Shown: positions 1-64,000 of the stretch, piece by piece
Position numbering within the stretch: position 1 is the first letter of the stretch
Layout: the number at the start of each line of letters is the position of its first letter
Source: an uncultured Allomuricauda sp.
Lineage (GTDB): Bacteria > Bacteroidota > Bacteroidia > Flavobacteriales > Flavobacteriaceae
Direction of reading: 5' to 3'
Assembly (NCBI GenBank): GCA_937899065.1
Contig: CALBPG010000074.1
Coordinates: 7,612-71,611, forward strand
Length of the DNA: 64,000 nt
Notes under the pieces: generated by a model
Databases searched by the model: none
What the model was told of the DNA's origin: nothing
The model's input: the letters and a program-made list of their open reading frames with translations, nothing else
Program-made: the position numbers and the translations under genes

Positions 1-20
1 AGATTACGATTGATTGAAGC

Positions 21-1082
21 ATGATACAGACAGATATTCTGATAATTGGCGCTGGACCCACTGGACTTTTCACTGTATTTGAAGCAGGGCTTTTGAAACT
101 AAAATGTCACTTGATTGACGCTTTGCCACAGCCAGGAGGGCAGTGCTCGGAGATTTACCCCAAAAAACCTATCTACGACATTCCAGCCTACCCCGAAATC
201 TTGGCAGGCGATCTTGTAGATCGCTTAATGGAACAAATCAAACCATTTGAACCAGGATTTACCCTAGGGGAACGTGCTGAAGATTTAATACGAAATGAGG
301 ACGGAAGTTTTATCGTCACCACTAATAAAGGTACGGAGCACCATGCCAAAGTAGTCGTTATAGCGGGAGGCTTGGGTTCTTTTGAACCTCGAAAACCCTT
401 AATTCCTAATTTATCGGACTTTGAAAATCGTGGAGTTGCTTACATGATTAAGGACCCTGAAATCTACAGGGATAAAAAAGTAGTCATTGCTGGGGGTGGT
501 GATAGTGCTTTGGACTGGGCTATTTTTCTCGCTGATGTAGCTAGTGACGTTTCATTAGTGCATCGACGGAATGAATTTAGGGGCGCTTTGGATTCTGTAG
601 AAAAAGCCTCCGAATTTGCAAAGCTTGGAAAAATACAATTGTTTACCGAAGCCGAAGTCAAAGCCTTGGAAGGCAAAGACGATTTGGAAGCGGTGGTGAT
701 TCATCCCAACCAGCCGGAATCTGAACCCATTTTGGTGGAGACGGATTATTTCATTCCCCTGTTTGGACTTTCCCCAAAATTGGGCCCTATTGCTTCATGG
801 GGCTTAGAAATAGAAAAAAATGCCATCAAGGTCAATAATGCCAAAGATTACCAGACTAATATTCCTGGTGTATTTGCCATAGGCGACGTCAATACATACG
901 AAGGAAAATTGAAGTTGATTTTATCTGGTTTTCATGAAGCGGCAGTGATGTGCCAATATGCGTATCAGATTATCAATCCTGGAAAGCGTTATGTGATGAA
1001 GTATACCACTGTGGGTGGTGTAGAAGGCTTTGACGGCAGTAAAAAAGAAGCCAAAAAAGAAGTGATTCGAAGTATCAACTAA
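21..1082 (+). CDS. Thioredoxin-reductase-like ferredoxin/flavodoxin--NADP+ reductase (YumC type)
   Basis: FAD motif IIGAGPTG, GGQCSEIYPKKPIYDIP, NADPH motif IAGGGDSALDW plus HRRNEF, AIGD; no CxxC redox pair. Confidence 0.85.
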   Translation: MIQTDILIIGAGPTGLFTVFEAGLLKLKCHLIDALPQPGGQCSEIYPKKPIYDIPAYPEILAGDLVDRLMEQIKPFEPGFTLGERAEDLIRNEDGSFIVTTNKGTEHHAKVVVIAGGLGSFEPRKPLIPNLSDFENRGVAYMIKDPEIYRDKKVVIAGGGDSALDWAIFLADVASDVSLVHRRNEFRGALDSVEKASEFAKLGKIQLFTEAEVKALEGKDDLEAVVIHPNQPESEPILVETDYFIPLFGLSPKLGPIASWGLEIEKNAIKVNNAKDYQTNIPGVFAIGDVNTYEGKLKLILSGFHEAAVMCQYAYQIINPGKRYVMKYTTVGGVEGFDGSKKEAKKEVIRSIN

Positions 1083-1121
1083 GCTTTAGGTGACTTCACA
1101 GCGTCAATTCAAAGAGGCGTT

Positions 1122-1129
1122 TACCTTTG
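1122..1129 (+). promoter_or_regulatory. Bacteroidota sigma70 -7 element (TACCTTTG)
   Basis: Matches TAnnTTTG just upstream of the ATG at 1134; identical copy at 2875. Confidence 0.5.
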
Positions 1130-1133
1130 CATT

Positions 1134-2873
1134 ATGTTAAAACAGTACTTGCCCATACTGCAGTGGTTGTCCACGTATCGTTCTTCGTATATAAAAGGAG
1201 ATTTGGCGGCAGGTTTTACCGTTGGGGTAATGTTGGTGCCACAAGCGATGGCATATGCGCTGATTGCTGGTTTACCTCCCGTATATGGACTCTACGCCGC
1301 TTTGGTTCCAACGCTATTGTACGGGGTGTTTGGCTCTAGCCGTAAACTCGCAGTAGGTCCAGTGGCCTTGGATTCCTTAATCGTTGCCTCCGGTTTGGCA
1401 TCTTTACAACTTGCGACTACCGCACAGTATATTGAAATGGCCATCTTTTTAGCCCTTTTTGTAGGAACCTTGCAATTGTTGATGGGTTTCGCAAAAATGG
1501 GTTTTTTAGCCAACTATTTATCCAGACCTGTTGTCAGTGGTTTTACTTCCGCGGCCGCCATTGTGATTTCGGTGAGCCAGTTAAAATATCTTATCGGAAT
1601 TCCTATTGAAAGCGGAAGTGGAACGCTCAAAACCTTGAATCAACTATTTCAAAATTTGGGTCAGACCAATCTTTTTGATTTGGGCATTGGGCTTACCGCG
1701 ATTCTCATCATTGTTTTGCTTAAAAAACGAAGCAGAAAGTTACCTGGCGCTGTTTTCGTAGTAACCTTTTCCATTTTAGGGGTTTATTTTTTTGAAGAAT
1801 ACCATTCTTCTCTATCTCTTGTAGGTAGTATCCCTGGGGGTCTTCCTTCTTTTCATTTGGCATTACCGGAGTTGAATCAATGGGGTTCGGTGTTTCCCTT
1901 GGCTTTGGCGCTGGCGTTTATCGCGTTTGCTGAAGCAATGACCATGGTAAAAGCATTGGAAGACAAAGCTCAAACCCGATATACCCAACCCAATCAAGAA
2001 CTTCGAGCGTTGGGAATTTCCAATATTATTGGGTCACTTTTTCAAGCCTATCCCACAAACGCTAGTTTTTCTCGTTCAGCCATAATGGTAGACGAAGGCG
2101 CTCGGTCTGGTTTGGCTTCTATTATCAGTGCTTTGGTGGTAGGTGCTACTTTGCTCTTTTTTACAGACTTCTTTCAGTACTTGCCCAATGCCGTGCTCGG
2201 GGCTAGCATTTTGGTCGCCGTTTACGGATTGATAGATTTCAAATATCCTGTGGAGCTTTGGCAAAGGCAACGTGATGAATTTGGCGTATTGGCTTTAACG
2301 TTTCTCACCACCTTATTGATAGGAATTTCAGAAGGAATCATTTTTGGGGTATTATTTTCTTTGTTGCTTTTGGTATACCGAACCTCAAAACCCCATGTCG
2401 CCGTATTGGGAAAGATAAAGGGAACCAACTACTTCAAAAACGTATCGCGCTTTTCAGAAGATATTCAAGTGGATGATGATATGCTAATTGTGCGGTTTGA
2501 CGGACAATTGTACTTCGCCAATATGGACTACTTCAAAAAAACACTCTATGACAATGTTTCTAAAAAAGGAAAGGCATTGAAAAGTGTCGTATTAAACGCA
2601 GAATCCATCAACTATATGGATAGTAGTGCAACTACCATGTTGCATCAAATCATTTCAGACTTGAAAGAAAAGGATATTGACATTTACATCGCAGGGGCAA
2701 TTGGTCCGGTGCGAGATATTCTGCACACTAGCGGTTTGAATGAAGCCATAGGCGAGGATAACTTTTTTGTAAGGACAAACGAAGCGGTGGATTTTTGTTT
2801 GAACAAAGGTCCGCGTACGCAAATTCAAAAGAAGATTTCAGGACAATCCCGGAAGTTTTCTGCCAAGGGATAA
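1134..2873 (+). CDS. SulP/SLC26 family anion permease with C-terminal STAS domain
   Basis: GDLAAGFTVGVMLVPQAMAYA, GLPPVYGLY, FGSSRKLAVGP, NQELRALG, STAS region RFDGQLYFAN...NYMDSSA. Confidence 0.95.
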   Translation: MLKQYLPILQWLSTYRSSYIKGDLAAGFTVGVMLVPQAMAYALIAGLPPVYGLYAALVPTLLYGVFGSSRKLAVGPVALDSLIVASGLASLQLATTAQYIEMAIFLALFVGTLQLLMGFAKMGFLANYLSRPVVSGFTSAAAIVISVSQLKYLIGIPIESGSGTLKTLNQLFQNLGQTNLFDLGIGLTAILIIVLLKKRSRKLPGAVFVVTFSILGVYFFEEYHSSLSLVGSIPGGLPSFHLALPELNQWGSVFPLALALAFIAFAEAMTMVKALEDKAQTRYTQPNQELRALGISNIIGSLFQAYPTNASFSRSAIMVDEGARSGLASIISALVVGATLLFFTDFFQYLPNAVLGASILVAVYGLIDFKYPVELWQRQRDEFGVLALTFLTTLLIGISEGIIFGVLFSLLLLVYRTSKPHVAVLGKIKGTNYFKNVSRFSEDIQVDDDMLIVRFDGQLYFANMDYFKKTLYDNVSKKGKALKSVVLNAESINYMDSSATTMLHQIISDLKEKDIDIYIAGAIGPVRDILHTSGLNEAIGEDNFFVRTNEAVDFCLNKGPRTQIQKKISGQSRKFSAKG

Positions 2874-2874
2874 G

Positions 2875-2882
2875 TACCTTTG
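2875..2882 (+). promoter_or_regulatory. Bacteroidota sigma70 -7 element (TACCTTTG)
   Basis: TAnnTTTG match 30 nt upstream of the ATG at 2913. Confidence 0.5.
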
Positions 2883-2912
2883 TAAAGAGATGTTGAACAT
2901 GAATTTTGGGAC

Positions 2913-4325
2913 ATGAATATTGAACAAATTTATACCGGATGTTTGGCGCAAGGCGCATATTATATTGAAAGTGAAGGAGAAGTAGCCATTATTGATCCTT
3001 TGCGCGAAACCGAACCATATTTGGCGCGTGCTGAAAAAGATAACGCGACGATAAAGTACATTTTTGAGACCCACTTTCATGCAGACTTTGTCAGTGGACA
3101 CGTAACCCTTTCCAAACAAACCGGAGCTCCTATTATTTATGGCCCCAATGCCAATCCAAGTTTTGATGCCATTATCGCCGAGGACGGCCAGGAATTCAAA
3201 ATCGGGAATATCACTATAGTGGTATTGCATACCCCGGGGCACACCATGGAAAGTACTACGTATTTGCTGAGAGATGAAAACGGTAAAGACCATGCTATCT
3301 TCAGTGGTGACACTTTGTTTTTGGGTGACGTTGGAAGACCTGATTTGGCACAAAAGGCGAATGATATTACACAAGAAGATTTAGCGGGTATTTTGTACGA
3401 TAGTTTGCGCAATAAGGTAATGCCGCTTGAGGACGATGTAATTGTTTATCCGGCACACGGAGCTGGTTCTGCTTGTGGAAAGAACATGATGAAGGAAACA
3501 GTAGATACCTTGGGCAACCAGAAAAAAATGAACTATGCCCTTCGGGCAGATATGTCCCGCGAAGAATTTATCGCGGAAGTAACGGATGGATTGCTTCCAC
3601 CACCCCAGTATTTTCCATTGAACGTGAAAATGAACAAGGAGGGCTACGATGATATTGATGCGGTTCTGGAAAGAGGTACTGTAGGCATGAATCCGGAAGA
3701 GTTTGAAGCGGCTGCTAATTCACTTGGTGCTTTGGTCTTGGATGTTCGACATCAGGAGGATTTCGCCCAAGGGCATGTACCGCGCTCTATTTTTATCGGC
3801 TTGAACGGTAGTTTTGCTCCATGGGTGGGTGCGTTGATTGCCGATGTAAAACAACCCCTGTTGCTAGTAACTCCTGAAGGAAAAGAAGAAGAAGCCATTA
3901 CGCGTCTATCTCGTGTTGGGTTCGATGGCACTATTGGTTATTTGAAAGGTGGTACGAGCGCTTGGAAAGCTTCGGGAAGAGAGTTGGATACGGTAAAAAG
4001 CATTACTGCTGAAACCTTTAAGACCATTTTGGGACAAGATGCTGAAACTAAGGTATACGATGTACGTAAGGAAAGTGAATACAGCGCTGAACACATTGAT
4101 GGCGCAACCCTTACTCCTTTAGATTATTTAAATGATTACCTCGGGGAATATGGAGAAGAAGGAACCTCTTACGTCCATTGTGCAGGAGGGTATCGGAGTA
4201 TGATTGCTGCCTCTATTCTTAAAAGTCGCGGAATCCATAATTTGGTAGATATTGCTGGCGGTTTTGCGGCCATTAAGGCATCTGGCATTCCTGTCACGGA
4301 CTTTGTTTGTTCGTCTACAAAATAA
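2913..4325 (+). CDS. MBL-fold persulfide dioxygenase (ETHE1/CstB-like) fused to two rhodanese domains
   Basis: ETHFHADFVSG, HTPGHT, SGDTLF..DVGRPDL, PAHGAGSACG; rhodanese DVR..E...H, active loop HCAGGYRS. Confidence 0.9.
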   Translation: MNIEQIYTGCLAQGAYYIESEGEVAIIDPLRETEPYLARAEKDNATIKYIFETHFHADFVSGHVTLSKQTGAPIIYGPNANPSFDAIIAEDGQEFKIGNITIVVLHTPGHTMESTTYLLRDENGKDHAIFSGDTLFLGDVGRPDLAQKANDITQEDLAGILYDSLRNKVMPLEDDVIVYPAHGAGSACGKNMMKETVDTLGNQKKMNYALRADMSREEFIAEVTDGLLPPPQYFPLNVKMNKEGYDDIDAVLERGTVGMNPEEFEAAANSLGALVLDVRHQEDFAQGHVPRSIFIGLNGSFAPWVGALIADVKQPLLLVTPEGKEEEAITRLSRVGFDGTIGYLKGGTSAWKASGRELDTVKSITAETFKTILGQDAETKVYDVRKESEYSAEHIDGATLTPLDYLNDYLGEYGEEGTSYVHCAGGYRSMIAASILKSRGIHNLVDIAGGFAAIKASGIPVTDFVCSSTK

Positions 4326-4477
4326 GCGTTCGTCCCAGATTCTGTAAGGTATACCGATTTGTGCACAATATCCGGTAGACAAAAACCGTTTCTGTCCTGA
4401 TGACAGGGGCAATTTTCTCACCTCGGTTATCCTTTAGGGGATAAACAGTTTGCCTCTTAAGAACCAACCAACGTTTT

Positions 4478-4879
4478 ATGTCAATGACCGTCTGTATAAT
4501 TGATGATGATTTGGTATCGCAATTCGCTACGCGATACTGCATCCAGCAATTCAATAAAGACTTTGATATCGTAACCTGCACTAGCGGGGAAGAAGGCTTG
4601 TACTTTTGCGCCAACCTTTTGGAAAACGAACATCGCTTACCTGACGTCATCCTTTTGGATTTGATTATGGACGAAATGGATGGTTGGACGTTTTTGGAAA
4701 ATTACAGGGAAGCTTTCCAAAGTTACCAATCTACTCAAATTTTTATCCTTTCTGCTTTTGTAAATACGAAAGACCGCAGCCGCGCGAAAGAAAACAATAT
4801 GATTTCGGGCTATTTTGACAAGCCGCTATCCAAAAGTTTGATGCAGCAAATTTTCCATACTTCAGAAGAAAAACACTAG
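4478..4879 (+). CDS. Single-domain response regulator (receiver only)
   Basis: IIDDD acidic pocket, VILLDLIM phospho-Asp, DGWTFL, ILSA, FDKP; no output domain. Confidence 0.9.
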   Translation: MSMTVCIIDDDLVSQFATRYCIQQFNKDFDIVTCTSGEEGLYFCANLLENEHRLPDVILLDLIMDEMDGWTFLENYREAFQSYQSTQIFILSAFVNTKDRSRAKENNMISGYFDKPLSKSLMQQIFHTSEEKH

Positions 4880-4996
4880 GAGCCTCCATAAAATGAAGGG
4901 CTCTTGCGGAAGTAAAGGAAGTATTAAATTGAATTTATTCAGTATTTTAAGGAATAAAACCAAGAAAAAACTTTCTTTTTAAACCTTACTTTCCCC

Positions 4997-6622
4997 ATGT
5001 TTCGTTCCATTTTTCCCAAGTCATTTTCGCTTTTTGTGAAACCAATCTGTGCGTTTTTGCTAATTGTTGTCGTTTTCGCCTGTAGTTCTGATAACAATGG
5101 TGAAAACAATCCGCCTCAAAGTATGCCAGAAGTAGATATTGTTCCTCCTGCTGTCACGTTTACTGGATTAGAAGCAAATTTGGAAGTGTTGACAACCATA
5201 AATGTGTCTATTCAAGATGCTTCGGACGATGTCAATACAACAATCTCAGTAAACAACGATGAGATTTTCAGTAGCACAGCCAAATCCTTTTCATTCGAAC
5301 TCAACCCATTTGATTACCCAACAGGTGAAAATACCTTATCCGTACTTTCCGTAGATGGCGATGACAATAGAAGGGAATTCAATCAAACCTTTGAAGTGGA
5401 AAAACTATTGGCGCGAATTGCGGCACCTGTAATCGCAGATGCACAAGAGGTGTATTTTTCTGCAAATATTATGAACGGGGAACTTGTCGCATTCGCCAAA
5501 GCAACCCAACGCGCTGAAAATATATCGCTTTACGCTGAAGATGGCTTTTTGCCTCAGGAAATTGTGATTACATCATACATTCTAGAGCCAGCAGCGGAAT
5601 TGAAAGTAAGGCTGTTTTCGCTTGCGAACATTCAACCTGGAACGGATTTGACTCCATTTCAGGAAATAAATGGGGTAGAAACCGAAAACAATGCCAGCCA
5701 ATCACCCTTAACGGAGTCGTTTGATTTGGAAGTCACGGGGATACCTACGGAGGATATTGCCAATTCATTTCATGCCATTGGTGATGATTACTTTAATTCT
5801 ACAATCAATGCCACAGACCAAGGTGGAACTTTCGATACTGCGCTTAACATTGGCAATTTACCTAATACAGATGATGTTGTGGTATACACTTCGAACTTAA
5901 GGGAAGTGGAAGATTTGGTTGATGTGAACGATTATCGATACCTACCATTGGGAAGTGATGAGCTAGTCAATGCTATGGTTCCTTACACTAGTTTTAAGCA
6001 GGCGAGGAGCGTTGAACAAACAACAATTCCAGCCAATACCACCTCTTACTTCCATACCCTGTATGGTTTTTTGGACCAACAGGCTTTTGAGAATCGGGAG
6101 TACAGCTTTCTGTTCGATTCTTCACCGAGCAATACTGGCAACACCTTTTCTTTCTTCGAAACCCCGGTCATAGAAGAGTATGATATTGTGCGCAACGAAA
6201 TCAACATGACATTTGATAATGGCAATTCGCTGCTTGCATCAACTATTGGTATTCAAAATAATATTGAAGTGCCCAATTGGGACGCTTCGCTGAATGGCGA
6301 TACGGTAACGATGTCAGGGGAATTTGATACATACACGCTTCGGCTGTTCGCCAACCCCGTCAATTCGTATACTTGGGAATATACTGCACCACGGCAAGAG
6401 AATTTGGTTTTACCCTTTGACACTTTTGAATTCCCACAGGAATTCATGGATTACGCTACTGCCCAAAGCTTAGACTTAAATGCGATTAACACCAGTACCA
6501 CTAAAGAGATTCTACTCTTTGATGCCTCTGGTGATGTGCCGTATGAGCAGTTGTTGTTTGCGAATTTTATCTATACCGACCGACTCGGCAATGTTTTGGA
6601 ATACACCCTTGATTTAGACTAA
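4997..6622 (+). CDS. Lipoprotein with N-terminal Ig-like domain, paralog of 26359-27927
   Basis: Lipobox VVFA-C followed by acidic SSDNN; DIVPPAVTF...NPFDYPTGENTLSV..D Ig-like pattern. Confidence 0.7.
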   Translation: MFRSIFPKSFSLFVKPICAFLLIVVVFACSSDNNGENNPPQSMPEVDIVPPAVTFTGLEANLEVLTTINVSIQDASDDVNTTISVNNDEIFSSTAKSFSFELNPFDYPTGENTLSVLSVDGDDNRREFNQTFEVEKLLARIAAPVIADAQEVYFSANIMNGELVAFAKATQRAENISLYAEDGFLPQEIVITSYILEPAAELKVRLFSLANIQPGTDLTPFQEINGVETENNASQSPLTESFDLEVTGIPTEDIANSFHAIGDDYFNSTINATDQGGTFDTALNIGNLPNTDDVVVYTSNLREVEDLVDVNDYRYLPLGSDELVNAMVPYTSFKQARSVEQTTIPANTTSYFHTLYGFLDQQAFENREYSFLFDSSPSNTGNTFSFFETPVIEEYDIVRNEINMTFDNGNSLLASTIGIQNNIEVPNWDASLNGDTVTMSGEFDTYTLRLFANPVNSYTWEYTAPRQENLVLPFDTFEFPQEFMDYATAQSLDLNAINTSTTKEILLFDASGDVPYEQLLFANFIYTDRLGNVLEYTLDLD

Positions 6623-6673
6623 CGGAAAATAGTACTTTAGCGCTTCTTGGCACAGTTTGAATATAATCAGAAA

Positions 6674-6780
6674 CAAGCCTGCAGCTGAGTATATTGGCCT
6701 CATAGTTCAAGGGATAGAATAGAAGTTTCCTAAACTTTAGATCCAGGTTCGAGTCCTGGTGAGGCCACTAGGCAGGCTTG
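6674..6780. repeat. 9-bp inverted repeat enclosing the tRNA (CAAGCCTGC 6674-6682 / GCAGGCTTG 6772-6780)
   Basis: Exact reverse complements read directly from the sequence. Confidence 0.75.
6696..6767 (+). tRNA. tRNA-Arg(CCT)
   Basis: Acceptor GGCCTCA/TGAGGCC+A, anticodon arm GAAGT-TTCCTAA-ACTTT, T-loop GGTTCGAGTCC; CCA not encoded. Confidence 0.95.
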
Positions 6781-6797
6781 CTTTGCTTCATAATAAT

Positions 6798-7835
6798 TTA
6801 AAGGCGCCCAAGGATTTCAGGCCCAATGTCGAAGGTTTTTCCAATAAGTCCCATCACTATTTTTCTGCCGTTATCCCCATTGGTGAGGGCAACCAATCCC
6901 CGTTTTGATTCTGGTAAAAGCAAGATGATGGCATTTACCCCTTTATCACTTCCAGCTCCCAATAAGGCATATTCGTTATTCGAAAGGTTTTCAAAAACAA
7001 CCCAACCTAATCCTATCCCCACACCCTCTTTTACTGGTGATTTTGGAGTAATCATTTGCTGATATAATTCAAGGGAGATACCGTCTAGTTTCATGATTCC
7101 CTTGCCGAACAGAGCCAAATCTTTCGCAGTAATCAATAAATTGTCTGCGGCACTAGCCTTTTTTCGTTCTTCAATATCAAACGCGTAGGGTTCTCCTTCG
7201 GCGTTGTGGGCAATGGTGACTTGGTTAATATCAATTTTGGAATCCCAAATCACATGGGCGTTTTGCATCCCAAAGGGTTCAAAAACCCATTGGTCAACCA
7301 AAGCTTGAAAGGTAGTCTCAAACTTGTTTTCCAGGGCCTTTTTTAAGTATTCGAATCCTTCACCGGAGTATTGCACTTTTGTCCCAGGCTCAAAATCAAA
7401 AGCAAGCTTTTTATCAGGGTTCATCCAACGCCAATTCTTGAATCCGGTTTTGTGCCCCAAGATGTGACGAGCTGTTAATAATTTGGCGTATGGATCATCT
7501 TTAAGGTCTGGGTCAACCCAATAAGGGTACAAAGGTTCGTCCAAATCGAACAATCCTTTATTCACAAGCTTTAAGGTCAACCATGAGGTTATGTTTTTGG
7601 CAATGGAAGCAGTATCGAAAAAAGCATCATCTGTGGCTACGGTATTGGCTTTGGTTTCTCCTAGTACAAAAGCATTGGTAATGGTTCCATTTTCTATGGT
7701 GCCAATGCCCAAGGCAGGTACATTGCTTTCGACAATCATAGCGTTCAACTCATCCTTTGAAGGCAAGGAAATCTTGTTTTGGCCCATACCGAAAGTAAAG
7801 GTGGAAAGTGTAAGAGAAATTAAAATTCGTTTCAT
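6798..7835 (-). CDS. Secreted serine hydrolase (class C beta-lactamase/S12 family)
   Basis: Signal peptide, SxxK (TASIAK), LGHKTGF, FEPGTKVQYSGEGF. Confidence 0.85.
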   Translation of the reverse strand: MKRILISLTLSTFTFGMGQNKISLPSKDELNAMIVESNVPALGIGTIENGTITNAFVLGETKANTVATDDAFFDTASIAKNITSWLTLKLVNKGLFDLDEPLYPYWVDPDLKDDPYAKLLTARHILGHKTGFKNWRWMNPDKKLAFDFEPGTKVQYSGEGFEYLKKALENKFETTFQALVDQWVFEPFGMQNAHVIWDSKIDINQVTIAHNAEGEPYAFDIEERKKASAADNLLITAKDLALFGKGIMKLDGISLELYQQMITPKSPVKEGVGIGLGWVVFENLSNNEYALLGAGSDKGVNAIILLLPESKRGLVALTNGDNGRKIVMGLIGKTFDIGPEILGRL

Positions 7836-7940
7836 CGTTTTTGGTTTTTTCGGATGACGATGAACTGTAAAAATTGTTATGGACTTAACTTTTATGGAGC
7901 AGAACTATGGGCGATAGGAGTATCAGTAAAATCTTGGGGA

Positions 7941-9200
7941 CTACTCAAAAGAGTCTATGTATTCCAAACCTGAGGCATTGCGCAAGGACAAAGATTTGAC
8001 TTTGCCCAAGCCTTCAAAATTAAAGGCAATGCCCACTAAGGGTCTTTCCATAGGAGGTTTTTGATAGGTGAAAGCGGTTTCACCGTTAACGGTGATGCGC
8101 ATTCCTTTAGGATGAGATATTATTTGAAGTTGAGCCAAAACGTTTTTTACGTCAAAGTCAATCCCAAATTTGGACAGGTCGTTGGTTTTGCCATCGATCC
8201 GTTCATCAAAAGCCAACAAAGAGAGTTCGGAAGAACATCCTTTTAGGGAGAGAGGAACAACCAAGGCCCCACCTTCATACAAGAGAGCAATCCTAACATT
8301 ACGGCAAATGTTAAAGCCATCCTTGGAAATATTGGTCAGTTGCGTTTCCAACTCAAAATCGTTGGTATAAAATTCTGGAAAGCTCCCAACTTTGTAAAAT
8401 CCGATCCAATACCGTTCTTTTTCGGAACCCAGTTTATACTTTTCAATGGCCCGTTGGGAAAGCTGTAATCTTCCTTCCTCCTTGTATTCTGAAGGTTCCA
8501 AGTAAACCGGAGAAGGTGTGTCTTCGATAACGCCCAACCATGCGTTGTTTTTGATGACCACATCGGTTTCTGCATAAATTGAATCATTGATAACCAATTT
8601 GGCTTCAAAAAAACCGGGTTTGTAATAAATACTGGTCGCTACGGTATCCAATCGATTGACCGTAAAACGTTTCCTTCTGTCCCAATCTTGTTGTATTTCT
8701 ACTTTCGCACCTTCAGGGATTTGGGTCACATCGTAGGTAAACACTACCGAATTGGGCAACCCTGTACTCACTACCTGCCCTTGAAAGACTGGATTATCGT
8801 CTAGTACCACGGGTTCTGAATCTTTAGAGATTTGAAAGCCGAATGCCACAGCAGCAATAAGTACAATTACAACTCCAAACCAAAGTACATTTTTGGAAAC
8901 CGAAGCGGTAGGTTGTTTAGTTGCTACAGGATTTTGTTGTTTTTCAAAATCCCGCCAATCAGCAGCACCAACGAATTTCGCCAACGCATTCAAAGTGGAT
9001 TGGTTTGGGGTAGAACTATGGTTGACTTTTTCCCATATCCGTTTAAGGGTTGAAACACTTAAAAGGACTCCTGTTTCTTGATGGATGGCCTCGGATAAAC
9101 GATTGAAATCATTTGTAGTCCAGTGCGTAGAAGAGCCTTGCGAGAACTTGGTCTCAATGCTCTGTTTGCAAGCTTCAAGATGTGCGGTGTCGAATCGCAT
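7941..9200 (-). CDS. Putative membrane-anchored one-component regulator (N-terminal helical/HTH-like domain, single TM, extracytoplasmic beta domains)
   Basis: N-terminal DFNRLSEAIHQETGVLLSVSTLKRIW..P..STLNALAKF; TM VLWFGVVIVLIAAVAFGFQI; PKD-like YYKPGFFEAKLVIN. Confidence 0.6.
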   Translation of the reverse strand: MRFDTAHLEACKQSIETKFSQGSSTHWTTNDFNRLSEAIHQETGVLLSVSTLKRIWEKVNHSSTPNQSTLNALAKFVGAADWRDFEKQQNPVATKQPTASVSKNVLWFGVVIVLIAAVAFGFQISKDSEPVVLDDNPVFQGQVVSTGLPNSVVFTYDVTQIPEGAKVEIQQDWDRRKRFTVNRLDTVATSIYYKPGFFEAKLVINDSIYAETDVVIKNNAWLGVIEDTPSPVYLEPSEYKEEGRLQLSQRAIEKYKLGSEKERYWIGFYKVGSFPEFYTNDFELETQLTNISKDGFNICRNVRIALLYEGGALVVPLSLKGCSSELSLLAFDERIDGKTNDLSKFGIDFDVKNVLAQLQIISHPKGMRITVNGETAFTYQKPPMERPLVGIAFNFEGLGKVKSLSLRNASGLEYIDSFE

Positions 9201-9220
9201 AACGGGTAATTTTTTAAAAA

Positions 9221-9246
9221 TGAACAGAGATGAATAACAATAAACA
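9221..9246. promoter_or_regulatory. Three direct hexamer repeats at 10-bp period (TGAACA/TGAATA/TAAACA)
   Basis: Read at 9221, 9231 and 9241 in the divergent intergenic region. Confidence 0.5.
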
Positions 9247-9305
9247 GTAATTCTTCACCCCTAAACCTGCACTCCCGCTAAATTAGGACAATTAAAATTC
9301 CAATC

Positions 9306-10370
9306 ATGATAAAAAGAAATCAAGGGTCCTTTTTGAGAAAGGCTTTAGTAGGTTTTGGTTTTGTGCTGTTAACGCATTTTAGTGCGGCACAAACCTATTA
9401 TGTAGATCCTAATGCAGGACATGATTCGAACAGCGGGACCAAAGGCGCTGCACTGAAAACACTTAAAGCGGCCTTGAACCATTGCAATCAAATCACAGGA
9501 ACTGGAAACATTACCATTGTGCTATCGCCAGGCATGTATGTTTTAGACGATAAGATGGTCATCAATCCGGTACGGATGTTCTCCGATTCTACTCGTTTTA
9601 CCATAAAAGCATTGCACAATCCTGATGACGCGGAATGGACTCCAGAACACATGCCCGTCGTTCAATCGGTTTCGGCGAATAACTCGAAAACACAGTTTGA
9701 TCATGCTACTGGATTTTTGGTCGCATCACCACATGTTACTTTTGAAGGATTGAAGTTTTTGGGCAATCCAAATCCCAATGTCAGGTACTACTATCCGATT
9801 AGCAAGGAGAATCCCGATTTGGAAGATTTGGAAGTGACGCAATGTATTTTTATTGGCGATAAGGAGGCTGCTCAAATTCAAGGTGGCGTTTGGGCGCACG
9901 GACCCAAAAACAAAGTATCGCATTGTGTTTTTCTGGAATGTAGAAATGCGGTGTTGTTTTTTAATAACGTGGAGCATTTTACAATAACCCATACCATTAT
10001 CCAAAAATCCTATGAAAGTGCTTTTTGGTTTGGCGCCAAGGATGTTACGTTTACCTTTCACAGCAACGTCCTAAGTTATAATGAGAATGTTATGGTTTTT
10101 CCTAAAGGCCTGGCCTTAACCTCGCCCTTTTCGAATAGTTGCTTTTATGAAAATCGAGGAGAGGTAGGGTATTGGTCTCGTGAGGATGGTCGAGTGATTC
10201 AAGTTTACGACGCCAAAGTGAAATTGGAAAATATAAAACGAAACGTTTCTGTCAGGTTGATAGAAAACAAAGATGTGTCTCCATCCCCCAATCATCTTAC
10301 GCTAGCTAACCCAATCACAGAACTGGGTTTTGCAGCGGGAATTTTCAAAAGCACAAGAGAACAAGAATGA
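9306..10370 (+). CDS. Secreted right-handed parallel beta-helix protein
   Basis: Signal peptide; YYVDPNAGHDSNSGT..ALKTL..AL start motif; beta-helix-like repeats (VTFEGLKF, VSHCVF). Confidence 0.7.
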   Translation: MIKRNQGSFLRKALVGFGFVLLTHFSAAQTYYVDPNAGHDSNSGTKGAALKTLKAALNHCNQITGTGNITIVLSPGMYVLDDKMVINPVRMFSDSTRFTIKALHNPDDAEWTPEHMPVVQSVSANNSKTQFDHATGFLVASPHVTFEGLKFLGNPNPNVRYYYPISKENPDLEDLEVTQCIFIGDKEAAQIQGGVWAHGPKNKVSHCVFLECRNAVLFFNNVEHFTITHTIIQKSYESAFWFGAKDVTFTFHSNVLSYNENVMVFPKGLALTSPFSNSCFYENRGEVGYWSREDGRVIQVYDAKVKLENIKRNVSVRLIENKDVSPSPNHLTLANPITELGFAAGIFKSTREQE

Positions 10371-10433
10371 TTTTGGGTATCAATTTAGCTGAATGGAGCA
10401 TTGAAAAGCGTAGTCAAAAATTATTTTCGAAAC

Positions 10434-11903
10434 ATGCTTAAACTATATTTTCCAATTGTATTGATACTATGGCTTGGCGCCGTTGGATATGGGCAGACTC
10501 CTCATTTGAATGCTGATTCTTTAAAAGCCGATTTTAAGCTGTTCCGTGATGTGCTGCAACGATATCACCCGGGTATGTATCGCTATAAGCATCCATATAA
10601 GGTGAATGCGGATTTCGACAAATCAGAAAAAGACTTCATTGCCAGCCGGGATTTAAAAGAGGCCTATTTGAGTCTTCATAGAGCCACAAGTAAAATTCAG
10701 TGTGGGCATACCTATCCCAATTTTTGGAATCAAGAAAGGTCTATTCGGGAAGCGCTGTTTGAACAAGAAGACAAACTGCCGTTCACCTTAGCGCTTGTTC
10801 AAGACAAAATGTATGTCCATAAAGATGTTTCGGGGAATAGACTAAAGTCCTGTACCGAAATTTTGACCATCAACGGGGTGCCTGTAGCGGATATCGTCGA
10901 GAATCTGAAACACCACCGACGCTTGGATGGCAATAACATGGCTAAATTCTATAATGACTTTTCCATCACAGGCGAGGGAAAGTACGAAGCATTTGACGTT
11001 ATTTTTCCCATGTTGTATCCCCCGGTCAATGGAAAGTATCAACTTACGGTTAGTTATTTGGAAAGGGATACTATACCCATCGAAGTAACAGCTGTTTCTC
11101 GGGAGAAAAGAAAAACCCTTCTCAATTTGGTTGGAGATGATAAAGCCAAACTTTGGAAAAAGTACTTTGCCGAAGATTCCATTGCGACCCTCAAATTAGG
11201 AACCTTTGCCGTGTGGAACATGAAGTTGGATTGGAAGGCCTATCTAGAGAATTTCTTCAAGGAAACACAGGAGAAAAATTCCAAATACCTTCTCTTGGAT
11301 TTGCGTGGTAATGAAGGCGGATTGATGGAGGTCTATTGGGAGTTGTTCAAATACCTAACGGCAGAACCTTTGCGATTGAAACGCGATTCGCTTGGTACCG
11401 TGTATGAAATGGTAAGGAACGAATTCAAACCGTACCTGGAAACCTATGACCCAACTTTCTTTGATTTAACGGGTAAGGTGACCAAAAAGGACTATGATTT
11501 TTATGAGTTCAATGACGTGGGTTTGAAGTATTTGGAAGTTAAACCTTCCCAATATGCATTTGATGGGGAAATATTCATTTTGATTGATTCGGCCAACAGT
11601 TCGGCTACCTATTATCTCGCCAAATTTTTAAAACAGAACCAGTTGGCCAAACTTATCGGGGCTCCAACGGGAGGGAATATGATGGGAACCAATGGCGGAC
11701 AATTCTTCTTACTCAAGCTACCCTATACCAAGTTAGAAGTGGATGTACCCTTGATTGCATATCATCCGCACGAAGACGCTGAAGATGGTGGCTTGGAACC
11801 AGATATCCTAGTTGAGCGAAACTTCCACTACTACTTTAGCCAATGGGTTATGGAAAATGACCCTGACCGCACCGCTCTTTTGGAAGCCATCTACCAAGAC
11901 TAA
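10434..11903 (+). CDS. Secreted S41 family peptidase
   Basis: Signal peptide from ATG 10434 (track starts at TTG 10401); HPGMYRY, CGHT, LDLRGNEGG, ANSSA, GAPTGG. Confidence 0.85.
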   Translation: MLKLYFPIVLILWLGAVGYGQTPHLNADSLKADFKLFRDVLQRYHPGMYRYKHPYKVNADFDKSEKDFIASRDLKEAYLSLHRATSKIQCGHTYPNFWNQERSIREALFEQEDKLPFTLALVQDKMYVHKDVSGNRLKSCTEILTINGVPVADIVENLKHHRRLDGNNMAKFYNDFSITGEGKYEAFDVIFPMLYPPVNGKYQLTVSYLERDTIPIEVTAVSREKRKTLLNLVGDDKAKLWKKYFAEDSIATLKLGTFAVWNMKLDWKAYLENFFKETQEKNSKYLLLDLRGNEGGLMEVYWELFKYLTAEPLRLKRDSLGTVYEMVRNEFKPYLETYDPTFFDLTGKVTKKDYDFYEFNDVGLKYLEVKPSQYAFDGEIFILIDSANSSATYYLAKFLKQNQLAKLIGAPTGGNMMGTNGGQFFLLKLPYTKLEVDVPLIAYHPHEDAEDGGLEPDILVERNFHYYFSQWVMENDPDRTALLEAIYQD

Positions 11904-11915
11904 ACCGGAGCATTC

Positions 11916-13901
11916 ATGAAAAAACTACTCTTTTTGGTTCTATTTTACCTTTCTGTAATTTGTCTTCATTCACAATCGAACAGATTAGCCTTTGCCAAAC
12001 CTTTGGATGCGTTTCACTTGGATGGGGAATTGAACGATTGGCCTCAGGATTTTAAGCGGTACACCATTCACCATCCCGTTTGGCGGAGTGCAGAAACCGA
12101 CACCCAAGATTTTGAAGCCTATTTCATGGTAGGGTACCAGCTGACTGGAAACAAGCTGTGTCTGGCTATAGTGACCCAAGATGAGCACCCTGTTCAAATA
12201 GAAGGCGATATGGAGCTGGGGGATTTGTACGCCCTCTTCTTGGATGAAGCGCATCATGAAAAGGGCTCGCAGACCATCCGTTATAAGATGTCCCGGTTTG
12301 ACCGAAGTATGACAGGAGAAAGGGAATTATGGGATAAAACGGCAAGTACCTATCTCAATTGGGATCATGTTGCCTATAAAATCAATCAAGAAAAGGGCAG
12401 GATCATATATGAAATCGCCATCAAACTTCGTAAACCAATTGCTATAGGTAGGATTATCGGGATGGGACATTTGGTTCAAGATGTTGACCCGGAAAAAGAA
12501 ACCGTTTACGCATGGGTACCCTCAGGGAACAAAGACTTCAATGCACAGCCGCGAAGATTGGGAATGGTACAGTTTGTAGATGCCAAAACCCAATTTGGCA
12601 TAGTTTCAGGGAAGGTAGCCTGGGGAATATCTAATGAGCCAACAGCACCTGAGGGTATCCGTTTGGTTGAGAAAGACAACCCCAAAAATTGGATGTACTT
12701 TCCCGTACGAGAAAAAGGTGGGTTTGAAGTGACCCTGCCTGTTGGGGCGTACTACGCGAAACCTGGAAAGACCGCCTTCTTTCAAAGAGAAACCTTTCTC
12801 AAAGCAGATACTACGCATGTAAAAGCGTTTACGATTAAAGCCGGGGAAACCTCTGATTTGGGGACTTATCAGTTGCGGGCAGCGAAGGCACCAAACTTTC
12901 CGCTAAGAGGACAAGCCCTTTCGAATTTTTCGGAGCAAAGCAAAAGCCTTATAGACTCCGTTATTCAATCATATATGGAATATTATCAAATCGAGGGAGT
13001 TGCATTCGCAGGTTTGAAAAAGGGTGAAATCATATATGAAAAGCAATATGGCGTTGCGAATAGTTTTACCCAAGAACCCATAACGGACAAAACCTTGTTT
13101 GAAGTAGCTTCCATTACCAAACCGACCTTTGCCTATGCCGTACTTCGATTGGTGGACAAGGAGATTATCGACCTAGACACTCCTTTGTACACCTACCTTC
13201 CATGGGATGAGATTGAAACGATGCCCTATGCCAAACTTTTGACCGCGCGTTTGGTACTTTCTCATCAAACCGGATTACCGAATTGGGGCGAGATGCGATT
13301 TTTGCACAAACCAGGTGAAGGGTATACCTATTCAGGAAGCGCCTACCAATATCTCGGAAGGGTTTTGGAAAAGATAACGGGTAAAGACATTCATACGATT
13401 TTGCAAGAGGAAGTTGTACAACCTCTGATCTTAAAGCATTTTTACTACCAAGCACATCCCTATGTGCGAAAGCATAAAGCGCATGGACACTTTAATGGTT
13501 TTCCTGGTGGAATCGATATGCCCAAAAAACCTTGGGTAGCAGGGTGTTTGATAACCAATGCTCGTGGTTTGTCTGAATTCGTTTTCGCCTTGAAAGATAG
13601 AAAAGGACTAACACCGAAAACGTATACCGAAATGTTCCGCAAAGCGGTTGAGATTCCTCTGGATGAACAGGAGAACAACTGGGGTTTTCAAGAATACATG
13701 GGGTTGGGTTTGTTCTTTGAAAAAGGAACAGACGGACTGGTTTTCCGCCACAGTGGGAATAACGGAGACTTCAAATCCGTTTTTCGATATAATGACGATA
13801 CTGAAATAGGGTATATTTTATTGGCCAATGGCAATACAGGACAATTTCTTTTGGATGCCATTGAGAAAGTGCTTTATACCCCTTCCACCAAAAACAAATA
13901 G
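11916..13901 (+). CDS. Secreted multidomain serine hydrolase (CBM9/DOMON-like domain, beta-sandwich, beta-lactamase-like domain)
   Basis: LDGELNDW start of CBM9-like domain; FEVASITK (SxxK), LSHQTGLPNW, YSGSAY, HSGNNG. Confidence 0.8.
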   Translation: MKKLLFLVLFYLSVICLHSQSNRLAFAKPLDAFHLDGELNDWPQDFKRYTIHHPVWRSAETDTQDFEAYFMVGYQLTGNKLCLAIVTQDEHPVQIEGDMELGDLYALFLDEAHHEKGSQTIRYKMSRFDRSMTGERELWDKTASTYLNWDHVAYKINQEKGRIIYEIAIKLRKPIAIGRIIGMGHLVQDVDPEKETVYAWVPSGNKDFNAQPRRLGMVQFVDAKTQFGIVSGKVAWGISNEPTAPEGIRLVEKDNPKNWMYFPVREKGGFEVTLPVGAYYAKPGKTAFFQRETFLKADTTHVKAFTIKAGETSDLGTYQLRAAKAPNFPLRGQALSNFSEQSKSLIDSVIQSYMEYYQIEGVAFAGLKKGEIIYEKQYGVANSFTQEPITDKTLFEVASITKPTFAYAVLRLVDKEIIDLDTPLYTYLPWDEIETMPYAKLLTARLVLSHQTGLPNWGEMRFLHKPGEGYTYSGSAYQYLGRVLEKITGKDIHTILQEEVVQPLILKHFYYQAHPYVRKHKAHGHFNGFPGGIDMPKKPWVAGCLITNARGLSEFVFALKDRKGLTPKTYTEMFRKAVEIPLDEQENNWGFQEYMGLGLFFEKGTDGLVFRHSGNNGDFKSVFRYNDDTEIGYILLANGNTGQFLLDAIEKVLYTPSTKNK

Positions 13902-13909
13902 CCAAACAC

Positions 13910-16807
13910 TTACCCGGTTTTCGTTTTGCTTCGCCGTATAAATAGGAAGGCCAAAACCGTACCGGCAATTACAATCAATCCAAACCATAGATAATTCCAA
14001 CTATTTGGAAAGTCAATAGGGGTGGCTTGCCCATGATGTATGAATCCGGCCCAATAAAAAGGGTGTTGTAGTTTGGGATTGGAAGTGGTATTCAGATATG
14101 TTCTTTTTGCCGCTTGAAGGGCCTCCGCAGTATTTTGGCCAGCACGGAGTTGTTCGTAAAAGCTGACCATGATGCTTTTGCTGTTTTCGTCCGGAACAGA
14201 CCAGATGGTCGAAATCGTGTTAGGGACGCCGGCATATAAAAAAGCATTGTTCAGGGAAATTACACCCTTTCCAGTTTCAAATTTTCCAAGCCCCGTATCG
14301 CAGGCACTCAGCACCACCAAGTCTGCTTTCAACTTTAGTGCGTAGAGCTCAGACAAGTACAAAGGGCCATCATCAAACATCAAGCTACTGAACTCAGGAA
14401 CCTCATTATTGAGGAAAGCGTGCATGGCCAAATGGATAACCTTTTTTTCTGAAATATTTTCCAGAAAGTTTGACTTGGAAGCATCCTTGCCCGAAAAAGA
14501 AATACCCCTAGTCAATTGGGTAACTTCCATCCCTTCTTGCAAAGCACCTTTTAAAGTTTGGAAATCATTTCGTAAAGCCAACTGCTGTTCGGTAGCATTG
14601 ACTTCCCTGTAGGATGGTGTAAAGACAACAGCCATCGCCCCATTGGAAGTTTGATAACTTCTCTGAAAACTTAAAAAAGGAATACTTGAAGCGTAATTTA
14701 TTGAGGTTTGCTCAACCAAATAAGTGCCGTTATGCACTAAAGTCTCGAAGGGCAAATAGTTTAAAACCTTATCCGGAATGATAGTCAAGGATTTGTAGCT
14801 ATTAGTATTTGAAATACCCAAAGTAGTATATAACTGTTCGCCTTTTTCTTGCAGTTGGTTTAGATTGGAGGTTGGGTCACTAAGCAGTTTGAGGTATGTG
14901 GTGACATCTCTTTGAATAGCACCATAATTTCCTAAATCAATGGTCTGCATTCCGCTTTCGGAAAAGAGAAATAGATACAGTCGTTGCCCGAGTTGTGCAT
15001 ATTGACCGATGGTTTGATTGGAAGTGATTTTGCTTTTAAAATCCTCAAGGTCGAAAGCATATTTTTCAAAATAGCGGAAGGAATTGTAGCGGTTTTCGAT
15101 GATATTCTGAACATTTGCGAGACGTTCCTTATTGGTGGTCAAAGCATCTGAAATACCTTCTGACTGGCCAAGACTGTCTGAAAGTTGAAGGTTGAGTACG
15201 GTGGTGTTTAACTTGTTTTCCAACCGCAATAGAGAATCTGGAATTGTGAAAGCCTCACTGTTCCGATTCCGAAGAAAGTTATGCCATAAAAACTTGGACT
15301 TAAAGTTCACCAAGCTTTCCAAGGCCATCTGGTTGTCTACGGGCTCGTTGGATGCCAAAATACCAGAAATGATACGATCAAAAATGATTTCAAGCTTTTC
15401 GGTATACAATTGCTTTCGATAGCTGTTCGTAAACTGGCGCAGCGCAATTTTGAAAGCATGGTTTGCAGCAATTGATATATGGGTGTTGCCCTTCTCCTCC
15501 GAATTGGCCAAAGCCTGTGCAAGTTTGGCCAATTTAATGGCATCGTTGAGTCGCGTAGAAGGGATATACTCCTCTACAATTTTTGAATCGGTCAATCCAT
15601 TTTGTATTGGACTATTTGAAAAACGAGCTATGGCTGCATTGGCATCTTCCAATAACTTTTCGGGTTGGTTTTTAGCGGCCCAAATTCCTGCTCTCGATAC
15701 ATAAAGAAACCCCTGGAGCTGTCTAGGCAATTGGGATTCCAGCATAGCGAAGGTGCTTAGGGCCTCATCATAATCACCAATGCCTTTTTTAGCTTTGGCC
15801 GAGTTGAGCAAAAAATAATTGCGATAGACGGTAAAGGCATTCTCTGGCATCAAGGCCACGGCTGATTCTAGATGAACTAAAGCTTTTTCAGGTTGGTCAA
15901 TATCCAGATAATAAAGGCCGGCTTCATTATAGCAGTTCGCGTGATAGTACTGTGCCCGTTTGGAGAGTTCTTTTCCTGCGACGTAGGTATCTGCCTTTGT
16001 TAAGGTAGCCAGGAGTTGCGCTTCATCACCAGTATGGGAATATAATTTGGCTTCGGTTGAGATTAAATCCAGCGGATACGCATATTCATTCTGGGTCTGT
16101 TTTTCAGCCTTCCTAAAGTAAGCAGCGTTTTTTTCGTAAACGTGCTCCACCCGACCCAAGTAGTACTGCGCTCTCGGATAAAAACCATAACGAATAAGGT
16201 TTTTTGCGAAACCAATTTGGAGGCTCGAGAGCATGTTTTCATCATAGGATTCGGTCAACCCATCGTAAATTGAAAATACTTCTTCGTAGTCATCCAACAC
16301 ATCTTCACCTGCACCCAAATCACTTAAAATGGCAATTTTCGTCAGCAAAAGTTGGGCATAGGACTCATCCGGTGTGGAATAGTACGTATTCCAAGTATCT
16401 ATGGCCTTGTCCATGTAAAGTAAGGCGCTGGTTGGATTTCGTGCGAAATCTTTTAGGTCGGAAGCATATTCGAAATAGCTATTGATTAAACTAGTGGTGT
16501 CAAGCGGATTCTGGTTCTCAAAAACTTCAATTTTCTTTTCGAGATAGGTTTTGCGTTTAGAAGCATCTTTGGTAAGCCTTAAAAAAGTCGTGCGATACTT
16601 GGCTAACAATTTGCCCTTATTCACTTGGTTCTGTTCTTCCTTTATAGAATGGAATAAAACATCTGCTGCTTTCTCGGGTTCTACTTTCTTTAAGGAATCT
16701 ACCTGTTGTAAAACGGCTTGTGGTAATTCTTGGGAAGTCCCTTGATACTGAAAAATCCCTAAGCACATCAAAATAGATGTGAAAAGGGTAACGTTGGTTT
16801 TGAACAT
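13910..16807 (-). CDS. TPR-CHAT caspase-like protease with N-terminal signal peptide and C-terminal membrane anchor
   Basis: CHAT motifs LTIIPDKVLNYLPFETL, IHLAMH (His), LVVLSACDTG (Cys), HPFYWAGF; TPR-like helices in N-half; C-terminal TM YLWFGLIVIAGTVLAFLFI then RRSKTK. Confidence 0.92.
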   Translation of the reverse strand: MFKTNVTLFTSILMCLGIFQYQGTSQELPQAVLQQVDSLKKVEPEKAADVLFHSIKEEQNQVNKGKLLAKYRTTFLRLTKDASKRKTYLEKKIEVFENQNPLDTTSLINSYFEYASDLKDFARNPTSALLYMDKAIDTWNTYYSTPDESYAQLLLTKIAILSDLGAGEDVLDDYEEVFSIYDGLTESYDENMLSSLQIGFAKNLIRYGFYPRAQYYLGRVEHVYEKNAAYFRKAEKQTQNEYAYPLDLISTEAKLYSHTGDEAQLLATLTKADTYVAGKELSKRAQYYHANCYNEAGLYYLDIDQPEKALVHLESAVALMPENAFTVYRNYFLLNSAKAKKGIGDYDEALSTFAMLESQLPRQLQGFLYVSRAGIWAAKNQPEKLLEDANAAIARFSNSPIQNGLTDSKIVEEYIPSTRLNDAIKLAKLAQALANSEEKGNTHISIAANHAFKIALRQFTNSYRKQLYTEKLEIIFDRIISGILASNEPVDNQMALESLVNFKSKFLWHNFLRNRNSEAFTIPDSLLRLENKLNTTVLNLQLSDSLGQSEGISDALTTNKERLANVQNIIENRYNSFRYFEKYAFDLEDFKSKITSNQTIGQYAQLGQRLYLFLFSESGMQTIDLGNYGAIQRDVTTYLKLLSDPTSNLNQLQEKGEQLYTTLGISNTNSYKSLTIIPDKVLNYLPFETLVHNGTYLVEQTSINYASSIPFLSFQRSYQTSNGAMAVVFTPSYREVNATEQQLALRNDFQTLKGALQEGMEVTQLTRGISFSGKDASKSNFLENISEKKVIHLAMHAFLNNEVPEFSSLMFDDGPLYLSELYALKLKADLVVLSACDTGLGKFETGKGVISLNNAFLYAGVPNTISTIWSVPDENSKSIMVSFYEQLRAGQNTAEALQAAKRTYLNTTSNPKLQHPFYWAGFIHHGQATPIDFPNSWNYLWFGLIVIAGTVLAFLFIRRSKTKTG

Positions 16808-16873
16808 TCGTTCGTGAGGTTGATGGGTCGATTAATCGCTACAATGTAATAAATATAACATGTGGTTACATGC

Positions 16874-17716
16874 TTAATCCGGTAATTGTATATGATATTC
16901 CGATGCCATGATTGAGGTCAACCGAAAACCAACGCGATGACCGTTTCTTGTTTGATAATGCTCTTTAACAACCAAGGTGTTCTCGGGAAGCACTAAACCA
17001 TAATCTTGACGAAGAGGCATGCCCAGTTCCGGAAACACTTGCTGAAGTAGGTAAAGGGACTTGGTTGGAAGATTGCTTTTTGCGAGAAACAGTTCAACCG
17101 TATCTTGGGTTTTGGGGAAGGTTCGGTAATAGCTTTGCCCTTCTATTGTTTTGGGGTAGTACTTGTTCGCCCCAAAGGCTTCATTGGTATTTTGTTTTTG
17201 AAAATACGTATTGAAATCCTCGAGATTTTCGTCTATGCGATAAGACAACCCTTCCACTTCAGAAAGCTTTTTGGAAATGATTTTCTTCTCTCCAAATTCA
17301 TCTGTGAATCCCATGATGTAATGGCCATCTTGATGAACTATCACATAGTCGGCCATTTCATCTACATAATTGCTGATGTATTTTTCGACAAGCAGTGTAC
17401 CACTTTCAGGGTCCACATAAAAACCAAATTCTCCGGTAGCCGAACCATCCTCCGAAGGAACCGTTTCGTTGTAATAGCTAAAGTGATAGGTTTCGGAAAA
17501 GTAGTATTGTCCTTTTTCGGGGTACCAATTTTGGTCACGATAAGAAAGTGTATCCTGTGGTATTGTATTAGAGGATGTTTCCGCAGGTTCTACAACCAAA
17601 CTATCAGTAACCCTCAAAGGTACAGGAGCTGAACTTTTGGGGGGCTGTTTTTCTTTGCAACTAAAAAAACATGCAATAGCTATCAGAAGTAATGAGGTAT
17701 TCCGCAAAATCAACAT
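16874..17716 (-). CDS. Hypothetical lipoprotein
   Basis: 280-aa ORF, lipobox FFS-C, co-oriented in operon. Confidence 0.7.
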   Translation of the reverse strand: MLILRNTSLLLIAIACFFSCKEKQPPKSSAPVPLRVTDSLVVEPAETSSNTIPQDTLSYRDQNWYPEKGQYYFSETYHFSYYNETVPSEDGSATGEFGFYVDPESGTLLVEKYISNYVDEMADYVIVHQDGHYIMGFTDEFGEKKIISKKLSEVEGLSYRIDENLEDFNTYFQKQNTNEAFGANKYYPKTIEGQSYYRTFPKTQDTVELFLAKSNLPTKSLYLLQQVFPELGMPLRQDYGLVLPENTLVVKEHYQTRNGHRVGFRLTSIMASEYHIQLPD

Positions 17717-17742
17717 AAAGATTTCTATTAACCTATGATGGA

Positions 17743-19005
17743 TTATAATTTATCTACCCTAAAACTTATGACCGCGTCACATGAAATCAAGTAACGGTAA
17801 TATACCTTACCTAAAATCAAATCATCCATTTTAATCTTTTGTCGTTCCCATTGGCCAACACCCCGCATACCGGGCAAATTACCATCATAACGTTTTACAT
17901 TAAACTGAAAATCAAATTCCGGGTAGCCCTTTGCTGCTTCTCCAACAAGTTTAAATTTTCGGATGCCTTCAATCTCTAGAGAAGAGGCGGTTGTTTTTCT
18001 TCGACTTCCGCTTTCAAAAGAATCAATCCAAGAGAAACCGGATTTGTTCGCTACTTGTGGGCCTTCTTTTGAAATATCCCAAGCTCTATTCTTTTTACCA
18101 TTCAAGGGGCTGATTGGCACTTTTCCAGATTTGATAGTGGCATTTAAATAGACTCCCATTCCACCGTAGTACTTATTGCCCTTCTTAGGTGCTCCAAGTT
18201 GTAAAAAGCATACTTCGTAGGTACCTGTATAATCCTTGGCTTTTTTACTTGTGTCACAATAATAAATGGTATTATTAACCGTAATTGCCCAAACAATACC
18301 CTTGTGGACAGCGACATCTTTAAAGTCTTTTCGTGTACCTTCAAGCAAAACCCATTCATTTGAGCTAAATACCCACTTGTAAATGCCCTTGTTTCGACCT
18401 ACCGCATAGATGATTCCCGTTTTATGGTCCAACGCGATTTTGTTGGGTTTTCCGTTAAGGGTATTCCATTTCCCACCGGAAAACTTGGAATACGAATTAT
18501 CTCCAGCTCTGGCATAAAGCTCTTTAGGCCCTATTCCGATAACCTGATTTAAACCATTACTGATACGATTTTGACCTGAGAGTAGATTCCATTTGGCATT
18601 GTTCAATAACCTTAGTTTTTTATTGGTGTCAATAGCATAGATTCTACCATCTTTTGCAGCAATAACCTCATCTGTTTTTACGCCAGGAACCTTAATCCAT
18701 TTGCCCTTTACTTCAATAAATACTTCTCCCGCCGTTGAGGTGATATAAACTACCCCATCTTTGGTCACGGATACCGACTTGGCATTATTTGGGCGAGTAC
18801 TGAATGTTTTCCAACGTTTGGCATTACTGTCGTAATCCGTAAAAATGTTCTTGCCTGCGACCACAAAGACTTTTCCAGTCTTCGGATTTATGGCAATATC
18901 CGAGGCTCGACCACCAACTTTCACAAACTGTTGTGCGTAGGTATAAGCGCTGCCCAATAGGAACAGGATAAGAATGTAGTAAGACTTTCTATTTCGTAGT
19001 GGCAT
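17743..19005 (-). CDS. Secreted tectonin-like beta-propeller protein with extra C-terminal domain
   Basis: Signal peptide; about six repeats of W..v.G....Ia....G.vyai (WIKVPG, WNTLNGKPNKIAL, WVLLEG..KDVAV). Confidence 0.65.
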   Translation of the reverse strand: MPLRNRKSYYILILFLLGSAYTYAQQFVKVGGRASDIAINPKTGKVFVVAGKNIFTDYDSNAKRWKTFSTRPNNAKSVSVTKDGVVYITSTAGEVFIEVKGKWIKVPGVKTDEVIAAKDGRIYAIDTNKKLRLLNNAKWNLLSGQNRISNGLNQVIGIGPKELYARAGDNSYSKFSGGKWNTLNGKPNKIALDHKTGIIYAVGRNKGIYKWVFSSNEWVLLEGTRKDFKDVAVHKGIVWAITVNNTIYYCDTSKKAKDYTGTYEVCFLQLGAPKKGNKYYGGMGVYLNATIKSGKVPISPLNGKKNRAWDISKEGPQVANKSGFSWIDSFESGSRRKTTASSLEIEGIRKFKLVGEAAKGYPEFDFQFNVKRYDGNLPGMRGVGQWERQKIKMDDLILGKVYYRYLISCDAVISFRVDKL

Positions 19006-19023
19006 AGCTTGGTTTAAATTGGA

Positions 19024-19926
19024 TTAGTTTCTATTATCGGTGAACCTTTCAAAAGCGGTATTGATGCTTAACTGAACCTGTTCTTCCCGCAGCACTTTTA
19101 ATTGAGGAGATAAAGAGGATTGCACTTGTCCGCATGCTTCTGGGCTTGGTGAATTCTTTCGTACCACATCCATGCACTCCACGATATGTTTTCCTGAAAG
19201 TGTCGCGACGAGTTTGGTCTTATCAAAAGTTATGATGTGCAGTACTCCCTCAAAAACGTGGGTATGGCTGATATCAAGGGTATCCATGAAGAAGATACTG
19301 TAATTGTTATTCTCCTCAACTTCCTCGGGCGCTATATTTGTAGCATAAGCAGCATCTACTTCTTCCAATAAAGGATTGGTCAATGCCTCAATCTGTTTCA
19401 TGGCCTCTTGTGGCGAAATTTGACCAGCCTGTAGTTGTGCGCTAATGGCACGGGTCTTTTCTTCGATGGATAACTTTTTGCTTTGCAAAGTGTTTTTTTC
19501 ACTGGCGATACGTCCTTTGTCAAGCGTATTAAAATCCTTTTCAAACGCGGCACGTTCCATAAGCCCTTGTTTGAAGTCTGACACCGAAATGAAAACACTG
19601 TCCTCAGGTTGAATGGGAAACTTAAAAGCGTTTTGGAAAGACACGGAAAGCAAAAGTTCATATCCTTTAGGAGCATCTTCTGGGCTCGCAACAATTCCTT
19701 GACTTTCCAGGCGCCTTACCTCTTTGGCCCATGGTCCATTTGGACCCATATCGTGTTCGGCTATCTGGAAACTGAAGGATTCACCGGTATTTCCTATGGA
19801 TGCCTCAAGCACTTGAGCGGGACCAAAGTTTTTTGCTTTGTAGGTCACCTTTTGCTGTGAAAAACCAATCGTTGCTATCCCAAAAAGACAAATGAACGAT
19901 AGATGATAATGTGTGCTCAACTTCAT
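19024..19926 (-). CDS. Secreted hypothetical protein
   Basis: Signal peptide from ATG 19926 (MKLSTHY...GFSQQ); the track extension to 20052 overlaps the upstream gene. Confidence 0.7.
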   Translation of the reverse strand: MKLSTHYHLSFICLFGIATIGFSQQKVTYKAKNFGPAQVLEASIGNTGESFSFQIAEHDMGPNGPWAKEVRRLESQGIVASPEDAPKGYELLLSVSFQNAFKFPIQPEDSVFISVSDFKQGLMERAAFEKDFNTLDKGRIASEKNTLQSKKLSIEEKTRAISAQLQAGQISPQEAMKQIEALTNPLLEEVDAAYATNIAPEEVEENNNYSIFFMDTLDISHTHVFEGVLHIITFDKTKLVATLSGKHIVECMDVVRKNSPSPEACGQVQSSLSPQLKVLREEQVQLSINTAFERFTDNRN

Positions 19927-19942
19927 ATTTCTATTTTTTTTA

Positions 19943-20458
19943 CTATCGTTTTGGTACCGTAAGATTGAAAATAACCGGTTTAATACCGCCCTTTGCGCCA
20001 ATGGGCTCCGCATAGAGTTCAATACTATATTCGCCGGGAAACATAAGGCCAATAGTACCTTCTTTTAGCATTTGTATTTCCTCTTCCTCTGGGTCGACGG
20101 CCAATAGACCGACAAAATCGAAGGCCTCTGCAGGAATTCCCATGTCACCGGGAAAGTAAGCCAATGGGACTTTACGTACTACGTTTTTGACCAACTTGCC
20201 GTCCCTCTTGACAACGGTTTTGAAATTGAAAAAGACAATCTCTTCCTTGTAGACATTTTTGACGAGGTCTTTGCCTTTAAAATTGAACTTGAGCTGGTAT
20301 TTTCCTGTTTTGAATTCTTTGAAAAGCTGTACTGCTGAATTCGATTCAAGTTTTAATTCTGTTTTGGTTTTTCCGTTTAGTGTTAACTGTCCTTCCACAT
20401 ATTGCGCTTGTAGTGAAAGGGAACTTATTAACACGAGTAATGCTATATACTTTTTCAT
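19943..20458 (-). CDS. Secreted hypothetical protein (beta-rich)
   Basis: Signal peptide MKKYIALLVLISSLSLQA-Q from ATG 20458. Confidence 0.75.
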   Translation of the reverse strand: MKKYIALLVLISSLSLQAQYVEGQLTLNGKTKTELKLESNSAVQLFKEFKTGKYQLKFNFKGKDLVKNVYKEEIVFFNFKTVVKRDGKLVKNVVRKVPLAYFPGDMGIPAEAFDFVGLLAVDPEEEEIQMLKEGTIGLMFPGEYSIELYAEPIGAKGGIKPVIFNLTVPKR

Positions 20459-20468
20459 GTTTGGTTTT

Positions 20469-21035
20469 TTACAATTTGTAATGTCTGGCGATATCGAACA
20501 GGATTTCTTTGGTTGCTTTTCCCGTACTCGTTTTGGATCCATTGTTAGGTGGGGCGATATTATAGATAAGGCCATCTTTTAAAATGAGGAGTTGGTAGGT
20601 AAGCCCCACATAAATGGCCCTACCGTCAAATTCTTCTACAGGGTGGTTCATTCCACCTTCCCTAGGATTGTATTGCCAGAAAGGATCTTCTTGTTGACTG
20701 GGATACACGGCTACTTGACCCTCCCAGAATTCATGTTCCTTGTCACCATAAAACATTTTTACCTTGCAGAGAGAGAATTCTCCTGGGATTCGCTCAACGC
20801 GTTCAATGGCTATTCGCTTTGCATCCGGATTGTGTTTCAGGACTAGTTCTTCCGGGAATTCTGAACAGAGTTTTTCATTGATGGCTCTTGCCTTGCTTTT
20901 TCGTTCTTCTAAGGCCGCAACTGATGCTTCAAAATCGGTATCGGTATCTTCTTCTTTCGCTTTTCTTTCACCCATACAGCTCATTTGAAAAACTGCGAGT
21001 AGGGCCAAAAGTGCTATTGAATTATTTTTAATCAT
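20469..21035 (-). CDS. Hypothetical lipoprotein, probable paralog of 21060-21707
   Basis: Lipobox QMS-C, mature start CMGERK, two internal Cys. Confidence 0.7.
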   Translation of the reverse strand: MIKNNSIALLALLAVFQMSCMGERKAKEEDTDTDFEASVAALEERKSKARAINEKLCSEFPEELVLKHNPDAKRIAIERVERIPGEFSLCKVKMFYGDKEHEFWEGQVAVYPSQQEDPFWQYNPREGGMNHPVEEFDGRAIYVGLTYQLLILKDGLIYNIAPPNNGSKTSTGKATKEILFDIARHYKL

Positions 21036-21059
21036 GTCTCTTTTTTTATGGATTGGTAT

Positions 21060-21707
21060 TTAATTGATATATCCAGCAGCCTTGGCCATGCTCAAAGCCA
21101 TTTTTTTGTAATCTCTATTTTTAGCGACTTCTTCTTTGTTCAGCTTATTTCCGGGTGGATTTACGAATAAAGTATACCCCTTAAATTTTATGGTCAATGC
21201 TCGTTTACTTTCATTCCAAAGGGCTGCCATACCAGAAGTTTCTATCCACTCTGAGGATTTAGAAGTAGACTTTTGGATTGCCCATACTTCAGCCCAATCT
21301 TCACCATAACCGGTACTGGTGTTTGTAACGGTACCATCAGCGTTCTTGCCATTATCTGGTATCATGCTAATTGAACCTCTAAGCCATAAAAAATCATTTT
21401 CACCATCTTTAATATAAAAATTGCATACAGGGGGTGAGTTTGGCACTCTTCTATCTGACTTTGAGATGTCCTCAAATATCACTTTGTCTTCCGGAATGCT
21501 ATACATCGAGGCAATCACGGCGGCCGACATGTTTTCACAAGCACTACTATTCATATCATAGCTAATACGATTACCCTTAAAGTTGGTATTAACAAAGGAG
21601 GAGTCACCTAGTTCTTCCACATCAACTTGTTTGCGGTCACCGATGCATGCGGTTAAAAAAGAGGCTGCCAAAAGGCATAAGACCGTGTTTTTGGTATTGA
21701 TTTTCAT
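21060..21707 (-). CDS. Hypothetical lipoprotein
   Basis: Lipobox LTA-C, mature start CIGDRK, two internal Cys. Confidence 0.75.
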   Translation of the reverse strand: MKINTKNTVLCLLAASFLTACIGDRKQVDVEELGDSSFVNTNFKGNRISYDMNSSACENMSAAVIASMYSIPEDKVIFEDISKSDRRVPNSPPVCNFYIKDGENDFLWLRGSISMIPDNGKNADGTVTNTSTGYGEDWAEVWAIQKSTSKSSEWIETSGMAALWNESKRALTIKFKGYTLFVNPPGNKLNKEEVAKNRDYKKMALSMAKAAGYIN

Positions 21708-21716
21708 ATTCTTGGT

Positions 21717-22595
21717 TTAAAACATTTTTTTATATTCCTTAGGATTGATGGTTAGAGAGGCGTCTTGGTTGATATTGGTCACAACGCCAGTAGTTGTGCC
21801 TTCTTTTTGGATGGCAGTGAACTCCATTACAAACCCGAAAACTCCTGTTTGTTCCATGACTTCTGCGCTTCCGAAAGTCCAGTTGGGAACAGTTACATCA
21901 GGCGCTGCCCAAAAAGTAATTTGATTGCCATCCGCCTCGAGCGTGTATTCGTCACAGGTGTAGCCCAATATGGTTTTGGTATTTCCCGTTTTAGTGGGTT
22001 TGGTAAAGTCAAAATCATCCATTTGAGGTATTTGATTGCCCTTTTGGTCTGCTATGCTTTGGTTCATTTGCATTTTCATCATGGGACTATCGACAAATAC
22101 GCGGACGTTTTCGCCATCCATGACAATCACAGAGCTCCCTTGAACATCTCCACCACTGTAGGCATCCAAATTGGCTTTCATTCCGAAATAGTTGCTGTTT
22201 TCGTTCATGAGGTAGGTAATGGGAAATACCTCCCCTTCGGTAGTTGTCATTTCCATATCGACTTCAATATGGAATTCATAGACTTCATTTGATGGTGGAA
22301 CAGTTTCAGTATCTGTCGGAAAGGTTTGCATACCGTCCATCCTTTCACTTACCGTGGATTCCCCCTCTACTTCGGCTGATGCTTCCCTTTCTTTTTTGTT
22401 TCCCTTGTCACCCGTAAATAGGCTATCTATCGCTTTATCCGTAGTTTCGGCAGTCTTGTTTTCTACCTTGCGTTCTATGGTTCTAGCAGCCGCGTTTTCA
22501 GCTTTCTTTTTTAATCTTTTGAAAAATTGGGCGTGGGTTGTGTGCCCCAAGCACAACATCAAAAGGACTAGTAAGGGACGATAAAAGTGACTCAT
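21717..22595 (-). CDS. Secreted DUF4412-like protein
   Basis: Signal peptide, FFKRLKKKAENAAARTIERK helix, KTGNTKTILGYTCDEY motif. Confidence 0.75.
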   Translation of the reverse strand: MSHFYRPLLVLLMLCLGHTTHAQFFKRLKKKAENAAARTIERKVENKTAETTDKAIDSLFTGDKGNKKEREASAEVEGESTVSERMDGMQTFPTDTETVPPSNEVYEFHIEVDMEMTTTEGEVFPITYLMNENSNYFGMKANLDAYSGGDVQGSSVIVMDGENVRVFVDSPMMKMQMNQSIADQKGNQIPQMDDFDFTKPTKTGNTKTILGYTCDEYTLEADGNQITFWAAPDVTVPNWTFGSAEVMEQTGVFGFVMEFTAIQKEGTTTGVVTNINQDASLTINPKEYKKMF

Positions 22596-22617
22596 ATAAT
22601 TCTTGTTTGGTTGTGCT

Positions 22618-22703
22618 TTGGTTCCGAAAAACCATAAAAGGTTAACAACCCATCAATTTTTTTTTGAACTGGTTGTTAACCTTTGTAGATTTCAGCCTAC
22701 CAA
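22618..22703. promoter_or_regulatory. Pair of divergent ECF-type promoter motifs (GTTAACC-N17-ACCAA on each strand) forming a 14-bp inverted repeat
   Basis: AAAGGTTAACAACC 22637-22650 / GGTTGTTAACCTTT 22671-22684; ACCAA at 22699-22703 (+) and 22622-22618 (-). Confidence 0.6.
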
Positions 22704-23245
22704 TGGTCAAAAACGAAGCGTTACTACAGGAAAGATTGCGTGAGGGAGACAAAAAGGCTTTAGGGCAGTTGTATTCTGATTATAAAGCGGCCTTTCTTGC
22801 CTATTTTCGAGAGCGAGTTGCTGTGGGAATGGATATTGAAGATTTGTATCAGGATAGTGTGATTGCAGTGTATCAGAATTATGTGCTGAACCAATTACAA
22901 CTAAAGAAAGGGTCTGTAAAAACGTATTTGTTCGCCGTTGGGAAGAACAAATTGGCAGCCAAATTCAATGCGTCCAAACCTTATGTAAAGGAAGACTTTT
23001 TACTTTCCCAACCCTATGTAGAGATGGATGAGGACCAAATGCCAATGGAACAACAACTGCTTTTGAAAGAATTCAAGCAATTGGGTGAAAAGTGCAGAGA
23101 AATGCTGCGATTGCATTATTATCGGGGATTGACGGATAAAGAAATTGTCGCGAAAACGGGATACAAAGATGAAAATACCATTAAAAGTTACCGTTCAAGA
23201 TGTTTGAAGAAACTTAAAGAGGCCATTCATGGAAGCGGAAAGTGA
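22703..23245 (+). CDS. ECF RNA polymerase sigma factor
   Basis: Region 2 EDLYQDSV..SVKTYLFAVGKNK; region 4 CREMLRLHYYRGLTDKEI..TIKSYRSRCLKKLK; alternative TTG start at 22664. Confidence 0.92.
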   Translation: MVKNEALLQERLREGDKKALGQLYSDYKAAFLAYFRERVAVGMDIEDLYQDSVIAVYQNYVLNQLQLKKGSVKTYLFAVGKNKLAAKFNASKPYVKEDFLLSQPYVEMDEDQMPMEQQLLLKEFKQLGEKCREMLRLHYYRGLTDKEIVAKTGYKDENTIKSYRSRCLKKLKEAIHGSGK

Positions 23246-23948
23246 CATCATTTTATTTCGTAAAAAAGTGTTGGGTCAGTTGAGTAATGATGAGGCCCAA
23301 GCTTTCGAGCAGCGTTTCGAAACGGATATGGAATTTCAAAAATCCTATCTCGAATACAAAGAACTGTTCGAAGTCATTTCCGTATCCGAAAAACAAGAAC
23401 TCAAGAACCATCTAAAAACCGTATCAGAGCCATCTGCCAAAAAGTACCAGTATTGGTTGCCGATTGCCGCAACCATATTACTTCTTGTCGGGGCGTTTTG
23501 GATGTATCGTTTCAATGCACAGCCACAAGGATTGTGCGAGACGTATTTCGATACCTATCCAAATGTGATTGCTCCCGCCACAAGAGGAAGTGAACCTCAA
23601 AATGTTTTGGAAAAAGCGTATCGCAACTATGATTCAGGCGCTTTTGAAAAAGCCGCTTTGGAGTTTGAAAAGTATCTTCAGTATCAAGCGAATTCAGATG
23701 TGTCCTTTTACCACGCGATGGCCTTGTTGAATGCTGGTCGACTCGGCGAGGCAAAAACTATCTTGGAATCCCTGCCAAAAGATGACCCAGACTTTGCGTT
23801 TGCGGACGAAACCCAATGGTATTTGGCCCTGATTTATATCAAACTTGAAAACACCACCCAAGCGAAAAGCTTACTGTTCCAATTGGAAACCGAAGGAAAT
23901 GGTTTTAAAGCTGACGAAATCAAGTCCTTACTTTCGGAGCTTGACTAA
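23229..23948 (+). CDS. Putative membrane-anchored anti-sigma factor with extracytoplasmic TPR domain
   Basis: Overlaps sigma stop; about 70-aa N-terminal helical domain, TM WLPIAATILLLVGAFWMY, TPR-like FYHAMALL...QWYLALIYIK. Confidence 0.7.
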   Translation: MEAESDIILFRKKVLGQLSNDEAQAFEQRFETDMEFQKSYLEYKELFEVISVSEKQELKNHLKTVSEPSAKKYQYWLPIAATILLLVGAFWMYRFNAQPQGLCETYFDTYPNVIAPATRGSEPQNVLEKAYRNYDSGAFEKAALEFEKYLQYQANSDVSFYHAMALLNAGRLGEAKTILESLPKDDPDFAFADETQWYLALIYIKLENTTQAKSLLFQLETEGNGFKADEIKSLLSELD

Positions 23949-23951
23949 GCC

Positions 23952-24716
23952 CTAAGCCGATTCCAAACAGGAAGTAACGGTTATCGCTTGGAATACATCA
24001 AACCCATCAAATTCTAAGGTACCTTCAAAGTTTTTGGGCAGCACATAGCACTCCCCAGAAAAATAATGGGTTTCCTTGCCTGTGGTATCGATAACCTTTA
24101 GCAAGCCATTCAAAATAAAACCGAATTCATCAGCATCAAGTTTTACCTTTTGACTGCCGCCTTTTTCTTGTGTAAGCACAGAGACTTGTAGTTCATCCCC
24201 TTTAAAAATGGTTTTACTGGAATTTAGTTCGGTAGGAGATTGGACGCTTTTCGAGAACGTGTAGGGTACTTTGGCGATGGTTTCGCTTATTTCCGGTGCT
24301 CTTGGTTTGGTGTAAATGGCAATCTCCATAAAATCTCCCGAGGTTTCAATGGTTTTCCAACGGCCTGTAAATCCTTTAGGAACCAAAAAGAAATCTCCTT
24401 TTTGAAAGGTTTGCTTTTCCCCATCCAAGGGGGTTACCTCTGCCTTTCCATTTAAAACATAGACAAACTCATCAATGGCACTACGCTCTTCCGATCTAAA
24501 AGCCGTATTGCTTGAGGTGACGTATTAGACCAAATCATCTCCTGAGTACTCCTGGTTGGTATGAAGTTGCCTTTCCAGAGGAGCCCATCCCGGTTTTACT
24601 CTTTGTAATCCCACACCAGATAGAATGGTTTTGTCAAGGGTAACGGGAGGAATGATATCCTGGGCTTTTAGCATGGAAAATGATAATAATAGTACGAAAT
24701 ACAATACTTTTCTCAT
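23952..24716 (-). pseudogene. Secreted tandem-cupin (EutQ/DUF861-like) gene interrupted by in-frame TAA at 24527-24525
   Basis: Track ORFs 24525-24734 and 23952-24428 are in one frame; read-through gives GDDLV*YVTSSNTAFRSEERSAIDEFVYVLNGKAEVTPLDGEKQTFQKGDFFLVPKGFTG. Confidence 0.75.
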
Positions 24717-24783
24717 CGGTCTGTTTTTGAGCAATTTTAGCCATGAACTGGCTCAAAACAGGGAGATTTTAAGGTAAAAAAGT

Positions 24784-25821
24784 TCAGTTTTCTATTTCTG
24801 GAGTAGTTTTCAGAAAAGCTTTGGGTGTATACCCCGTTTTCTGTCGGAATATGGAAAAGAATGACGATTTGGAACGGAAACCTGCTTCCAAACCAATGGC
24901 TTCAATGGTAATATCCTTTCGGGAATGCAATAGTTTTTTTGCCTCTTCGACCCTATAGGTATTGATGTAATGGGAAAAACTGACGTTGAAGTTGTCGTTA
25001 AGTACTTGCGAGATGCGTTGGGGCGCGACGTTCATGGCTTTGGCCAAAGCATTGATTTTGAAATCTGGATTTTTAAATATGGACGAATCAAAAAGGTATT
25101 GGTCCATTTTTTCCTTTAAAAGAGCGGCTTCTAAGCTGTTGATTTTTTTACCAGCGTACTTCTCCCTAAAACTTTTCTGAAAGAAACCATTCGCTTTATA
25201 GAGCAAAATGAGACTCCCATAAAAAATGATGGAGAAGAAAATGGGACCGAGCACATAGTTGGTAAAAAGGGAAATGGCAAATCCAAGGCATATGGCCACA
25301 AATGCACAAAGCACGATTCTTTTTTGTTTGAAAAGCTCCTCATGGTGCTTCTTTTCTGATAGAAGCCGAAGCCCTGAAAAACCAATATAAATAGTTAACA
25401 AGGCATGCATGGCGTACCGGATTTGGAAGTCCCAAACAGGAAAATGTTCATGATAAGGATATAGCCATCCGAATAAAAGCAGGGCGGAAAACACTAAAGA
25501 AAAATGAATGGCATCTCGTTTAGCGAATGAAGTTTTATCCGTTTTCATCAAGGTAAACAGAACAACCCCAGCGAGCACATTTGCGGTTAACCCCAATTGT
25601 ATCAGCAAGGGATGAATGATTCCAAGAAAGAAGTAAAAACAGGAAACCCCAACCCGAAGTACGATTAAAAACAACAACCCGCCCAAGGACAGCAAATAGG
25701 GATTACGCTGTTTTAAGCCTTGGAACCCAAAATAGAGGCTTGCCAACAGAGCATTGAATACCCCTAGTGCACTGAAAAAGAACAAGAGCTCATTTTTCAA
25801 AACATCCAGGGTCACGAACAT
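24784..25821 (-). CDS. Membrane-integrated AraC family regulator
   Basis: About six to seven hydrophobic N-terminal segments; C-terminal FSHYINTYRVEEAKKLL..TIEAIGLEAGFRSKSSFFSIFRQKTGYTP. Confidence 0.9.
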   Translation of the reverse strand: MFVTLDVLKNELLFFFSALGVFNALLASLYFGFQGLKQRNPYLLSLGGLLFLIVLRVGVSCFYFFLGIIHPLLIQLGLTANVLAGVVLFTLMKTDKTSFAKRDAIHFSLVFSALLLFGWLYPYHEHFPVWDFQIRYAMHALLTIYIGFSGLRLLSEKKHHEELFKQKRIVLCAFVAICLGFAISLFTNYVLGPIFFSIIFYGSLILLYKANGFFQKSFREKYAGKKINSLEAALLKEKMDQYLFDSSIFKNPDFKINALAKAMNVAPQRISQVLNDNFNVSFSHYINTYRVEEAKKLLHSRKDITIEAIGLEAGFRSKSSFFSIFRQKTGYTPKAFLKTTPEIEN

Positions 25822-25839
25822 TTGCTATATGGTTTTGGA

Positions 25840-26355
25840 TTACTCTGTAGAATGGTGCTCGGCTTGTTTGCCGTAAATCGTGGTATGCATACCCGCAATT
25901 TTCCACAGGCCATCTACCTTTTCCATAAGGCGTGTTTCGCGTTTTAAACCCCGAACAGAATCCACTTGCTCGTACGTGACCCAAGCTCCAGTGCCATAAA
26001 CGCGGACCTCTATCTCTTTAATGGGTTTGGGTAGCGGGTCTGGTTCTGGGTGTTCTTCAAAATAGGTTTTTACAAAATCACTTATTTCTATCCAACCCAA
26101 GGTTTCGGTGATACTGCTATCCGGAAACTGCATGTAGGTTTTGGTCACAAAGGGTTCCTGAATCCATTTGTTTTGCCAACTTTCATAATCACGACTGAAA
26201 GCCGCCACGGTTTCGCTATTTATGGTAGCGAGTATGGCTGTTTTTTCTTGCTCTAGAGTAGGGCTTTTTACCTCTTCCGTTGATGCTTCTGAAGGCTGCT
26301 CTTTCTTGCAGGCAACGATGGCTAACAAGAGTACTAGGGTATAAATTGTTTTCAA
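25840..26355 (-). CDS. Lipoprotein with SnoaL/NTF2-like domain
   Basis: TTG start, lipobox IVA-C, GTGAWVTYEQ..ETRLMEKVDGLWKIAGMHT. Confidence 0.7.
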   Translation of the reverse strand: MKTIYTLVLLLAIVACKKEQPSEASTEEVKSPTLEQEKTAILATINSETVAAFSRDYESWQNKWIQEPFVTKTYMQFPDSSITETLGWIEISDFVKTYFEEHPEPDPLPKPIKEIEVRVYGTGAWVTYEQVDSVRGLKRETRLMEKVDGLWKIAGMHTTIYGKQAEHHSTE

Positions 26356-26358
26356 CAG

Positions 26359-27927
26359 TTAGGGATTTAATTCAAAGAAGGATTCAATACGGTCGCCTTT
26401 TTCATTTCCAGTATACTCATAAAAAATACGTTCCAGATAAGGTGCTTCCATTTCATTGTCATTTAATATGAAGAACAAAGCATCGCTGTCATTCGAAAAC
26501 AGGGATACATCATAACCTTGCCCATCAAGCACTGTGGTAATCGCCTCGGGAACGGTGATACTTTCGTAGGGAATTGTTGTCATTTCGGTGGAATCTCCAT
26601 ACACATACCAGAAAAGCCTTGGCAACATAACATTCTCTTGAATAGAATTGAGGAAAGTAAAACTGTCATAATCTGCATCCGTACTTATCATATCATCCGT
26701 TCGGGTGATGGTCCAGCCTGGCAAGGTAAAGGTTCCCGTTCCTCTAACACTGGCTCTCACTTCAGTAGTAGCATCAACTTGCAAAGTAAGGCGTTGTTGT
26801 ACAATGGGGAATAGGTCGATTTCCGGGAATTCAATAGGCGTAGCAGGAACGTCAGTGCTGTAGAACACTCTGTAGTATTCATCGTATTCGTTTGAAGTGT
26901 AGGCCGCTTCATCCGTAAAACCCCTTAAAAAGAAGGAGTACCCTATAATCCCTGAAGGAAGTTCCACACTGGAGCGGTCCCAATCTTGTGAAAATTCAGA
27001 TAGGTTGGCCGTTTTATCAGAAAAGTCATCGGATTCCAACAATAGGTAACGGTAATCGTCTGGTGCATCATCAAAGGGATTTTTAAAGTAGATAAAAATG
27101 TCTTCGGCAGGAATGTCCAAACCATACCCACAGTTCAAGGTAAACATGTTGTTATCTCCTGAACCACCGAAATTTCGGTACGTATGCGATTGAAGGGTCA
27201 AGTTGAATCCGTCAAACCCACCAGCCATAGCATCATCAGTAACGGTAAAGCCAAATTCCCCAAAGTTGTTTGGTGGGGTGTTGAATTGCGCACTGGCTCC
27301 CGCAAAACTCGGAACTATAGTTCCTGCGGGCACATCGGTATAGGAGAAAATCTGAGGTCTACTGGTTGAAATCTCGAATACCGTAGCGATGATATTCTGG
27401 CGTGCGAATCCATCTTCAGCGTAGAAGATGCCATCCGTAGCACTTGTGAGTTCTCTATGGGTTATGGTTTCACCGGTCAAAGTATTCAAGGCAATGAAAA
27501 TCCGCTTTTCAGCCGTGGAAAGTTGTCCGCGAAAATCAGATGTTGAAAAGAGTAGTTTCTGCGTTGTAAAGATTAATTGTGCTTCGGCTTGATTTCCAGC
27601 TTCATCTTCTGCGGTGATTACCAATGTCTTTTCACCATCATCAAAATCGAAGGGATCTATTTGGAAGTTAATTTCCGTCTCGGTGGTTTCCAAAACCTGG
27701 GTTCCATCTAGAGTCAGCACTGTTTCAATCATATCCGAAGCATCAGAAACTGAAAAGTTCAGGTCGGTCAAAACTTCTATGATATCGCTTCCTCTAGGTA
27801 TGGAGATAGAAGGAGGTGTTGTGTCATCTTGATTGGGATTTACGGGGCCTATCGTTACAGGCGAAGAATCATCAGAATCGCACCCAAATATGAAGAGTAC
27901 AACGAACAGAATGAGAATGTTTTTCAT
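26359..27927 (-). CDS. Lipoprotein with N-terminal Ig-like domain, paralog of 4997-6622
   Basis: Lipobox IFG-C plus acidic DSDD; DTTPPSISI..DPFDFDDGEKTLVITAEDEAGN. Confidence 0.7.
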   Translation of the reverse strand: MKNILILFVVLFIFGCDSDDSSPVTIGPVNPNQDDTTPPSISIPRGSDIIEVLTDLNFSVSDASDMIETVLTLDGTQVLETTETEINFQIDPFDFDDGEKTLVITAEDEAGNQAEAQLIFTTQKLLFSTSDFRGQLSTAEKRIFIALNTLTGETITHRELTSATDGIFYAEDGFARQNIIATVFEISTSRPQIFSYTDVPAGTIVPSFAGASAQFNTPPNNFGEFGFTVTDDAMAGGFDGFNLTLQSHTYRNFGGSGDNNMFTLNCGYGLDIPAEDIFIYFKNPFDDAPDDYRYLLLESDDFSDKTANLSEFSQDWDRSSVELPSGIIGYSFFLRGFTDEAAYTSNEYDEYYRVFYSTDVPATPIEFPEIDLFPIVQQRLTLQVDATTEVRASVRGTGTFTLPGWTITRTDDMISTDADYDSFTFLNSIQENVMLPRLFWYVYGDSTEMTTIPYESITVPEAITTVLDGQGYDVSLFSNDSDALFFILNDNEMEAPYLERIFYEYTGNEKGDRIESFFELNP

Positions 27928-28042
27928 GGTATGTGAGGTTATTACCTAAAGCTAAGAAATTATACAGAGATAGCATCATAAAGCCATATTCTGGATTCCA
28001 CACTTTGGCTATTTGTTCGCTACCTTAGCAAAAAAGCAAAGG

Positions 28043-28483
28043 GTGAAAACAAAAGTGAAAAGTGTTTTCCATGAAGGAGCGATTTCGCCTTCTTTCATCG
28101 CAGACTGCATCGCGGCACAACAGCACCGTACTGAAATTGGGGCACATGATATTTTCTTGGGCCAGGTTCGCGCTGATGAAATTGAAAACAAAATTGTAGC
28201 TGCCATTGAGTACAGTGCGTACGAATCCATGGCATTGCAAAAATTCACTGAGATTCAGGAAAAGACACGGGAAAAGTTTGAAATCACGGACTTGCAAATC
28301 TATCACAGCCTAGGGAAAGTACCTGTAGGAGAAATTTGCCTGTTTGTTTTTGTTTGCGCACCCCACCGTCGGGTCACTTTTGAGGCCTTGGAATTTACTG
28401 TGGAAGCCATCAAAGCTGAAGTGCCGGTTTTTGGCAAAGAACTTTTTGAAGACGATTCATATCAATGGAAGGTCAATACATAG
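28043..28483 (+). CDS. moaE: Molybdopterin synthase catalytic subunit
   Basis: GAHDIFLGQVR, IEYSAYESMA, HSLGKVPVGE, APHRR, PVFGKE; GTG start downstream of TACCTTAG promoter-like box (track start 28013). Confidence 0.9.
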   Translation: MKTKVKSVFHEGAISPSFIADCIAAQQHRTEIGAHDIFLGQVRADEIENKIVAAIEYSAYESMALQKFTEIQEKTREKFEITDLQIYHSLGKVPVGEICLFVFVCAPHRRVTFEALEFTVEAIKAEVPVFGKELFEDDSYQWKVNT

Positions 28484-28487
28484 AGAC

Positions 28488-28916
28488 ATGGTAGATATTT
28501 CAGAGAAAAAAGCCACGTTGCGTATCGCAATCGCAGAAGCTACAGTGAAGGTCGGTTCTTTGGATACGATTCAGGCTATCGAACAAAAAAGAGTGCCAAA
28601 GGGCGATGTTTTTGAAATGAGTCGCGCAGCAGGTTTTATAGGCATTAAAAAAACCCCAGAACTACTGCCGGACTGTCATCCTATTCCAATCGAATTTGCC
28701 GCAGTAAAGTACACCATTGAGGGTTTGCTAATCAAAATCCAGATGACGGTAAAAACCGTTTATAAAACTGGGGTTGAGGTAGAGGCGATGCACGGGGCAA
28801 GTACCATCGCTTTGAACCTGTATGATATGCTTAAGCCCATCGATAAAAAAATAGAAATCCAGAACATTCGTCTCCTGAAAAAAACAGGAGGCAAATCCGA
28901 CATTAATAATACCTAA
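28488..28916 (+). CDS. moaC: Cyclic pyranopterin monophosphate synthase
   Basis: MVDISEK, KGDV, KKTPELLPDCHPIP, KTGVEVEAM, YDMLKPIDK, KTGGKSD. Confidence 0.92.
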   Translation: MVDISEKKATLRIAIAEATVKVGSLDTIQAIEQKRVPKGDVFEMSRAAGFIGIKKTPELLPDCHPIPIEFAAVKYTIEGLLIKIQMTVKTVYKTGVEVEAMHGASTIALNLYDMLKPIDKKIEIQNIRLLKKTGGKSDINNT

Positions 28917-29861
28917 CTAGGATTGCTTCAGGTTTTGAAGCATTGCTTTAGTAGTGGCTTTCAAATCAAATTCAGGTTGCCAGTCCCAATCTTCCCGGGC
29001 TTTGGTATCGTCAATGCTTTTTGGCCAGGAATCGGCTATAGCTTGCCTAAAGTCAGGTGCGTAGCTCATTTTAAAATCTGGGATTTCCTTTTGTATGCTT
29101 TCGGCCAATTCGGATGGGGAAAAACTCATACTGGCCAAATTGTAAGAAGAGCGAACCGTTACATCTTCAGGAGTTCGCTCCATAAGCTCGCGGGTAGCGC
29201 GGATGGCATCATCCATATACATCATGGGTAGTTGCGTATTTTCGGATAAAAAGCAGTCATAACTCCCTTTCTCGAGTGCATCATGAAAAATTTCTACGGC
29301 GTAATCCGTGGTTCCACCTCCAGGAAGGGTTTTCCAACTGATTAACCCTGGATAACGCACACTACGTACGTCAACGCCGAATTTTTTGTGGTAATACTCA
29401 CACCAACGTTCCCCGGATTGTTTGCTAATACCATACACCGTACTAGGATTCATTATGGTTTGTTGTGGCGTATGTAGTTTCGGGGTATCCGGACCGAATA
29501 CTGCGATACTGGAAGGCCAAAATATCTTTGAGATTTTCCCCTCTTTGGCCAGATTCAGCACATTAAATAGGGCATTCATGTTCAGATTCCAAGCCCGCAT
29601 GGGAAACTTTTCGGCGGTCGCACTCAGCATGGCAGCCATCAAATACACTTCCTCAATTTCGTAGTGCATTATAACATCTTCAATGGCTTCATAATTGGTA
29701 GCGTCCAAGAGCTCAAAGGGACCGCCATCCATCAATGCGGGTTTGCCTTCACGAATGTCACTTGCAATAATTTCCTCCGCAGAATAGGCGCTGCGAAGGG
29801 CTAAGGTAAGCTCGGTGCCAATCTGGCCACAAGCCCCCAAAATAAGGGTAGGTTTTGACAT
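28917..29861 (-). CDS. L-threonine 3-dehydrogenase (extended SDR/epimerase type)
   Basis: ILGACGQIGTEL, AMLSATAE, WPSSIAVFGP, TVYGISK, PGGGTTDYAV, LPMMYMDDA. Confidence 0.85.
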   Translation of the reverse strand: MSKPTLILGACGQIGTELTLALRSAYSAEEIIASDIREGKPALMDGGPFELLDATNYEAIEDVIMHYEIEEVYLMAAMLSATAEKFPMRAWNLNMNALFNVLNLAKEGKISKIFWPSSIAVFGPDTPKLHTPQQTIMNPSTVYGISKQSGERWCEYYHKKFGVDVRSVRYPGLISWKTLPGGGTTDYAVEIFHDALEKGSYDCFLSENTQLPMMYMDDAIRATRELMERTPEDVTVRSSYNLASMSFSPSELAESIQKEIPDFKMSYAPDFRQAIADSWPKSIDDTKAREDWDWQPEFDLKATTKAMLQNLKQS

Positions 29862-29922
29862 GTAAATGCGTTGTTTAGTCTAAAGCCAAAGATAGCCTTT
29901 CTCAAAATTTGTACCTTCGCTT

Positions 29923-30420
29923 ATGCGAAAAATGAAAGTGTTTTTTATAGTTCTTTTCTCTCTCTGGGGATGTAAGGAAAAGCCCAAAGAAGTGGTTGAA
30001 GAAAAAACGGAAATTGACTTTTTTGATTACCGAAAAATGCCAAAAAAACACCAAGTAACATCAAAGGTGGATTCTCTTTTGGTTAGTTGGAAAGAGTTCC
30101 AAATGTTTACTTCAAGTTTAGGCGTACTATACAAAGCTACTACTGCTGAAGATTTGGCGTTAGCCGTTGATGATGTGTTGGAAAAGGAGGCAGAATTATA
30201 CAAAAGCGAATATCCCGAAGCGTTTGACAAATCACAAGTCAAAAGTCGCCAACGCGTGCTGCGTACCTATCTTTTAAAAGTGAAAGCCGACATCGCAAAC
30301 AAAATGGATGCGACACCTGCTGTTGTGGAAATGCTTCAGGCTAACAATGAGTTACATCAACAGTTTGATATCGTTTTGGGCAATGTTTTGAACAGTGAAT
30401 TAATATTGGAAGATGAATAA
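29923..30420 (+). CDS. Hypothetical lipoprotein
   Basis: Lipobox LWG-C followed by KEKPKEVVEE. Confidence 0.75.
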   Translation: MRKMKVFFIVLFSLWGCKEKPKEVVEEKTEIDFFDYRKMPKKHQVTSKVDSLLVSWKEFQMFTSSLGVLYKATTAEDLALAVDDVLEKEAELYKSEYPEAFDKSQVKSRQRVLRTYLLKVKADIANKMDATPAVVEMLQANNELHQQFDIVLGNVLNSELILEDE

Positions 30421-30916
30421 AAAAATGCTTTTACTTTTTTTAGGTCTTGGAGGTCTATTGAGTGCACAAACCGAAACGAAAACCGCTATTGGTGAAATGT
30501 TAGATGAATGGCACATGGCTGCTGCAAACGCTGACTTTGAAAACTATTTTGGGTTGATGACCGAAGATGGGGTATTCTTGGGTACCGATGCTACTGAAAA
30601 TTGGCAGAATGATGAATTCAAGGTGTTTTCAAAACCTTACTTTGAGCGAGGCAAAGCTTGGAGCTTTACGGCTGTCGAACGGAACATTTATTTGGATACC
30701 AACGGCGAAACTGCTTGGTTCGATGAGGTTTTGGATACCCAAATGAAACTATGTCGTGGTTCAGGCGTGGTCAAGAAAATAGGTGATAAATGGAAGGTAG
30801 CGCATTATGCGCTCTCCATTGCAGTACCCAACGAAAACGTAAAAGCATTAGTTGCTATCAAAAAAGACCGCGATAGCGTGCTGTTACAGCAATTTAAAAG
30901 CAAACTCCCAGAATAG
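30413..30916 (+). CDS. Secreted SnoaL/NTF2-like protein
   Basis: WHMAAANADFENYF, FLGTDATENW, AWFDE..LCRGSGV..WKVAHYALS. Confidence 0.85.
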   Translation: MNKKMLLLFLGLGGLLSAQTETKTAIGEMLDEWHMAAANADFENYFGLMTEDGVFLGTDATENWQNDEFKVFSKPYFERGKAWSFTAVERNIYLDTNGETAWFDEVLDTQMKLCRGSGVVKKIGDKWKVAHYALSIAVPNENVKALVAIKKDRDSVLLQQFKSKLPE

Positions 30917-30917
30917 C

Positions 30918-31619
30918 TTACTCTGGGGTCGCTTCTTTTCTTGATTGAAGGGCCTGCTTGCTCATGCTGGCCAAGTTGAAGTTCGGGTCGCTTTTCAAGG
31001 CTTCATCAATGAAGCCGATAGCTGCATCGATGTTGTTTTTATCCTTGTTATACGCTACCAATCCTTTTAAATGATAAAAAGCAGCTTTTAGAGAAACCTC
31101 ATAGGGTTGTTGCCTTTCATAAAAGGCATATTTCATTTCTTCGGTAGCCTTGTCAATGCCGTAATCGATGTTCACGGCAGCGCCATCATTGTCACCCAAT
31201 TGAATTTTCAAATCCGCGATTTCATATGCTAAATAAGGGGTTTGTTTTCTACCGTATAGCATTTCGAACTGGTCCAAAGCTCTTTTGGGTTGGTTTAAGG
31301 CTTTCAATGCGATAGCCTTGATTTGCACGGCTAAGTTGGAATCGGATTCTTCCTTTTCGATTCCGATGGTATTCAAAGCTTCGAGATGCTGGTTGTTGTT
31401 CATGTAAACATAGGCCAATGTATCTCTTCGGTCTTTAGAAGGAGAAAGGACATTGAGGTGGGTCAAGGCGTTGATTACCCCATTGACGTCCCCTTGTTTT
31501 TGCATTTCCTTGTAAAAGGATTCATAGTGTTTTAGAAGTTCTGAATTGGTTTGGGCCATTCCATAACCTACAAACAACAATATAAACAGTGCGGTGATTC
31601 CTTTTTTCATTTTTCCCAT
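30918..31619 (-). CDS. Secreted TPR protein
   Basis: Signal peptide; TPR-like helices (AAFYHLKGLVAY..AIGFIDEALKSDPNF). Confidence 0.75.
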   Translation of the reverse strand: MGKMKKGITALFILLFVGYGMAQTNSELLKHYESFYKEMQKQGDVNGVINALTHLNVLSPSKDRRDTLAYVYMNNNQHLEALNTIGIEKEESDSNLAVQIKAIALKALNQPKRALDQFEMLYGRKQTPYLAYEIADLKIQLGDNDGAAVNIDYGIDKATEEMKYAFYERQQPYEVSLKAAFYHLKGLVAYNKDKNNIDAAIGFIDEALKSDPNFNLASMSKQALQSRKEATPE

Positions 31620-31692
31620 TTAAGTGGGCAAAACTAAAAAAATAATTGAAAAACTTCTGTTAAAGCCTGTTATATAAGCGTTAGGGCTCTAT

Positions 31693-32064
31693 TTATAAGG
31701 CAAGAAGGGCCACATTCGTGTTGGTGTATTCCCGAATCAGTGTAGTATAAAACGCTAAACTTTTAGCATCTTTAGTCAGACATGATTTTAGAAATCTCTC
31801 CAAGTTCTCATAGAACATATTGGACGGTACCGTACTAATGGCCGTATTGATGGTCGCAGGATTATAATCAGCATCATTTAGAACGATGTCCATTTTTATC
31901 CTATGACGGTTATAATCAATGGCCACGTCGGCCGCATTATAATGTTTGCGAAGAATTGATTTGTGCAATTCTTTAAATCTTGAGGTGATTTTGTCTTTCG
32001 TACTTCTCGTAATCAGTTCCTCCATCTCCATCAAGATTTTCGATGTCAATCTTGAATATCCCAT
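31693..32064 (-). CDS. Hypothetical protein
   Basis: 123-aa ORF filling the space between neighbours; no family recognised. Confidence 0.6.
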   Translation of the reverse strand: MGYSRLTSKILMEMEELITRSTKDKITSRFKELHKSILRKHYNAADVAIDYNRHRIKMDIVLNDADYNPATINTAISTVPSNMFYENLERFLKSCLTKDAKSLAFYTTLIREYTNTNVALLAL

Positions 32065-32187
32065 AATTTTATACTAATAATGTACACCACAAAGGTATAA
32101 TTGAAGAACGTAAACATTTAAAAACCAGTGGATTAATTAACTTAAAATTGCGTTAATTGTTGTCAAGTGTCTTTTTTGCGTGGTGAA

Positions 32188-32997
32188 CTAAGAATCTATC
32201 GGTGTAAGGTAAGTATGACCTTTTAACAAATAATTCTTACTTAAGACCCTTCCTTTAGGAGTTTCTTCAGCGCTGGCAAGGTATTCCGGAGCTTGGATAC
32301 CTCGTTTTTGGGCTTCATTTTGATAATATTCTTGCTTTGTGAGATGGTATGGAAACACCCCGTTGAAGACCTCTGCCCAATAGTTTTCTGAAATGATGGT
32401 TTTGAGCATGGCTATGCAATCTTCCAAATGAATGAGATTGACTGGCGCTGTTCCATTTTTAAGCCCTTTTTTTTGGGATAACATGGTCACCGGGTGACGT
32501 TTTGGACCTATCAGCCCGCCAAAACGGACTATGGTATTCTCTGACTTTTCAGCATTCAAAAACAATTTTTCAGTTTCTAGAAGCTGTCTTCCAGATTCAG
32601 TGGCTGGAGTGGGTGTAGTTTCTTCGGTAATGTCATCGGGATGATTGCCATATACTGAGGTACTGCTTACAAAAATGGCATGGGGTACGTTGGTTTTTTG
32701 CATTGCGGTATGCAAGTGTTTCATTTTGGCCACATAGTTGACATGGGGTTGTCGTCGCAGTTTTGGAGGTACATTGATAACCAAAACATTTAAACTTTCT
32801 AAAAAATCTTCAATGTTCCCTTGAATACCTTCTTCCGTAAGGGCAATTTGAAAAGGGAGAATGCCCGCCTCAGCCAAATCTTTCAATTTTTCGCTGTTGG
32901 TGGTCGTGCCGCGAATCACATATCCCTCGTCCAAAAGTGATACGGCTAAAGGAAAACCCAACCAACCGCATCCGATAACACCAATATTAGTTTTCAA
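32188..32997 (-). CDS. NAD(P)-binding atypical SDR / epimerase (YeeZ-like)
   Basis: IGCGWLG, FVSSTSVYG, RFGGLIGPKRHP, VNLIHLEDC. Confidence 0.85.
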   Translation of the reverse strand: MKTNIGVIGCGWLGFPLAVSLLDEGYVIRGTTTNSEKLKDLAEAGILPFQIALTEEGIQGNIEDFLESLNVLVINVPPKLRRQPHVNYVAKMKHLHTAMQKTNVPHAIFVSSTSVYGNHPDDITEETTPTPATESGRQLLETEKLFLNAEKSENTIVRFGGLIGPKRHPVTMLSQKKGLKNGTAPVNLIHLEDCIAMLKTIISENYWAEVFNGVFPYHLTKQEYYQNEAQKRGIQAPEYLASAEETPKGRVLSKNYLLKGHTYLTPIDS

Positions 32998-35269
32998 ATT
33001 TGATGGATTTTATCTGGATGATGGCATCGTTTAAAACAAAGGGCATGGGAATACTGTTTTCTGGTCTTTCCGGCACGCTGAATTGCGAATGGGACAACAA
33101 ATCATTACTGGATTCATAGAATGTAACTTCGAAGATAGAGTCTTTCGGAAAACTAACTTCAATCTCAGTATAATTGTTGTTGGTTACCGTATGGGTGAAC
33201 AGTCTTTTTTTCCGGTCCCTCAAATAGAATTCCGAAAGGGGAATTCCATTGATTTTGGCAGCATACAACATCATGGGGTTGGTATAAACATCCAATCGGT
33301 TGATGCTTCGTTTTGGGGTATAACAAACTTCTATGATACGCTCTTCACCTATTATCGTATCACGGTTGATGTCGATTAAGGGTGCGTCCAAACTTTTAAG
33401 CGGTGCTTCCGTAATGGATGTTAAAGCGGTTTTGTATTTACTACTTAGGTTTTCCAAAGCACCTACGTTTAAGGTATCCTGGGTTTCATCAAGGTATTGC
33501 TGGTTCCAAGAGATGAGTTCGTCATCATAAGTGGTCCAAAATGCAGCATCCGTATCAAGGTTGTAGACATAGTTCAAACTACTGGGTTTTGGACGGCTTT
33601 CGGTGAACCCAGAGGTCATATGTGCGGCAATACCAAAAACAAGTGCCAGGAAAAGACTTAAGTAAGCGATTCGACCTTTATATGAAAACTGCCCCCAAAA
33701 CGGAAGGGTTGCAAAAAACAAAAGCACCACAATCAACGTAGAACTCGCCATCATTTTTAGTCCCAAGCCTACTGGAAACATTTTGACCATGGGGGAAAGA
33801 ATAAAAATGGCCGGAAGACCTAAAAAGAGTAGTAGTAAACTGTTTGGTTTTTCTTGATACACGAGCACGTAGAGCGCAGCTAAAAGTCCATAAACCGGTA
33901 GTATTAAAAAGGCGGCCCCTTTCAAATACAGCGCGGTCAACAAGCAGATGGTAAGCCATAATAGGATGGGAAAAACCAACAAATCCGTAATATCCGTTTT
34001 TCTGAATTTTTGATAGATCCAAAAACAGACCGCTACAGTCAAAGCAGCAAAAGCAGCAATGTAGAGGTGTCCATTATACGTAAAACCATGTAGCATATCT
34101 GTGTAGCCAGGATAGATTTTTAGAAGTAATCGCCATCCAAAATGACCAATTAGGGTGGTAGGGAGCAGAACCAAAAGTGCAGGAAGGATTCCAGTGAGAA
34201 TACCTTTGATGGAAAATCTTGCTTTTTTGAAACCGCGGTACAGCACGAACAATAGAAAGAGTACTGCTAGTACCAACATGGCATTTATCCAATCAAAAGG
34301 ATAGGTGATAACCCCGAAAAAAGGCACGTTGATATATACCACGTCGTTTAGGCTTTTGACATTGTCGAGGTCAGCTTGGCTGAAATACTCCAATAAAGGC
34401 ATTAGATATGAACCTTGGTGTGCCAAGGTTTTTTCATCCAATCGGTCATAGCGGTCCATGGCCGTATGGTAATCAAAATGGTCATCGATAAAAGCCAGGT
34501 TGAATCCCTCGATATCGGCTTCCTCTCTAAAAACGGTAAGGTCAGTGTCATTCGGAAGCATTTTATATATGCTGTAGGACAAAGAACTTGCTACCGGGTA
34601 TTTCGGATTGGCTTCTACAAATCCTTTGATAAGATTGGCATTCCCGCGATTGGTTTCAACAAGCATGTGGCTAGGGCCGCCACTGCCACGAGCTTCAAAG
34701 TTCAAAATCAAACCGATGTCTTCTATCCATGGATGTTCGTTCACAAAATAGGAGGCGCCATTCAATCCCAATTCCTCACCATCTGTAAAGAGAATAATGA
34801 TATCGTTTTTAGGTACTTGATTATTTGCTAAAAATGCTCGAACGCCCTCTAGAATGGTAGCGACTCCACTACCTGCGTCACTTGCGCCAAAAGAGGAATG
34901 CGGGTCACTATCGTAGTGCGTCATTAAAGTCAAAGCTTTTCCCTCTTCTGTACCCTTGATTCGCGCCATGATATTGGTCACTTTACTCATGTTCATCGAT
35001 TTGGTCACCACATAGCCCTCTTGGGTCAGTGTTTCCAAATTCAATGCCTTGAGTTGGGAAATGATATAGCCTCTGCTGCGTTCATGTCCTGGAAACCCTA
35101 CACCGCGTGGTTCTAAAGAGAGGTTTTTTACGTGACTTAATGCCCTGTCCGTTGAAAATTTGGTTGGCGCAACATCTGCATCGGGGGTATAGTTTGGAAT
35201 CAACGATTCGTAGCTCCAGAATACTGCCAATGCAAATAGTAAAAAGGAAAGGGAAGGGGAAATTTTCAT
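32987..35269 (-). CDS. Membrane-embedded M28 family zinc peptidase (ERMP1/Pff1-like)
   Basis: THYDS, GASDAGSG, GEELGLNG, NFEARGSGG, TDLTVF, YHT; eight to nine TM segments. Confidence 0.9.
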   Translation of the reverse strand: MKISPSLSFLLFALAVFWSYESLIPNYTPDADVAPTKFSTDRALSHVKNLSLEPRGVGFPGHERSRGYIISQLKALNLETLTQEGYVVTKSMNMSKVTNIMARIKGTEEGKALTLMTHYDSDPHSSFGASDAGSGVATILEGVRAFLANNQVPKNDIIILFTDGEELGLNGASYFVNEHPWIEDIGLILNFEARGSGGPSHMLVETNRGNANLIKGFVEANPKYPVASSLSYSIYKMLPNDTDLTVFREEADIEGFNLAFIDDHFDYHTAMDRYDRLDEKTLAHQGSYLMPLLEYFSQADLDNVKSLNDVVYINVPFFGVITYPFDWINAMLVLAVLFLLFVLYRGFKKARFSIKGILTGILPALLVLLPTTLIGHFGWRLLLKIYPGYTDMLHGFTYNGHLYIAAFAALTVAVCFWIYQKFRKTDITDLLVFPILLWLTICLLTALYLKGAAFLILPVYGLLAALYVLVYQEKPNSLLLLFLGLPAIFILSPMVKMFPVGLGLKMMASSTLIVVLLFFATLPFWGQFSYKGRIAYLSLFLALVFGIAAHMTSGFTESRPKPSSLNYVYNLDTDAAFWTTYDDELISWNQQYLDETQDTLNVGALENLSSKYKTALTSITEAPLKSLDAPLIDINRDTIIGEERIIEVCYTPKRSINRLDVYTNPMMLYAAKINGIPLSEFYLRDRKKRLFTHTVTNNNYTEIEVSFPKDSIFEVTFYESSNDLLSHSQFSVPERPENSIPMPFVLNDAIIQIKSIKFEN

Positions 35270-35390
35270 TTTTAGTGAGTTGGTTTTCTAAATTATGAAA
35301 AACTGAAAGCCTTACGGGTTTTCTTAAAAAAAATTTAAATAATAGCACGAATTTTCTTATATTACTTAAACAACCTTAAAATTCCACCCT

Positions 35391-35861
35391 ATGGCAATCA
35401 AGAGTTTTCAAGGCGCACGCGCCAAGGATTCGTCCAAAAAAGAATATGTAGCGCCCATCTTGGTTGAAGACTACATGACCAAGAAGTTGATAACCTTTTC
35501 ACCAGAACAGTCTATTTTGGAAGTGATGGAAGCATTCGCAAAACATCATATTTCGGGTGGACCGGTTATGGATAAAAATGGTTTTCTCGTAGGGATTATT
35601 TCAGAAGCGGATTGTATGAAGCAGATTTCGGAAAGTAGGTATTTCAATCAGCCGATTCTAGATAAAAGTGTGGAACGCTATATGACCAAAGAAGTGGAAA
35701 CCATTCCGCATGACATGTCCATTTTCGATGCCGCAGGTGTTTTTGACAAACATAAGCGAAGAAGATTGCCTGTGATGAAGAATGATATCTTGGTCGGGCA
35801 AATCAGCCGAAAGGACATCGTCATTGCTGCGCTCAAACTGAGTGCGCAAAGCTGGAAATAG
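35391..35861 (+). CDS. CBS domain pair protein
   Basis: ISGGPVMD..LVGIISEADC, RRLPV..LVGQISRKD. Confidence 0.9.
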   Translation: MAIKSFQGARAKDSSKKEYVAPILVEDYMTKKLITFSPEQSILEVMEAFAKHHISGGPVMDKNGFLVGIISEADCMKQISESRYFNQPILDKSVERYMTKEVETIPHDMSIFDAAGVFDKHKRRRLPVMKNDILVGQISRKDIVIAALKLSAQSWK

Positions 35862-35872
35862 TCCGTCAATCC

Positions 35873-36226
35873 TTATTCGCGTTTTACAATCATGTACCGT
35901 TCATTATCCAGCGGTAGATAACCTAAGTCGTATAAAAAGTAATAAGTACTTCCTTTTTTGGTGGTATACATGTTGGTGACATAGTCAAAATCAAAACCCT
36001 TGTCCAATAACTGCATTTTTGTGGTGGTAGTTTTTCCGTTTCGCAAGCGATAACTGGTTAGCACCCTGTAGTTCTTTCGTAAGCGGTTGTTGATATTGCG
36101 GACGAGGTTCTTGCTATCTTTGTTCAAACGGTTGTTGTAACTGTTTCTGCAATGGTCCGAACAGTATTTTTTGTCGATTCTGCCTACTAGCCGTTCACCA
36201 CATTCCAAGCAGGTTTTTCGTTGCAT
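35873..36226 (-). CDS. Small Zn-ribbon protein (DUF2116-like N-terminus)
   Basis: CLECG..GRIDKKYCSDHCRNSYNN. Confidence 0.75.
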   Translation of the reverse strand: MQRKTCLECGERLVGRIDKKYCSDHCRNSYNNRLNKDSKNLVRNINNRLRKNYRVLTSYRLRNGKTTTTKMQLLDKGFDFDYVTNMYTTKKGSTYYFLYDLGYLPLDNERYMIVKRE

Positions 36227-36235
36227 ATTTAAGAT

Positions 36236-36808
36236 TTAGGTGACGACAATATCGTATTTTTTCAACAATCCAAGTAAGTTTTTACGGCTAAAATGTGTCT
36301 TGACCAATTTGTTTTGCTCCGGATTGATAGCAAAGTTTTCTGCGGTTCGAAAGTCCCCTTTATCCAAAATAGTTTGTTGAAAAACAGCTCGTTCCAAATT
36401 GCTGTTCTCGAAAAGTACTCCAGTTAAATCCGCCTCGGTGAAATCGGTTTCCACTAGCGTACACCCGTTGAAAATGAGATTTTTTGTCGTCAAACCATAA
36501 AAAGACGCCATGGTAAGGTTGCAAGCTTTAAAGTCAGGTGAAAACAGGGTGGGATTGCAATCTTCAAAACTCACACCGACCATTTTACAGTCCTCAAAAG
36601 AGCAATGAGTGAAGTTGGTATGCTTCACATTGGTATTAGTAAAGTCACATTCAATAAATCGGCAATCCATAAAGTTTTGATTGTCTAAAAACCCACCATG
36701 AAACAAACAATGGTCAAAAATACATTCCTCATAATCCGCTTTGGGTAAAGCATTCTGGGTGAAATCTTCATGACTGTAGGTAGTATCACAAACAAAAGGA
36801 CGTTGCAT
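36236..36808 (-). CDS. Pentapeptide repeat protein
   Basis: Repeats such as FTEADLTGVLFENSNLERAVF, CDFTN, CNLTMASF. Confidence 0.9.
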   Translation of the reverse strand: MQRPFVCDTTYSHEDFTQNALPKADYEECIFDHCLFHGGFLDNQNFMDCRFIECDFTNTNVKHTNFTHCSFEDCKMVGVSFEDCNPTLFSPDFKACNLTMASFYGLTTKNLIFNGCTLVETDFTEADLTGVLFENSNLERAVFQQTILDKGDFRTAENFAINPEQNKLVKTHFSRKNLLGLLKKYDIVVT

Positions 36809-36856
36809 AGGAGTCAGGTTTAATTACAAAGAAATGTTAATTCTTTAATTTTATTT

Positions 36857-36904
36857 GGAACGAACGTTCTGAAATAAATATGTTTGTATCGGAATGAACG
36901 TTCC
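36857..36904. promoter_or_regulatory. Two TetR-type operator sites (GGAACGAACGTTCT 36857-36870; GGAATGAACGTTCC 36891-36904)
   Basis: Shared GGAA-N6-TTC(C/T) dyad upstream of the SDR gene. Confidence 0.65.
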
Positions 36905-36941
36905 AATATAAAAATTGATAACAAAAACAACATTTTAAATC

Positions 36942-37691
36942 ATGAAAAAACTAGAAGGAAAAGTGGCCATCGTTACTGGAGCAACCAGTGGCATTGGTTT
37001 GGCCACAGCGAAACAATATCTGGCTGAAGGTGCCAAAGTCGTTCTAACTGGAAGAAGCCAAGATAAACTAGACGCTCTAAAAAACCAGTTGGAAGGAGAA
37101 TTTGCATTGGTAAGAGCAGAAGCATCTAGTGTTGCCGACAGCAAAGCGCTTGTTGAAAAAACGGTTGAGCATTTCGGCAAAATTGATGTCCTATTTTTGA
37201 ACGCTGGGGTATTCCGTTTGGAAACCATTGACGGATTGACCGAAGAAATTTTTGATGAAGTACACAACATCAATGTAAAAGGACCGGTATTTACCGTTCA
37301 AGCGGCCTATGAGCATTTGAATGAAGGTGCCAGTATTATTTTCAACACCTCGGTGGTAAACATCAAAGGATTCGGTGGCATGACGGCCTATTCTGCAAGC
37401 AAAGCGGCATTACGTTCTGTGGTACGCACTTTGGCCGCGGAATTTGGACCTAGAGGCATCCGTGTAAACGCTATTGCTCCAGGACCGATTGATACCCCTA
37501 TTTACGGCAAGCATAACGTACCTCAAGAGAACATTGATGCCATGGCATCCAACTTTCCATCTTTGGTTTCCTTGGGTCGTTTTGGTACTTCCGAAGAGAT
37601 TGCTAGTACTGCTCTGTTTTTAGCTGCAGCAGATAGTAGTTACATCACCGGCGCTGAAATTCCTGTAGATGGTGGTTTCGCCCAAGTGTAA
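36942..37691 (+). CDS. Classical short-chain dehydrogenase/reductase
   Basis: TGATSGIG, NAG, S..YSASK catalytic motif, NAIAPGPIDTP, VDGG. Confidence 0.95.
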   Translation: MKKLEGKVAIVTGATSGIGLATAKQYLAEGAKVVLTGRSQDKLDALKNQLEGEFALVRAEASSVADSKALVEKTVEHFGKIDVLFLNAGVFRLETIDGLTEEIFDEVHNINVKGPVFTVQAAYEHLNEGASIIFNTSVVNIKGFGGMTAYSASKAALRSVVRTLAAEFGPRGIRVNAIAPGPIDTPIYGKHNVPQENIDAMASNFPSLVSLGRFGTSEEIASTALFLAAADSSYITGAEIPVDGGFAQV

Positions 37692-37706
37692 TTTTTTTAA
37701 ATAAAT

Positions 37707-37724
37707 TTGGAACAATTATTCCAA
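37707..37724. promoter_or_regulatory. Third TetR-type operator (TTGGAACAATTATTCCAA)
   Basis: TTGGAA/TTCCAA arms, same spacing as the two upstream sites, 4 nt before tetR ATG. Confidence 0.65.
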
Positions 37725-37728
37725 TACC

Positions 37729-38310
37729 ATGCCGCGAACCAAACAGTTTGATGAAAAAGAAGTATTAAAAAATGCAATGGAACTCTTTTGGGAAAAAGGG
37801 TTCCATGCTACTTCTATTCAAGATTTGGTATCGCATTTAGGGATTAACCGCGCTAGTCTTTACGACACCTATGGTGGTAAGGATGAACTGTTCAATACGG
37901 CTTTTGAAACCTATCGGCAACAAGCGGGGGATTTCCTTAAATCAGTTTTTGAAAAAGAATCCTCCGTAAAAGAAGGTTTTCGAAGCCTGTTTTATCAAGC
38001 AGTGGATGAAGGCATTCAAGATTGTTCTCGAAAAGGTTGTTTCGTTGTAAATACAACTACCGAGATGGTTCCGGGGGATGAAGCGCTACAAAAAGTGATT
38101 GAAGGTCTTGTAAAAAAAATAAGTCAGGTATTCGCTGACGAAATCCAGAAGGGAATCGATACTGGAGAGCTATCTCCTTCCAAAAACCCTGAAGAAATTG
38201 GAATGATGCTATTGACCTTTTACAATGGGTTGCGGGTTATTGGAAAGGTTTCCACCGATGCTGATAGTCTCAAAAACATGGTAGAAACCTCTTTATCCGT
38301 TCTGGATTAA
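37729..38310 (+). CDS. TetR/AcrR family regulator (NemR/ComR-like)
   Basis: MPRTKQFD..AMELFWEKGFHATSIQDL..GINRASLY; GCFVVNT. Confidence 0.95.
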   Translation: MPRTKQFDEKEVLKNAMELFWEKGFHATSIQDLVSHLGINRASLYDTYGGKDELFNTAFETYRQQAGDFLKSVFEKESSVKEGFRSLFYQAVDEGIQDCSRKGCFVVNTTTEMVPGDEALQKVIEGLVKKISQVFADEIQKGIDTGELSPSKNPEEIGMMLLTFYNGLRVIGKVSTDADSLKNMVETSLSVLD

Positions 38311-38313
38311 CTC

Positions 38314-38808
38314 CTACCCAGCAGTACGACTGTAGGCAAAAGTAAGCTCTCGGGCCTCCTCTTGCTTACCTACCAAAACATGCATGGTGATATGGTCCGG
38401 GTCGATTCGCTCGATGGTGAAACCCTCAAAGTAAGCGACGTTTTCTTCCCAACGTACTAGTCTGAAATCTACCGTTTCTTCTTTGGTTTCCCAACCGTGA
38501 AGGTCTCCGTTAAAATGTTTGAGTTGAAGGAATAAAGTGCCTTCTTTTTCCAAAATATGGCCTATTTCGTAAAAAGAAACCTTTCCGTCGTTGACCAAAC
38601 GAAACACAAACATCATAGAGTCGCCTGATGCAGGACTCCAGATTTCTTCAACCATACCCCCCAGGGCTTCCCCTTTCCAATGTCCAGTAAGCCAAGCCAT
38701 GTCCTCTAAATTCGCTTTAGGGCTTTCTTGGCCGGTTTCGTACTGTACTGTTTTTTGGGCGTTAGCAGTAAAACAACCCAACAGAATGCAAAAAATAATA
38801 GTTCTCAT
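38314..38808 (-). CDS. Secreted DUF6265-like protein
   Basis: WLTGHWKG..EEIWSP..SMM..LKHF; signal peptide. Confidence 0.7.
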   Translation of the reverse strand: MRTIIFCILLGCFTANAQKTVQYETGQESPKANLEDMAWLTGHWKGEALGGMVEEIWSPASGDSMMFVFRLVNDGKVSFYEIGHILEKEGTLFLQLKHFNGDLHGWETKEETVDFRLVRWEENVAYFEGFTIERIDPDHITMHVLVGKQEEARELTFAYSRTAG

Positions 38809-38839
38809 GATGTCCTTTTTTTAAATGACGTATGAAGCG

Positions 38840-39547
38840 TCATTTATTGGACAATGCGAACTTTACATTTACGGTAGTTTCTACACGAATTTGTTCAAAG
38901 TCAACATCCAAGGGCTCTGCAGCGGCAGGAGCCACTGCGTGTTCTCGGTACACTGTTAGTTGTTTTGTATCTCTATAGTTTTGATAGTAGGGAGAAGAAT
39001 TATCCAAAATATGCAAAGCTTGTCCAACAGATTGCCCCAGGGGTTTGGTCAATGCCGCTGCTTTTTTCTTGGCTTTGGCTACCGCACGGCTTTTTAAATC
39101 GAGTTCCAACGCTTCCATTTTCGAATACTCCGTCTTTTCCATGTAGACATTGGCGATATCCAATTTTTCCAAAGCTTGCAAAGCTTCCCCAGCTTGTTTT
39201 CCAGAATACACCAAAAGGGAAAACCGTTTGCTTTTCAACACATCTTTTCCGCGTAAAAAGTATTTTTTGAAGTTGCTGCTCAAATCCTTGATGAACAATT
39301 GCTTGTCCAAATCAATACCGAGTCCACGAAATGCTTGGGCCATCTTGTTTTCTTGTTCCTCAACAGACTTTTTCCCTTTGGAATCTTTTTCAGTAATGGT
39401 AATGTTCAAATAGATTTTATCCGGGGTGACCAAAGTGTCTACCCGTGCTGAAGTTTCCAAATACGGTACATCGAGAAAATTTTTGTTCTGGGCAGTCCCC
39501 ACGGCGAAGGAGAAAAGTAGACAAAAAGAGAGCAGATTTAATTTCAT
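38840..39547 (-). CDS. SIMPL (DUF541) domain protein
   Basis: VTPDKIYLNI, AVAKAKKKAAALT...VGQAL, terminal VNVKF. Confidence 0.85.
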   Translation of the reverse strand: MKLNLLSFCLLFSFAVGTAQNKNFLDVPYLETSARVDTLVTPDKIYLNITITEKDSKGKKSVEEQENKMAQAFRGLGIDLDKQLFIKDLSSNFKKYFLRGKDVLKSKRFSLLVYSGKQAGEALQALEKLDIANVYMEKTEYSKMEALELDLKSRAVAKAKKKAAALTKPLGQSVGQALHILDNSSPYYQNYRDTKQLTVYREHAVAPAAAEPLDVDFEQIRVETTVNVKFALSNK

Positions 39548-39580
39548 AGCGTTTATTTATATAATAGGTTAATTACGAAA

Positions 39581-40606
39581 TTACGCTTTATATGATGAAT
39601 CCCTTACAATCAGATTTGTCTTTACCTCAATAGTTTTGGTGATGAGATCTTCTTTAGGTTGCTCCACCTCTTCCACCAAATATTTCACCGCAGTTCTTCC
39701 AATTTTATTTCCGGGTTGGTCCACTGTGGACAGCGCAGGGGAGATGATGGTAGAGCTCACTGAATTGCTAAAACCAACTACGGCAATTTCCTTGGGAATC
39801 TCAACATTGAATCGATTCAAAGCTTTTATTACTCCGATGGCAGCGCTATCCGTAATCGCGAAAATCGCATCCGGACGCTCTTTTAGACTTAACAATACGT
39901 TGGCCATCATACGACCTTTAGACATGGAAATGTCCTCGGTGCTGAGCACAATCTTTTGGTCTACTGGAATATTATATTCTTGGTGCGCGCGCAGGTAGCC
40001 TTCGTAGCGCTTTTTGCTGTTGAAAGATTGTTCCGTCTCTTTGATGATTGCGATACGTCGTTTACCTGTATTAATCAGATGTTCTACTGCAGTGAAAGCG
40101 GCCTCCTCTTCGTTGATGACCACTTGGGTGCAGGGAATCTTATCCGAAACCTTGTCGAACATCACTAAGGGGATCGTAGGCAAAATGTTCAAAATGCTTT
40201 CTACGGATTTTGTTTTCCTGGCCAGGGCCATTAAAATACCGTCCACTCCGAAATGCATCATGGTCCGCAGCATTTCCTCCTGTTTTTTCTCGTCGTTTTT
40301 AGATTCTGAAATAATGACACGATACCCCAAACTTTCGGCTTCGTCCAATATGCCCTTCAGCATGGTTGTGGTAAAATAGTGCGAAACATTGGGCACAATG
40401 ACCCCAAGAATGTGTGAACGATGACTTCGGAAACCACTGGCAATAATGTTGGGGACATAGTGTTGTTTTTCGGCAAGCGCTTTTACTTTCTCTTTGGTTT
40501 CCTGACTAATGTCAGGATGATTGTTCAGCGCGCGAGATACGGTTGAAATCGATAGTTCCAATTGCTTGGCCAGCTCTTTCAACGTAACCTGTTGCCTTTT
40601 CTTCAT
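39581..40606 (-). CDS. LacI family transcriptional regulator
   Basis: TLKELAKQLELSISTVSRALNNHPDIS, PNIIASG, GVIVP, VVGFSN, LSTVDQP. Confidence 0.95.
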   Translation of the reverse strand: MKKRQQVTLKELAKQLELSISTVSRALNNHPDISQETKEKVKALAEKQHYVPNIIASGFRSHRSHILGVIVPNVSHYFTTTMLKGILDEAESLGYRVIISESKNDEKKQEEMLRTMMHFGVDGILMALARKTKSVESILNILPTIPLVMFDKVSDKIPCTQVVINEEEAAFTAVEHLINTGKRRIAIIKETEQSFNSKKRYEGYLRAHQEYNIPVDQKIVLSTEDISMSKGRMMANVLLSLKERPDAIFAITDSAAIGVIKALNRFNVEIPKEIAVVGFSNSVSSTIISPALSTVDQPGNKIGRTAVKYLVEEVEQPKEDLITKTIEVKTNLIVRDSSYKA

Positions 40607-40653
40607 AGCTCAAAAATAGTCTTCCCATACCAAGGAATTACATAAAGTAACTC

Positions 40654-40675
40654 AAACGTTTTCGCAAACGTTTGC
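40654..40675. promoter_or_regulatory. LacI-type operator(s): GCAAACGTTTGC (40664-40675) with adjacent AAACGTTT (40654-40661)
   Basis: Perfect 12-bp palindrome with central CG, between divergent lacI and TBDR. Confidence 0.8.
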
Positions 40676-40791
40676 ATAATGATTTCGCAATAAAACAAAT
40701 ATTTCAATAGGGATATAAAATAAATTTAGCTCAAAATTGAGAATATTATAATTCTACTTAAAATCTAAGTTTCACAATTAACTCAACAATC

Positions 40792-43458
40792 ATGAAAAGA
40801 CTAGGGTTTGCGATACTTGTTCTATTATGCACAGGAATAGGTTACGCCCAAACTGAAATCTCAGGAAATGTAAAAGATGCCGCAGGCGTTCCCATTTTGG
40901 GAGCAAATGTTTTGATTGAAGGTACCACGGAAGGTACTACTACCGATTTTGATGGTAATTTTTTGCTTACCACTAATTTAACCGGTTCCCAAACCATTCA
41001 AATTTCCTTTATTGGATTTACTTCAGCACAACAGACCGTGGAACTGAATGGTACTCCCGTAAGTTTTGATGTAGTGCTTCAAGAAAGTGGTCAGCAGTTG
41101 GACGAGGTCGTTATTACTGCTTCTTCCACCTTTAGGTCGCAGAAACAAGCACCTTTATCTATTTCCTCTAAGAAAATGGCGGAAATTACCAGACTCTCAG
41201 CGAATAGCCAAGCAGATATTTTACGAGATGTTCCCGGTATTACTGCTGAAGGGGGTGGTGGTGAAACCGCAACCAACCTTTTTGTAAGAGGTCTCCCCTC
41301 AGGCGGACAGTACGTTTTCAATCCGCTACAATATGATGGAATGCCCTTGATGAGCACCTTTGGCTTGAACTCTTCCGCGCATGACGTGTACGCGCGTCCC
41401 GATATTGGATTTAAAGGTGTGGAATTTGTCCGTGGGGGTGCTGCCGTGCTTTACGGCGCAGGTTCTGTAGCAGGTATTATCAACTACACCAGTAAAACTG
41501 GAGATACCAATCCTGGTAACATCATCAATGTGGAATGGGGTAGCCGCGGCCGTTTAAAAACTGATTTTTATACCGGTGGTAAATTGGGTGGAGAAGATTC
41601 CAATACTTTTTACGCGTTTACGGGCTTCGTTCGAAAAGATGATGGCCCTATCGAAACGGGTTTGCCCACACGAGGGGTCCAGTTCCGTGGGAACATTAAA
41701 AAACGATTTGAAAAAGGTTCCTTTACGGTTCATGGGCAGTTTATTGATGATAAAGCTCAATTCTTTTTACCGCTGCCTTTGGAAGGCGGTTCACGAGAAA
41801 GACTGGCAGGAAACGATGGAGAAGATGTAGAACAATTGTTGTCTGGAGAGCTGGCAGAAACCTCTTTTTTGACTCCTGGCGGCGTGTATAAAAGTCCTAT
41901 CGAAGATGGAGTGTCTACGCAAGGGGGTTACGTGATGGGAGAATTCTTGTACAATTTTACCGATGACCTTCGGTTCAAATCCAAAATCCGGTATGGAAAT
42001 TACAAACACAATTTTGCGCTCTACGTAGGTGGAAATGGAGATTTTGGAAACCCTATCACACTTTCAGATTATGTAGGTGAAGTCGCCCCTGGCAACCAAG
42101 GTTTTGATGCGACCTACCAAGGAGGTAGCGGAGCACAAATCAGCGGCACGGATTTGGTGGTTGAGAATTTACACATAGACCGTTTACGTCCTATGACGGA
42201 CTATTCAGGGGAAGTAAATTTAATTTACAAATCTCCGAGTGGGAATCATACCTATACCGTGGGTAGTTTTCTATCGCGTACCGAAGCAGAGGATGTGAAT
42301 TTCCAATACAGAGTCTTATCCGAATTCAACAACAACCCAAGATTGGTGAACCTGAGTTATACCGATGGTGGTGGTGCAAATGTCATTTATTCCCAAGGTG
42401 GATTGTACAATCGTATTGGGATGACGACCAACCGATTCTTGGAACAAAGTAGAACCGCCTTCTACATTACGGACGAGATGATTTTCGACCGCTGGCGTTT
42501 TGACGTAGGGCTTCGTATCGAATCTACTACCGGGGTATTTAGCGATGGCGGTTTGGAAGAATCCCAAGTATATGACGACCCCGAATTGACTGCGGCCTTG
42601 AGCAATGTGCAGTTTGCGGATGGTAGTTTTAACAGAGCCGAAATCAATGCAACAGATTGGGCCGTTTCGCTGGCTGGATTGTATGAGTTGACCGAAACCA
42701 CGAATCTCTATGCCAACTTTTCTAGAGGGTTCTTTTTCCCACAGCAGAGAGGGTTTATTCCAACCCCTGGAATCCAAGAGTCAAATTATGATGCAGAAAC
42801 CATTTTGCAAGGAGAAGCGGGAGCCAAGTTTGGAAGTTCAGCGTTTTCCGGTTCCATTGCAGGGTATTTTGTAACCTTGCAAGATAGAATCCGAATTGAC
42901 CAAGCCATTGTGGGTGGTCAGTTGGTTGACCAAGGGAGAAGTGAGCAAACCACCCGAACCTTCGGTTTGGAAGCCACTTGGAACTATCGCTTTATGGAGC
43001 ACTGGAGCTTGAATGGTACGGCGACCTATCAAAACCACGAAATCACCAAAAATGAAACGACCGATTTGACCAATGGAGAGGTTTCCATTATCAACGAAGG
43101 GAACGAGATTGGGAGACAACCCAACTTTTTGGGAAGCTTGTCCTTGAATTTTGATGACCGACGTTTTGATGCGAACTTTACCCTAAACCATACGGGAAAC
43201 AAGTTTACCGATGACAGTAATAATGTAGAGTTAGATGCGATTACCATTGCTCGTTTGGGCGCAGGTTATAGTTTCCAAACCGATGAGGTGAACTCCTTAA
43301 GACTCGGTTTTTCCGTCTTCAATTTGTTTGACAGTGATGGCTTGACTGAAGGAAATCCACGAGCAGGAATTGCGGGGCAATCTGCTGATGGAGAGTTCTT
43401 TTTCGGAAGACCGATTCTGCCAAGACGCTTTTTCCTGACGGCGACATTTAATTTCTAA
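40792..43458 (+). CDS. TonB-dependent receptor with N-terminal carboxypeptidase-regulatory-like domain
   Basis: GANVLIEGTTEGTTTDFDGNF, LDEVVITAS, plug VEFVRGG..YG..GIIN, terminal PRRFFLTATFNF. Confidence 0.95.
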   Translation: MKRLGFAILVLLCTGIGYAQTEISGNVKDAAGVPILGANVLIEGTTEGTTTDFDGNFLLTTNLTGSQTIQISFIGFTSAQQTVELNGTPVSFDVVLQESGQQLDEVVITASSTFRSQKQAPLSISSKKMAEITRLSANSQADILRDVPGITAEGGGGETATNLFVRGLPSGGQYVFNPLQYDGMPLMSTFGLNSSAHDVYARPDIGFKGVEFVRGGAAVLYGAGSVAGIINYTSKTGDTNPGNIINVEWGSRGRLKTDFYTGGKLGGEDSNTFYAFTGFVRKDDGPIETGLPTRGVQFRGNIKKRFEKGSFTVHGQFIDDKAQFFLPLPLEGGSRERLAGNDGEDVEQLLSGELAETSFLTPGGVYKSPIEDGVSTQGGYVMGEFLYNFTDDLRFKSKIRYGNYKHNFALYVGGNGDFGNPITLSDYVGEVAPGNQGFDATYQGGSGAQISGTDLVVENLHIDRLRPMTDYSGEVNLIYKSPSGNHTYTVGSFLSRTEAEDVNFQYRVLSEFNNNPRLVNLSYTDGGGANVIYSQGGLYNRIGMTTNRFLEQSRTAFYITDEMIFDRWRFDVGLRIESTTGVFSDGGLEESQVYDDPELTAALSNVQFADGSFNRAEINATDWAVSLAGLYELTETTNLYANFSRGFFFPQQRGFIPTPGIQESNYDAETILQGEAGAKFGSSAFSGSIAGYFVTLQDRIRIDQAIVGGQLVDQGRSEQTTRTFGLEATWNYRFMEHWSLNGTATYQNHEITKNETTDLTNGEVSIINEGNEIGRQPNFLGSLSLNFDDRRFDANFTLNHTGNKFTDDSNNVELDAITIARLGAGYSFQTDEVNSLRLGFSVFNLFDSDGLTEGNPRAGIAGQSADGEFFFGRPILPRRFFLTATFNF

Positions 43459-43499
43459 TACGCAAAAAATAGTTTAAGTTAGTTCGAAGTTCAATCCAG

Positions 43500-43525
43500 G
43501 TATTGGTGGCTAAGGCCGCCAATAC
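43500..43525 (+). terminator. 11-bp stem-loop between TBDR and GH63 (terminator or mRNA-stabilising hairpin)
   Basis: GTATTGGTGGC-TAAG-GCCGCCAATAC (one G-U pair), followed by TTATTT. Confidence 0.7.
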
Positions 43526-43541
43526 TTATTTAGTACAACAG

Positions 43542-44852
43542 ATGAAGGAACAATTGATGAGCAAAGCCAAAGAAGTCTTGGAAAACAATTTCCAAGATGG
43601 GGGCTTTACCATTCCGAGTAAAGGTCTCTATCCTTTTCAATGGAAGTGGGATTCGGGCTTTATTGCCCTAGGCTACGTGCATTACGATTTGGAAAAAGCG
43701 AAACAAGAAATCGAAACCTTGTTGGATGCCCAATGGGAAAATGGTTTTATTCCGCATATTATCTTTCATAATGATAGCGATACGTATTTTCCCGGACCGG
43801 ACTTTCATGAATCCCATTTGCATCCGCAAGCGTCAAAAAAAGTTCGTTCTACAGGAATGACACAACCTCCGGTTACGGGTTTCATCTTAGAGCGTATGTT
43901 GGAAATTGTAGGAGATGAACTTTTGCCATTTATTAAGGAACACATCGATAAGGTTTTTGAAAACCACAAATACTTTTATGAAAACCGAGATGTAAACAAT
44001 GAAGGCCTAGTGTACATCTATCATAATTGGGAATCCGGAACAGACAACTCTCCCATGTGGGATGATATTTGGGCCACTATGGATTCCCCGGAATATGAAT
44101 TTGAACGTCGCGATACAACTCATGTTGACCCCGCGCAACGTCCTTCCAAAAGAGAATACGACCATTACCTATATATTATCAATATCGCAAAGGAGCATCA
44201 TTACCAAGATGCTCAGATAGCTCAACACTCTCCTTTTTTGGTATTGGATCCTTTATTCAATGCCATGCTGATTAAATCCAATGATGCCTTAATCAACTTG
44301 TATAAAAGGATTGGTGACAGTGAAGATAAAATCGCTTTTTTGGAAGCAAAGCAGCTTTTGGGAAAGGAGAATTTCAACAAAAAACTGTGCAATGCCGAGT
44401 TAGGGGCTTATGTACACTATGATTTGAGAAAGAACGAACAGATTCCATTCGTTTGTTCCTCATCGTTTTCACCGCTGTTTGCAGGAATTCCTGATACGTC
44501 AAGGGCGAAGATTTTGGTCAACACGATGATAGAAAAATTTGGAGGAGATGGCCGATACCTTTGCGCTTCGTTTGACCCTTCCCACGAACGTTTCAATCCG
44601 AAAAAATACTGGAGAGGTCCGGTTTGGATTAACATGAATTGGATGATTCATCACGGGCTTAAGTCCTATGGCTTTGATGAACTTGCCAAAAAAGTAAAGC
44701 ACGATTCATTGGAACTGATTGAACAATATGGTTTTTACGAGTACTTCGATGCGCGAAAAGCACATCCTGAGGTTACGCATAATGGCTATGGCGGAAATAA
44801 CTTTTCTTGGAGCGCTGCTTTGTATATTGATTTTATGACCAACGCAGATTAA
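43542..44852 (+). CDS. GH63 glucosylglycerate/mannosylglycerate hydrolase-like glycosidase
   Basis: LYPFQWKWDS, WESGTDNSP (acid Asp), YWRGPVWINMNW, GFYEYF (base Glu), FSWSAA; no signal peptide; ATG 43542 after the hairpin. Confidence 0.85.
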   Translation: MKEQLMSKAKEVLENNFQDGGFTIPSKGLYPFQWKWDSGFIALGYVHYDLEKAKQEIETLLDAQWENGFIPHIIFHNDSDTYFPGPDFHESHLHPQASKKVRSTGMTQPPVTGFILERMLEIVGDELLPFIKEHIDKVFENHKYFYENRDVNNEGLVYIYHNWESGTDNSPMWDDIWATMDSPEYEFERRDTTHVDPAQRPSKREYDHYLYIINIAKEHHYQDAQIAQHSPFLVLDPLFNAMLIKSNDALINLYKRIGDSEDKIAFLEAKQLLGKENFNKKLCNAELGAYVHYDLRKNEQIPFVCSSSFSPLFAGIPDTSRAKILVNTMIEKFGGDGRYLCASFDPSHERFNPKKYWRGPVWINMNWMIHHGLKSYGFDELAKKVKHDSLELIEQYGFYEYFDARKAHPEVTHNGYGGNNFSWSAALYIDFMTNAD

Positions 44853-44861
44853 AGTTTTGAG

Positions 44862-45455
44862 ATGGGTATTGACTTTGAAAAGGAATATGTTTTGGAAAAC
44901 GAGCGGGTTCGTTTAGAGCCGCTTACCCTAGACCATGTGCCAAAACTTATTCGCTTTACAGAGGAAGTTGATATCTGGACCTATTTTCTAGGGAAATCCG
45001 ATGGTAGCTCAGACTTGGCATCTTATGTACAAGATACGCTCACGGCAAAAAGTAAGAGACAAGCGTATGCCTTCGCCGTTTACGATAAAAGACACGAGCA
45101 ATTTGCAGGAAGCACCCGGTTTTTTGATTTTCAAGAGGATTTGAATACCGTCCGTATGGGGTACAGCTGGTATGGCAAGGACTTTTGGGGTACGGGTTTG
45201 AACAAAAATTGTAAATTCTTGCTTTTCCAATTTGCTTTTGACCAAATGGGGGTAGAGCGTATTGGGCTTGGAGCGCATTCCGAAAATACCAGAAGCATCA
45301 ACGCCATGAAAAGCATTGGGTGTCAGCCTGAGGGAACAATTCGCAATCTCTTTCCCGCTATTCAAGGCAAAGGTAGAGCAGATGCCATCCTTTTGGGAAT
45401 TCTAAAGGAAGAATGGCAAAAAACCATCAAAAATGACCTAAACCAACGTTTATGA
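44862..45455 (+). CDS. RimJ/RimL-like GNAT acetyltransferase
   Basis: AGSTRF..MGYSWYGKDFWGTGLNKNCKFLL, N.RS..AM..IG..EG. Confidence 0.85.
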   Translation: MGIDFEKEYVLENERVRLEPLTLDHVPKLIRFTEEVDIWTYFLGKSDGSSDLASYVQDTLTAKSKRQAYAFAVYDKRHEQFAGSTRFFDFQEDLNTVRMGYSWYGKDFWGTGLNKNCKFLLFQFAFDQMGVERIGLGAHSENTRSINAMKSIGCQPEGTIRNLFPAIQGKGRADAILLGILKEEWQKTIKNDLNQRL

Positions 45456-47056
45456 ATTACATCGACTACGTCATCATCATTGTTTATCTCGTCGCTTTTT
45501 TAGGCTTGGGATATCTGTTCAAGGAAAACAAAAGCTCTGGAGACTATTTCTTAGGAGGACGTAGTATGGGTTGGTTGCCTTTAAGTTTATCGACCATGGC
45601 GACCCAGCTTTCCGCCATTAGTTTTATCTCTGCGCCCGCTTTTGTCGGTTTAAAACCAGGCGGTGGTCTACAGTGGTTGACCTATGAATTTGGGGTGCCT
45701 TTGGCCATGGCTTTTCTCATGGTAGCGCTCATTCCTACCCTTTATAAATCAGGTATTGTAAGTGTGTATGAGTATTTGGAGAAGCGTTTTGATGCCTCTT
45801 CAAGATTACTTATCAGTTTTGTATTTCAAATCAGTCGGTCGGTGGCAACAGGGGTTATGGTTTACACGATGGCCTTGATTCTGCAAGCAACGGTCGGGAT
45901 TGATTTTTGGGTTTCTGTTTTGATTATTGGGGTAATCACTTTAGTGTACTCTTTTCAAGGCGGGATGAAGGCCGTCATTTGGGGGGATGTCATCCAAATG
46001 ATTATTCTCTTTTTAGGAATCGTGATTTGTTTGGCCTACGGAATAAGTGAGTTGGGTGGTTTTGATACGTTTTTGACCAACGTAGATAAAGATCGGCTCA
46101 CAGCGGTCGATTTTTCAAAATGGGGTTTCAACAATACTGATAAAAATGATGAGTTTGGTTTTTGGCCCATGATTATTGGAGGCTTTTTCTTGTATGCCTC
46201 TTACTACGGCACGGACCAAACGCAATCCCAAAGGTTGCTTTCCGCCAAGGGAATGCCAACCATCAAAAAACTTTTATTGGCCAATGGCTTATTTCGTTTT
46301 CCGCTGACCTTGACCTATTGTATTATGGGATTGGTACTCGGTACTCTGTTGTTACAAGACTCAAGTTTTCAAGAAACCATGGATTCGGTGTATCAAGCCA
46401 ATATTGATTCGTTGGAAGGTAAGAAAGCGGATTTGATGGTTCCGGTTTTTATCATCAAATATTTGCCTAATGGGGTTATCGGTGTATTGATTGTAGCCAT
46501 TATGTCTGCTGCCATGTCTACCTTAAGTTCGGCCGTGAACTCTTTATCCGCTGTAACCATGGAGGATTTTGTAAAACGGTTCAGACCGGATATGGACAAC
46601 AAAAAATATGTGATTACTTCCCGAATCATTTCGCTCTTCTGGGGATTGGTTTGTTTGTTTTTCGCCTTTTTTGCAGGAAATATAGAGGGTACGGTCATTG
46701 AGGTGATTAACAAGGTAAGTTCAGTATTCTACGGCCCAATTTTGGCTGGGTTCATTTTGGCCATCATGACGAAAAAAACCCATGCACTGGGAGCGAATAT
46801 CGGGATAGTAGTAGGGGTGCTTTTCAATATGTATTTATGGTTGTATGTTCCAGATGTGTTCTGGTTTTGGTGGAACGCCATTGGTTGTGTGGTCACTATT
46901 GTGGTAGCTTTGGTGGTAAGTACTATCATCAAAAGAGACGCCAACGAAGGCTTGGAAGTGGTTATTTCACCTTCCAAAAAGGAGGTTGCACTGCTGTTGG
47001 GATTCTTTGCGCTTATCATTGTGATAAGTCTTTCCCTCCCGAACTTGTTGTCTTAA
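45452..47056 (+). CDS. Sodium:solute symporter (SSS family)
   Basis: DYFLGGRSMGW, ATQLSAISF, GGMKAVIWGDVIQ, YGTDQTQSQRLL, AAMSTLSS..NS; ATGA overlap with upstream gene. Confidence 0.95.
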   Translation: MNYIDYVIIIVYLVAFLGLGYLFKENKSSGDYFLGGRSMGWLPLSLSTMATQLSAISFISAPAFVGLKPGGGLQWLTYEFGVPLAMAFLMVALIPTLYKSGIVSVYEYLEKRFDASSRLLISFVFQISRSVATGVMVYTMALILQATVGIDFWVSVLIIGVITLVYSFQGGMKAVIWGDVIQMIILFLGIVICLAYGISELGGFDTFLTNVDKDRLTAVDFSKWGFNNTDKNDEFGFWPMIIGGFFLYASYYGTDQTQSQRLLSAKGMPTIKKLLLANGLFRFPLTLTYCIMGLVLGTLLLQDSSFQETMDSVYQANIDSLEGKKADLMVPVFIIKYLPNGVIGVLIVAIMSAAMSTLSSAVNSLSAVTMEDFVKRFRPDMDNKKYVITSRIISLFWGLVCLFFAFFAGNIEGTVIEVINKVSSVFYGPILAGFILAIMTKKTHALGANIGIVVGVLFNMYLWLYVPDVFWFWWNAIGCVVTIVVALVVSTIIKRDANEGLEVVISPSKKEVALLLGFFALIIVISLSLPNLLS

Positions 47057-47106
47057 TGCCTCGTTTCCAAAAGTATTTCCGTATTTCGTACTAAATAGTG
47101 GATAAT

Positions 47107-48117
47107 ATGAAAGGAACTTCCCTTCAAATTTTGATAGTAAGCGTATGGGTGGGATTCACTTCTCTAGCATTTGCACAAACCCCAGTGGAATCTTATGTTC
47201 GCCCGAATTCGCTGAAAGCCGGAGACACCGTTGCCATCGTGGCACCAGCGGGAATTCTAAAGAATCGGCAGGCCTCAATTCAAGAAGCAACGGCAGTATT
47301 TTCTTCCTGGGGACTTCACGTCGTTCTGGGAAAACATCTTTATGCCAAAGACAATCACTTTGCCGGAACAGATGAACAGCGTGCTGAGGATTTTCAAAAA
47401 GCCATGGATGATACTTCCGTCAAGGCCATTTGGTGTGCTAGGGGTGGTTACGGCACCATGCGGATTTTGGATATGTTGGATTATTCCAATTTCAAGAAGA
47501 ATCCAAAATGGATAGAAGGTTTTTCAGATATCACGGCCATCCATGGAAAATTGCACCAACTCTGCATACAAAGCGTTCATGGTATGATGCCGACTGGGGT
47601 TGAGGGCCAAAAAATGCAGTCGGAATCGACAATTAAAAATTTGGAATCGCTTAAAAAAGTATTGTTTGGGGAAGCTCTAAAATATAAAGTTCCATCATCA
47701 TCTTATAACCGTATGGGAAAAGCTAGTGGCGAATTGATAGGTGGAAATCTCTCGTTACTACAAGCTTGTTTGCAATCAGATGCCACCTTGGATACCAAAG
47801 ACAAAATTTTATTTATCGAAGAGATTGGTGAATATCGCTATAGCATCGATAGGATGCTTTTTAGTTTGAAACGAGCGGGATACTTCAAACAACTGAAAGG
47901 ACTCATCATTGGTGATATCAGCAGAATAAAAGTAAATACTACTCCCTTTGGCAAATCCAACGAAGAGATTGTTCTGAATGTGGTAAAGGAATATGATTTT
48001 CCGGTACTTTTTGACTTTCCAGCTGGGCATGAGGAAGACAATCGGGCACTTATCTTAGGCCGGGAGGTTACCCTAGAGGTTGGTGAAAAAGAGTCCACGC
48101 TAACGTTTAAGAACTAG
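47107..48117 (+). CDS. S66 family LD-carboxypeptidase
   Basis: AGTDEQRAEDF, ARGGYG, GFSDIT (Ser), GGNL, FIEEIGE (Glu), AGHE (His); signal peptide. Confidence 0.9.
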   Translation: MKGTSLQILIVSVWVGFTSLAFAQTPVESYVRPNSLKAGDTVAIVAPAGILKNRQASIQEATAVFSSWGLHVVLGKHLYAKDNHFAGTDEQRAEDFQKAMDDTSVKAIWCARGGYGTMRILDMLDYSNFKKNPKWIEGFSDITAIHGKLHQLCIQSVHGMMPTGVEGQKMQSESTIKNLESLKKVLFGEALKYKVPSSSYNRMGKASGELIGGNLSLLQACLQSDATLDTKDKILFIEEIGEYRYSIDRMLFSLKRAGYFKQLKGLIIGDISRIKVNTTPFGKSNEEIVLNVVKEYDFPVLFDFPAGHEEDNRALILGREVTLEVGEKESTLTFKN

Positions 48118-48121
48118 TGCA

Positions 48122-49258
48122 ATGAAGTTTGTCCTAGCTCCAGATAAATACAAAGGTTCGCTTTCAGGGGAGGCGTTCTGTGAGGCTGTGGCAGGGGGGC
48201 TGAAAAGGGTTTTTCCTGAGGCTGAAATTCTGAAAAAGCCCTTGGCAGATGGGGGAGATGGGACCTTGGCTGTAATGCAACATTATTTGGCAGCGGAAAC
48301 CATAAAGACCCATGTGCATGACCCTTTGTTTCGCGAAATCACTTCGGGCTACCTTTTTTCTAAAGAAAAGGGCATCGCTTTTATCGAAATGTCAGAAGCT
48401 TCAGGATACAAATTGCTTTTGGAATCGGAACGAAATTGCATGCAAACTACCACTCTGGGTACCGGAGACTTCATTTTGGATGCTTTGGAAAGAGGAGCAA
48501 CTGAAATCATTTTAGGCATTGGTGGGAGCGCAACAAACGATGCCGGCATAGGAATGGCCCATGCGCTGGGCTTTCGTTTTTTGGACGAAACCGGAGAAGC
48601 CTTATCCCCGATAGGCGAAAACCTATCCAAAATAAAAACCATCGACCGAAAGCAGGTTCATCCAAAGTTGAAGCAGCTTACGGTTAAGGTGGCTTGCGAC
48701 GTCAAGAATCCGCTCTACGGAGAACAAGGAGCAGCTCATATTTATGGCCCACAAAAAGGTGCAACGCCAGAAGAGGTACTTCTTTTGGATAAAGGACTAC
48801 GGCATTTTGCTCAGATTGTACAAGAGGAATTCAAACTCGAATTGCAACAGATTCCTGGAGCTGGTGCTGCTGGCGGACTAGGTGCTGGCGCTATTGTTTT
48901 TTTGAATGCGACCTTAACCTCGGGGATTGATTTGGTCATGGAATTGGCCGATTTTGAGAATGCCCTGCAAGATGCCGATTGGGTTATCACCGGAGAGGGG
49001 CAATTCGATGAGCAGACCCTATCCGGTAAAACGATAGCCGGTGTCCTAAAAGTAGCCAAGGAGCGAAATATTCCCGTAGCTGCGCTTTGTGGTTCGGTTG
49101 ATATCAACCTCGATGCTTTAGAAAAAACCGAATTGGATTATGTGACTGCTGTACTAAACAAGGTAGGCTCTTTAGAGACGGCGAAAAAAGACGCATTCAA
49201 GAACCTTGAGCTGGCAGCCTATAATTTTGCCAAGCTTTTGAAAACAAAAGTGATTTAG
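48122..49258 (+). CDS. glxK: Glycerate kinase (GlxK/GarK class I)
   Basis: APDKYKGSL, PLADGGDGT, GIGGSATNDAG, CDVKNPLYG..GPQKGA, GAGAAGG, TGEGQFDEQTLSGK. Confidence 0.92.
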   Translation: MKFVLAPDKYKGSLSGEAFCEAVAGGLKRVFPEAEILKKPLADGGDGTLAVMQHYLAAETIKTHVHDPLFREITSGYLFSKEKGIAFIEMSEASGYKLLLESERNCMQTTTLGTGDFILDALERGATEIILGIGGSATNDAGIGMAHALGFRFLDETGEALSPIGENLSKIKTIDRKQVHPKLKQLTVKVACDVKNPLYGEQGAAHIYGPQKGATPEEVLLLDKGLRHFAQIVQEEFKLELQQIPGAGAAGGLGAGAIVFLNATLTSGIDLVMELADFENALQDADWVITGEGQFDEQTLSGKTIAGVLKVAKERNIPVAALCGSVDINLDALEKTELDYVTAVLNKVGSLETAKKDAFKNLELAAYNFAKLLKTKVI

Positions 49259-49268
49259 ACGCTATCTT

Positions 49269-49868
49269 CTAAGCATAGGTTTGCTTCATTTTAAACACTA
49301 AAGAAGTTTTCACCACCGGCCACTCCGAATTCAAAATAGAGAAAAGGACCGTATCCCGAATATTACCCATTTTGTCAATCCGATGGTTTCGGATGATACC
49401 ATCTTGACGGGCACCCAATCTCAAAATCGCATTTCGAGAAGGAAAATTGAAAAAGTTCGTTTTGAATTCCACAGCTATGGCGTCCAATATTTCAAAAGCA
49501 TGTTGCAGTAACAGGAATTTACATTCGGTATTGACTCCTGTACGCTGTGTACTTTTGGCGTACCAGGTATAGCCGATTTCCACCCTTCGGTTTGGACCAT
49601 CCACACTGCAATAGCGGGTAGAGCCCACAACATTCCCAGTAACTTTCTCAACTACTACAAAAGGCAATGCTTTTCCAGAGGCTTGCTCCGTTAATGCATG
49701 GCTGATGTAAGTAGTTATGTTTTGCGCTGAAGGTACCGAGGTATACCAAATATCCCAAAGCTGTCCATCGGAAGCGGCCTTTATCATATCCGCCGTATGG
49801 GCTTCGGTCATGGGAATCAGTTGTACGAGAGAACCTTCTAAAGTCAGCGGTTGTATCCAGTTTGCCAT
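49269..49868 (-). CDS. RimJ/RimL-like GNAT acetyltransferase, paralog of 44862-45455
   Basis: VGSTRY..EIGYTWY..RTGVNTECKFLLLQHAFE, N.PSRNAI.RLGA. Confidence 0.88.
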   Translation of the reverse strand: MANWIQPLTLEGSLVQLIPMTEAHTADMIKAASDGQLWDIWYTSVPSAQNITTYISHALTEQASGKALPFVVVEKVTGNVVGSTRYCSVDGPNRRVEIGYTWYAKSTQRTGVNTECKFLLLQHAFEILDAIAVEFKTNFFNFPSRNAILRLGARQDGIIRNHRIDKMGNIRDTVLFSILNSEWPVVKTSLVFKMKQTYA

Positions 49869-49959
49869 ACCACATTTTTGTCCTATCAAATATAATTTGA
49901 ATTTGTACGGCGAACGAAAGGGAAGTGTACTTTTGAATCAGAAGCGTAAAAATTACCCT

Positions 49960-50361
49960 ATGAAACAAAATATTGGTTTGATGACTTTGGTCGTATCCGA
50001 TTATGATGACGCCATTGCATTCTACACTCAAAAACTACAGTTTGATTTAGTAGAGGATACACGCTTGTCCGATACGAAACGATGGGTAGTGGTCAAACCT
50101 AAAAATAGTTCGGGCAGTGGGTTGTTGTTAGCGAAGGCAGATGGCGAAAAACAACAAAACCATATCGGAAACCAAACGGGAGGTCGCGTTTTCCTGTTCC
50201 TTCATACCGATGATTTTTGGAGGGATTTCAACAACATGAAAGCTGCCGAAGTCCAATTTTTGGAAGCGCCTAGGGAAGAAGTTTATGGTACCGTTGAGGA
50301 TTTTGAGGATTTGTACGGAAACAAATGGGATCTCTTGGAAATGAAAAACGAAACTTTCTAA
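49960..50361 (+). CDS. VOC/glyoxalase family protein
   Basis: LVVSDYDDAIAFY..LGF, KRWVVV, GNQTGGRVFLFLHTDDF, DLYGNKWDL; ATG at 49960. Confidence 0.9.
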   Translation: MKQNIGLMTLVVSDYDDAIAFYTQKLQFDLVEDTRLSDTKRWVVVKPKNSSGSGLLLAKADGEKQQNHIGNQTGGRVFLFLHTDDFWRDFNNMKAAEVQFLEAPREEVYGTVEDFEDLYGNKWDLLEMKNETF

Positions 50362-51269
50362 AATTCCGAATGAAAGCGTTTTTGATATCCAACTGGGCTT
50401 ATGCCCTTTATGCGTTTGAACATTCGGTTAAAATAGGAACGATTTCGGAACCCGCAGGCTAAAAAGATTTCTGTAAGATTCGTTTCAGGTTGTTTGAGCA
50501 TCTCCACCGCCTTGGCAATCCGTTCTTGGTTGATAAAATCTATAGGCGAAATACCGAACTCATTACGGAACACTTTATAAAAATTACTCTTGCTCATACA
50601 GGCTTTTTCGCTCAAGTCGTCAATGGTCAAGTCCTGGTCTAGATTTTGACGAATGTAATGCACCAAAAAAGCAAAACGTTGTCCACTCTTTAGAGCAGGG
50701 GAGGCTTTTTCATACGTTTTTCGAGCATTGGTTTGGAGTATGCGAACGATAAGTTCGTTGACCATATTGGAAACAAAGAAATCCTTGGAGGGATGATTTT
50801 CGGTGTAGAGATATACTAAACGTTGCAAAATTTGATAAATGCCGGGGTCATTGGTAAAATGAAAATTGTAGTCCATCAAACCCCATTCGTTGTCATCGGA
50901 GCGAGACATTTGTTCGTTCATTACTTCTACTACCTTAAGAATTCGTTCTTCTCCAATTTCCATGGCAAGACATTGCGTAGGATTATCCATTCGTGCTTCG
51001 GGAAAATCAATACACATGATTTCATTGGCCGGAAGTATCAAGGATTCCCCAGGTAGAAAATCAAAAGCCTCCTTGCCTCTCAAATGCATCACTTTTTTCC
51101 CTTGGAACATACTGGCCAAAACAGGTGTTCCAAATTGAAGCTCCACCCGTTCGGCTTTCGCATGGGTTTCAAAAATGTGAAGCGCGGAATCCTTTAACTC
51201 AAATGAAGTTTGGTTTTCTACAAGGTCCACAAGTTTACGAGAGGTATAAAACGAATCTCCAGGCTTCAT
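50358..51269 (-). CDS. AraC family regulator, divergent from aldehyde dehydrogenase
   Basis: MSKSNFYKVFRNEFGISPIDFI..RI..A; CGFRNRSYFNRMFK. Confidence 0.92.
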   Translation of the reverse strand: MKPGDSFYTSRKLVDLVENQTSFELKDSALHIFETHAKAERVELQFGTPVLASMFQGKKVMHLRGKEAFDFLPGESLILPANEIMCIDFPEARMDNPTQCLAMEIGEERILKVVEVMNEQMSRSDDNEWGLMDYNFHFTNDPGIYQILQRLVYLYTENHPSKDFFVSNMVNELIVRILQTNARKTYEKASPALKSGQRFAFLVHYIRQNLDQDLTIDDLSEKACMSKSNFYKVFRNEFGISPIDFINQERIAKAVEMLKQPETNLTEIFLACGFRNRSYFNRMFKRIKGISPVGYQKRFHSEF

Positions 51270-51365
51270 TTTAAGGCATTGTTTAACGAAGTATCAAAAT
51301 ACATACACAGATTTTGACAATACTATCAAAATATAAGGCTTTTTGTGTCAAAAACATAAAATAGT

Positions 51366-51394
51366 ATAGGATTGTTCATAGGATTGATACAATC
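51366..51394. promoter_or_regulatory. Direct repeat ATAGGATTG x2 (12-bp period) overlapping GATTG-ATA-CAATC dyad
   Basis: 51366-51374 and 51378-51386, in the araC/aldehyde dehydrogenase intergenic region. Confidence 0.4.
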
Positions 51395-51475
51395 GTTCAA
51401 AAGGGATGCCAACGAACATATTACCTTGTAGATGAAGGATTTACTGAAAATCTAATCCACATAAAAACGAAAACT

Positions 51476-52999
51476 ATGAGCAATGTAAGCACTACAGAAA
51501 GCAAGGCTTTGGTAAAGCCACAATTCAAAAATCAATATGATAATTATATTGGTGGAAAATGGACAGCTCCAGTTAAGGGACAATATTTCGAAAACATATC
51601 CCCAGTTGACGGAAATAGTTTTACCAAGGTAGCGCGTTCTACCAAAGAAGATATCGACTTGGCCATTGACGCGGCTTGGGCAGCGGCACCAGCTTGGAAC
51701 AATAGTTCTGCAACCGAGCGTAGCAATCTCTTATTGAAGGTTGCAGATGTAATGGAGCAAAACCTTGAGGCATTGGCCCGCGCTGAAACTTGGGATAATG
51801 GAAAAGCCATTCGGGAAACGATGGCAGCAGATTTGCCACTCGCGGTAGACCACTTTAGATACTTTGCTGGCGTTATTCGCGCGGAGGAAGGCAGTGTGAG
51901 TGAGCTTGATGCGAATACCATTAGCATGAACGTGAAAGAACCATTAGGCGTTGTTGGTCAAATCATTCCTTGGAACTTTCCATTATTGATGGCCACTTGG
52001 AAGGTAGCCCCTGCTTTGGCTGCGGGTAACTGCGTGGTGCTGAAACCCGCGGAGCAAACCCCGGGCGGAATCATGATTTTAATGGAATTGATTGAAGGCA
52101 TTCTACCAGCAGGAGTGTTGAATGTAGTGAACGGCTTTGGTATCGAGGCTGGGAAACCTCTGGCTTCAAGCTCGCGAATCAATAAAATTGCCTTTACCGG
52201 GGAGACGACCACCGGACAGTTGATTATGCAATATGCCTCTAAAAACATCATTCCGGTAACCTTGGAATTGGGAGGTAAAAGTCCGAACATCTTTTTCGAA
52301 AGCATCATGGATGCAGATGATGAATTCTTTGACAAATGTTTGGAAGGCGCAGCAATGTTTGCCTTGAACCAAGGCGAAGTGTGTACCTGTCCATCCCGAA
52401 TTTTGATTCAAGAAAGTATTTACGACAAGTTCATCGAGCGCGTAATCGAACGTGTAGAAGCCATTAAACTAGGTCACCCCTTGGACCCAACGACCATGAT
52501 GGGCGCACAAGCATCTAATGACCAATACGAAAAGATTTTGAACTACCTCGCTATCGGTAAAGACGAAGGTTGTGAAGTATTGACGGGGGGAGAAGCGGCC
52601 TATAACGAAGGTTTGGAAGGCGGTTATTACATCCAACCTACCTTATTAAAAGGAAATAACAAGATGCGGGTGTTCCAGGAAGAGATTTTTGGTCCAGTAG
52701 CTTGCGTTACCACTTTTAAAGATGAGGCGGAAGCTTTGGAAATCGCAAATGATACCTTATATGGTTTAGGTGCTGGCGTTTGGACACGGGATACACATCA
52801 AGCCTATCAAATTTCAAGAGCGGTACAAGCGGGACGCGTTTGGGTGAACTGCTATCACTTGTATCCGGCACATGCTCCTTTTGGGGGCTACAAAAAATCT
52901 GGAATTGGTAGAGAAACGCACAAAATGATGCTTAACCACTATCGTCAAACCAAAAACATGTTGATTTCCCACGATAAGAATGCCCTAGGATTCTTCTAA
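51476..52999 (+). CDS. aldB: Aldehyde dehydrogenase (AldB/ExaC-like)
   Basis: [35 protein letters not shown] (Cys), [21 protein letters not shown]. Confidence 0.9.
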
Positions 53000-53000
53000 G

Positions 53001-53360
53001 ATGGTACAACGTGTTTTAATAACAAAAGCAGCGGAGCGGGTCGTTCAATCCTTAAAGGAAGAACATGGCCCGCTCATGTTTCATCAAAGTGGGGGTTGTT
53101 GCGATGGTAGTTCTCCCATGTGTTTTCCCAAAGGGGAATTGATGACGAATGATACGGATGTACTGTTGGGTGAAGTCGCTGGTTGCGAATTTTATATGTC
53201 GAAAGACCAGTTTGATTATTGGAAACATACCCAACTGACTATGGATGTGGTTAATGGAAGAGGTTCTAGCTTTTCATTGGAAATTCCGTTGGGATTGCGA
53301 TTTGTGATAAAGTCAAGAATGTTTACTGAAAAGGAATTGGAGGTGTTAAAGACGCATTAG
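53001..53360 (+). CDS. DUF779 family protein
   Basis: MFHQSGGCCDGSSPMC, WKHTQLT.DVV.GRGSSFSLE. Confidence 0.9.
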   Translation: MVQRVLITKAAERVVQSLKEEHGPLMFHQSGGCCDGSSPMCFPKGELMTNDTDVLLGEVAGCEFYMSKDQFDYWKHTQLTMDVVNGRGSSFSLEIPLGLRFVIKSRMFTEKELEVLKTH

Positions 53361-53384
53361 CTAAAATCCAAAACTATCCATAGG

Positions 53385-53699
53385 TTATTTTTCTTCTACT
53401 AAAGCGACGACTTTCTGAACCTTTTCCGAAAATGGGTTCCGATGGAGTTCTAACAATAGCTTTTGCTTTCTTCGGTCGGATAGTTCAAGCGTATCCAGTA
53501 TAGATGATACTTCGGACCGATAGTCGGCGTATTTCTGTTTGAGACTATCTTTTTCCTGAGAAGAAGGGGAGAAGTCTTTTTCGAAAAGAGCCAATTTGGT
53601 TCGGGCTACTTGTTTGCCGTACGTTTCGTGCATAGTGGATTGCGCCCAAAGCGTGCTAAAGGCAAACAGCCCTAAAAGAAAGGGACAAATCTTTTTCAT
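53385..53699 (-). CDS. Small secreted hypothetical protein
   Basis: Signal peptide, 104-aa ORF. Confidence 0.6.
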   Translation of the reverse strand: MKKICPFLLGLFAFSTLWAQSTMHETYGKQVARTKLALFEKDFSPSSQEKDSLKQKYADYRSEVSSILDTLELSDRRKQKLLLELHRNPFSEKVQKVVALVEEK

Positions 53700-53955
53700 T
53701 TCATATAGTGTTCAGGGGTGAAAGTAGTACAAGGGTTGAAGGTGTCCATAAATTCTAGCTGACTGCTATGTTTCATCGATGATTGGAAAAATCATGCAAA
53801 TCTTACGAAGCTAATATCCTCTTACAAGCAATTACATCCGTTTACAAACGCAAGCAAATGATTATGAACCGTTTCGGGAATGCTTGTGAAATTAGGTTTG
53901 CAATCAATCGGGGTGAATTGCCCGGTGAAATCAAATGTAAAATTAAAATAGACGC

Positions 53956-54288
53956 ATGAACGCATTGAAAAACAGAGTGCAGTTGTTGGGAAATTTGGGA
54001 GCAGACCCGGAGATGGTGATTTTGGAGAATGGCAGTAAGTTGGCGAAATTCTCCGTTGCTACTAATGAAACCTATAAGAACCAAGAGGGAGAAAAAGTTA
54101 CCGATACACAATGGCATAACATAGTTGCTTGGGGAAAGCTAGCCGAGATTGCTGAGAATTTTCTGGTAAAGGGAAAAGAGGTTATGATTGAAGGCAAATT
54201 GGTCAATCGAAGTTATGAGACCAAAGAAGGGGCAAAACGTTATGTTACAGAAGTCAAGTGTACGGATTTGTTGATGCTGAGTAAATAA
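53956..54288 (+). CDS. ssb: Single-stranded DNA-binding protein lacking the acidic C-terminal tail
   Basis: NRVQLLGNLGADPE, FSVATNE, TQWHNIVAWGKLAE, IEGKL..R.YE; ends LLMLSK. Confidence 0.9.
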   Translation: MNALKNRVQLLGNLGADPEMVILENGSKLAKFSVATNETYKNQEGEKVTDTQWHNIVAWGKLAEIAENFLVKGKEVMIEGKLVNRSYETKEGAKRYVTEVKCTDLLMLSK

Positions 54289-54310
54289 TTGATGGTAAAC
54301 TTAACGATGA

Positions 54311-54332
54311 AATGGGGGCATTCGCCCCCATT
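54311..54332 (+). terminator. Intrinsic terminator hairpin after ssb
   Basis: AATGGGGGC-ATTC-GCCCCCATT perfect 9-bp stem followed by T-rich tract. Confidence 0.8.
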
Positions 54333-54424
54333 ATTTCTGATTTTCAAGATTTAACGATAAATTAAAAGAATTGGATGTAACGAATATGTAACTTAAGACG
54401 TCCAATAGATAGGATTAGAATATT

Positions 54425-54835
54425 ATGAAAAAGTGGAATGTTTGGTTTGTTTTACTCCTACTGGGAAGTTTGTCCCAGGGTATACAAGCGCAACAATCCC
54501 ACTTTTCTATGAATGGTCCAAAGTTTTATCAAATGTTGGCTGAACGCGATGCGGTATATGAGCGCACATTAGGAAACATGTCAGCCAAAGATGAAACCGA
54601 CTATTGGAAAGACCAGGAAGCTTACGAAAAACTTTTATCAGAGCAACATCCTCAAGCTTATGCTTGGTACATCACTAAAAAGAAAGCAATGTACCAAGAA
54701 CATTACATCGCTTGCGAGGTGTTTTGTGTAAATAGTCTCACATACTGGTCTAAGGTGAAACACTACCTAGAAGTTCCTACCGAAATCAAGTTATTTGAGC
54801 TAAGCCCATCTTTGAGCTTGGTGAGTTCGAAATAA
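54425..54835 (+). CDS. Secreted hypothetical protein
   Basis: Signal peptide; DETDYWKDQ..YE. Confidence 0.65.
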   Translation: MKKWNVWFVLLLLGSLSQGIQAQQSHFSMNGPKFYQMLAERDAVYERTLGNMSAKDETDYWKDQEAYEKLLSEQHPQAYAWYITKKKAMYQEHYIACEVFCVNSLTYWSKVKHYLEVPTEIKLFELSPSLSLVSSK

Positions 54836-54846
54836 TCGGGGGTAGA

Positions 54847-55005
54847 TTAAGCAACCTTTTTGAACAAATCGTAACAGGGACAACGCTTACAGCGTTTGTT
54901 TTCTCCCTTTTTATACTTTTTGCAGCACTTGGTTTTACACTTACCATTGGGCAGCTCTCTTACGGAGCCTTTCAATTTTTTGGAAGCACTTTTCTTTTTG
55001 CCCAT
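54847..55005 (-). CDS. Unannotated 52-aa Lys/Cys-rich protein with C-C-x10-C-x2-C motif
   Basis: Manual translation MGKKKSASKKLKGSVRELPNGKCKTKCCKKYKKGENKRCKRCPCYDLFKKVA*; promoter-like TATCTTTA upstream; below the track length cut-off. Confidence 0.75.
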   Translation of the reverse strand: MGKKKSASKKLKGSVRELPNGKCKTKCCKKYKKGENKRCKRCPCYDLFKKVA

Positions 55006-55034
55006 GGGTTAGATTTGGGCATAAAGATAATTGT

Positions 55035-55050
55035 TTTAAATTAATCTAAA
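55035..55050. promoter_or_regulatory. AT-rich dyad TTTAAATTAATCTAAA, Fur-box-like
   Basis: Near-palindrome between ferritin stop and small ORF promoter; resembles flavobacterial ATTTAGA..TCTAAAT boxes as recalled. Confidence 0.45.
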
Positions 55051-55065
55051 TAAACAAATAGCAGG

Positions 55066-55590
55066 TTACGCTTCACCCATAGTGTCCGATGCAGCACTTT
55101 CAACATTGATTTGTTGCACGTCCCTATCGAACAAATAAAGCCCACCTTTGTCATTTCCGATAAGGATGCTTTTATCCAGAATGGTTCGTGCCAAGGCTTC
55201 TTCTTCAATCTGCTCCGCCACATACCACTGCAAAAAGTTATGGGTTGCATAATCCTTTTCTTCCAAGGTGACATGAACTAAATCGTTGATGCTATTAGAA
55301 ACAAAAAGCTCGTGTTGGTATAGTTCTTCGAACATTTTCTGGAACGAACCAAAATCGGTTTTTGGAGCTTTCAATTGAGAAATCTGAGCATGTCCACCAC
55401 GCTCATTCACATACTTGATAAGTTTAAGCATATGCATACGCTCCTCATCTGAATGACCATACATAAAGCCGGCGATACCTTCAAGACCTTTAACTTCAGC
55501 CCATGATGCCATGGATAAATACACTTGTGAGGATTCAGCCTCTATTTTGATTTGATTATTTAGGGCCTTTTCAAGCTTCTTTGATAACAT
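55066..55590 (-). CDS. ftnA: Non-heme ferritin
   Basis: LNNQIKIEAESSQVYLSMASW, EERMHMLKL, HELFVS, FLQWYVAEQIEEE ferroxidase pattern. Confidence 0.93.
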   Translation of the reverse strand: MLSKKLEKALNNQIKIEAESSQVYLSMASWAEVKGLEGIAGFMYGHSDEERMHMLKLIKYVNERGGHAQISQLKAPKTDFGSFQKMFEELYQHELFVSNSINDLVHVTLEEKDYATHNFLQWYVAEQIEEEALARTILDKSILIGNDKGGLYLFDRDVQQINVESAASDTMGEA

Positions 55591-55629
55591 ACTTCAATTT
55601 TTAACAAAGTTACGAATATTGGTAGGACC

Positions 55630-56532
55630 CTAAAAGTAGACTTCCTGCGCTATTCGAAAGGTGTTGGCATGGGCTTGAATGATGGTTTTGATTTCGGGCG
55701 AGTACCCACCACCCATGCTGCATTGCACTGGTATATTAAGTGCCTTGCATTGATTTAGAACATAGTTATCACGCTGTTTGCACCCCTCTAGAGACATGCC
55801 CAAGGTGCCTAATTTATCGGTTTCCAAAATGTCTACTCCACAGAGGTAAAAAATAAAGTCAGGTTGTACTTGGGCTATCAATTTGGGAAAGGCATTGTGC
55901 AAGAGAGATAGGTATTCAGCGTCAGTAGTACCTTTTTCCAAAGGAATGTCCCAGTCAGATTGCTCTTTTTTGAACGGATAGTTACCCTTTCCGTGCATGG
56001 AAAAGGTAAAAACCGAGGATTGGTTGGCAAAGATTTCTGCAGTACCATTGCCCTGATGTACGTCCAAATCCAAGATAAGAATGCGCTCTGCTAGTGCATT
56101 GTTCAAAAGATAGTTGGCCGCGATGGCTTGATCATTGAGCATACAAAAAGCTTCGCCCCGATTGGTGTAAGCATGATGGGTACCCCCAGCGATGTTCATG
56201 GCAATACCGTGCTCCATCGCAAAATGACATCCTTTAATGGTGCCATCTGCGATAATATGTTCCCGTTCTACCAGAGCCGCGCTTAACGGAAAACCTATTT
56301 TCCGCTGTTCGCTGGGTTTTAGCGTAAGTTGGGTAAGGTTTTGATAATAGCCTTTATCGTGGGTATTCAGAATGTCCTGAATATTGGGATATTCTGGTTC
56401 AAAGAAATTAACCGGTTCACAAGTCCCTTCGTGTAGGAGCTGCTTGGGTAGCAAATCATATTTTTCCATGGGAAACCGGTGCCCTTCAGGTAGGGGATGA
56501 CGGTAAATGGGATGATAGGCTATTTTGAGCAA
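55630..56532 (-). CDS. Histone deacetylase family protein
   Basis: HRFPMEKY, AGGTHHA, GEAFCMLND, DLDVHQGNGT, GVD..D.LG, GGGY; TTG start. Confidence 0.92.
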   Translation of the reverse strand: MLKIAYHPIYRHPLPEGHRFPMEKYDLLPKQLLHEGTCEPVNFFEPEYPNIQDILNTHDKGYYQNLTQLTLKPSEQRKIGFPLSAALVEREHIIADGTIKGCHFAMEHGIAMNIAGGTHHAYTNRGEAFCMLNDQAIAANYLLNNALAERILILDLDVHQGNGTAEIFANQSSVFTFSMHGKGNYPFKKEQSDWDIPLEKGTTDAEYLSLLHNAFPKLIAQVQPDFIFYLCGVDILETDKLGTLGMSLEGCKQRDNYVLNQCKALNIPVQCSMGGGYSPEIKTIIQAHANTFRIAQEVYF

Positions 56533-56573
56533 ATTACAACAACTGATTTAAAATCTACTATGCCGTTTTTCGA

Positions 56574-56597
56574 GTCAGGTCGAGCGCAGTCGAGACC
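56574..56597. repeat. REP-like imperfect palindrome GTCAGGTCGAGCGCAGTCGAGACC
   Basis: GC-rich hairpin in AT-rich intergenic DNA; resembles a dispersed flavobacterial repeat as recalled; only one copy seen here. Confidence 0.5.
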
Positions 56598-56610
56598 CAA
56601 AGAATTCTGA

Positions 56611-58692
56611 TTAATTGATGGTTGCTCCGTTTTCCGGAGTCTCCTCATCTGGGTTCACAAATACCAATTTCCCCTCAGCGTTTTCGGTCATTAAAATCAT
56701 GCCTTCACTCTCTACACCGCGCAGTTTTCTAGGCGCTAAATTGACCAAAACCGTAACTTTTTTACCCACAATCTCCTCAGGTTTGAAACTTTCCGCGATT
56801 CCGGAAACGATGGTTCGGGTATCGATACCGGTATCCACCTTTAGCACAAGCAGTTTATTGGCTTTGGGCATTTTTTCTGCCTCCAAAATAGTGCCTACAC
56901 GTAGGTCTAGTTTGGTAAAATCATCAAAGGTTATGGTTTCTTTTTGAGGGGTTACACTCTTTTCCATTTGCGCATTCGCTTGTTTGGTGGCTTCGAGTTT
57001 ATCGAGCTGTTTTTGAATTTCGGCATCTTCAATTTTGCGGAAAAGCAATTCCGCAGGATTGATTTGGTGACCAGAAGGAATCAAAACATCTTGGGAAGAG
57101 ACGGAATTCCATGAAATTTCGGCTTCGCCTGAAAGCTTTTTAGTGTTCAATATCTGCTTCAGCTTTTTCGAAGTAAAGGGCAAAAACGGCTCACTAAGTG
57201 CTGCAAGTCCAGCAGCCAACTGTAAGGCCACATACATGATAGTTTTGACCCGTTCCTCATCGGTTTTTATAAGTTTCCAGGGCTCAGCATCGGCCAAGTA
57301 TTTATTGCCCAATCTGGCCAAGTTGAGCAATTCTTGACTTGCTTCTCGAAAGCGATAGCGGTTTAAGGAATTGGCAAGTGTTTCTGGATACCCTTTTAAG
57401 GCATCGAGTACTTGTTGGTCGACTTCCGAAAGCGTGTTGGGTTCAGGGATGATTCCACCGTAATATTTATGCGTAAGCACAACCACACGATTGATAAAAT
57501 TTCCAAAAATCGCAACTAGTTCATTATTGTTTCTTGCTTGAAAATCTTTCCAAGTAAAATCGTTGTCTTTGGTTTCGGGAGCATTTGCAGTCAACACATA
57601 CCGCAGGACATCTTGCATGTCTGGGAACTCCTCCAAGTATTCATGTAGCCAAACCGCCCAGTTTTTTGAAGTGGATAGCTTGTTGCCTTCCAGATTCAAA
57701 AACTCGTTTGCGGGCACATTTTGCGGTAAAACGTAGTCCCCATGGGCTTTGAGCATGCTTGGGAAGATGATACAGTGGAACACGATATTATCTTTTCCAA
57801 TAAAGTGGAGCAGTCGGGTATTTTCATCCTTCCAATACGGTTCCCAATCTTTTTCTTCGCGTTCGGCCCACTCTTTAGTAGAAGAGATATACCCGATTGG
57901 GGCATCAAACCAAACATAAAGCACTTTTCCTTCTGCATCTGCCACAGGAACAGGGATACCCCAATCCAAATCACGGGTCACGGCCCGAGGTTTCAACCCA
58001 TCATCAATCCACGATTTGCATTGACCGTACACATTGGGTTTCCAGTCGCTTTGATGGCCCTCGATAATCCATTCTTTTAAAAAGCTTTCGTATCTATCCA
58101 AAGGCAAAAACCAGTGCTTGGTTCGCTTCAAAGTTGGCGTGCTACCACTTAAAGTAGACTTTGGATTGATTAAATCGGTAGCATTCAAAGAAGAACCACA
58201 GTTTTCACATTGGTCACCGTACGCTTCTTCATAACCACATTTAGGGCAAGTTCCCGTTACAAAACGGTCGGCGAGGAACTGATGGGCCTCACTATCGTAG
58301 AGCTGTTCAGTTACTTCTTCGATAAAATCATCTTGTTCATATAGCTTTTTGAAAAAATCTGAAGCGGTTTCGTGATGCACGGCTGCGGATGTACGAGAAT
58401 AGTTGTCAAATGAAATCCCAAAATCCGAAAAGGCTTGTTTGATGATGCCATGATACTTATCAATAATCACTTGAGGACTCACTCCTTCTTTTTTGGCCTT
58501 CATCGGTATGGCCACACCATGTTCATCACTACCGCAAATGAAAATCACATCCTTGCCAATTCCTCTAAGGAAGCGGGCATAGATATCCGCAGGAACGTAA
58601 ACTCCAGCCAAATGCCCAATATGAATGGGGCCATTGGTGTAGGGCAAAGCAGCAGTTAGGGTATAGCGAGATGGTGTTGCCGTTTGGGTCAT
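56611..58692 (-). CDS. metG: Methionine--tRNA ligase
   Basis: [12 protein letters not shown], Zn knuckle [24 protein letters not shown]-terminal tRNA-binding domain. Confidence 0.98.
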
Positions 58693-58751
58693 ACAAAGCA
58701 AAATTAAGCAGCAAAAATACAGAATTTCGGTCTAGAACCTTGGCAGGCTAT

Positions 58752-58765
58752 CGATTCATGAATCG
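58752..58765. promoter_or_regulatory. Perfect 14-bp palindrome CGATTCATGAATCG
   Basis: Between divergent metG and the small ORF at 58829. Confidence 0.4.
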
Positions 58766-58828
58766 TTGGTAAAATAAACCTGGCTCAAATCAAGTTTTAT
58801 AAGAAAAGAACTACAAAAATTAAGAACC

Positions 58829-58993
58829 ATGAGTGTTGGAAACCCCAAGAAATTTGAGAAGCTAAAAGCAATGGCCAAGGCAGTGGAAGAAAGTGCTGAG
58901 GAAAGTACGGCTAGAGTCTACAAACGAAAAAACCAAAAGGTGAAAAAGGCCTTAGGTTTTAAAACGGATGAAGACAAACCACAACTCGGTTAA
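58829..58993 (+). CDS. Unannotated 54-aa basic hypothetical protein
   Basis: Manual translation MSVGNPKKFEKLKAMAKAVEESAEESTARVYKRKNQKVKKALGFKTDEDKPQLG*; A-rich leader typical of Bacteroidota. Confidence 0.6.
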   Translation: MSVGNPKKFEKLKAMAKAVEESAEESTARVYKRKNQKVKKALGFKTDEDKPQLG

Positions 58994-59081
58994 AAAGCAA
59001 ACCCTCCGATACATCAGTCCCAATGTGGGGTGGGGTGATGTACTACCGGAGGGCCAGTAATGTTTATCTATTTGAACCAGA

Positions 59082-60797
59082 TCACATAACCATGATCGAT
59101 TTACTCATACGTTGATCGCCAACCGAAATACGATAGATGTACTTTCCAGTAGAAAGACTATCACGTACGCGTTCGCGAATATTTATTTCTGCGGAACCTT
59201 CCATTACCATTTCATTGAACACAGTACCGACTTTTTGACCGATAATGTTGAACAACTCAATATCGACATGCGCCGCGAAAGGCATTTCCAAATAAATATG
59301 AGGTGCCTGTTGGTTCGGGTAATACGGTCTATGTACAATGGCATTTTCAATTTCAGGATTCGGGTCCATTGCATCTGGATCACTCGGAGGTGTCTCCGGA
59401 AGCGTTGGCGGATCGCTGTCCATCGCAATGTCAGGGAAATCCGTTCCGCTACAGTTGAAACCAAGGTTCACCGGATTGTAAGGGTGATCTAATAAATGCT
59501 GTTCCACCAATGGAATAGGCACACACATCCATTCTGCAAGAACTGTCGCGTACAAATCCCTGAAATCCATCGTGTATTCCAAGTTTCCACGACCGTTTGG
59601 ACTGTCCAAGTCTGGGTGATCGCCCACAAAAGCACTACCGTTCAATCCTGAACCGAAGAACAGGGTTGGAGCAGCTTTACCATGGTCAGTTCCTAAAGAA
59701 CCGTTTTCAAAAATTCGACGTCCAAACTCAGAGAAAGTCATACTCAAGGTAAGTCTGTCTTGCTCAGTGAAACTCAAATCTTCGTAGAAGTTATTTACGG
59801 CAATGGACAACGTAGACATCAATCTCTCGTGTGCCAAAGGTTGGTTTCCGTGGGTGTCGAATCCACCCATGGAAATCATATAAACCTTGGTTCCAAGATT
59901 CCCTTTAATCAATCGCGCCAATAAGGCCAATTGACGCGCAAAACCATTGTTTTGGTATTCTACCTGGTTTTGTCCTCTTTCGTAGGCTTCGTGAATTTTA
60001 CCAGCGTATTCGTAGGTCGTGTTGGCCACACCTCTTAAGAAACGCAGTTGGTCACCGTACATACAATCGTCAAACGGTGCATTTTCGATGTCATAGAAGA
60101 ATCCAGTTTGCGCAATTTCTTCCAACTGGTCGATGTTATTGGTAACGAATGCGTAATTGGTTTCTTCACCTTGGAATACCAAGTTGGCAATATTTCCAAT
60201 TTGAATGGCTGCTGGTGCAGCAGGTGGATTAATCAAATAATCTGGAAAGCATTGCTCAAAGTGTCTTCCCATCCAACCCGTATTGAGACCATCAAAACCA
60301 GTGGTGGTCAAGTCCGTATTTGCATAAATATCAGACCCTGTGAAGTGGGAAAGGCTTTGGTTTTGGTAACCGACACCGTGCACTGCTTTAAATTGACCTT
60401 CTCCCCAGAGTGGTTCCAAGGCATTCATGTAAGTGGGGACTCCGAAATCATCGGTAAGCTTTAGAATCTTACTCTCAGGGATGTAAATATTCGGCCGTTG
60501 CGTAGCATAAGAATCATATTGTTGTATCGGGATAACGGTACTTAAACCATCGTTTCCTCCCGAAAGACGAATCAATATGAGGATATTGTCAGTTTCCGCA
60601 CTCGAAATAGCCGCAGTAAGTGGTGATGGGCCTGAAGCGGAAAGTAAATTGCTGCCCAAAAACATGGAACCCGAACCAGCTATGCCCAAGGCCTGTAAAA
60701 AGGACCGTCGGCTCCAATTGGTGTGTTCCTGATCGTGGCCTTCATGCTCAAGACCTTTATAAGGGTCTTTATCGTGAATGTTATGAGTATCGCACAT
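59082..60797 (-). CDS. DUF1501 protein with Tat signal and T9SS type-A C-terminal domain
   Basis: SRRSFL; LSGGNDGL, SLSHF, GGFDTHGNQ, TFSEFGRR, GTDHG, DFRDLYAT; CTD YYPN..FNIIGQKV..GKYIYRI. Confidence 0.88.
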   Translation of the reverse strand: MCDTHNIHDKDPYKGLEHEGHDQEHTNWSRRSFLQALGIAGSGSMFLGSNLLSASGPSPLTAAISSAETDNILILIRLSGGNDGLSTVIPIQQYDSYATQRPNIYIPESKILKLTDDFGVPTYMNALEPLWGEGQFKAVHGVGYQNQSLSHFTGSDIYANTDLTTTGFDGLNTGWMGRHFEQCFPDYLINPPAAPAAIQIGNIANLVFQGEETNYAFVTNNIDQLEEIAQTGFFYDIENAPFDDCMYGDQLRFLRGVANTTYEYAGKIHEAYERGQNQVEYQNNGFARQLALLARLIKGNLGTKVYMISMGGFDTHGNQPLAHERLMSTLSIAVNNFYEDLSFTEQDRLTLSMTFSEFGRRIFENGSLGTDHGKAAPTLFFGSGLNGSAFVGDHPDLDSPNGRGNLEYTMDFRDLYATVLAEWMCVPIPLVEQHLLDHPYNPVNLGFNCSGTDFPDIAMDSDPPTLPETPPSDPDAMDPNPEIENAIVHRPYYPNQQAPHIYLEMPFAAHVDIELFNIIGQKVGTVFNEMVMEGSAEINIRERVRDSLSTGKYIYRISVGDQRMSKSIMVM

Positions 60798-60808
60798 AGT
60801 AGTAGGGG

Positions 60809-62317
60809 TTATTTAAGTTGAAATTCAGGTTCTCTAGACAGGTGTCGCAATAAAACATAGACTTGCGTAGGTGCTTCCATGCTTACGGCCAACATCCAAA
60901 GACTTTGGCCACCATCGATATAGTCAGGAGAATAATAAATCTCGGGAACGTCATCTATTTTGAACGCATCCATGGCGTTTTCAAAGTCTTGCTCGGTCAA
61001 CAACCCTTTTGGTGTGAATTTATTGACCAAAGCCCGTACTACGATTTCCGGATTACTGGTGTTACTATTGGCAACGCCAACGGCATCCATCGCCAAAGTT
61101 CTAAACTGTTCAGGGTTTGCTTGATAAAAACGTTCCAAGAACACTTCTGAAGTCAACCATCTACCAATAATAAAATTGGTGTTAATCCATTCACGGTCGC
61201 GTTGCCATCCGGCTACATCGACAGGATCCCATAATTCTTGACCAATCATTTCAGCGGCGTCAATCGTGTTGATGACTGTCGCGTCATCATAAGCGAAATT
61301 GGTCTCTTTCAACATCGCCAAGTATAAGTCAAACGGACTCTTGATGATAACCCCAATGGCATCTTCATCAAAAAAGTGCTGACTCTTAAAGAGCTGACGC
61401 AATACTGGGGCAATTTCAAAGTTGTTTGCCAAAAAGGTGGTCGCCATACCTGAAATAATGACTTGCGCATTACCTGCTTCGTCGTCTGAATCAGGATGTA
61501 CAAAATACTCGTAAAGTTTTTGACATATAAAAGTGGCGATTTCGTTGGGTCGTTGTGTGAAAAGAATGTCCATCGTTTCATCGTATCCCCAATTCCCAGT
61601 TTGACCCAAGATGGTCTTGTTGTCCGTGTTGAACTGCTCAGGATTGAAGGTTACAAACGTACATCCCTCTTCACCACGTTCGGTGTATCCTGATAGGGAT
61701 TTCGAGGTTTCAATAATGTCTTCTTCTGTGTATCCGTTTCCTTCACCCAAAGTGAAAAGCTCGTAAAGCTCTCGGGCATAGTTTTCATTTGGATTGTTAC
61801 CACGGTTGCGTACTCCATCCAAATAATAAAGCATCGCACTGGTCAAACCAATTTCGGAAACAAAAGTTCTGAAGTTACCTAAGGCGTTTCGTTGAAGACA
61901 ATTCACATATTCGTAAAGGAAGGAGTTACATTGATATACATCCAACTCAGTTACAAAGTGATTGCTCCAAAAAAAGCTTAAACGGTCACGTAGGTTATTG
62001 TTCAATAGGGCATTTCCGTAGGCGGTTGCCAATTCTTCTTGCTGGGCACGTCGTATTTGACGAGCCAAATCATCGTCTTCTGGATAATTGGCATTATTCC
62101 AATTGGCCCATTCCGGGGCAGGAATAGGGGCTTGGGCTAATGCTTGGTCCACAAGCGCATCTACAAGCGCATCTGCAGATTGTCCGACTGCGGCATTGAT
62201 TGTTTGTACCGAGGCACTGAATCCCAACCGACGGTACAAGTGGGCGGCACGTAACTCATCCAATGGATCAGTGTACGGCGCCAAAGTTGAGGAATTACAA
62301 TTGATAAAGTACTCCAT
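60809..62317 (-). CDS. DUF1800 family protein
   Basis: AAHLYRRLGF, FFWSNHFVT, AMLYYLDG..N..NPNENYARELYELFTLG, IKSP, P.V.GW. Confidence 0.92.
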   Translation of the reverse strand: MEYFINCNSSTLAPYTDPLDELRAAHLYRRLGFSASVQTINAAVGQSADALVDALVDQALAQAPIPAPEWANWNNANYPEDDDLARQIRRAQQEELATAYGNALLNNNLRDRLSFFWSNHFVTELDVYQCNSFLYEYVNCLQRNALGNFRTFVSEIGLTSAMLYYLDGVRNRGNNPNENYARELYELFTLGEGNGYTEEDIIETSKSLSGYTERGEEGCTFVTFNPEQFNTDNKTILGQTGNWGYDETMDILFTQRPNEIATFICQKLYEYFVHPDSDDEAGNAQVIISGMATTFLANNFEIAPVLRQLFKSQHFFDEDAIGVIIKSPFDLYLAMLKETNFAYDDATVINTIDAAEMIGQELWDPVDVAGWQRDREWINTNFIIGRWLTSEVFLERFYQANPEQFRTLAMDAVGVANSNTSNPEIVVRALVNKFTPKGLLTEQDFENAMDAFKIDDVPEIYYSPDYIDGGQSLWMLAVSMEAPTQVYVLLRHLSREPEFQLK

Positions 62318-62487
62318 AGCAATGTCTGGCGTTAAATAGGTCCATAGTTTTGGGGCAACTATATGTCTAGCTTTACGTTGGTGTGGTTCCGAAAGAGCTC
62401 ACAAATTACAATGTTAACGTCGAGACAACGGTGAAGCACCAAATTTTTCGATGAAATGCATGTTTTTTTTCTATTTTTCTAGGATTT

Positions 62488-62847
62488 ATGGCATTTCATA
62501 ACGATTTAGGGGCTAAAGGGGAGCAAATTGCTGTTGATTTTTTAATCAAAAAAGGTTACAAAATCCTCGAAAAAAACTATAGATATCGAAAAGCAGAGTT
62601 GGATATCATTGCCCAAAAAGAATCCATACTGGCGATTATCGAGGTAAAAACGCGTTCTGCAGGCTTCTTGGAAGGACTGGAACAAACCATAGGAAAACGA
62701 AAAATCCTATTGCTAACAACTGCTGCCGATTTTTATGTGCAAGAACGCGATTTGGACGTAGATGTGCGATTTGATGTGATTCTGATTATTTTAAAAGGGG
62801 ATGCGGTGAGCATCGAACACTGGGAAGATGCATTCTACCACTTTTAA
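62488..62847 (+). CDS. yraN: YraN/UPF0102 family nuclease
   Basis: GAKGEQIA, ILEKNYR..ELDIIA, IEVKTR, RFDVI. Confidence 0.9.
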   Translation: MAFHNDLGAKGEQIAVDFLIKKGYKILEKNYRYRKAELDIIAQKESILAIIEVKTRSAGFLEGLEQTIGKRKILLLTTAADFYVQERDLDVDVRFDVILIILKGDAVSIEHWEDAFYHF

Positions 62848-62897
62848 CGATTTGTGTTATTTGTAACAATTTGTTAATTTGCACCCAAACTAACCAC

Positions 62898-63557
62898 ATG
62901 AAAACAATTTCTGCAGTTGTTGAACATTATATCAAGAAGAAGCCCTTTCTGCAAAGTGCGCTTTCGCAAGGGATCATCAACCTAACTTCCTTATCTCGTC
63001 AAATCAAGCCGGAGATTTCAGAAGCACTGGGCAAGGATGTAAAGGATGGAGCGGTTGTGATGGCTTTAAAAAGACTTTCGGATGACCTTGAATTTAGGGC
63101 GACCCACAAAATCGTAAAAGTGCTCAAGAACATTGGCGAAATTACTGTTCGTTCCAATCTCACGGATTACACTTTTTTGGCTTCGGAAACGATTCTACAG
63201 CAGCAAGCGCAATTGCTAGAAGAAATCAATAAGAATCAAGATGTGTTCTATACTTCTTCCCGTGGGGTGAATGAAATCAATATTGTCATTAGTCGTACCA
63301 TGGATGCCACGGTAGAACAGCTCTTTGCTGGAGAACGGTGCACCCAAAAAGCGGAAAACCTTTCTTCCATAACGGTTAAGCTTCCAGCCGAGAATGTTTC
63401 CGTACCTGGAATCTACTACTTTATTTTCCAGCGCTTGGCTTGGGAGGGCATCGTTTTATATGAGGTGATTTCCACTACGAATGAGTTTACTATTCTTGTG
63501 AACGAAGAACAGGTGGATGTGGCTTTTAAAACCATCAAAGACCTCAAAACCCTTTAA
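62898..63557 (+). CDS. ACT-domain protein (aspartate-kinase regulatory-like, no kinase domain)
   Basis: KPFLQSALSQGIINLTSLSR, PGIYYFIFQRLAWEGI..EVISTTNEFT; ATG at 62898. Confidence 0.8.
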   Translation: MKTISAVVEHYIKKKPFLQSALSQGIINLTSLSRQIKPEISEALGKDVKDGAVVMALKRLSDDLEFRATHKIVKVLKNIGEITVRSNLTDYTFLASETILQQQAQLLEEINKNQDVFYTSSRGVNEINIVISRTMDATVEQLFAGERCTQKAENLSSITVKLPAENVSVPGIYYFIFQRLAWEGIVLYEVISTTNEFTILVNEEQVDVAFKTIKDLKTL

Positions 63558-64000
63558 GGCTCCATTTCTTGTTTTTCGTAGATGTTGTGTATCGCCAAAA
63601 TCAATAGGCCGAATCCTACAGCGAACACAATCAGGGCGGTGTTGACTAGTCCGTCTACCGAGAAGGATAAACGAATAAGGATGGTTGAAATCACAAATCC
63701 CGAGTTTCGAATCACCTTATGGAACTTATCCGTATAGAAAAAGGAGACCAATAGGAGGATGACATCGACAATGATGAGAATGGTAAAAAACTCATCGAAA
63801 AAAACGCTATTTACATTTTTGAGTCCATCAAAATTACCACTGCCTTGTAAAAGCAATTTGTAAGACCAATCTCCCAAGGAATAAAAAGCCAAAACCAGAA
63901 GAATGGGCACCAAACATACCGCAATAAGGCGCTTGAAATTCACGAATTTTTCCAGATTTTGAACCAACACTTGGTTTTGGTCCATTAAATGTTTCCGGCG
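63554..64000 (-). CDS. Membrane protein, 3' part only (frame open to window edge)
   Basis: Four hydrophobic segments; frame continues upstream of the ATG at 63985 without a stop. Confidence 0.7.
   Translation of the reverse strand, partial: RRKHLMDQNQVLVQNLEKFVNFKRLIAVCLVPILLVLAFYSLGDWSYKLLLQGSGNFDGLKNVNSVFFDEFFTILIIVDVILLLVSFFYTDKFHKVIRNSGFVISTILIRLSFSVDGLVNTALIVFAVGFGLLILAIHNIYEKQEMEP

Follow-up and report, generated by a model that had tools for sequence, protein, structure and literature searches.

Mannosylglycerate is an abundant solute of red algae and glucosylglycerate of marine picocyanobacteria, and the consumers of both are poorly documented. In Flavobacteriia, a core of genes for a LacI-type regulator, a TonB-dependent receptor (TBDR) without SusD, a GH63 enzyme, a sodium/solute symporter (SSS) and a glycerate kinase is tabulated as a ‘digeneaside PUL’, by prediction, for 11 representatives from the North Sea, the rows concerned including PULs 44, 55, 239, 254 and others (Kappelmann et al., 2018, PMC6298971, Table S3). 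For Muricauda sp. MAR_2010_75 no such PUL is listed in that compilation (PMC6298971). A digeneaside trait was also assigned to Zobellia galactanivorans, comprising the GH63 enzyme ZGAL_2226 and the glycerate kinase ZGAL_2229 (PMC8072126, citing Barbeyron et al., 2016). As tabulated, the assignment of the ‘digeneaside PUL’ is bioinformatic and names digeneaside alone. Neither an experimental report of growth on, or induction by, digeneaside in flavobacteria nor a published enzyme assay of a flavobacterial GH63 member was found in the searchable literature, and no RNA run was found to contain the locus of the window.

Systems of similar logic are known from other bacteria. The mngRAB genes of Escherichia coli resemble the locus presented here in combining repressor-controlled import of mannosylglycerate with the release of glycerate for glycerate kinase, and operate with the PTS permease MngA, the GH38 alpha-mannosidase MngB acting on the phosphorylated glycoside and a GntR-type repressor; the two are not known to have any protein family in common save the downstream glycerate kinase. 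TonB-dependent ‘CUT’ loci, such as sux for sucrose in Xanthomonas campestris, combine a LacI-type repressor with a TBDR that takes up a small glycoside, a transporter in the inner membrane and a hydrolase in the cytoplasm, and follow a logic of high-affinity scavenging without SusD, as would the operon described below, from which sux differs in its substrate sucrose, its GH13 hydrolase and its MFS transporter. The mannosylglycerate hydrolase (MgH, TTHA0978) of Thermus thermophilus HB8/HB27 and the glucosylglycerate hydrolase (GgH) of Mycobacterium hassiacum (MhGgH) share with the GH63 protein studied here the MGH1-like fold family, the acid/base pair, the residues of subsites -1 and +1 and a cytoplasmic location. 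Whereas these two enzymes recycle the cell’s own osmolyte and are encoded outside uptake operons, the present GH63 gene lies in a predicted uptake operon.

In the present study this operon was analyzed in the window, i.e., the whole stretch of DNA examined, 64,000 nt in length. All seven ORFs between positions 39581 and 49258 were confirmed in position and family by ORF, domain and profile checks (Table 1), and the gene order and families of the original prediction, a divergent LacI gene and a run of TBDR, GH63, GNAT, SSS, S66 and glycerate kinase genes, were thereby borne out. With gaps of 83, 9, -4, 50 and 4 nt, the genes from TBDR through glycerate kinase form one packed operon, from which the LacI gene diverges. 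It belongs to the published, predicted ‘digeneaside PUL’ kind, and the cluster is not new: families and order are the same as in the published rows, and the TBDR is likewise not annotated as SusC and has no SusD beside it. Added in the window are the GNAT gene between GH63 and SSS and the exported S66 protein between SSS and glycerate kinase, neither of which appears in those rows. The earlier assumption of a complete route from uptake to phosphorylation gained in silico support from homology, active site and synteny; its second part, that such a route was undescribed in flavobacteria, did not hold, the cluster being already predicted in the rows and traits cited above (PMC6298971, PMC8072126). 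The contribution of the window is thus to confirm a published prediction and to add regulatory and comparative detail.

Table 1. Position, strand and identifying evidence of the features of the operon (positions in the window).
Feature	Position	Strand	Evidence
LacI-family repressor gene	39581..40606	-	PF00356 HTH + Peripla_BP_1/3/4 domains
Tandem LacI-type operators	40652..40675	.	palindrome inspection + conservation among orthologues
TonB-dependent receptor (TBDR) gene	40792..43458	+	CarboxypepD_reg, Plug, beta-barrel domains
GH63 gene	43542..44852 (ATG start likely; alternative TTG start at 43503 possible)	+	PF22422 MGH1-like, E 1.4e-88
GNAT gene, RimJ/RimL-type acetyltransferase	44862..45455	+	PF13302 (Acetyltransf_3)
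SSS (SLC5 family) Na+/solute symporter gene	45452..47056	+	PF00474; TIGR00813, 257 bits
S66 LD-carboxypeptidase homologue gene	47107..48117 (alternative start 47098)	+	PF02016 + PF17676
Class I glycerate kinase gene (GlxK/GarK family)	48122..49258	+	PF02595, TIGR00045

We regard the locus, with a probability of about 80%, as a LacI-repressed catabolic operon for alpha-glycosyl-D-glycerates, namely mannosylglycerate (digeneaside) and/or glucosylglycerate, the latter of which occurs as a solute in cyanobacteria as well as other bacteria. Homology, the conserved active site and synteny give strong support to this predicted function. The closest solved relative of the GH63 protein is the Thermus MgH TTHA0978 (2z07/4wva; E 2.7e-94, about 50% identity), followed by M. 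hassiacum GgH (5ohc; 1e-60, about 36% identity), and it aligns over its full length to 2z07 and 5ohc. The motifs WESGTDNSP (44028-44054), YWRGPVW (44607-44627) and FYEYFD (44733-44750) are present, and in the alignment the catalytic acid and base of MhGgH are kept as Asp182 in WESGTDNSP and Glu419 in FYEYFD. When the substrate-binding residues reported for MhGgH (PMC6608630) were taken as reference, all glycerate- and hexose-binding residues listed there for the mycobacterial enzyme were found to be retained: the glycerate contacts of the +1 subsite Tyr36, Trp40, Tyr88, Arg216 and Tyr375, which align residue for residue in the segments YPFQWKWD, DTYFPGP, QRPSKREYDHY and YWRGPVW, as well as Trp42, Asp43, His78, Gln115, Trp177, Gly180, Tyr222, Trp376 and Trp381 (MhGgH numbering throughout). 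No signal peptide was found on the protein, and the original prediction of a cytoplasmic GH63 with intact catalytic motifs was borne out. Strong support hence exists for its prediction as a cytoplasmic mannosylglycerate/glucosylglycerate hydrolase; the sequence does not separate the one substrate from the other, and the characterised members of the subfamily all hydrolyse both.

Whereas gene families, the conserved active site, localisation signals, synteny and the conserved operators are shown by the sequences, it is by inference that we name the substrate, what the transporters carry, the mode of regulation and the effector, and propose the following course. The TBDR would bind the solute even where little of it is present outside the cell and pass it to the periplasm, from where the SSS symporter would bring the anionic glycoside, still intact, into the cytoplasm together with Na+. 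Because GH63 has no leader peptide, the glycoside has to cross the inner membrane uncleaved by way of an importer, and SSS is probably this importer. Among solved structures SSS is closest to the SLC5 members NIS, SMVT and SMCT1, which carry anions (185-167 bits), whereas SGLT1, SiaT and vSGLT score lower (145-132 bits), which would place it nearer to the carboxylate/anion-carrying branch than to the neutral-sugar SGLTs, by a modest difference in score. GH63 would then hydrolyse the glycoside with inversion to mannose or glucose and D-glycerate, and the latter would be phosphorylated by glycerate kinase and enter glycolysis. The kinase was identified by its family scores (TIGR00045, 443 bits, with the cut-off at 168; PF02595, E 3.5e-140, 468 bits; best solved relative 3cwc, 3e-85), and the product expected of this class I enzyme is 2- or 3-phosphoglycerate, between which its sequence does not decide. 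The hexose would be handled by kinases encoded elsewhere; neither a hexose kinase nor a mannose-6-phosphate isomerase was found in the locus or the 64,000-nt window.

The TBDR carries the signal peptide MKRLGFAILVLLCTGIGYA, cleaved before Q, and matches the SusC profile TIGR04056 in its N-terminal part only, where it reaches 101 bits and the cut-off is 368. No SusD partner gene lies between it and GH63, where the gap of 83 nt holds no ORF, and a canonical SusC/SusD polysaccharide utilisation locus was rejected on these two grounds. Solutes of about 270 Da are not usually taken up through a TonB-dependent receptor, which was counted against the uptake of glycosyl-glycerates, as was the lack of TBDR in 9 of 67 loci. 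It is a tentative and rather doubtful extension of the main reading that TBDR and SSS form a high-affinity route specialised in anionic glycosyl-glycerates and that the ecological substrate of planktonic and plastisphere Flagellimonas-like bacteria is picocyanobacterial glucosylglycerate rather than red-algal digeneaside. If the former were true, SSS would provide the first demonstrated case of a Na+ symporter that transports a glycosyl-glycerate; if the latter were true, the widespread operon would be a marker of a carbon link from cyanobacterium to flavobacterium.

The LacI-family regulator scores under every NCBIfam equivalog cut-off and possesses the N-terminal HTH and the periplasmic-binding-protein fold of the LacI/GalR type, with a palindrome with central CG near the promoter. 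The perfect operator of the original prediction was found again as the 12-bp palindrome GCAAACGTTTGC at 40664-40675, next to a second, imperfect copy, TCAAACGTTTTC, at 40652-40663, the centres of both copies being 12 bp apart. Perfect 12-nt palindromes are not rare as such (the window has 16, shuffled versions about 18), and the significance of GCAAACGTTTGC arises from its conservation: a similar site with at most one mismatch occurs in all 66 orthologous LacI-proximal intergenic regions, an exact match in 49 of the 66 and the pair at exactly 12-bp offset in 59. The LacI protein probably binds the tandem operators between the divergent genes, and the glycoside or one of its products would presumably make it let go.

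For comparison, 80 related loci from species-level genomes of many genera of Flavobacteriaceae were used, of which 74 could be evaluated for glycerate kinase, SSS, GNAT and S66, 67 for LacI and TBDR, and 64 in full; orthologues of Cellulophaga, Maribacter and Zobellia among them show 66-70% GH63 identity. Glycerate kinase follows GH63 downstream in 74 of 74 loci and SSS is linked to it in 73 of 74 (51-98% identity), so that the refuting condition set in the original prediction, glxK unlinked in relatives, is contradicted by every evaluable locus. Of 67 loci, 63 have LacI and 58 have TBDR, which nine lack. A match was obtained in 162 species-level genomes, and in public data more than 4,700 GH63 relatives scored E<=1e-30. 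These frequencies bear on the question whether the operon might instead mobilise the cell’s own mannosyl- or glucosylglycerate after stress, as in M. hassiacum and Thermus, with no external scavenging. The characterised homologues MhGgH and the MgH of Thermus and Rubrobacter do act on internal pools, and four Flagellimonas-type loci (L026, L028, L043, L050) keep GH63, SSS and glycerate kinase in the same chromosomal slot while LacI and TBDR are missing. Nevertheless, this explanation is considered very unlikely, as an importer and a receptor retained at the frequencies given would serve no purpose if the pool were internal, LacI control of the substrate type and divergently arranged genes are characteristic of loci for uptake, and no synthase gene occurs within the 64,000-nt window.

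Compared with this core, the two additional genes of the operon are distributed unevenly. GNAT, which starts 9 nt past GH63 and overlaps the start of SSS by 4 nt, occupies this place in 27 of 74 loci from several genera (42-98% identity), and S66 occurs in 9 of 74, all of them Flagellimonas/Muricauda-like (61-92% identity, in two architectures). S66 bears a Sec signal peptide, MKGTSLQILIVSVWVGFTSLAFA, cleaved before Q at an AFA-Q site, and its Ser/Glu/His motifs GFSDI, EEIGE and PAGHE align with those of its closest structural relative, the Pseudomonas aeruginosa LD-carboxypeptidase LdcA PA5198 (1e-30), giving the S66 triad; against the NCBIfam LdcA profile it scores 128 bits, below the cut-off of 378. 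Murein-recycling LdcA is cytoplasmic, from which the S66 protein of the window differs in being exported. It is thus predicted to be periplasmic and its gene to have been inserted, in this clade only, between those for SSS and glycerate kinase. Both proteins could nonetheless be functional members of the pathway in this clade, either where the substrate is a modified one (an acylated, amidated or peptide-linked glycosyl-glycerate) or with GNAT detoxifying non-metabolisable analogues imported by the symporter in a LacA-like manner, for which their tight packing inside the operon and their kept positions would speak. Such a role is scarcely more than a slim chance: 34 of the 64 fully evaluable loci consist of the five-gene core with neither gene, GNAT is frameshifted in one locus (L018) and has diverged more rapidly than the genes beside it (59% in L005-L007, where SSS shows 90%), 76 of 78 GNAT loci in other Bacteroidota (41-49% identical) are without operon genes within 5 kb, and S66 is nearest to an LD-carboxypeptidase of peptidoglycan. 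GNAT and S66 are regarded as co-transcribed, variable accessory genes outside the conserved core and not as required steps; their presence in the run had been predicted correctly.

A highly improbable explanation is that GH63 acts as an alpha-glucosidase, trehalase-like or of another sort, on trehalose, glucosylglycerol, kojibiose-type sugars or another glycoside, with glycerate kinase linked for some other reason, since the names of such proteins in public data (‘trehalase family glycosidase’, ‘amylo-alpha-1,6-glucosidase’, ‘GH37’), a weak match to Pfam Trehalase (1.6e-16, 61 bits) and a score of 316.4 bits below the cut-off of 550 for the glucosylglycerate hydrolase equivalog NF047898 are opposed by 298 bits for the MGH1-like domain PF22422 (residues 43-437 of 449), the complete set of glycerate contacts, the failure of MhGgH to accept glucosylglycerol or glucosylglycolate (PMC6608630) and a linkage to glycerate kinase across genera that only a glycerate-releasing substrate explains. 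The GH63 protein of the window is a relative of mycobacterial GgH and not an equivalog. Under the preferred reading as a glycosyl-glycerate operon, the GH63 of a widespread operon is consistently mis-named ‘trehalase’ or ‘amylo-alpha-1,6-glucosidase’, and one validation by biochemistry and genetics in a cultured relative would put right the names of thousands of genes, establish what an SSS transporter and a non-SusC TonB receptor accept, and yield a usable marker for osmolyte cross-feeding.

Two further candidates were considered for the accessory genes. An MccE/MccF-type microcin C immunity pair was rejected, as S66 scores 110 bits with LdcA against 56-89 bits with MccF, and is also contradicted by the export of S66 and by the joint occurrence of GNAT and S66 in only five fully evaluable loci. 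A GNAT toxin-antitoxin pair of the PacT/PA3270 type was rejected as no small ORF lies beside GNAT, the likeness of which to PA3270 is at family level only (PA3270/PacT compared from PMC9561280). Embedded in the operon, GNAT might act on an amino analogue, e.g., serine-type compounds; the solved structures closest to it are 8gxf, 8gxj and 1yre (PA3270).

All seven open reading frames of the families named in the original prediction were recovered by profile matches between 39581 and 49258, and the observation is confirmed. The six co-directional genes from the TonB-dependent receptor (TBDR) to the glycerate kinase (GK) are spaced by 83, 9, -4, 50 and 4 nt and are thus packed as one operon; for GH63 an alternative in-frame TTG lies at 43503, upstream of its ATG at 43542. 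The flanking genes are unrelated to the operon, with SDR, TetR, DUF6265 and SIMPL on the left and a convergent second GNAT, a glyoxalase-fold protein, AraC and an aldehyde dehydrogenase on the right, and genes for hexose phosphorylation, mannose-6-phosphate isomerase or glycosyl-glycerate synthesis were not found elsewhere in the 64-kb window. Uptake of a glycosyl-glycerate, its hydrolysis and the phosphorylation of the released glycerate is regarded as the best mechanistic explanation of the operon, with a probability of roughly 80%, and is of a kind already published as a prediction.

Features of the locus, its surroundings and selected related loci (L numbers denote related loci)
Feature	Sequence	Position	Strand	Match or remark
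LacI-type regulator	window	39581-40606	-	PF00356 and Peripla_BP domains
Imperfect operator copy	window	40652-40663		TCAAACGTTTTC, immediately upstream of the palindrome
Perfect palindrome	window	40664-40675		GCAAACGTTTGC
TonB-dependent receptor	window	40792-43458	+	CarboxypepD_reg, Plug, barrel
GH63	window	43542-44852	+	PF22422 MGH1-like, E 1.4e-88
GNAT	window	44862-45455	+	Acetyltransf_3
Na+/solute symporter (SSS)	window	45452-47056	+	TIGR00813, 257 bits
S66 peptidase	window	47107-48117	+	PF02016 and PF17676
Glycerate kinase	window	48122-49258	+	TIGR00045, 443 bits
Second GNAT	window	49269-49889	-	Acetyltransf_3
Glyoxalase-fold gene	window	49717-50361
Uncharacterised cluster	window	13910-23948
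CHAT-domain protein	window	13910-16807	-	965 aa
DUF1501 and DUF1800 gene pair	window	59082-62317	-
Frameshifted GNAT	L018	11324-11732		split over two reading frames
LacI and receptor region	L058	7029-9903		Zobellia laminariae
GH63-SSS gap lacking GNAT	L041	11311-11608
GH63-SSS gap lacking GNAT	L077	11311-11715
GH63-SSS gap lacking GNAT	L037	11314-11679
GNAT relative between serC-like and serA-like ORFs	L097	3928-6598

The evidence for this reading starts with the enzyme. Among solved structures the best relative of GH63 is the mannosylglycerate hydrolase TTHA0978 of Thermus thermophilus HB8 (E 2.7e-94, about half of the residues identical), followed by the glucosylglycerate hydrolase of Mycobacterium hassiacum (MhGgH, about 1e-60), with processing glucosidases and YgjK as far weaker matches (about 1e-5). 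When the published MhGgH residue list (PMC6608630) was mapped on the structure alignment, in which the chain index equals the paper number + 2, the catalytic Asp182 and Glu419 were found retained, so that the catalytic motifs are intact as proposed, together with Trp42, Asp43, His78, Gln115, Trp177, Gly180, Tyr222, Trp376, Trp381 and all of the glycerate-holding residues Tyr36, Trp40, Tyr88, Arg216 and Tyr375. MhGgH rejects glucosylglycerol and glucosylglycolate, and the mycobacterial enzyme favours glucosylglycerate, whereas the enzymes of Thermus and Selaginella act equally well on mannosylglycerate and glucosylglycerate (PMC6608630). Against the NCBIfam equivalog of the mycobacterial enzyme GH63 scored 316 bits, below the 550-bit cut-off. 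Residue conservation and the substrate ranges of the homologues thus support GH63 as a predicted glycosyl-glycerate hydrolase; of the proposed activity on glucosylglycerate or mannosylglycerate the class stands by homology and active site, and the two sugars are not separable by sequence. Public names for the family, among the matches listed (P0001-P0120), are inconsistent and mostly misleading, and comprise 'trehalase family glycosidase', 'MGH1-like domain-containing protein', 'amylo-alpha-1,6-glucosidase', 'Glycoside hydrolase family 37' and 'hypothetical protein'.

The cytoplasmic location assumed for GH63 is borne out, as no leader peptide was detected at its N-terminus MKEQLMSKAKEVLENNF and the alignment to solved homologues starts at their residue 4-5. 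With GH63 in the cytoplasm, the glycoside has to pass the inner membrane intact, and it would do so via the SSS, the sole candidate in the locus. The nearest solved structures of this symporter are anion/monocarboxylate members of SLC5 (NIS 185 bits, SMVT 180, SMCT1 167), and neutral-sugar carriers score lower (SGLT1 145 bits, vSGLT 132); this modest difference, which is not proof, would fit a carboxylate-bearing glycoside. The outer-membrane receptor has a signal peptide and an N-terminal CarboxypepD_reg domain, as seen in SusC proteins, but falls far short of the SusC model in score and lacks an adjacent SusD.

A scan for GH63 relatives, with one genome per species, yielded 162, of which the best 80 were taken for synteny; all 80 are Flavobacteriaceae-type genomes and include Flagellimonas/Muricauda, Croceitalea, Maribacter, Zobellia, Cellulophaga, Arenibacter, Aquimarina, Lutibacter, Dokdonia and several Flavobacterium, the proteins of L001 and L003 being 95-98% identical to those of the window, whose organism is itself a marine bacterium of Flagellimonas-like type. 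Counted among these 80 over loci long enough to judge, GK lies downstream of GH63 in 74/74, which upholds the linkage on which the proposed route depends, and SSS is present in 73/74, LacI in 63/67 and the TBDR in 58/67. The commonest architecture in the same set is a five-gene core of LacI, TBDR, GH63, SSS and GK (34 loci), and the seven-gene form of the window occurs in five. Within the Flagellimonas group the locus always occupies one chromosomal slot, flanked by SIMPL and the second GNAT. Four Flagellimonas-type species (L026, L028, L043, L050) keep GH63, SSS, GK and sometimes S66 in this slot and have SIMPL directly abutting GH63 (at about position 10001 in L026, L043 and L050); since LacI, receptor and GNAT are missing together, the uptake and regulation module is gained or lost as a unit. 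At L058 the spacer between LacI and receptor measures about 1.3 kb against the usual 200 nt or so and the receptor match is confined to the C-terminal part, which suggests that the receptor gene carries an insertion or is disrupted.

Inspection of the sequence and a pattern search revealed the palindrome between LacI and TBDR, while an inverted-repeat search of 40500-40900 gave no match at the settings used. Perfect 12-nt palindromes are not remarkable alone, with 16 in the window versus about 18 in shuffles, so rarity was dropped as an argument and conservation used instead. Within one mismatch the operator was found in all 66 orthologous LacI-proximal intergenic regions and exactly in 49 of them, and two sites with centres exactly 12 bp apart occur in 59/66 (L001-L080). 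The perfect operator originally predicted therefore stands as a conserved palindrome, but its binding by LacI, at the tandem sites, and the subsequent release are what we infer. Such a pair of half-overlapping LacI-type sites at 12-bp spacing is unusually tight for a LacI-family repressor. A sigma-70 promoter and terminator scan, whose model is unsuited to Bacteroidota promoters, yielded fewer promoter-like sites than were seen in shuffled sequence, and a search for TAnnTTTG gave one site too near the lacI start for interpretation.

GNAT and S66 are both present in the co-directional run, as had been stated, but they are variable (27/74 and 9/74 loci, respectively, from the best 80 of 162) and are treated as accessory genes that are co-transcribed with the rest of the operon. 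Inserted between the genes for SSS and GK, S66 is confined to Flagellimonas/Muricauda-like nearest relatives. Its nearest structure is the peptidoglycan LD-carboxypeptidase LdcA of P. aeruginosa, to which its Ser/Glu/His motifs align, and it scores lower against MccF proteins. It carries a clear Sec signal peptide (MKGTSLQILIVSVWVGFTSLAFA, with Q after the cleavage site) and is thus predicted to be periplasmic, unlike the classical murein-recycling LdcA and MccF, which reside in the cytoplasm. The operon GNAT belongs to the RimJ/RimL-type acetyltransferases. Its nearest structures are either uncharacterised proteins or the PacT toxin, and it diverges faster than its operon neighbours. A microcin-C immunity pair of GNAT and S66 was ruled out by the LdcA-like, exported S66 and by the rare co-occurrence of the two genes, and a toxin role for GNAT by the lack of an adjoining antitoxin-sized ORF. 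The GH63-SSS gaps of 300-400 nt in the GNAT-less loci of Zobellia, Arenibacter and Kriegella held no convincing ORF or GNAT remnant, and the frameshifted GNAT of one Maribacter MAG (L018) represents a pseudogene or else an error of assembly. Relatives sharing 41-49% identity with GNAT are dispersed across Bacteroidota, 76/78 such loci having no operon genes nearby. In 8-9 Flavobacterium genomes (L097 and others in L083-L158) they lie between ORFs which, from their N-terminal sequences, we take to be serC-like and serA-like. Serine, the 2-amino analogue of glycerate, occupies the subsite for glycerate in a crystal of MhGgH; the neighbourhood may be coincidence. The second GNAT, about 28-31% identical to that of the operon, is convergent 10 nt past the GK stop and kept at this position throughout the Flagellimonas clade. 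The longest ORFs of this GNAT and of the glyoxalase-fold gene overlap by about 170 nt, so the true start of one is probably later.

The view that such a locus was undescribed in flavobacteria has to be given up, because its core cluster is already published as a prediction. Rows of Table S3 of Kappelmann et al. comprise LacI, an outer-membrane receptor, GH37/GH63, SSS and glycerate kinase (PMC6298971), and in these rows the 'digeneaside PUL' is the same core cluster as that of the window. Entries in Wolter et al. (2021; PMC8072126) place ZOBELLIA_2226 (GH63 mannosylglycerate hydrolase) and likewise ZOBELLIA_2229 (glycerate kinase) under 'digeneaside degradation', with reference to Barbeyron et al. 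(2016). Both sets of assignments are bioinformatic, and a full-text literature search turned up neither an enzyme assay nor a growth test nor a mutant for any member from flavobacteria. Beyond these assignments, the present work contributes a quantitative test of synteny, a residue-by-residue check of the active site, the conservation of the tandem operator, the affinity of SSS to the anion branch, the export of S66, the variable accessory status of GNAT and S66 and the loss of LacI and receptor as one module. The locus was found in marine and plastisphere metagenomes only, and no RNA run contains it. The most interesting reading of the operon is the possibility that glucosylglycerate from picocyanobacteria, rather than red-algal digeneaside, is the main substrate in planktonic and plastisphere carriers.

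Elsewhere in the window, a Tectonin-domain protein and five ORFs (four without Pfam match, one DUF4412) come after the CHAT-domain protein of the uncharacterised cluster on its strand, with genes for a sigma-70 region-4 protein and for a TPR protein next to them on the opposite strand, and DUF1501 and DUF1800 form a conserved gene pair of unknown function.

What the first reader, a model, noticed from the sequence alone, without database searches (positions are those of the whole stretch)
54847..55590. Hidden 52-aa FhuF-motif microprotein directly downstream of ferritin
Seen: a clean ORF missed by the track, on the ferritin strand, starting 60 nt after the ferritin stop. It has six Cys including C27-C28-x10-C39-x2-C42 and is very Lys-rich. 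Established: C-C-x10-C-x2-C is the [2Fe-2S] ligand motif of the ferric-siderophore reductase FhuF, and bacterioferritins use a small basic [2Fe-2S] protein (Bfd) to release iron. Inference: a minimal ferredoxin acting as a Bfd analogue for FtnA-type ferritin, for which no dedicated partner is established; alternatively a metallothionein-like metal buffer.
Basis: partly seen in the sequence, partly recalled or inferred. Interest (0 to 1): 0.7.

Follow-up and report, generated by a model that had tools for sequence, protein, structure and literature searches.

The report
Iron-regulated cysteine microprotein beside ferritin
A real, strongly conserved 52-residue, lysine-rich, four-cysteine protein sits just after the ferritin gene in most Flavobacteriaceae, behind its own promoter with a Fur-type iron-regulator site, which makes it a testable candidate for the unknown partner that releases iron from non-heme bacterial ferritin.

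Summary
The ORF is real. It lies at 54847-55005 (-), 60 nt after ferritin (55066-55590), and has Cys at 23, 27, 28, 39, 42 and 44.

It belongs to an uncharacterised family with at least 520 clusters. All are small stand-alone proteins of Flavobacteriaceae, with no Pfam domain, named "hypothetical" where annotated.

Purifying selection is clear: codon positions 1/2/3 differ by 0.15/0.13/0.52. Family-wide, only CC-x(8/10/11)-C-x2-C-P...D is invariant. C23 and C44 are not, but 260 of 267 members keep one of them.

Ferritin lies directly upstream in 62 of 80 species, while the other neighbours change.

New here: the gene has its own Bacteroidetes-type promoter overlapped by a near-invariant palindrome. 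That palindrome matches the Riemerella Fur box and a palindrome found beside fur, iron-uptake, suf, rubrerythrin and katG genes.

The likeness to FhuF is only at motif level. Weak, in-register hits occur to the cluster loop, but no homology can be shown.

Best reading (about 0.38): an iron-starvation-induced metalloprotein that docks on acidic ferritin and mobilises its iron, as Bfd does for bacterioferritin. The cofactor, expression and ferritin binding are untested.

Main rival: an Fbp-like basic RNA chaperone.

The parts
55066..55590 (-). Non-heme (Ftn-type) ferritin gene, 174 aa, acidic (pI 5.0, net charge about -11 per subunit), no Cys.
   Evidence: PF00210, E 1e-38. Best NCBIfam model is non-heme ferritin NF007638, E 1e-40, below its cut-off. 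pI and charge.
55605..55612 (-). Putative Bacteroidetes -7 promoter element (TAACTTTG = TAnnTTTG) of the ferritin gene, 14 nt before its ATG. No Fur-like box lies here.
   Evidence: Read from the sequence. No match with up to 5 mismatches to the Fur-family palindrome in this interval. The TAnnTTTG consensus is from memory and is mentioned in PMC5609570.
55031..55053 (-). Conserved 23-nt near-palindrome TTATTTAGATTAATTTAAAACAA. Its core, 55033-55051 (ATTTAGATTAATTTAAAAC), is a Fur-family box-like operator that overlaps the -33 region and spacer of the microprotein promoter.
   Evidence: Unique in the 64-kb window. Present about 50-60 nt before the start codon in 77 of 80 species loci, with 15 of 23 positions invariant or nearly so. 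Has 1-3 mismatches to ATTTAGAWTNAWTCTAAAT in 82 loci. Best match in the window. Riemerella Fur box is ATTTAGAATTATTCTAAAT. Perfect palindromes lie beside Fur/PerR-regulon genes.
55022..55029 (-). Putative -7 promoter element of the microprotein gene (TATCTTTA; TATTTTTG in most relatives), leaving a leader of about 10-15 nt.
   Evidence: Aligned upstream regions. Position read. No transcription start mapping is available.
54847..55005 (-). Microprotein gene, 52 aa. It has an N-terminal Lys-rich variable tail (residues 1-21), a conserved metal-binding core, and an invariant C-terminal ...DL(L/F)KKVA.
54868..54942 (-). Codons 22-46, the conserved core K-C-K-T-K-C-C-K-K-Y-K-K-G-E-N-K-R-C-K-R-C-P-C-Y-D. 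Family-invariant positions are C27, C28, C39, C42, P43 and D46, with an aromatic residue at 31.
   Evidence: Alignments A1 and A3. Statistics on 267 sequences. In-register weak matches to the FhuF-type cluster loop.

Best explanation
The ORF is a real gene for a small metalloprotein of iron homeostasis.

Shown:
- It is conserved, under purifying selection, and limited to Flavobacteriaceae.
- It keeps an invariant CC-x(8-11)-C-x2-C-P...D core behind a variable poly-lysine tail.
- It usually lies directly after the non-heme ferritin gene.
- It has its own promoter, overlapped by a near-invariant palindrome that matches a Fur-family operator.

Inferred:
- When iron is plentiful, Fur-Fe2+ sits on the box and keeps the gene off, while ferritin is made from its own promoter.
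- When iron runs short, the box is freed and the microprotein is made. Where it directly follows ferritin without its own promoter, as in some Flavobacterium, it is made by read-through.
- Its four invariant cysteines, which lie in one loop as in FhuF, hold a redox-active iron centre: a [2Fe-2S] cluster or a single Fe(Cys)4 site.
- The +16 charged protein docks on the acidic, Cys-free ferritin shell.
- It passes electrons to the stored ferric mineral so that Fe2+ is released. The electrons would ultimately come from NADPH through a TrxR-like ferredoxin-NADP reductase such as the one at 21-1082.

In function this makes it an analogue of the Bfd/bacterioferritin pair, built on a different and much smaller scaffold.
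For: Real gene:
- Codon-position differences of 0.15/0.13/0.52, with synonymous codons at all invariant residues.
- At least 520 clusters and at least 176 species.

Metal site:
- CC, CxxC-P and D are invariant in 267 sequences, with an aromatic residue at CC+3.
- The FhuF structure shows that this motif holds a [2Fe-2S] cluster within one loop, with the adjacent Cys on different Fe atoms.
- The only consistent hit among the NCBIfam models is that loop of TIGR03950 (30 of 31 and 14 of 25 members, best E 0.002).
- hhalign aligns only FhuF residues 241-260, in register, P 0.0023.

Ferritin link:
- Ferritin lies directly upstream on the same strand in 62 of 80 species, while the gene before ferritin varies (HDAC 13, metG 12, other 37).
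- The same pairing occurs in Flavobacterium glycines and F. amniphilum (16-nt gap, no separate promoter) and in a divergent CPM-type member.
- Charges are complementary, +16 against -11 per subunit.

Iron regulation:
- The conserved palindrome is unique in the window and is the best Fur-box-like site in 64 kb.
- It has 1-3 mismatches to the consensus in 82 loci.
- Riemerella Fur box with EMSA support: PMC5609570.
- Perfect copies of the palindrome flank FUR, Fe3+-binding proteins, TonB receptors, SufB/SufE, rubrerythrin, KatG, AhpC and Dps genes.
- bfd is likewise Fur-controlled (PMC12363616).

A second iron-related context occurs in the Gramella type: Mrp-NifU-FNR-like-ferredoxin and a heme-oxygenase-like gene.
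Against: - There is no experimental or expression evidence of any kind. No RNA runs were found.
- Homology to FhuF is not significant. The spacer varies between 8, 10 and 11 residues.
- A Cys4 site could equally hold Zn.
- The partner ferritin has no heme, so the Bfd route (cluster to heme to core) cannot apply. No route for electrons through a non-heme shell is known.
- 18 of 80 species, plus the Gramella and Aequorivita types, keep the gene without an adjacent ferritin.
- All carriers belong to one family, so part of the adjacency may be inherited gene order.
- The box could belong to PerR rather than Fur, because its perfect copies also flank peroxide-stress genes.
- The structure model is uninformative, pLDDT 56.
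Confidence: 0.38

Rival explanations
1. A nucleic-acid chaperone of the iron-sparing response, like the Fur-regulated small basic proteins FbpA, FbpB and FbpC of Bacillus subtilis. The Lys-rich tail and a structural Zn (or Fe) knuckle would bind RNA and help to down-regulate iron-rich proteins when iron is scarce. On this view, the position next to ferritin would be regulatory convenience or inherited gene order.
For: - Same size class, extreme basicity (pI 10.1) and a predicted Fur-family operator.
- The Fbp proteins are 29-54 aa, basic, Fur-regulated and predicted to be RNA chaperones (PMC10730256).
- The gene persists where ferritin is not adjacent.
- A Cys4 knuckle plus a basic tail resembles retroviral nucleocapsid zinc knuckles (from memory).
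Against: - The ferritin adjacency is the most conserved feature of the locus. In some Flavobacterium the gene has no promoter of its own and must be co-transcribed with ferritin.
- No iron-sparing sRNA is known in Bacteroidetes (from memory).
- The in-register likeness to the FhuF cluster loop is unexplained by this reading.
Confidence: 0.2
2. A metallochaperone or metal buffer. The thiolate site would bind Fe2+ (or Zn or Cu) without redox chemistry. It would take up iron leaving ferritin, or deliver iron to ferritin or to Fe-S assembly. This covers the first reader's 'metallothionein-like' alternative.
For: - Four invariant Cys plus a fifth in 97% of members.
- Neighbours are ferritin in most genomes, and the Mrp/NifU Fe-S carriers in the Gramella type.
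- Adjacent Cys can bind one metal ion, as in desulforedoxin and Cox17 (from memory).
Against: - One site per 52 residues gives little buffering capacity.
- Only 4 of 52 residues are invariant Cys, unlike metallothioneins.
- No metallothionein or chaperone family matched.
- Induction at low iron, if the Fur box is real, does not fit a detoxifying buffer.
Confidence: 0.12
3. A peroxide-stress protein. On this reading the palindrome is a PerR-type box rather than a Fur box. The microprotein would be induced with ferritin or Dps under oxidative stress, as a thiol or redox switch or a protective partner of ferritin.
For: - Perfect copies of the palindrome in metagenomes also flank rubrerythrin, KatG, AhpC and Dps genes and Fur-family regulator genes.
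- CC and CxxC motifs can form disulfides.
- Ferritin is an oxidative-stress gene in Bacteroides (from memory).
Against: - In the one tested member of the order Flavobacteriales (Riemerella), this sequence is the Fur box and Fur binds such promoters.
- The same palindrome flanks Fe3+ transport, TonB receptor and suf genes.
- The ferritin promoter itself lacks the box.
Confidence: 0.1
4. The function is unrelated to ferritin. It would be a small basic Zn-knuckle protein, for example nucleoid- or ribosome-associated or self-regulating, whose position after ferritin is only gene order inherited within one family.
For: - All carriers are Flavobacteriaceae, so the loci are not independent.
- An ancestral block Tex-HDAC-PAP2-ferritin-microprotein-ssb is visible.
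- The gene stays in place when ferritin is lost.
- The operator is found nowhere else in about 700 kb of related loci, as a self-regulated gene would show.
Against: - The pair outlasts every other adjacency (62 of 80, against ssb in 29 of 80 and HDAC or metG in 25 of 62).
- It spans Flavobacterium to Flagellimonas.
- Its operator belongs to an iron/peroxide regulon motif.
- A second, different context is also iron-related.
Confidence: 0.12

Closest known systems
Bfd, the bacterioferritin-associated [2Fe-2S] ferredoxin (Pfam BFD-like [2Fe-2S] binding domain)
   Same: A small protein encoded next to a ferritin-family gene, with four Cys ligands. It is under, or here predicted to be under, Fur-type control with a promoter separate from the storage protein. 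Its proposed role is to release stored iron at low iron.
   Different: No sequence or motif relation, and no Pfam hit. Bfd uses a different Cys pattern (C-x-C...C-x2-C, from memory) and passes electrons to the heme of bacterioferritin. The partner here is a non-heme ferritin without Cys. The protein here is shorter and far more basic.
C-terminal [2Fe-2S] loop of ferric-siderophore reductases (FhuF, PDB 7QP5; TIGR03950/TIGR03951; Pfam FhuF_C)
   Same: C-C-x10-C-x2-C with an aromatic residue three positions after CC: micro KCCKKYKKGENKRCKRC against FhuF TCCQRYRLPDVQQCGDC. Weak matches are consistent and in register. In FhuF all four ligands lie in one loop, so a stand-alone loop peptide is conceivable.
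   Different: There is no significant homology and no N-terminal siderophore-binding domain. The spacer is 8 or 11 in some subclades. CxxC is always followed by Pro, where E. coli FhuF has Thr. It stands alone in all 44 representative clusters found among 1.84 billion proteins.
FbpA, FbpB and FbpC, the Fur-regulated basic proteins of Bacillus subtilis
   Same: Proteins under 60 aa, very basic and Fur-regulated (predicted here), tied to the low-iron response.
   Different: The Fbp proteins are thought to act on RNA together with the sRNA FsrA. They are not linked to ferritin and are not defined by a Cys4 motif.
Desulforedoxin/rubredoxin-type Fe(Cys)4 centres
   Same: A very small protein in which an adjacent CC pair plus a CxxC pair could bind a single Fe, as in the desulforedoxin motif C-x2-C...C-C (from memory).
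   Different: The motif order is reversed. No family match was found. Those proteins are not Lys-rich and are not linked to ferritin.

Membership tests
FhuF / ferric-siderophore reductase (FSR) family | Cluster motif C-C-x10-C-x2-C | tested here: met
   The window protein has C27-C28-x10-C39-x2-C42. 231 of 267 family members have x10, 19 have x8 and 17 have x11.
FhuF / ferric-siderophore reductase (FSR) family | Significant match to the family models (Pfam FhuF_C PF11575, TIGR03950/TIGR03951) or to the FhuF sequence | tested here: not met
   No Pfam hit at E<=10 for 31 members. TIGR03950 scores 10-11 bits against a cut-off of 137.9, best E 0.002. hhalign probability is 12.7%. No PDB hit. No FSR-sized protein appeared in the exhaustive profile search.
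FhuF / ferric-siderophore reductase (FSR) family | N-terminal siderophore-synthetase-like ('palm') domain, Pfam PF06276 | tested here: not met
   The protein is 52 aa and family members are 38-127 aa. FhuF homologues carry PF06276 plus PF11575. None of the microproteins do.
FhuF / ferric-siderophore reductase (FSR) family | Binds a [2Fe-2S] cluster | not testable with these tools
   This needs UV-vis, EPR or Moessbauer spectra of purified protein. The AlphaFold model is of low confidence and carries no metal.
Bfd (bacterioferritin-associated ferredoxin) | BFD-like [2Fe-2S] binding domain | tested here: not met
   No Pfam family matched at E<=1 or at E<=10 across 31 members.
Bfd (bacterioferritin-associated ferredoxin) | Encoded next to the gene of its ferritin-family partner | tested here: met
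   Ferritin lies directly upstream in the window and in 62 of 80 species. It is also upstream in Flavobacterium.
Bfd (bacterioferritin-associated ferredoxin) | The partner is a heme-containing bacterioferritin | tested here: not met
   The best NCBIfam model for the partner is non-heme ferritin NF007638, E 1e-40. Bfrs are the heme-containing ferritins.
Bfd (bacterioferritin-associated ferredoxin) | Fur-controlled, expressed at low iron | tested here: inconclusive
   A Fur-family box-like palindrome overlaps the promoter. No expression data exist, and PerR is not excluded.
Fbp (Fur-regulated basic proteins, B. subtilis) | Under 60 aa, strongly basic, Fur-regulated | tested here: inconclusive
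   Size and charge are met. Fur control is predicted from the operator only.
Fbp (Fur-regulated basic proteins, B. subtilis) | Sequence relation to FbpA, FbpB or FbpC; action with an sRNA | not tested
   No Fbp sequences or models were at hand. No named family apart from TIGR03950 matched.
Metallothionein | High Cys content in C-x-C / C-C clusters that bind several metal ions | tested here: not met
   6 of 52 residues are Cys, and only 4 are invariant. No metallothionein family matched.

The most novel reading that the evidence does not exclude
This would be the first dedicated iron-release partner of a non-heme bacterial ferritin. It would be a minimal ferredoxin made of little more than a FhuF-type [2Fe-2S] loop and a poly-lysine docking tail. 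It would be switched on by Fur at low iron and would reduce the ferritin core without a heme relay. A variant reading is that it marks ferritin for opening or for degradation.
Probability: 0.22. Interest if true: 0.85.

Novelty: new variant of a known kind. Interest (0 to 1): 0.62.

Why it matters
How bacteria recover iron from ordinary non-heme ferritin is poorly understood. The one well-described case is bacterioferritin with Bfd. This finding offers a concrete, widespread and easily cloned candidate in Flavobacteriaceae, an abundant group of marine and soil bacteria.

If the protein holds an iron-sulfur cluster, it would be among the smallest ferredoxins. It would also show that the unusual FhuF ligand loop, with adjacent cysteines on different iron atoms, can work as an independent module.

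If it instead acts on RNA, it would be the first Fbp-like iron-sparing factor outside the Firmicutes. Either way, it would add a member to the little-known Fur regulon of Bacteroidetes.

Tried and rejected
- Pfam scans of the protein and of 31 homologues found no consistent family.
- A profile search of PDB sequences gave only one chance hit.
- An exhaustive profile search of 1.84 billion representatives found only small stand-alone relatives. It also returned some spurious repeat translations (NRCTDCPCFDLL... units, P0069 and others).
- AlphaFold2 with the 31-sequence alignment gave pLDDT 56 and pTM 0.22. The model was too poor for a fold search, so none was run.
- No RNA-seq evidence was found.
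- The exact Riemerella Fur consensus, without degenerate positions, gave no hit with up to 3 mismatches in the window. With W at the two variable positions, the microprotein site has 3 mismatches.
- FhuF homologues were collected to build a better profile of the loop. Their C-termini are nearly identical, so no better comparison was possible.
- Rfam gave nothing relevant.
- Other palindrome-like hits in related loci turned out to lie inside the Tex coding region.
- A ribosomal-protein or zinc-starvation (Zur) reading was considered and dropped. The operator resembles Fur/PerR boxes, and a Cys4 protein induced at low zinc makes little sense.
Full report
1. Observation

The ORF lies at window 54847..55005 on the minus strand. 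It encodes MGKKKSASKKLKGSVRELPNGKCKTKCCKKYKKGENKRCKRCPCYDLFKKVA. Cys lie at 23, 27, 28, 39, 42 and 44. The protein has 17 Lys and 3 Arg, pI 10.1 and net charge about +16.

The gene before it on the same strand, 55066..55590, is a ferritin (PF00210, E 1e-38). Its best NCBIfam model is non-heme ferritin. The gap between the two genes is 60 nt. Further upstream on the same strand lie an HDAC-family gene (55630..56532) and metG (56611..58701). Downstream, a convergent 136-aa secreted protein ends 11 nt from the microprotein stop.

2. It is a real gene

- A sequence search found 60 close homologues. A profile of divergent members found at least 520 clusters at 90% identity.
- Where named, all are from Flavobacteriaceae: Flagellimonas/Allomuricauda, Maribacter, Algibacter, Winogradskyella, Formosa, Flavobacterium, Gramella, Aequorivita and others. 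All are called hypothetical and none has a Pfam domain.
- At least 176 GTDB species genomes encode it.
- In 70 orthologues, the 29-codon core differs pairwise by 0.15, 0.13 and 0.52 at codon positions 1, 2 and 3. Every invariant residue is written with several synonymous codons.
- The start codon is ATG in 37 loci, TTG in 28 and GTG in 12, always followed by GKKK. This fixes the start and shows selection on the protein rather than on the DNA.
- No transcript data exist for this organism.

3. Anatomy of the family

Statistics come from 267 distinct sequences (alignments).

- The N-terminal 20-40 residues are variable but always Lys-rich.
- The core is invariant in CC, C-x2-C-P (267 of 267) and an Asp four residues later (266 of 267).
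- An aromatic residue sits three positions after CC (Y 194, F 72, H 1).
- The CC-to-C spacer is 10 in 231 sequences, 8 in 19 and 11 in 17.
- C23 and C44 of the window protein are not invariant. However, 260 of 267 sequences keep at least one of the two (141 only C44, 55 only C23, 64 both).
- In the 70 orthologues with the standard core, the C-terminus is (K/Q)(K/N/Q/R)VA, most often KKVA.

An exhaustive HMMER search of 1.84 billion representative proteins with the core profile gave 44 clusters. All true relatives were stand-alone proteins of 45-127 aa. None was a domain of a larger protein.

4. Relation to FhuF

The motif C-C-x10-C-x2-C is the [2Fe-2S] site of FhuF. In the crystal structure (7QP5) all four ligands lie in one loop, and the adjacent Cys bind different Fe atoms (bioRxiv 10.1101/2023.07.04.547673).

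The E. coli FhuF C-terminus is RRTCCQRYRLPDVQQCGDCTLK. The microprotein core is KTKCCKKYKKGENKRCKRCPCY. Spacing and the aromatic residue after CC are shared.

Tests for homology gave the following.
- Pfam found nothing, even at E<=10.
- PDB sequences gave nothing.
- hhalign of the core profile against FhuF aligned only residues 241-260, in register, with P 0.0023 but probability 12.7%.
- Among 18,950 NCBIfam models, the only one hit consistently was the last 20-22 positions of TIGR03950, a siderophore ferric reductase. It was hit by 30 of 31 close members and 14 of 25 divergent members, best E 0.002, at about 10 bits against a cut-off of 138.

So the likeness goes somewhat beyond four cysteines, but it is a motif-level likeness. 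The protein is not a member of the FhuF family.

5. Linkage to ferritin

- In 80 species loci, ferritin lies directly upstream on the same strand in 62. The median distance from the last aligned ferritin codon to the microprotein start is 83 nt.
- The gene before ferritin is HDAC in 13 loci, metG in 12 and something else in 37. The convergent ssb lies within 1.5 kb in only 29.
- The pair also occurs in Flavobacterium glycines and F. amniphilum. In F. amniphilum the gap is 16 nt with no separate promoter, so the two genes must be co-transcribed.
- It also occurs in a divergent 'CPM' type member.

Exceptions exist.
- A Flagellimonas subgroup has HDAC-PAP2-microprotein. The order HDAC-PAP2-ferritin-microprotein in another genome shows that ferritin was lost there.
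- Aequorivita has HDAC-microprotein with a 1-nt gap.
- Gramella-type genomes place it beside Mrp-NifU-(TrxR-like FNR)-ferredoxin, divergent from a heme-oxygenase-like gene.

The link to ferritin is therefore strong but not obligatory. All the evidence comes from one bacterial family.

6. A conserved operator (new)

Aligned upstream regions show a near-invariant element, TTATTTAGATTnAwTwAAAATAA. It is followed by TAnnTTTG, the Bacteroidetes -7 promoter box, and lies about 50-60 nt before the start codon in 77 of 80 loci. This includes loci without ferritin.

In the window the element is at 55031-55053, with the -7 box at 55022-55029. It occurs nowhere else in the 64 kb, and nowhere else in the related loci apart from its own reverse strand.

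The element is a near-palindrome. The Fur box proposed for Riemerella anatipestifer (order Flavobacteriales) is ATTTAGAATTATTCTAAAT, and promoters with it are bound by Fur in EMSA (PMC5609570).

I tested the meaning of the palindrome independently. Exact copies of ATTTAGAWTNAWTCTAAAT in metagenome contigs are flanked by these gene families:
- FUR-family regulators (4)
- rubrerythrin (3)
- Fe3+ ABC binding proteins (3)
- ferritin-like or Dps (3)
- KatG (2)
- AhpC (2)
- TonB-receptor plug (2)
- SufB/D (2)
- SufE (1)

This is a Fur/PerR-type regulon.

The microprotein promoters match this consensus with 1 mismatch in 7 loci, 2 in 60 and 3 in 14. The window site (55033-55051, 3 mismatches) is the best match in the window. 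The next best has 4 mismatches, and hits with 5 occur at chance frequency. The ferritin promoter (TAACTTTG at 55605-55612) has no such site.

The microprotein is therefore very probably under a Fur-family repressor, separately from ferritin. This is the pattern known for bfd and bfr.

7. Mechanism

Shown: a conserved, basic, four-Cys microprotein; adjacency to an acidic, Cys-free, non-heme ferritin (pI 5.0, -11 per subunit); and a Fur-family box over its promoter.

Inferred: at low iron the gene is derepressed. The CC...CxxC loop holds a redox-active iron centre, either [2Fe-2S] as in FhuF or a single Fe as in desulforedoxin-type sites. The Lys tail docks on the ferritin shell. Electrons from NADPH, through a TrxR-like FNR, reach the mineral and release Fe2+. 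Such an FNR, a 353-aa Pyr_redox_2 protein, is encoded at 21-1082, and the same gene lies next to the microprotein in Gramella-type genomes.

I give this 0.38. Its weak points are these.
- There is no cofactor or expression evidence.
- There is no heme relay in this ferritin, so the Bfd route cannot be copied.
- The loop length varies.
- Some genomes lack the adjacent ferritin.
- The operator could be a PerR box.

8. Rivals

- (a) An Fbp-like RNA chaperone of an iron-sparing response. B. subtilis FbpA, FbpB and FbpC are 29-54 aa, basic and Fur-regulated (PMC10730256). Confidence 0.20.
- (b) A non-redox iron or zinc chaperone or buffer. Confidence 0.12.
- (c) A PerR-controlled peroxide-stress thiol protein. 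Confidence 0.10.
- (d) A function unrelated to ferritin, with inherited gene order. Confidence 0.12.

The metallothionein idea is weak, because only 4 of 52 residues are invariant Cys and no such family matched.

9. Novelty and verdict

The family is uncharacterised and has no Pfam model. I found no paper on it, although the literature searches here were limited and not aimed at this protein.

It is not a member of the FhuF, Bfd or metallothionein families. By function it is best seen as a new variant of the 'ferritin-associated small iron-sulfur protein' theme, or alternatively of the 'Fur-regulated basic protein' theme.

The finding stands as an observation. Its interpretation is plausible and is now backed by regulatory evidence, but it remains unproven. 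It makes the open question of iron release from non-heme bacterial ferritin directly testable with simple experiments.

Noticed in passing
window 54874-54876 (C44) and 54937-54939 (C23); family-wide: A fifth cysteine is kept on an either/or basis. Of 267 family members, 141 have it only two residues after CxxC, 55 have it only four residues before CC, 64 have both and 7 have neither. This suggests a functionally needed extra thiol that can come from either flank. Relatedness of the sequences was not corrected for.
   Followed up: partly
window 55003-55005 and loci L001-L080: About half of the orthologues start with TTG or GTG instead of ATG, always followed by GKKK. This may mean weak or regulated translation initiation.
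   Followed up: partly
window 54850-54861 (last four codons, KKVA): The C-terminus ...DL(L/F)KKVA is almost invariant in the main clade. It resembles the MuA-type C-terminal ClpX recognition signal (RRKKAI, from memory). That could mean controlled turnover or an adaptor role.
   Followed up: no
window 55630-56532 (-); L079, L088, L213: An HDAC-family (lysine deacetylase-like) gene is often close by. The order is HDAC-(PAP2)-ferritin-microprotein, and in Aequorivita HDAC is followed directly by the microprotein with a 1-nt gap. A very Lys-rich protein next to a deacetylase-family enzyme may be more than inherited gene order.
   Followed up: partly
L086:96-114; L086, L090, L091: In Gramella-type genomes the microprotein lies beside Mrp/ApbC-NifU-TrxR-like FNR-ferredoxin, divergent from a heme-oxygenase-like gene (PF11251). 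A Fur-box-like site with 2 mismatches lies 48 nt before the Mrp start. These members lack the Lys-rich N-terminus and the conserved promoter element.
   Followed up: partly
window 54425-54835 (+) and 54882-54896, 54954-54968 (+): A convergent 136-aa signal-peptide protein with no Pfam domain ends 11 nt from the microprotein stop. Two terminator-like hairpins for that + strand gene lie inside the microprotein coding region, so the two transcripts probably overlap.
   Followed up: no
P0069, P0074, P0075, P0084, P0091, P0093, P0095, P0097, P0099: Predicted proteins of 96-235 aa are made of units of about 30 residues...NRCTDCPCFDLLAASIRKSGLEI.... They matched the core profile only at RC..CPCFDL. 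They look like translations of a tandem DNA repeat, not relatives of the microprotein.
   Followed up: no
P0061: One 66-aa metagenome protein joins an H-NOX-like N-terminus (PF07700) to the microprotein core. It is probably a miscalled start or a chimeric contig of 959 nt.
   Followed up: no
window 13967-13985: This is the second-best match in the window to the Fur-family palindrome (AATTACAATCAATCCAAAC, 4 mismatches). The neighbouring genes were not examined.
   Followed up: no
window 53001-53360 (+): A DUF779 protein (E 3e-47) with a GGCC motif lies 1.5 kb downstream. It is not linked to the microprotein in other genomes beyond the closest relatives.
   Followed up: no
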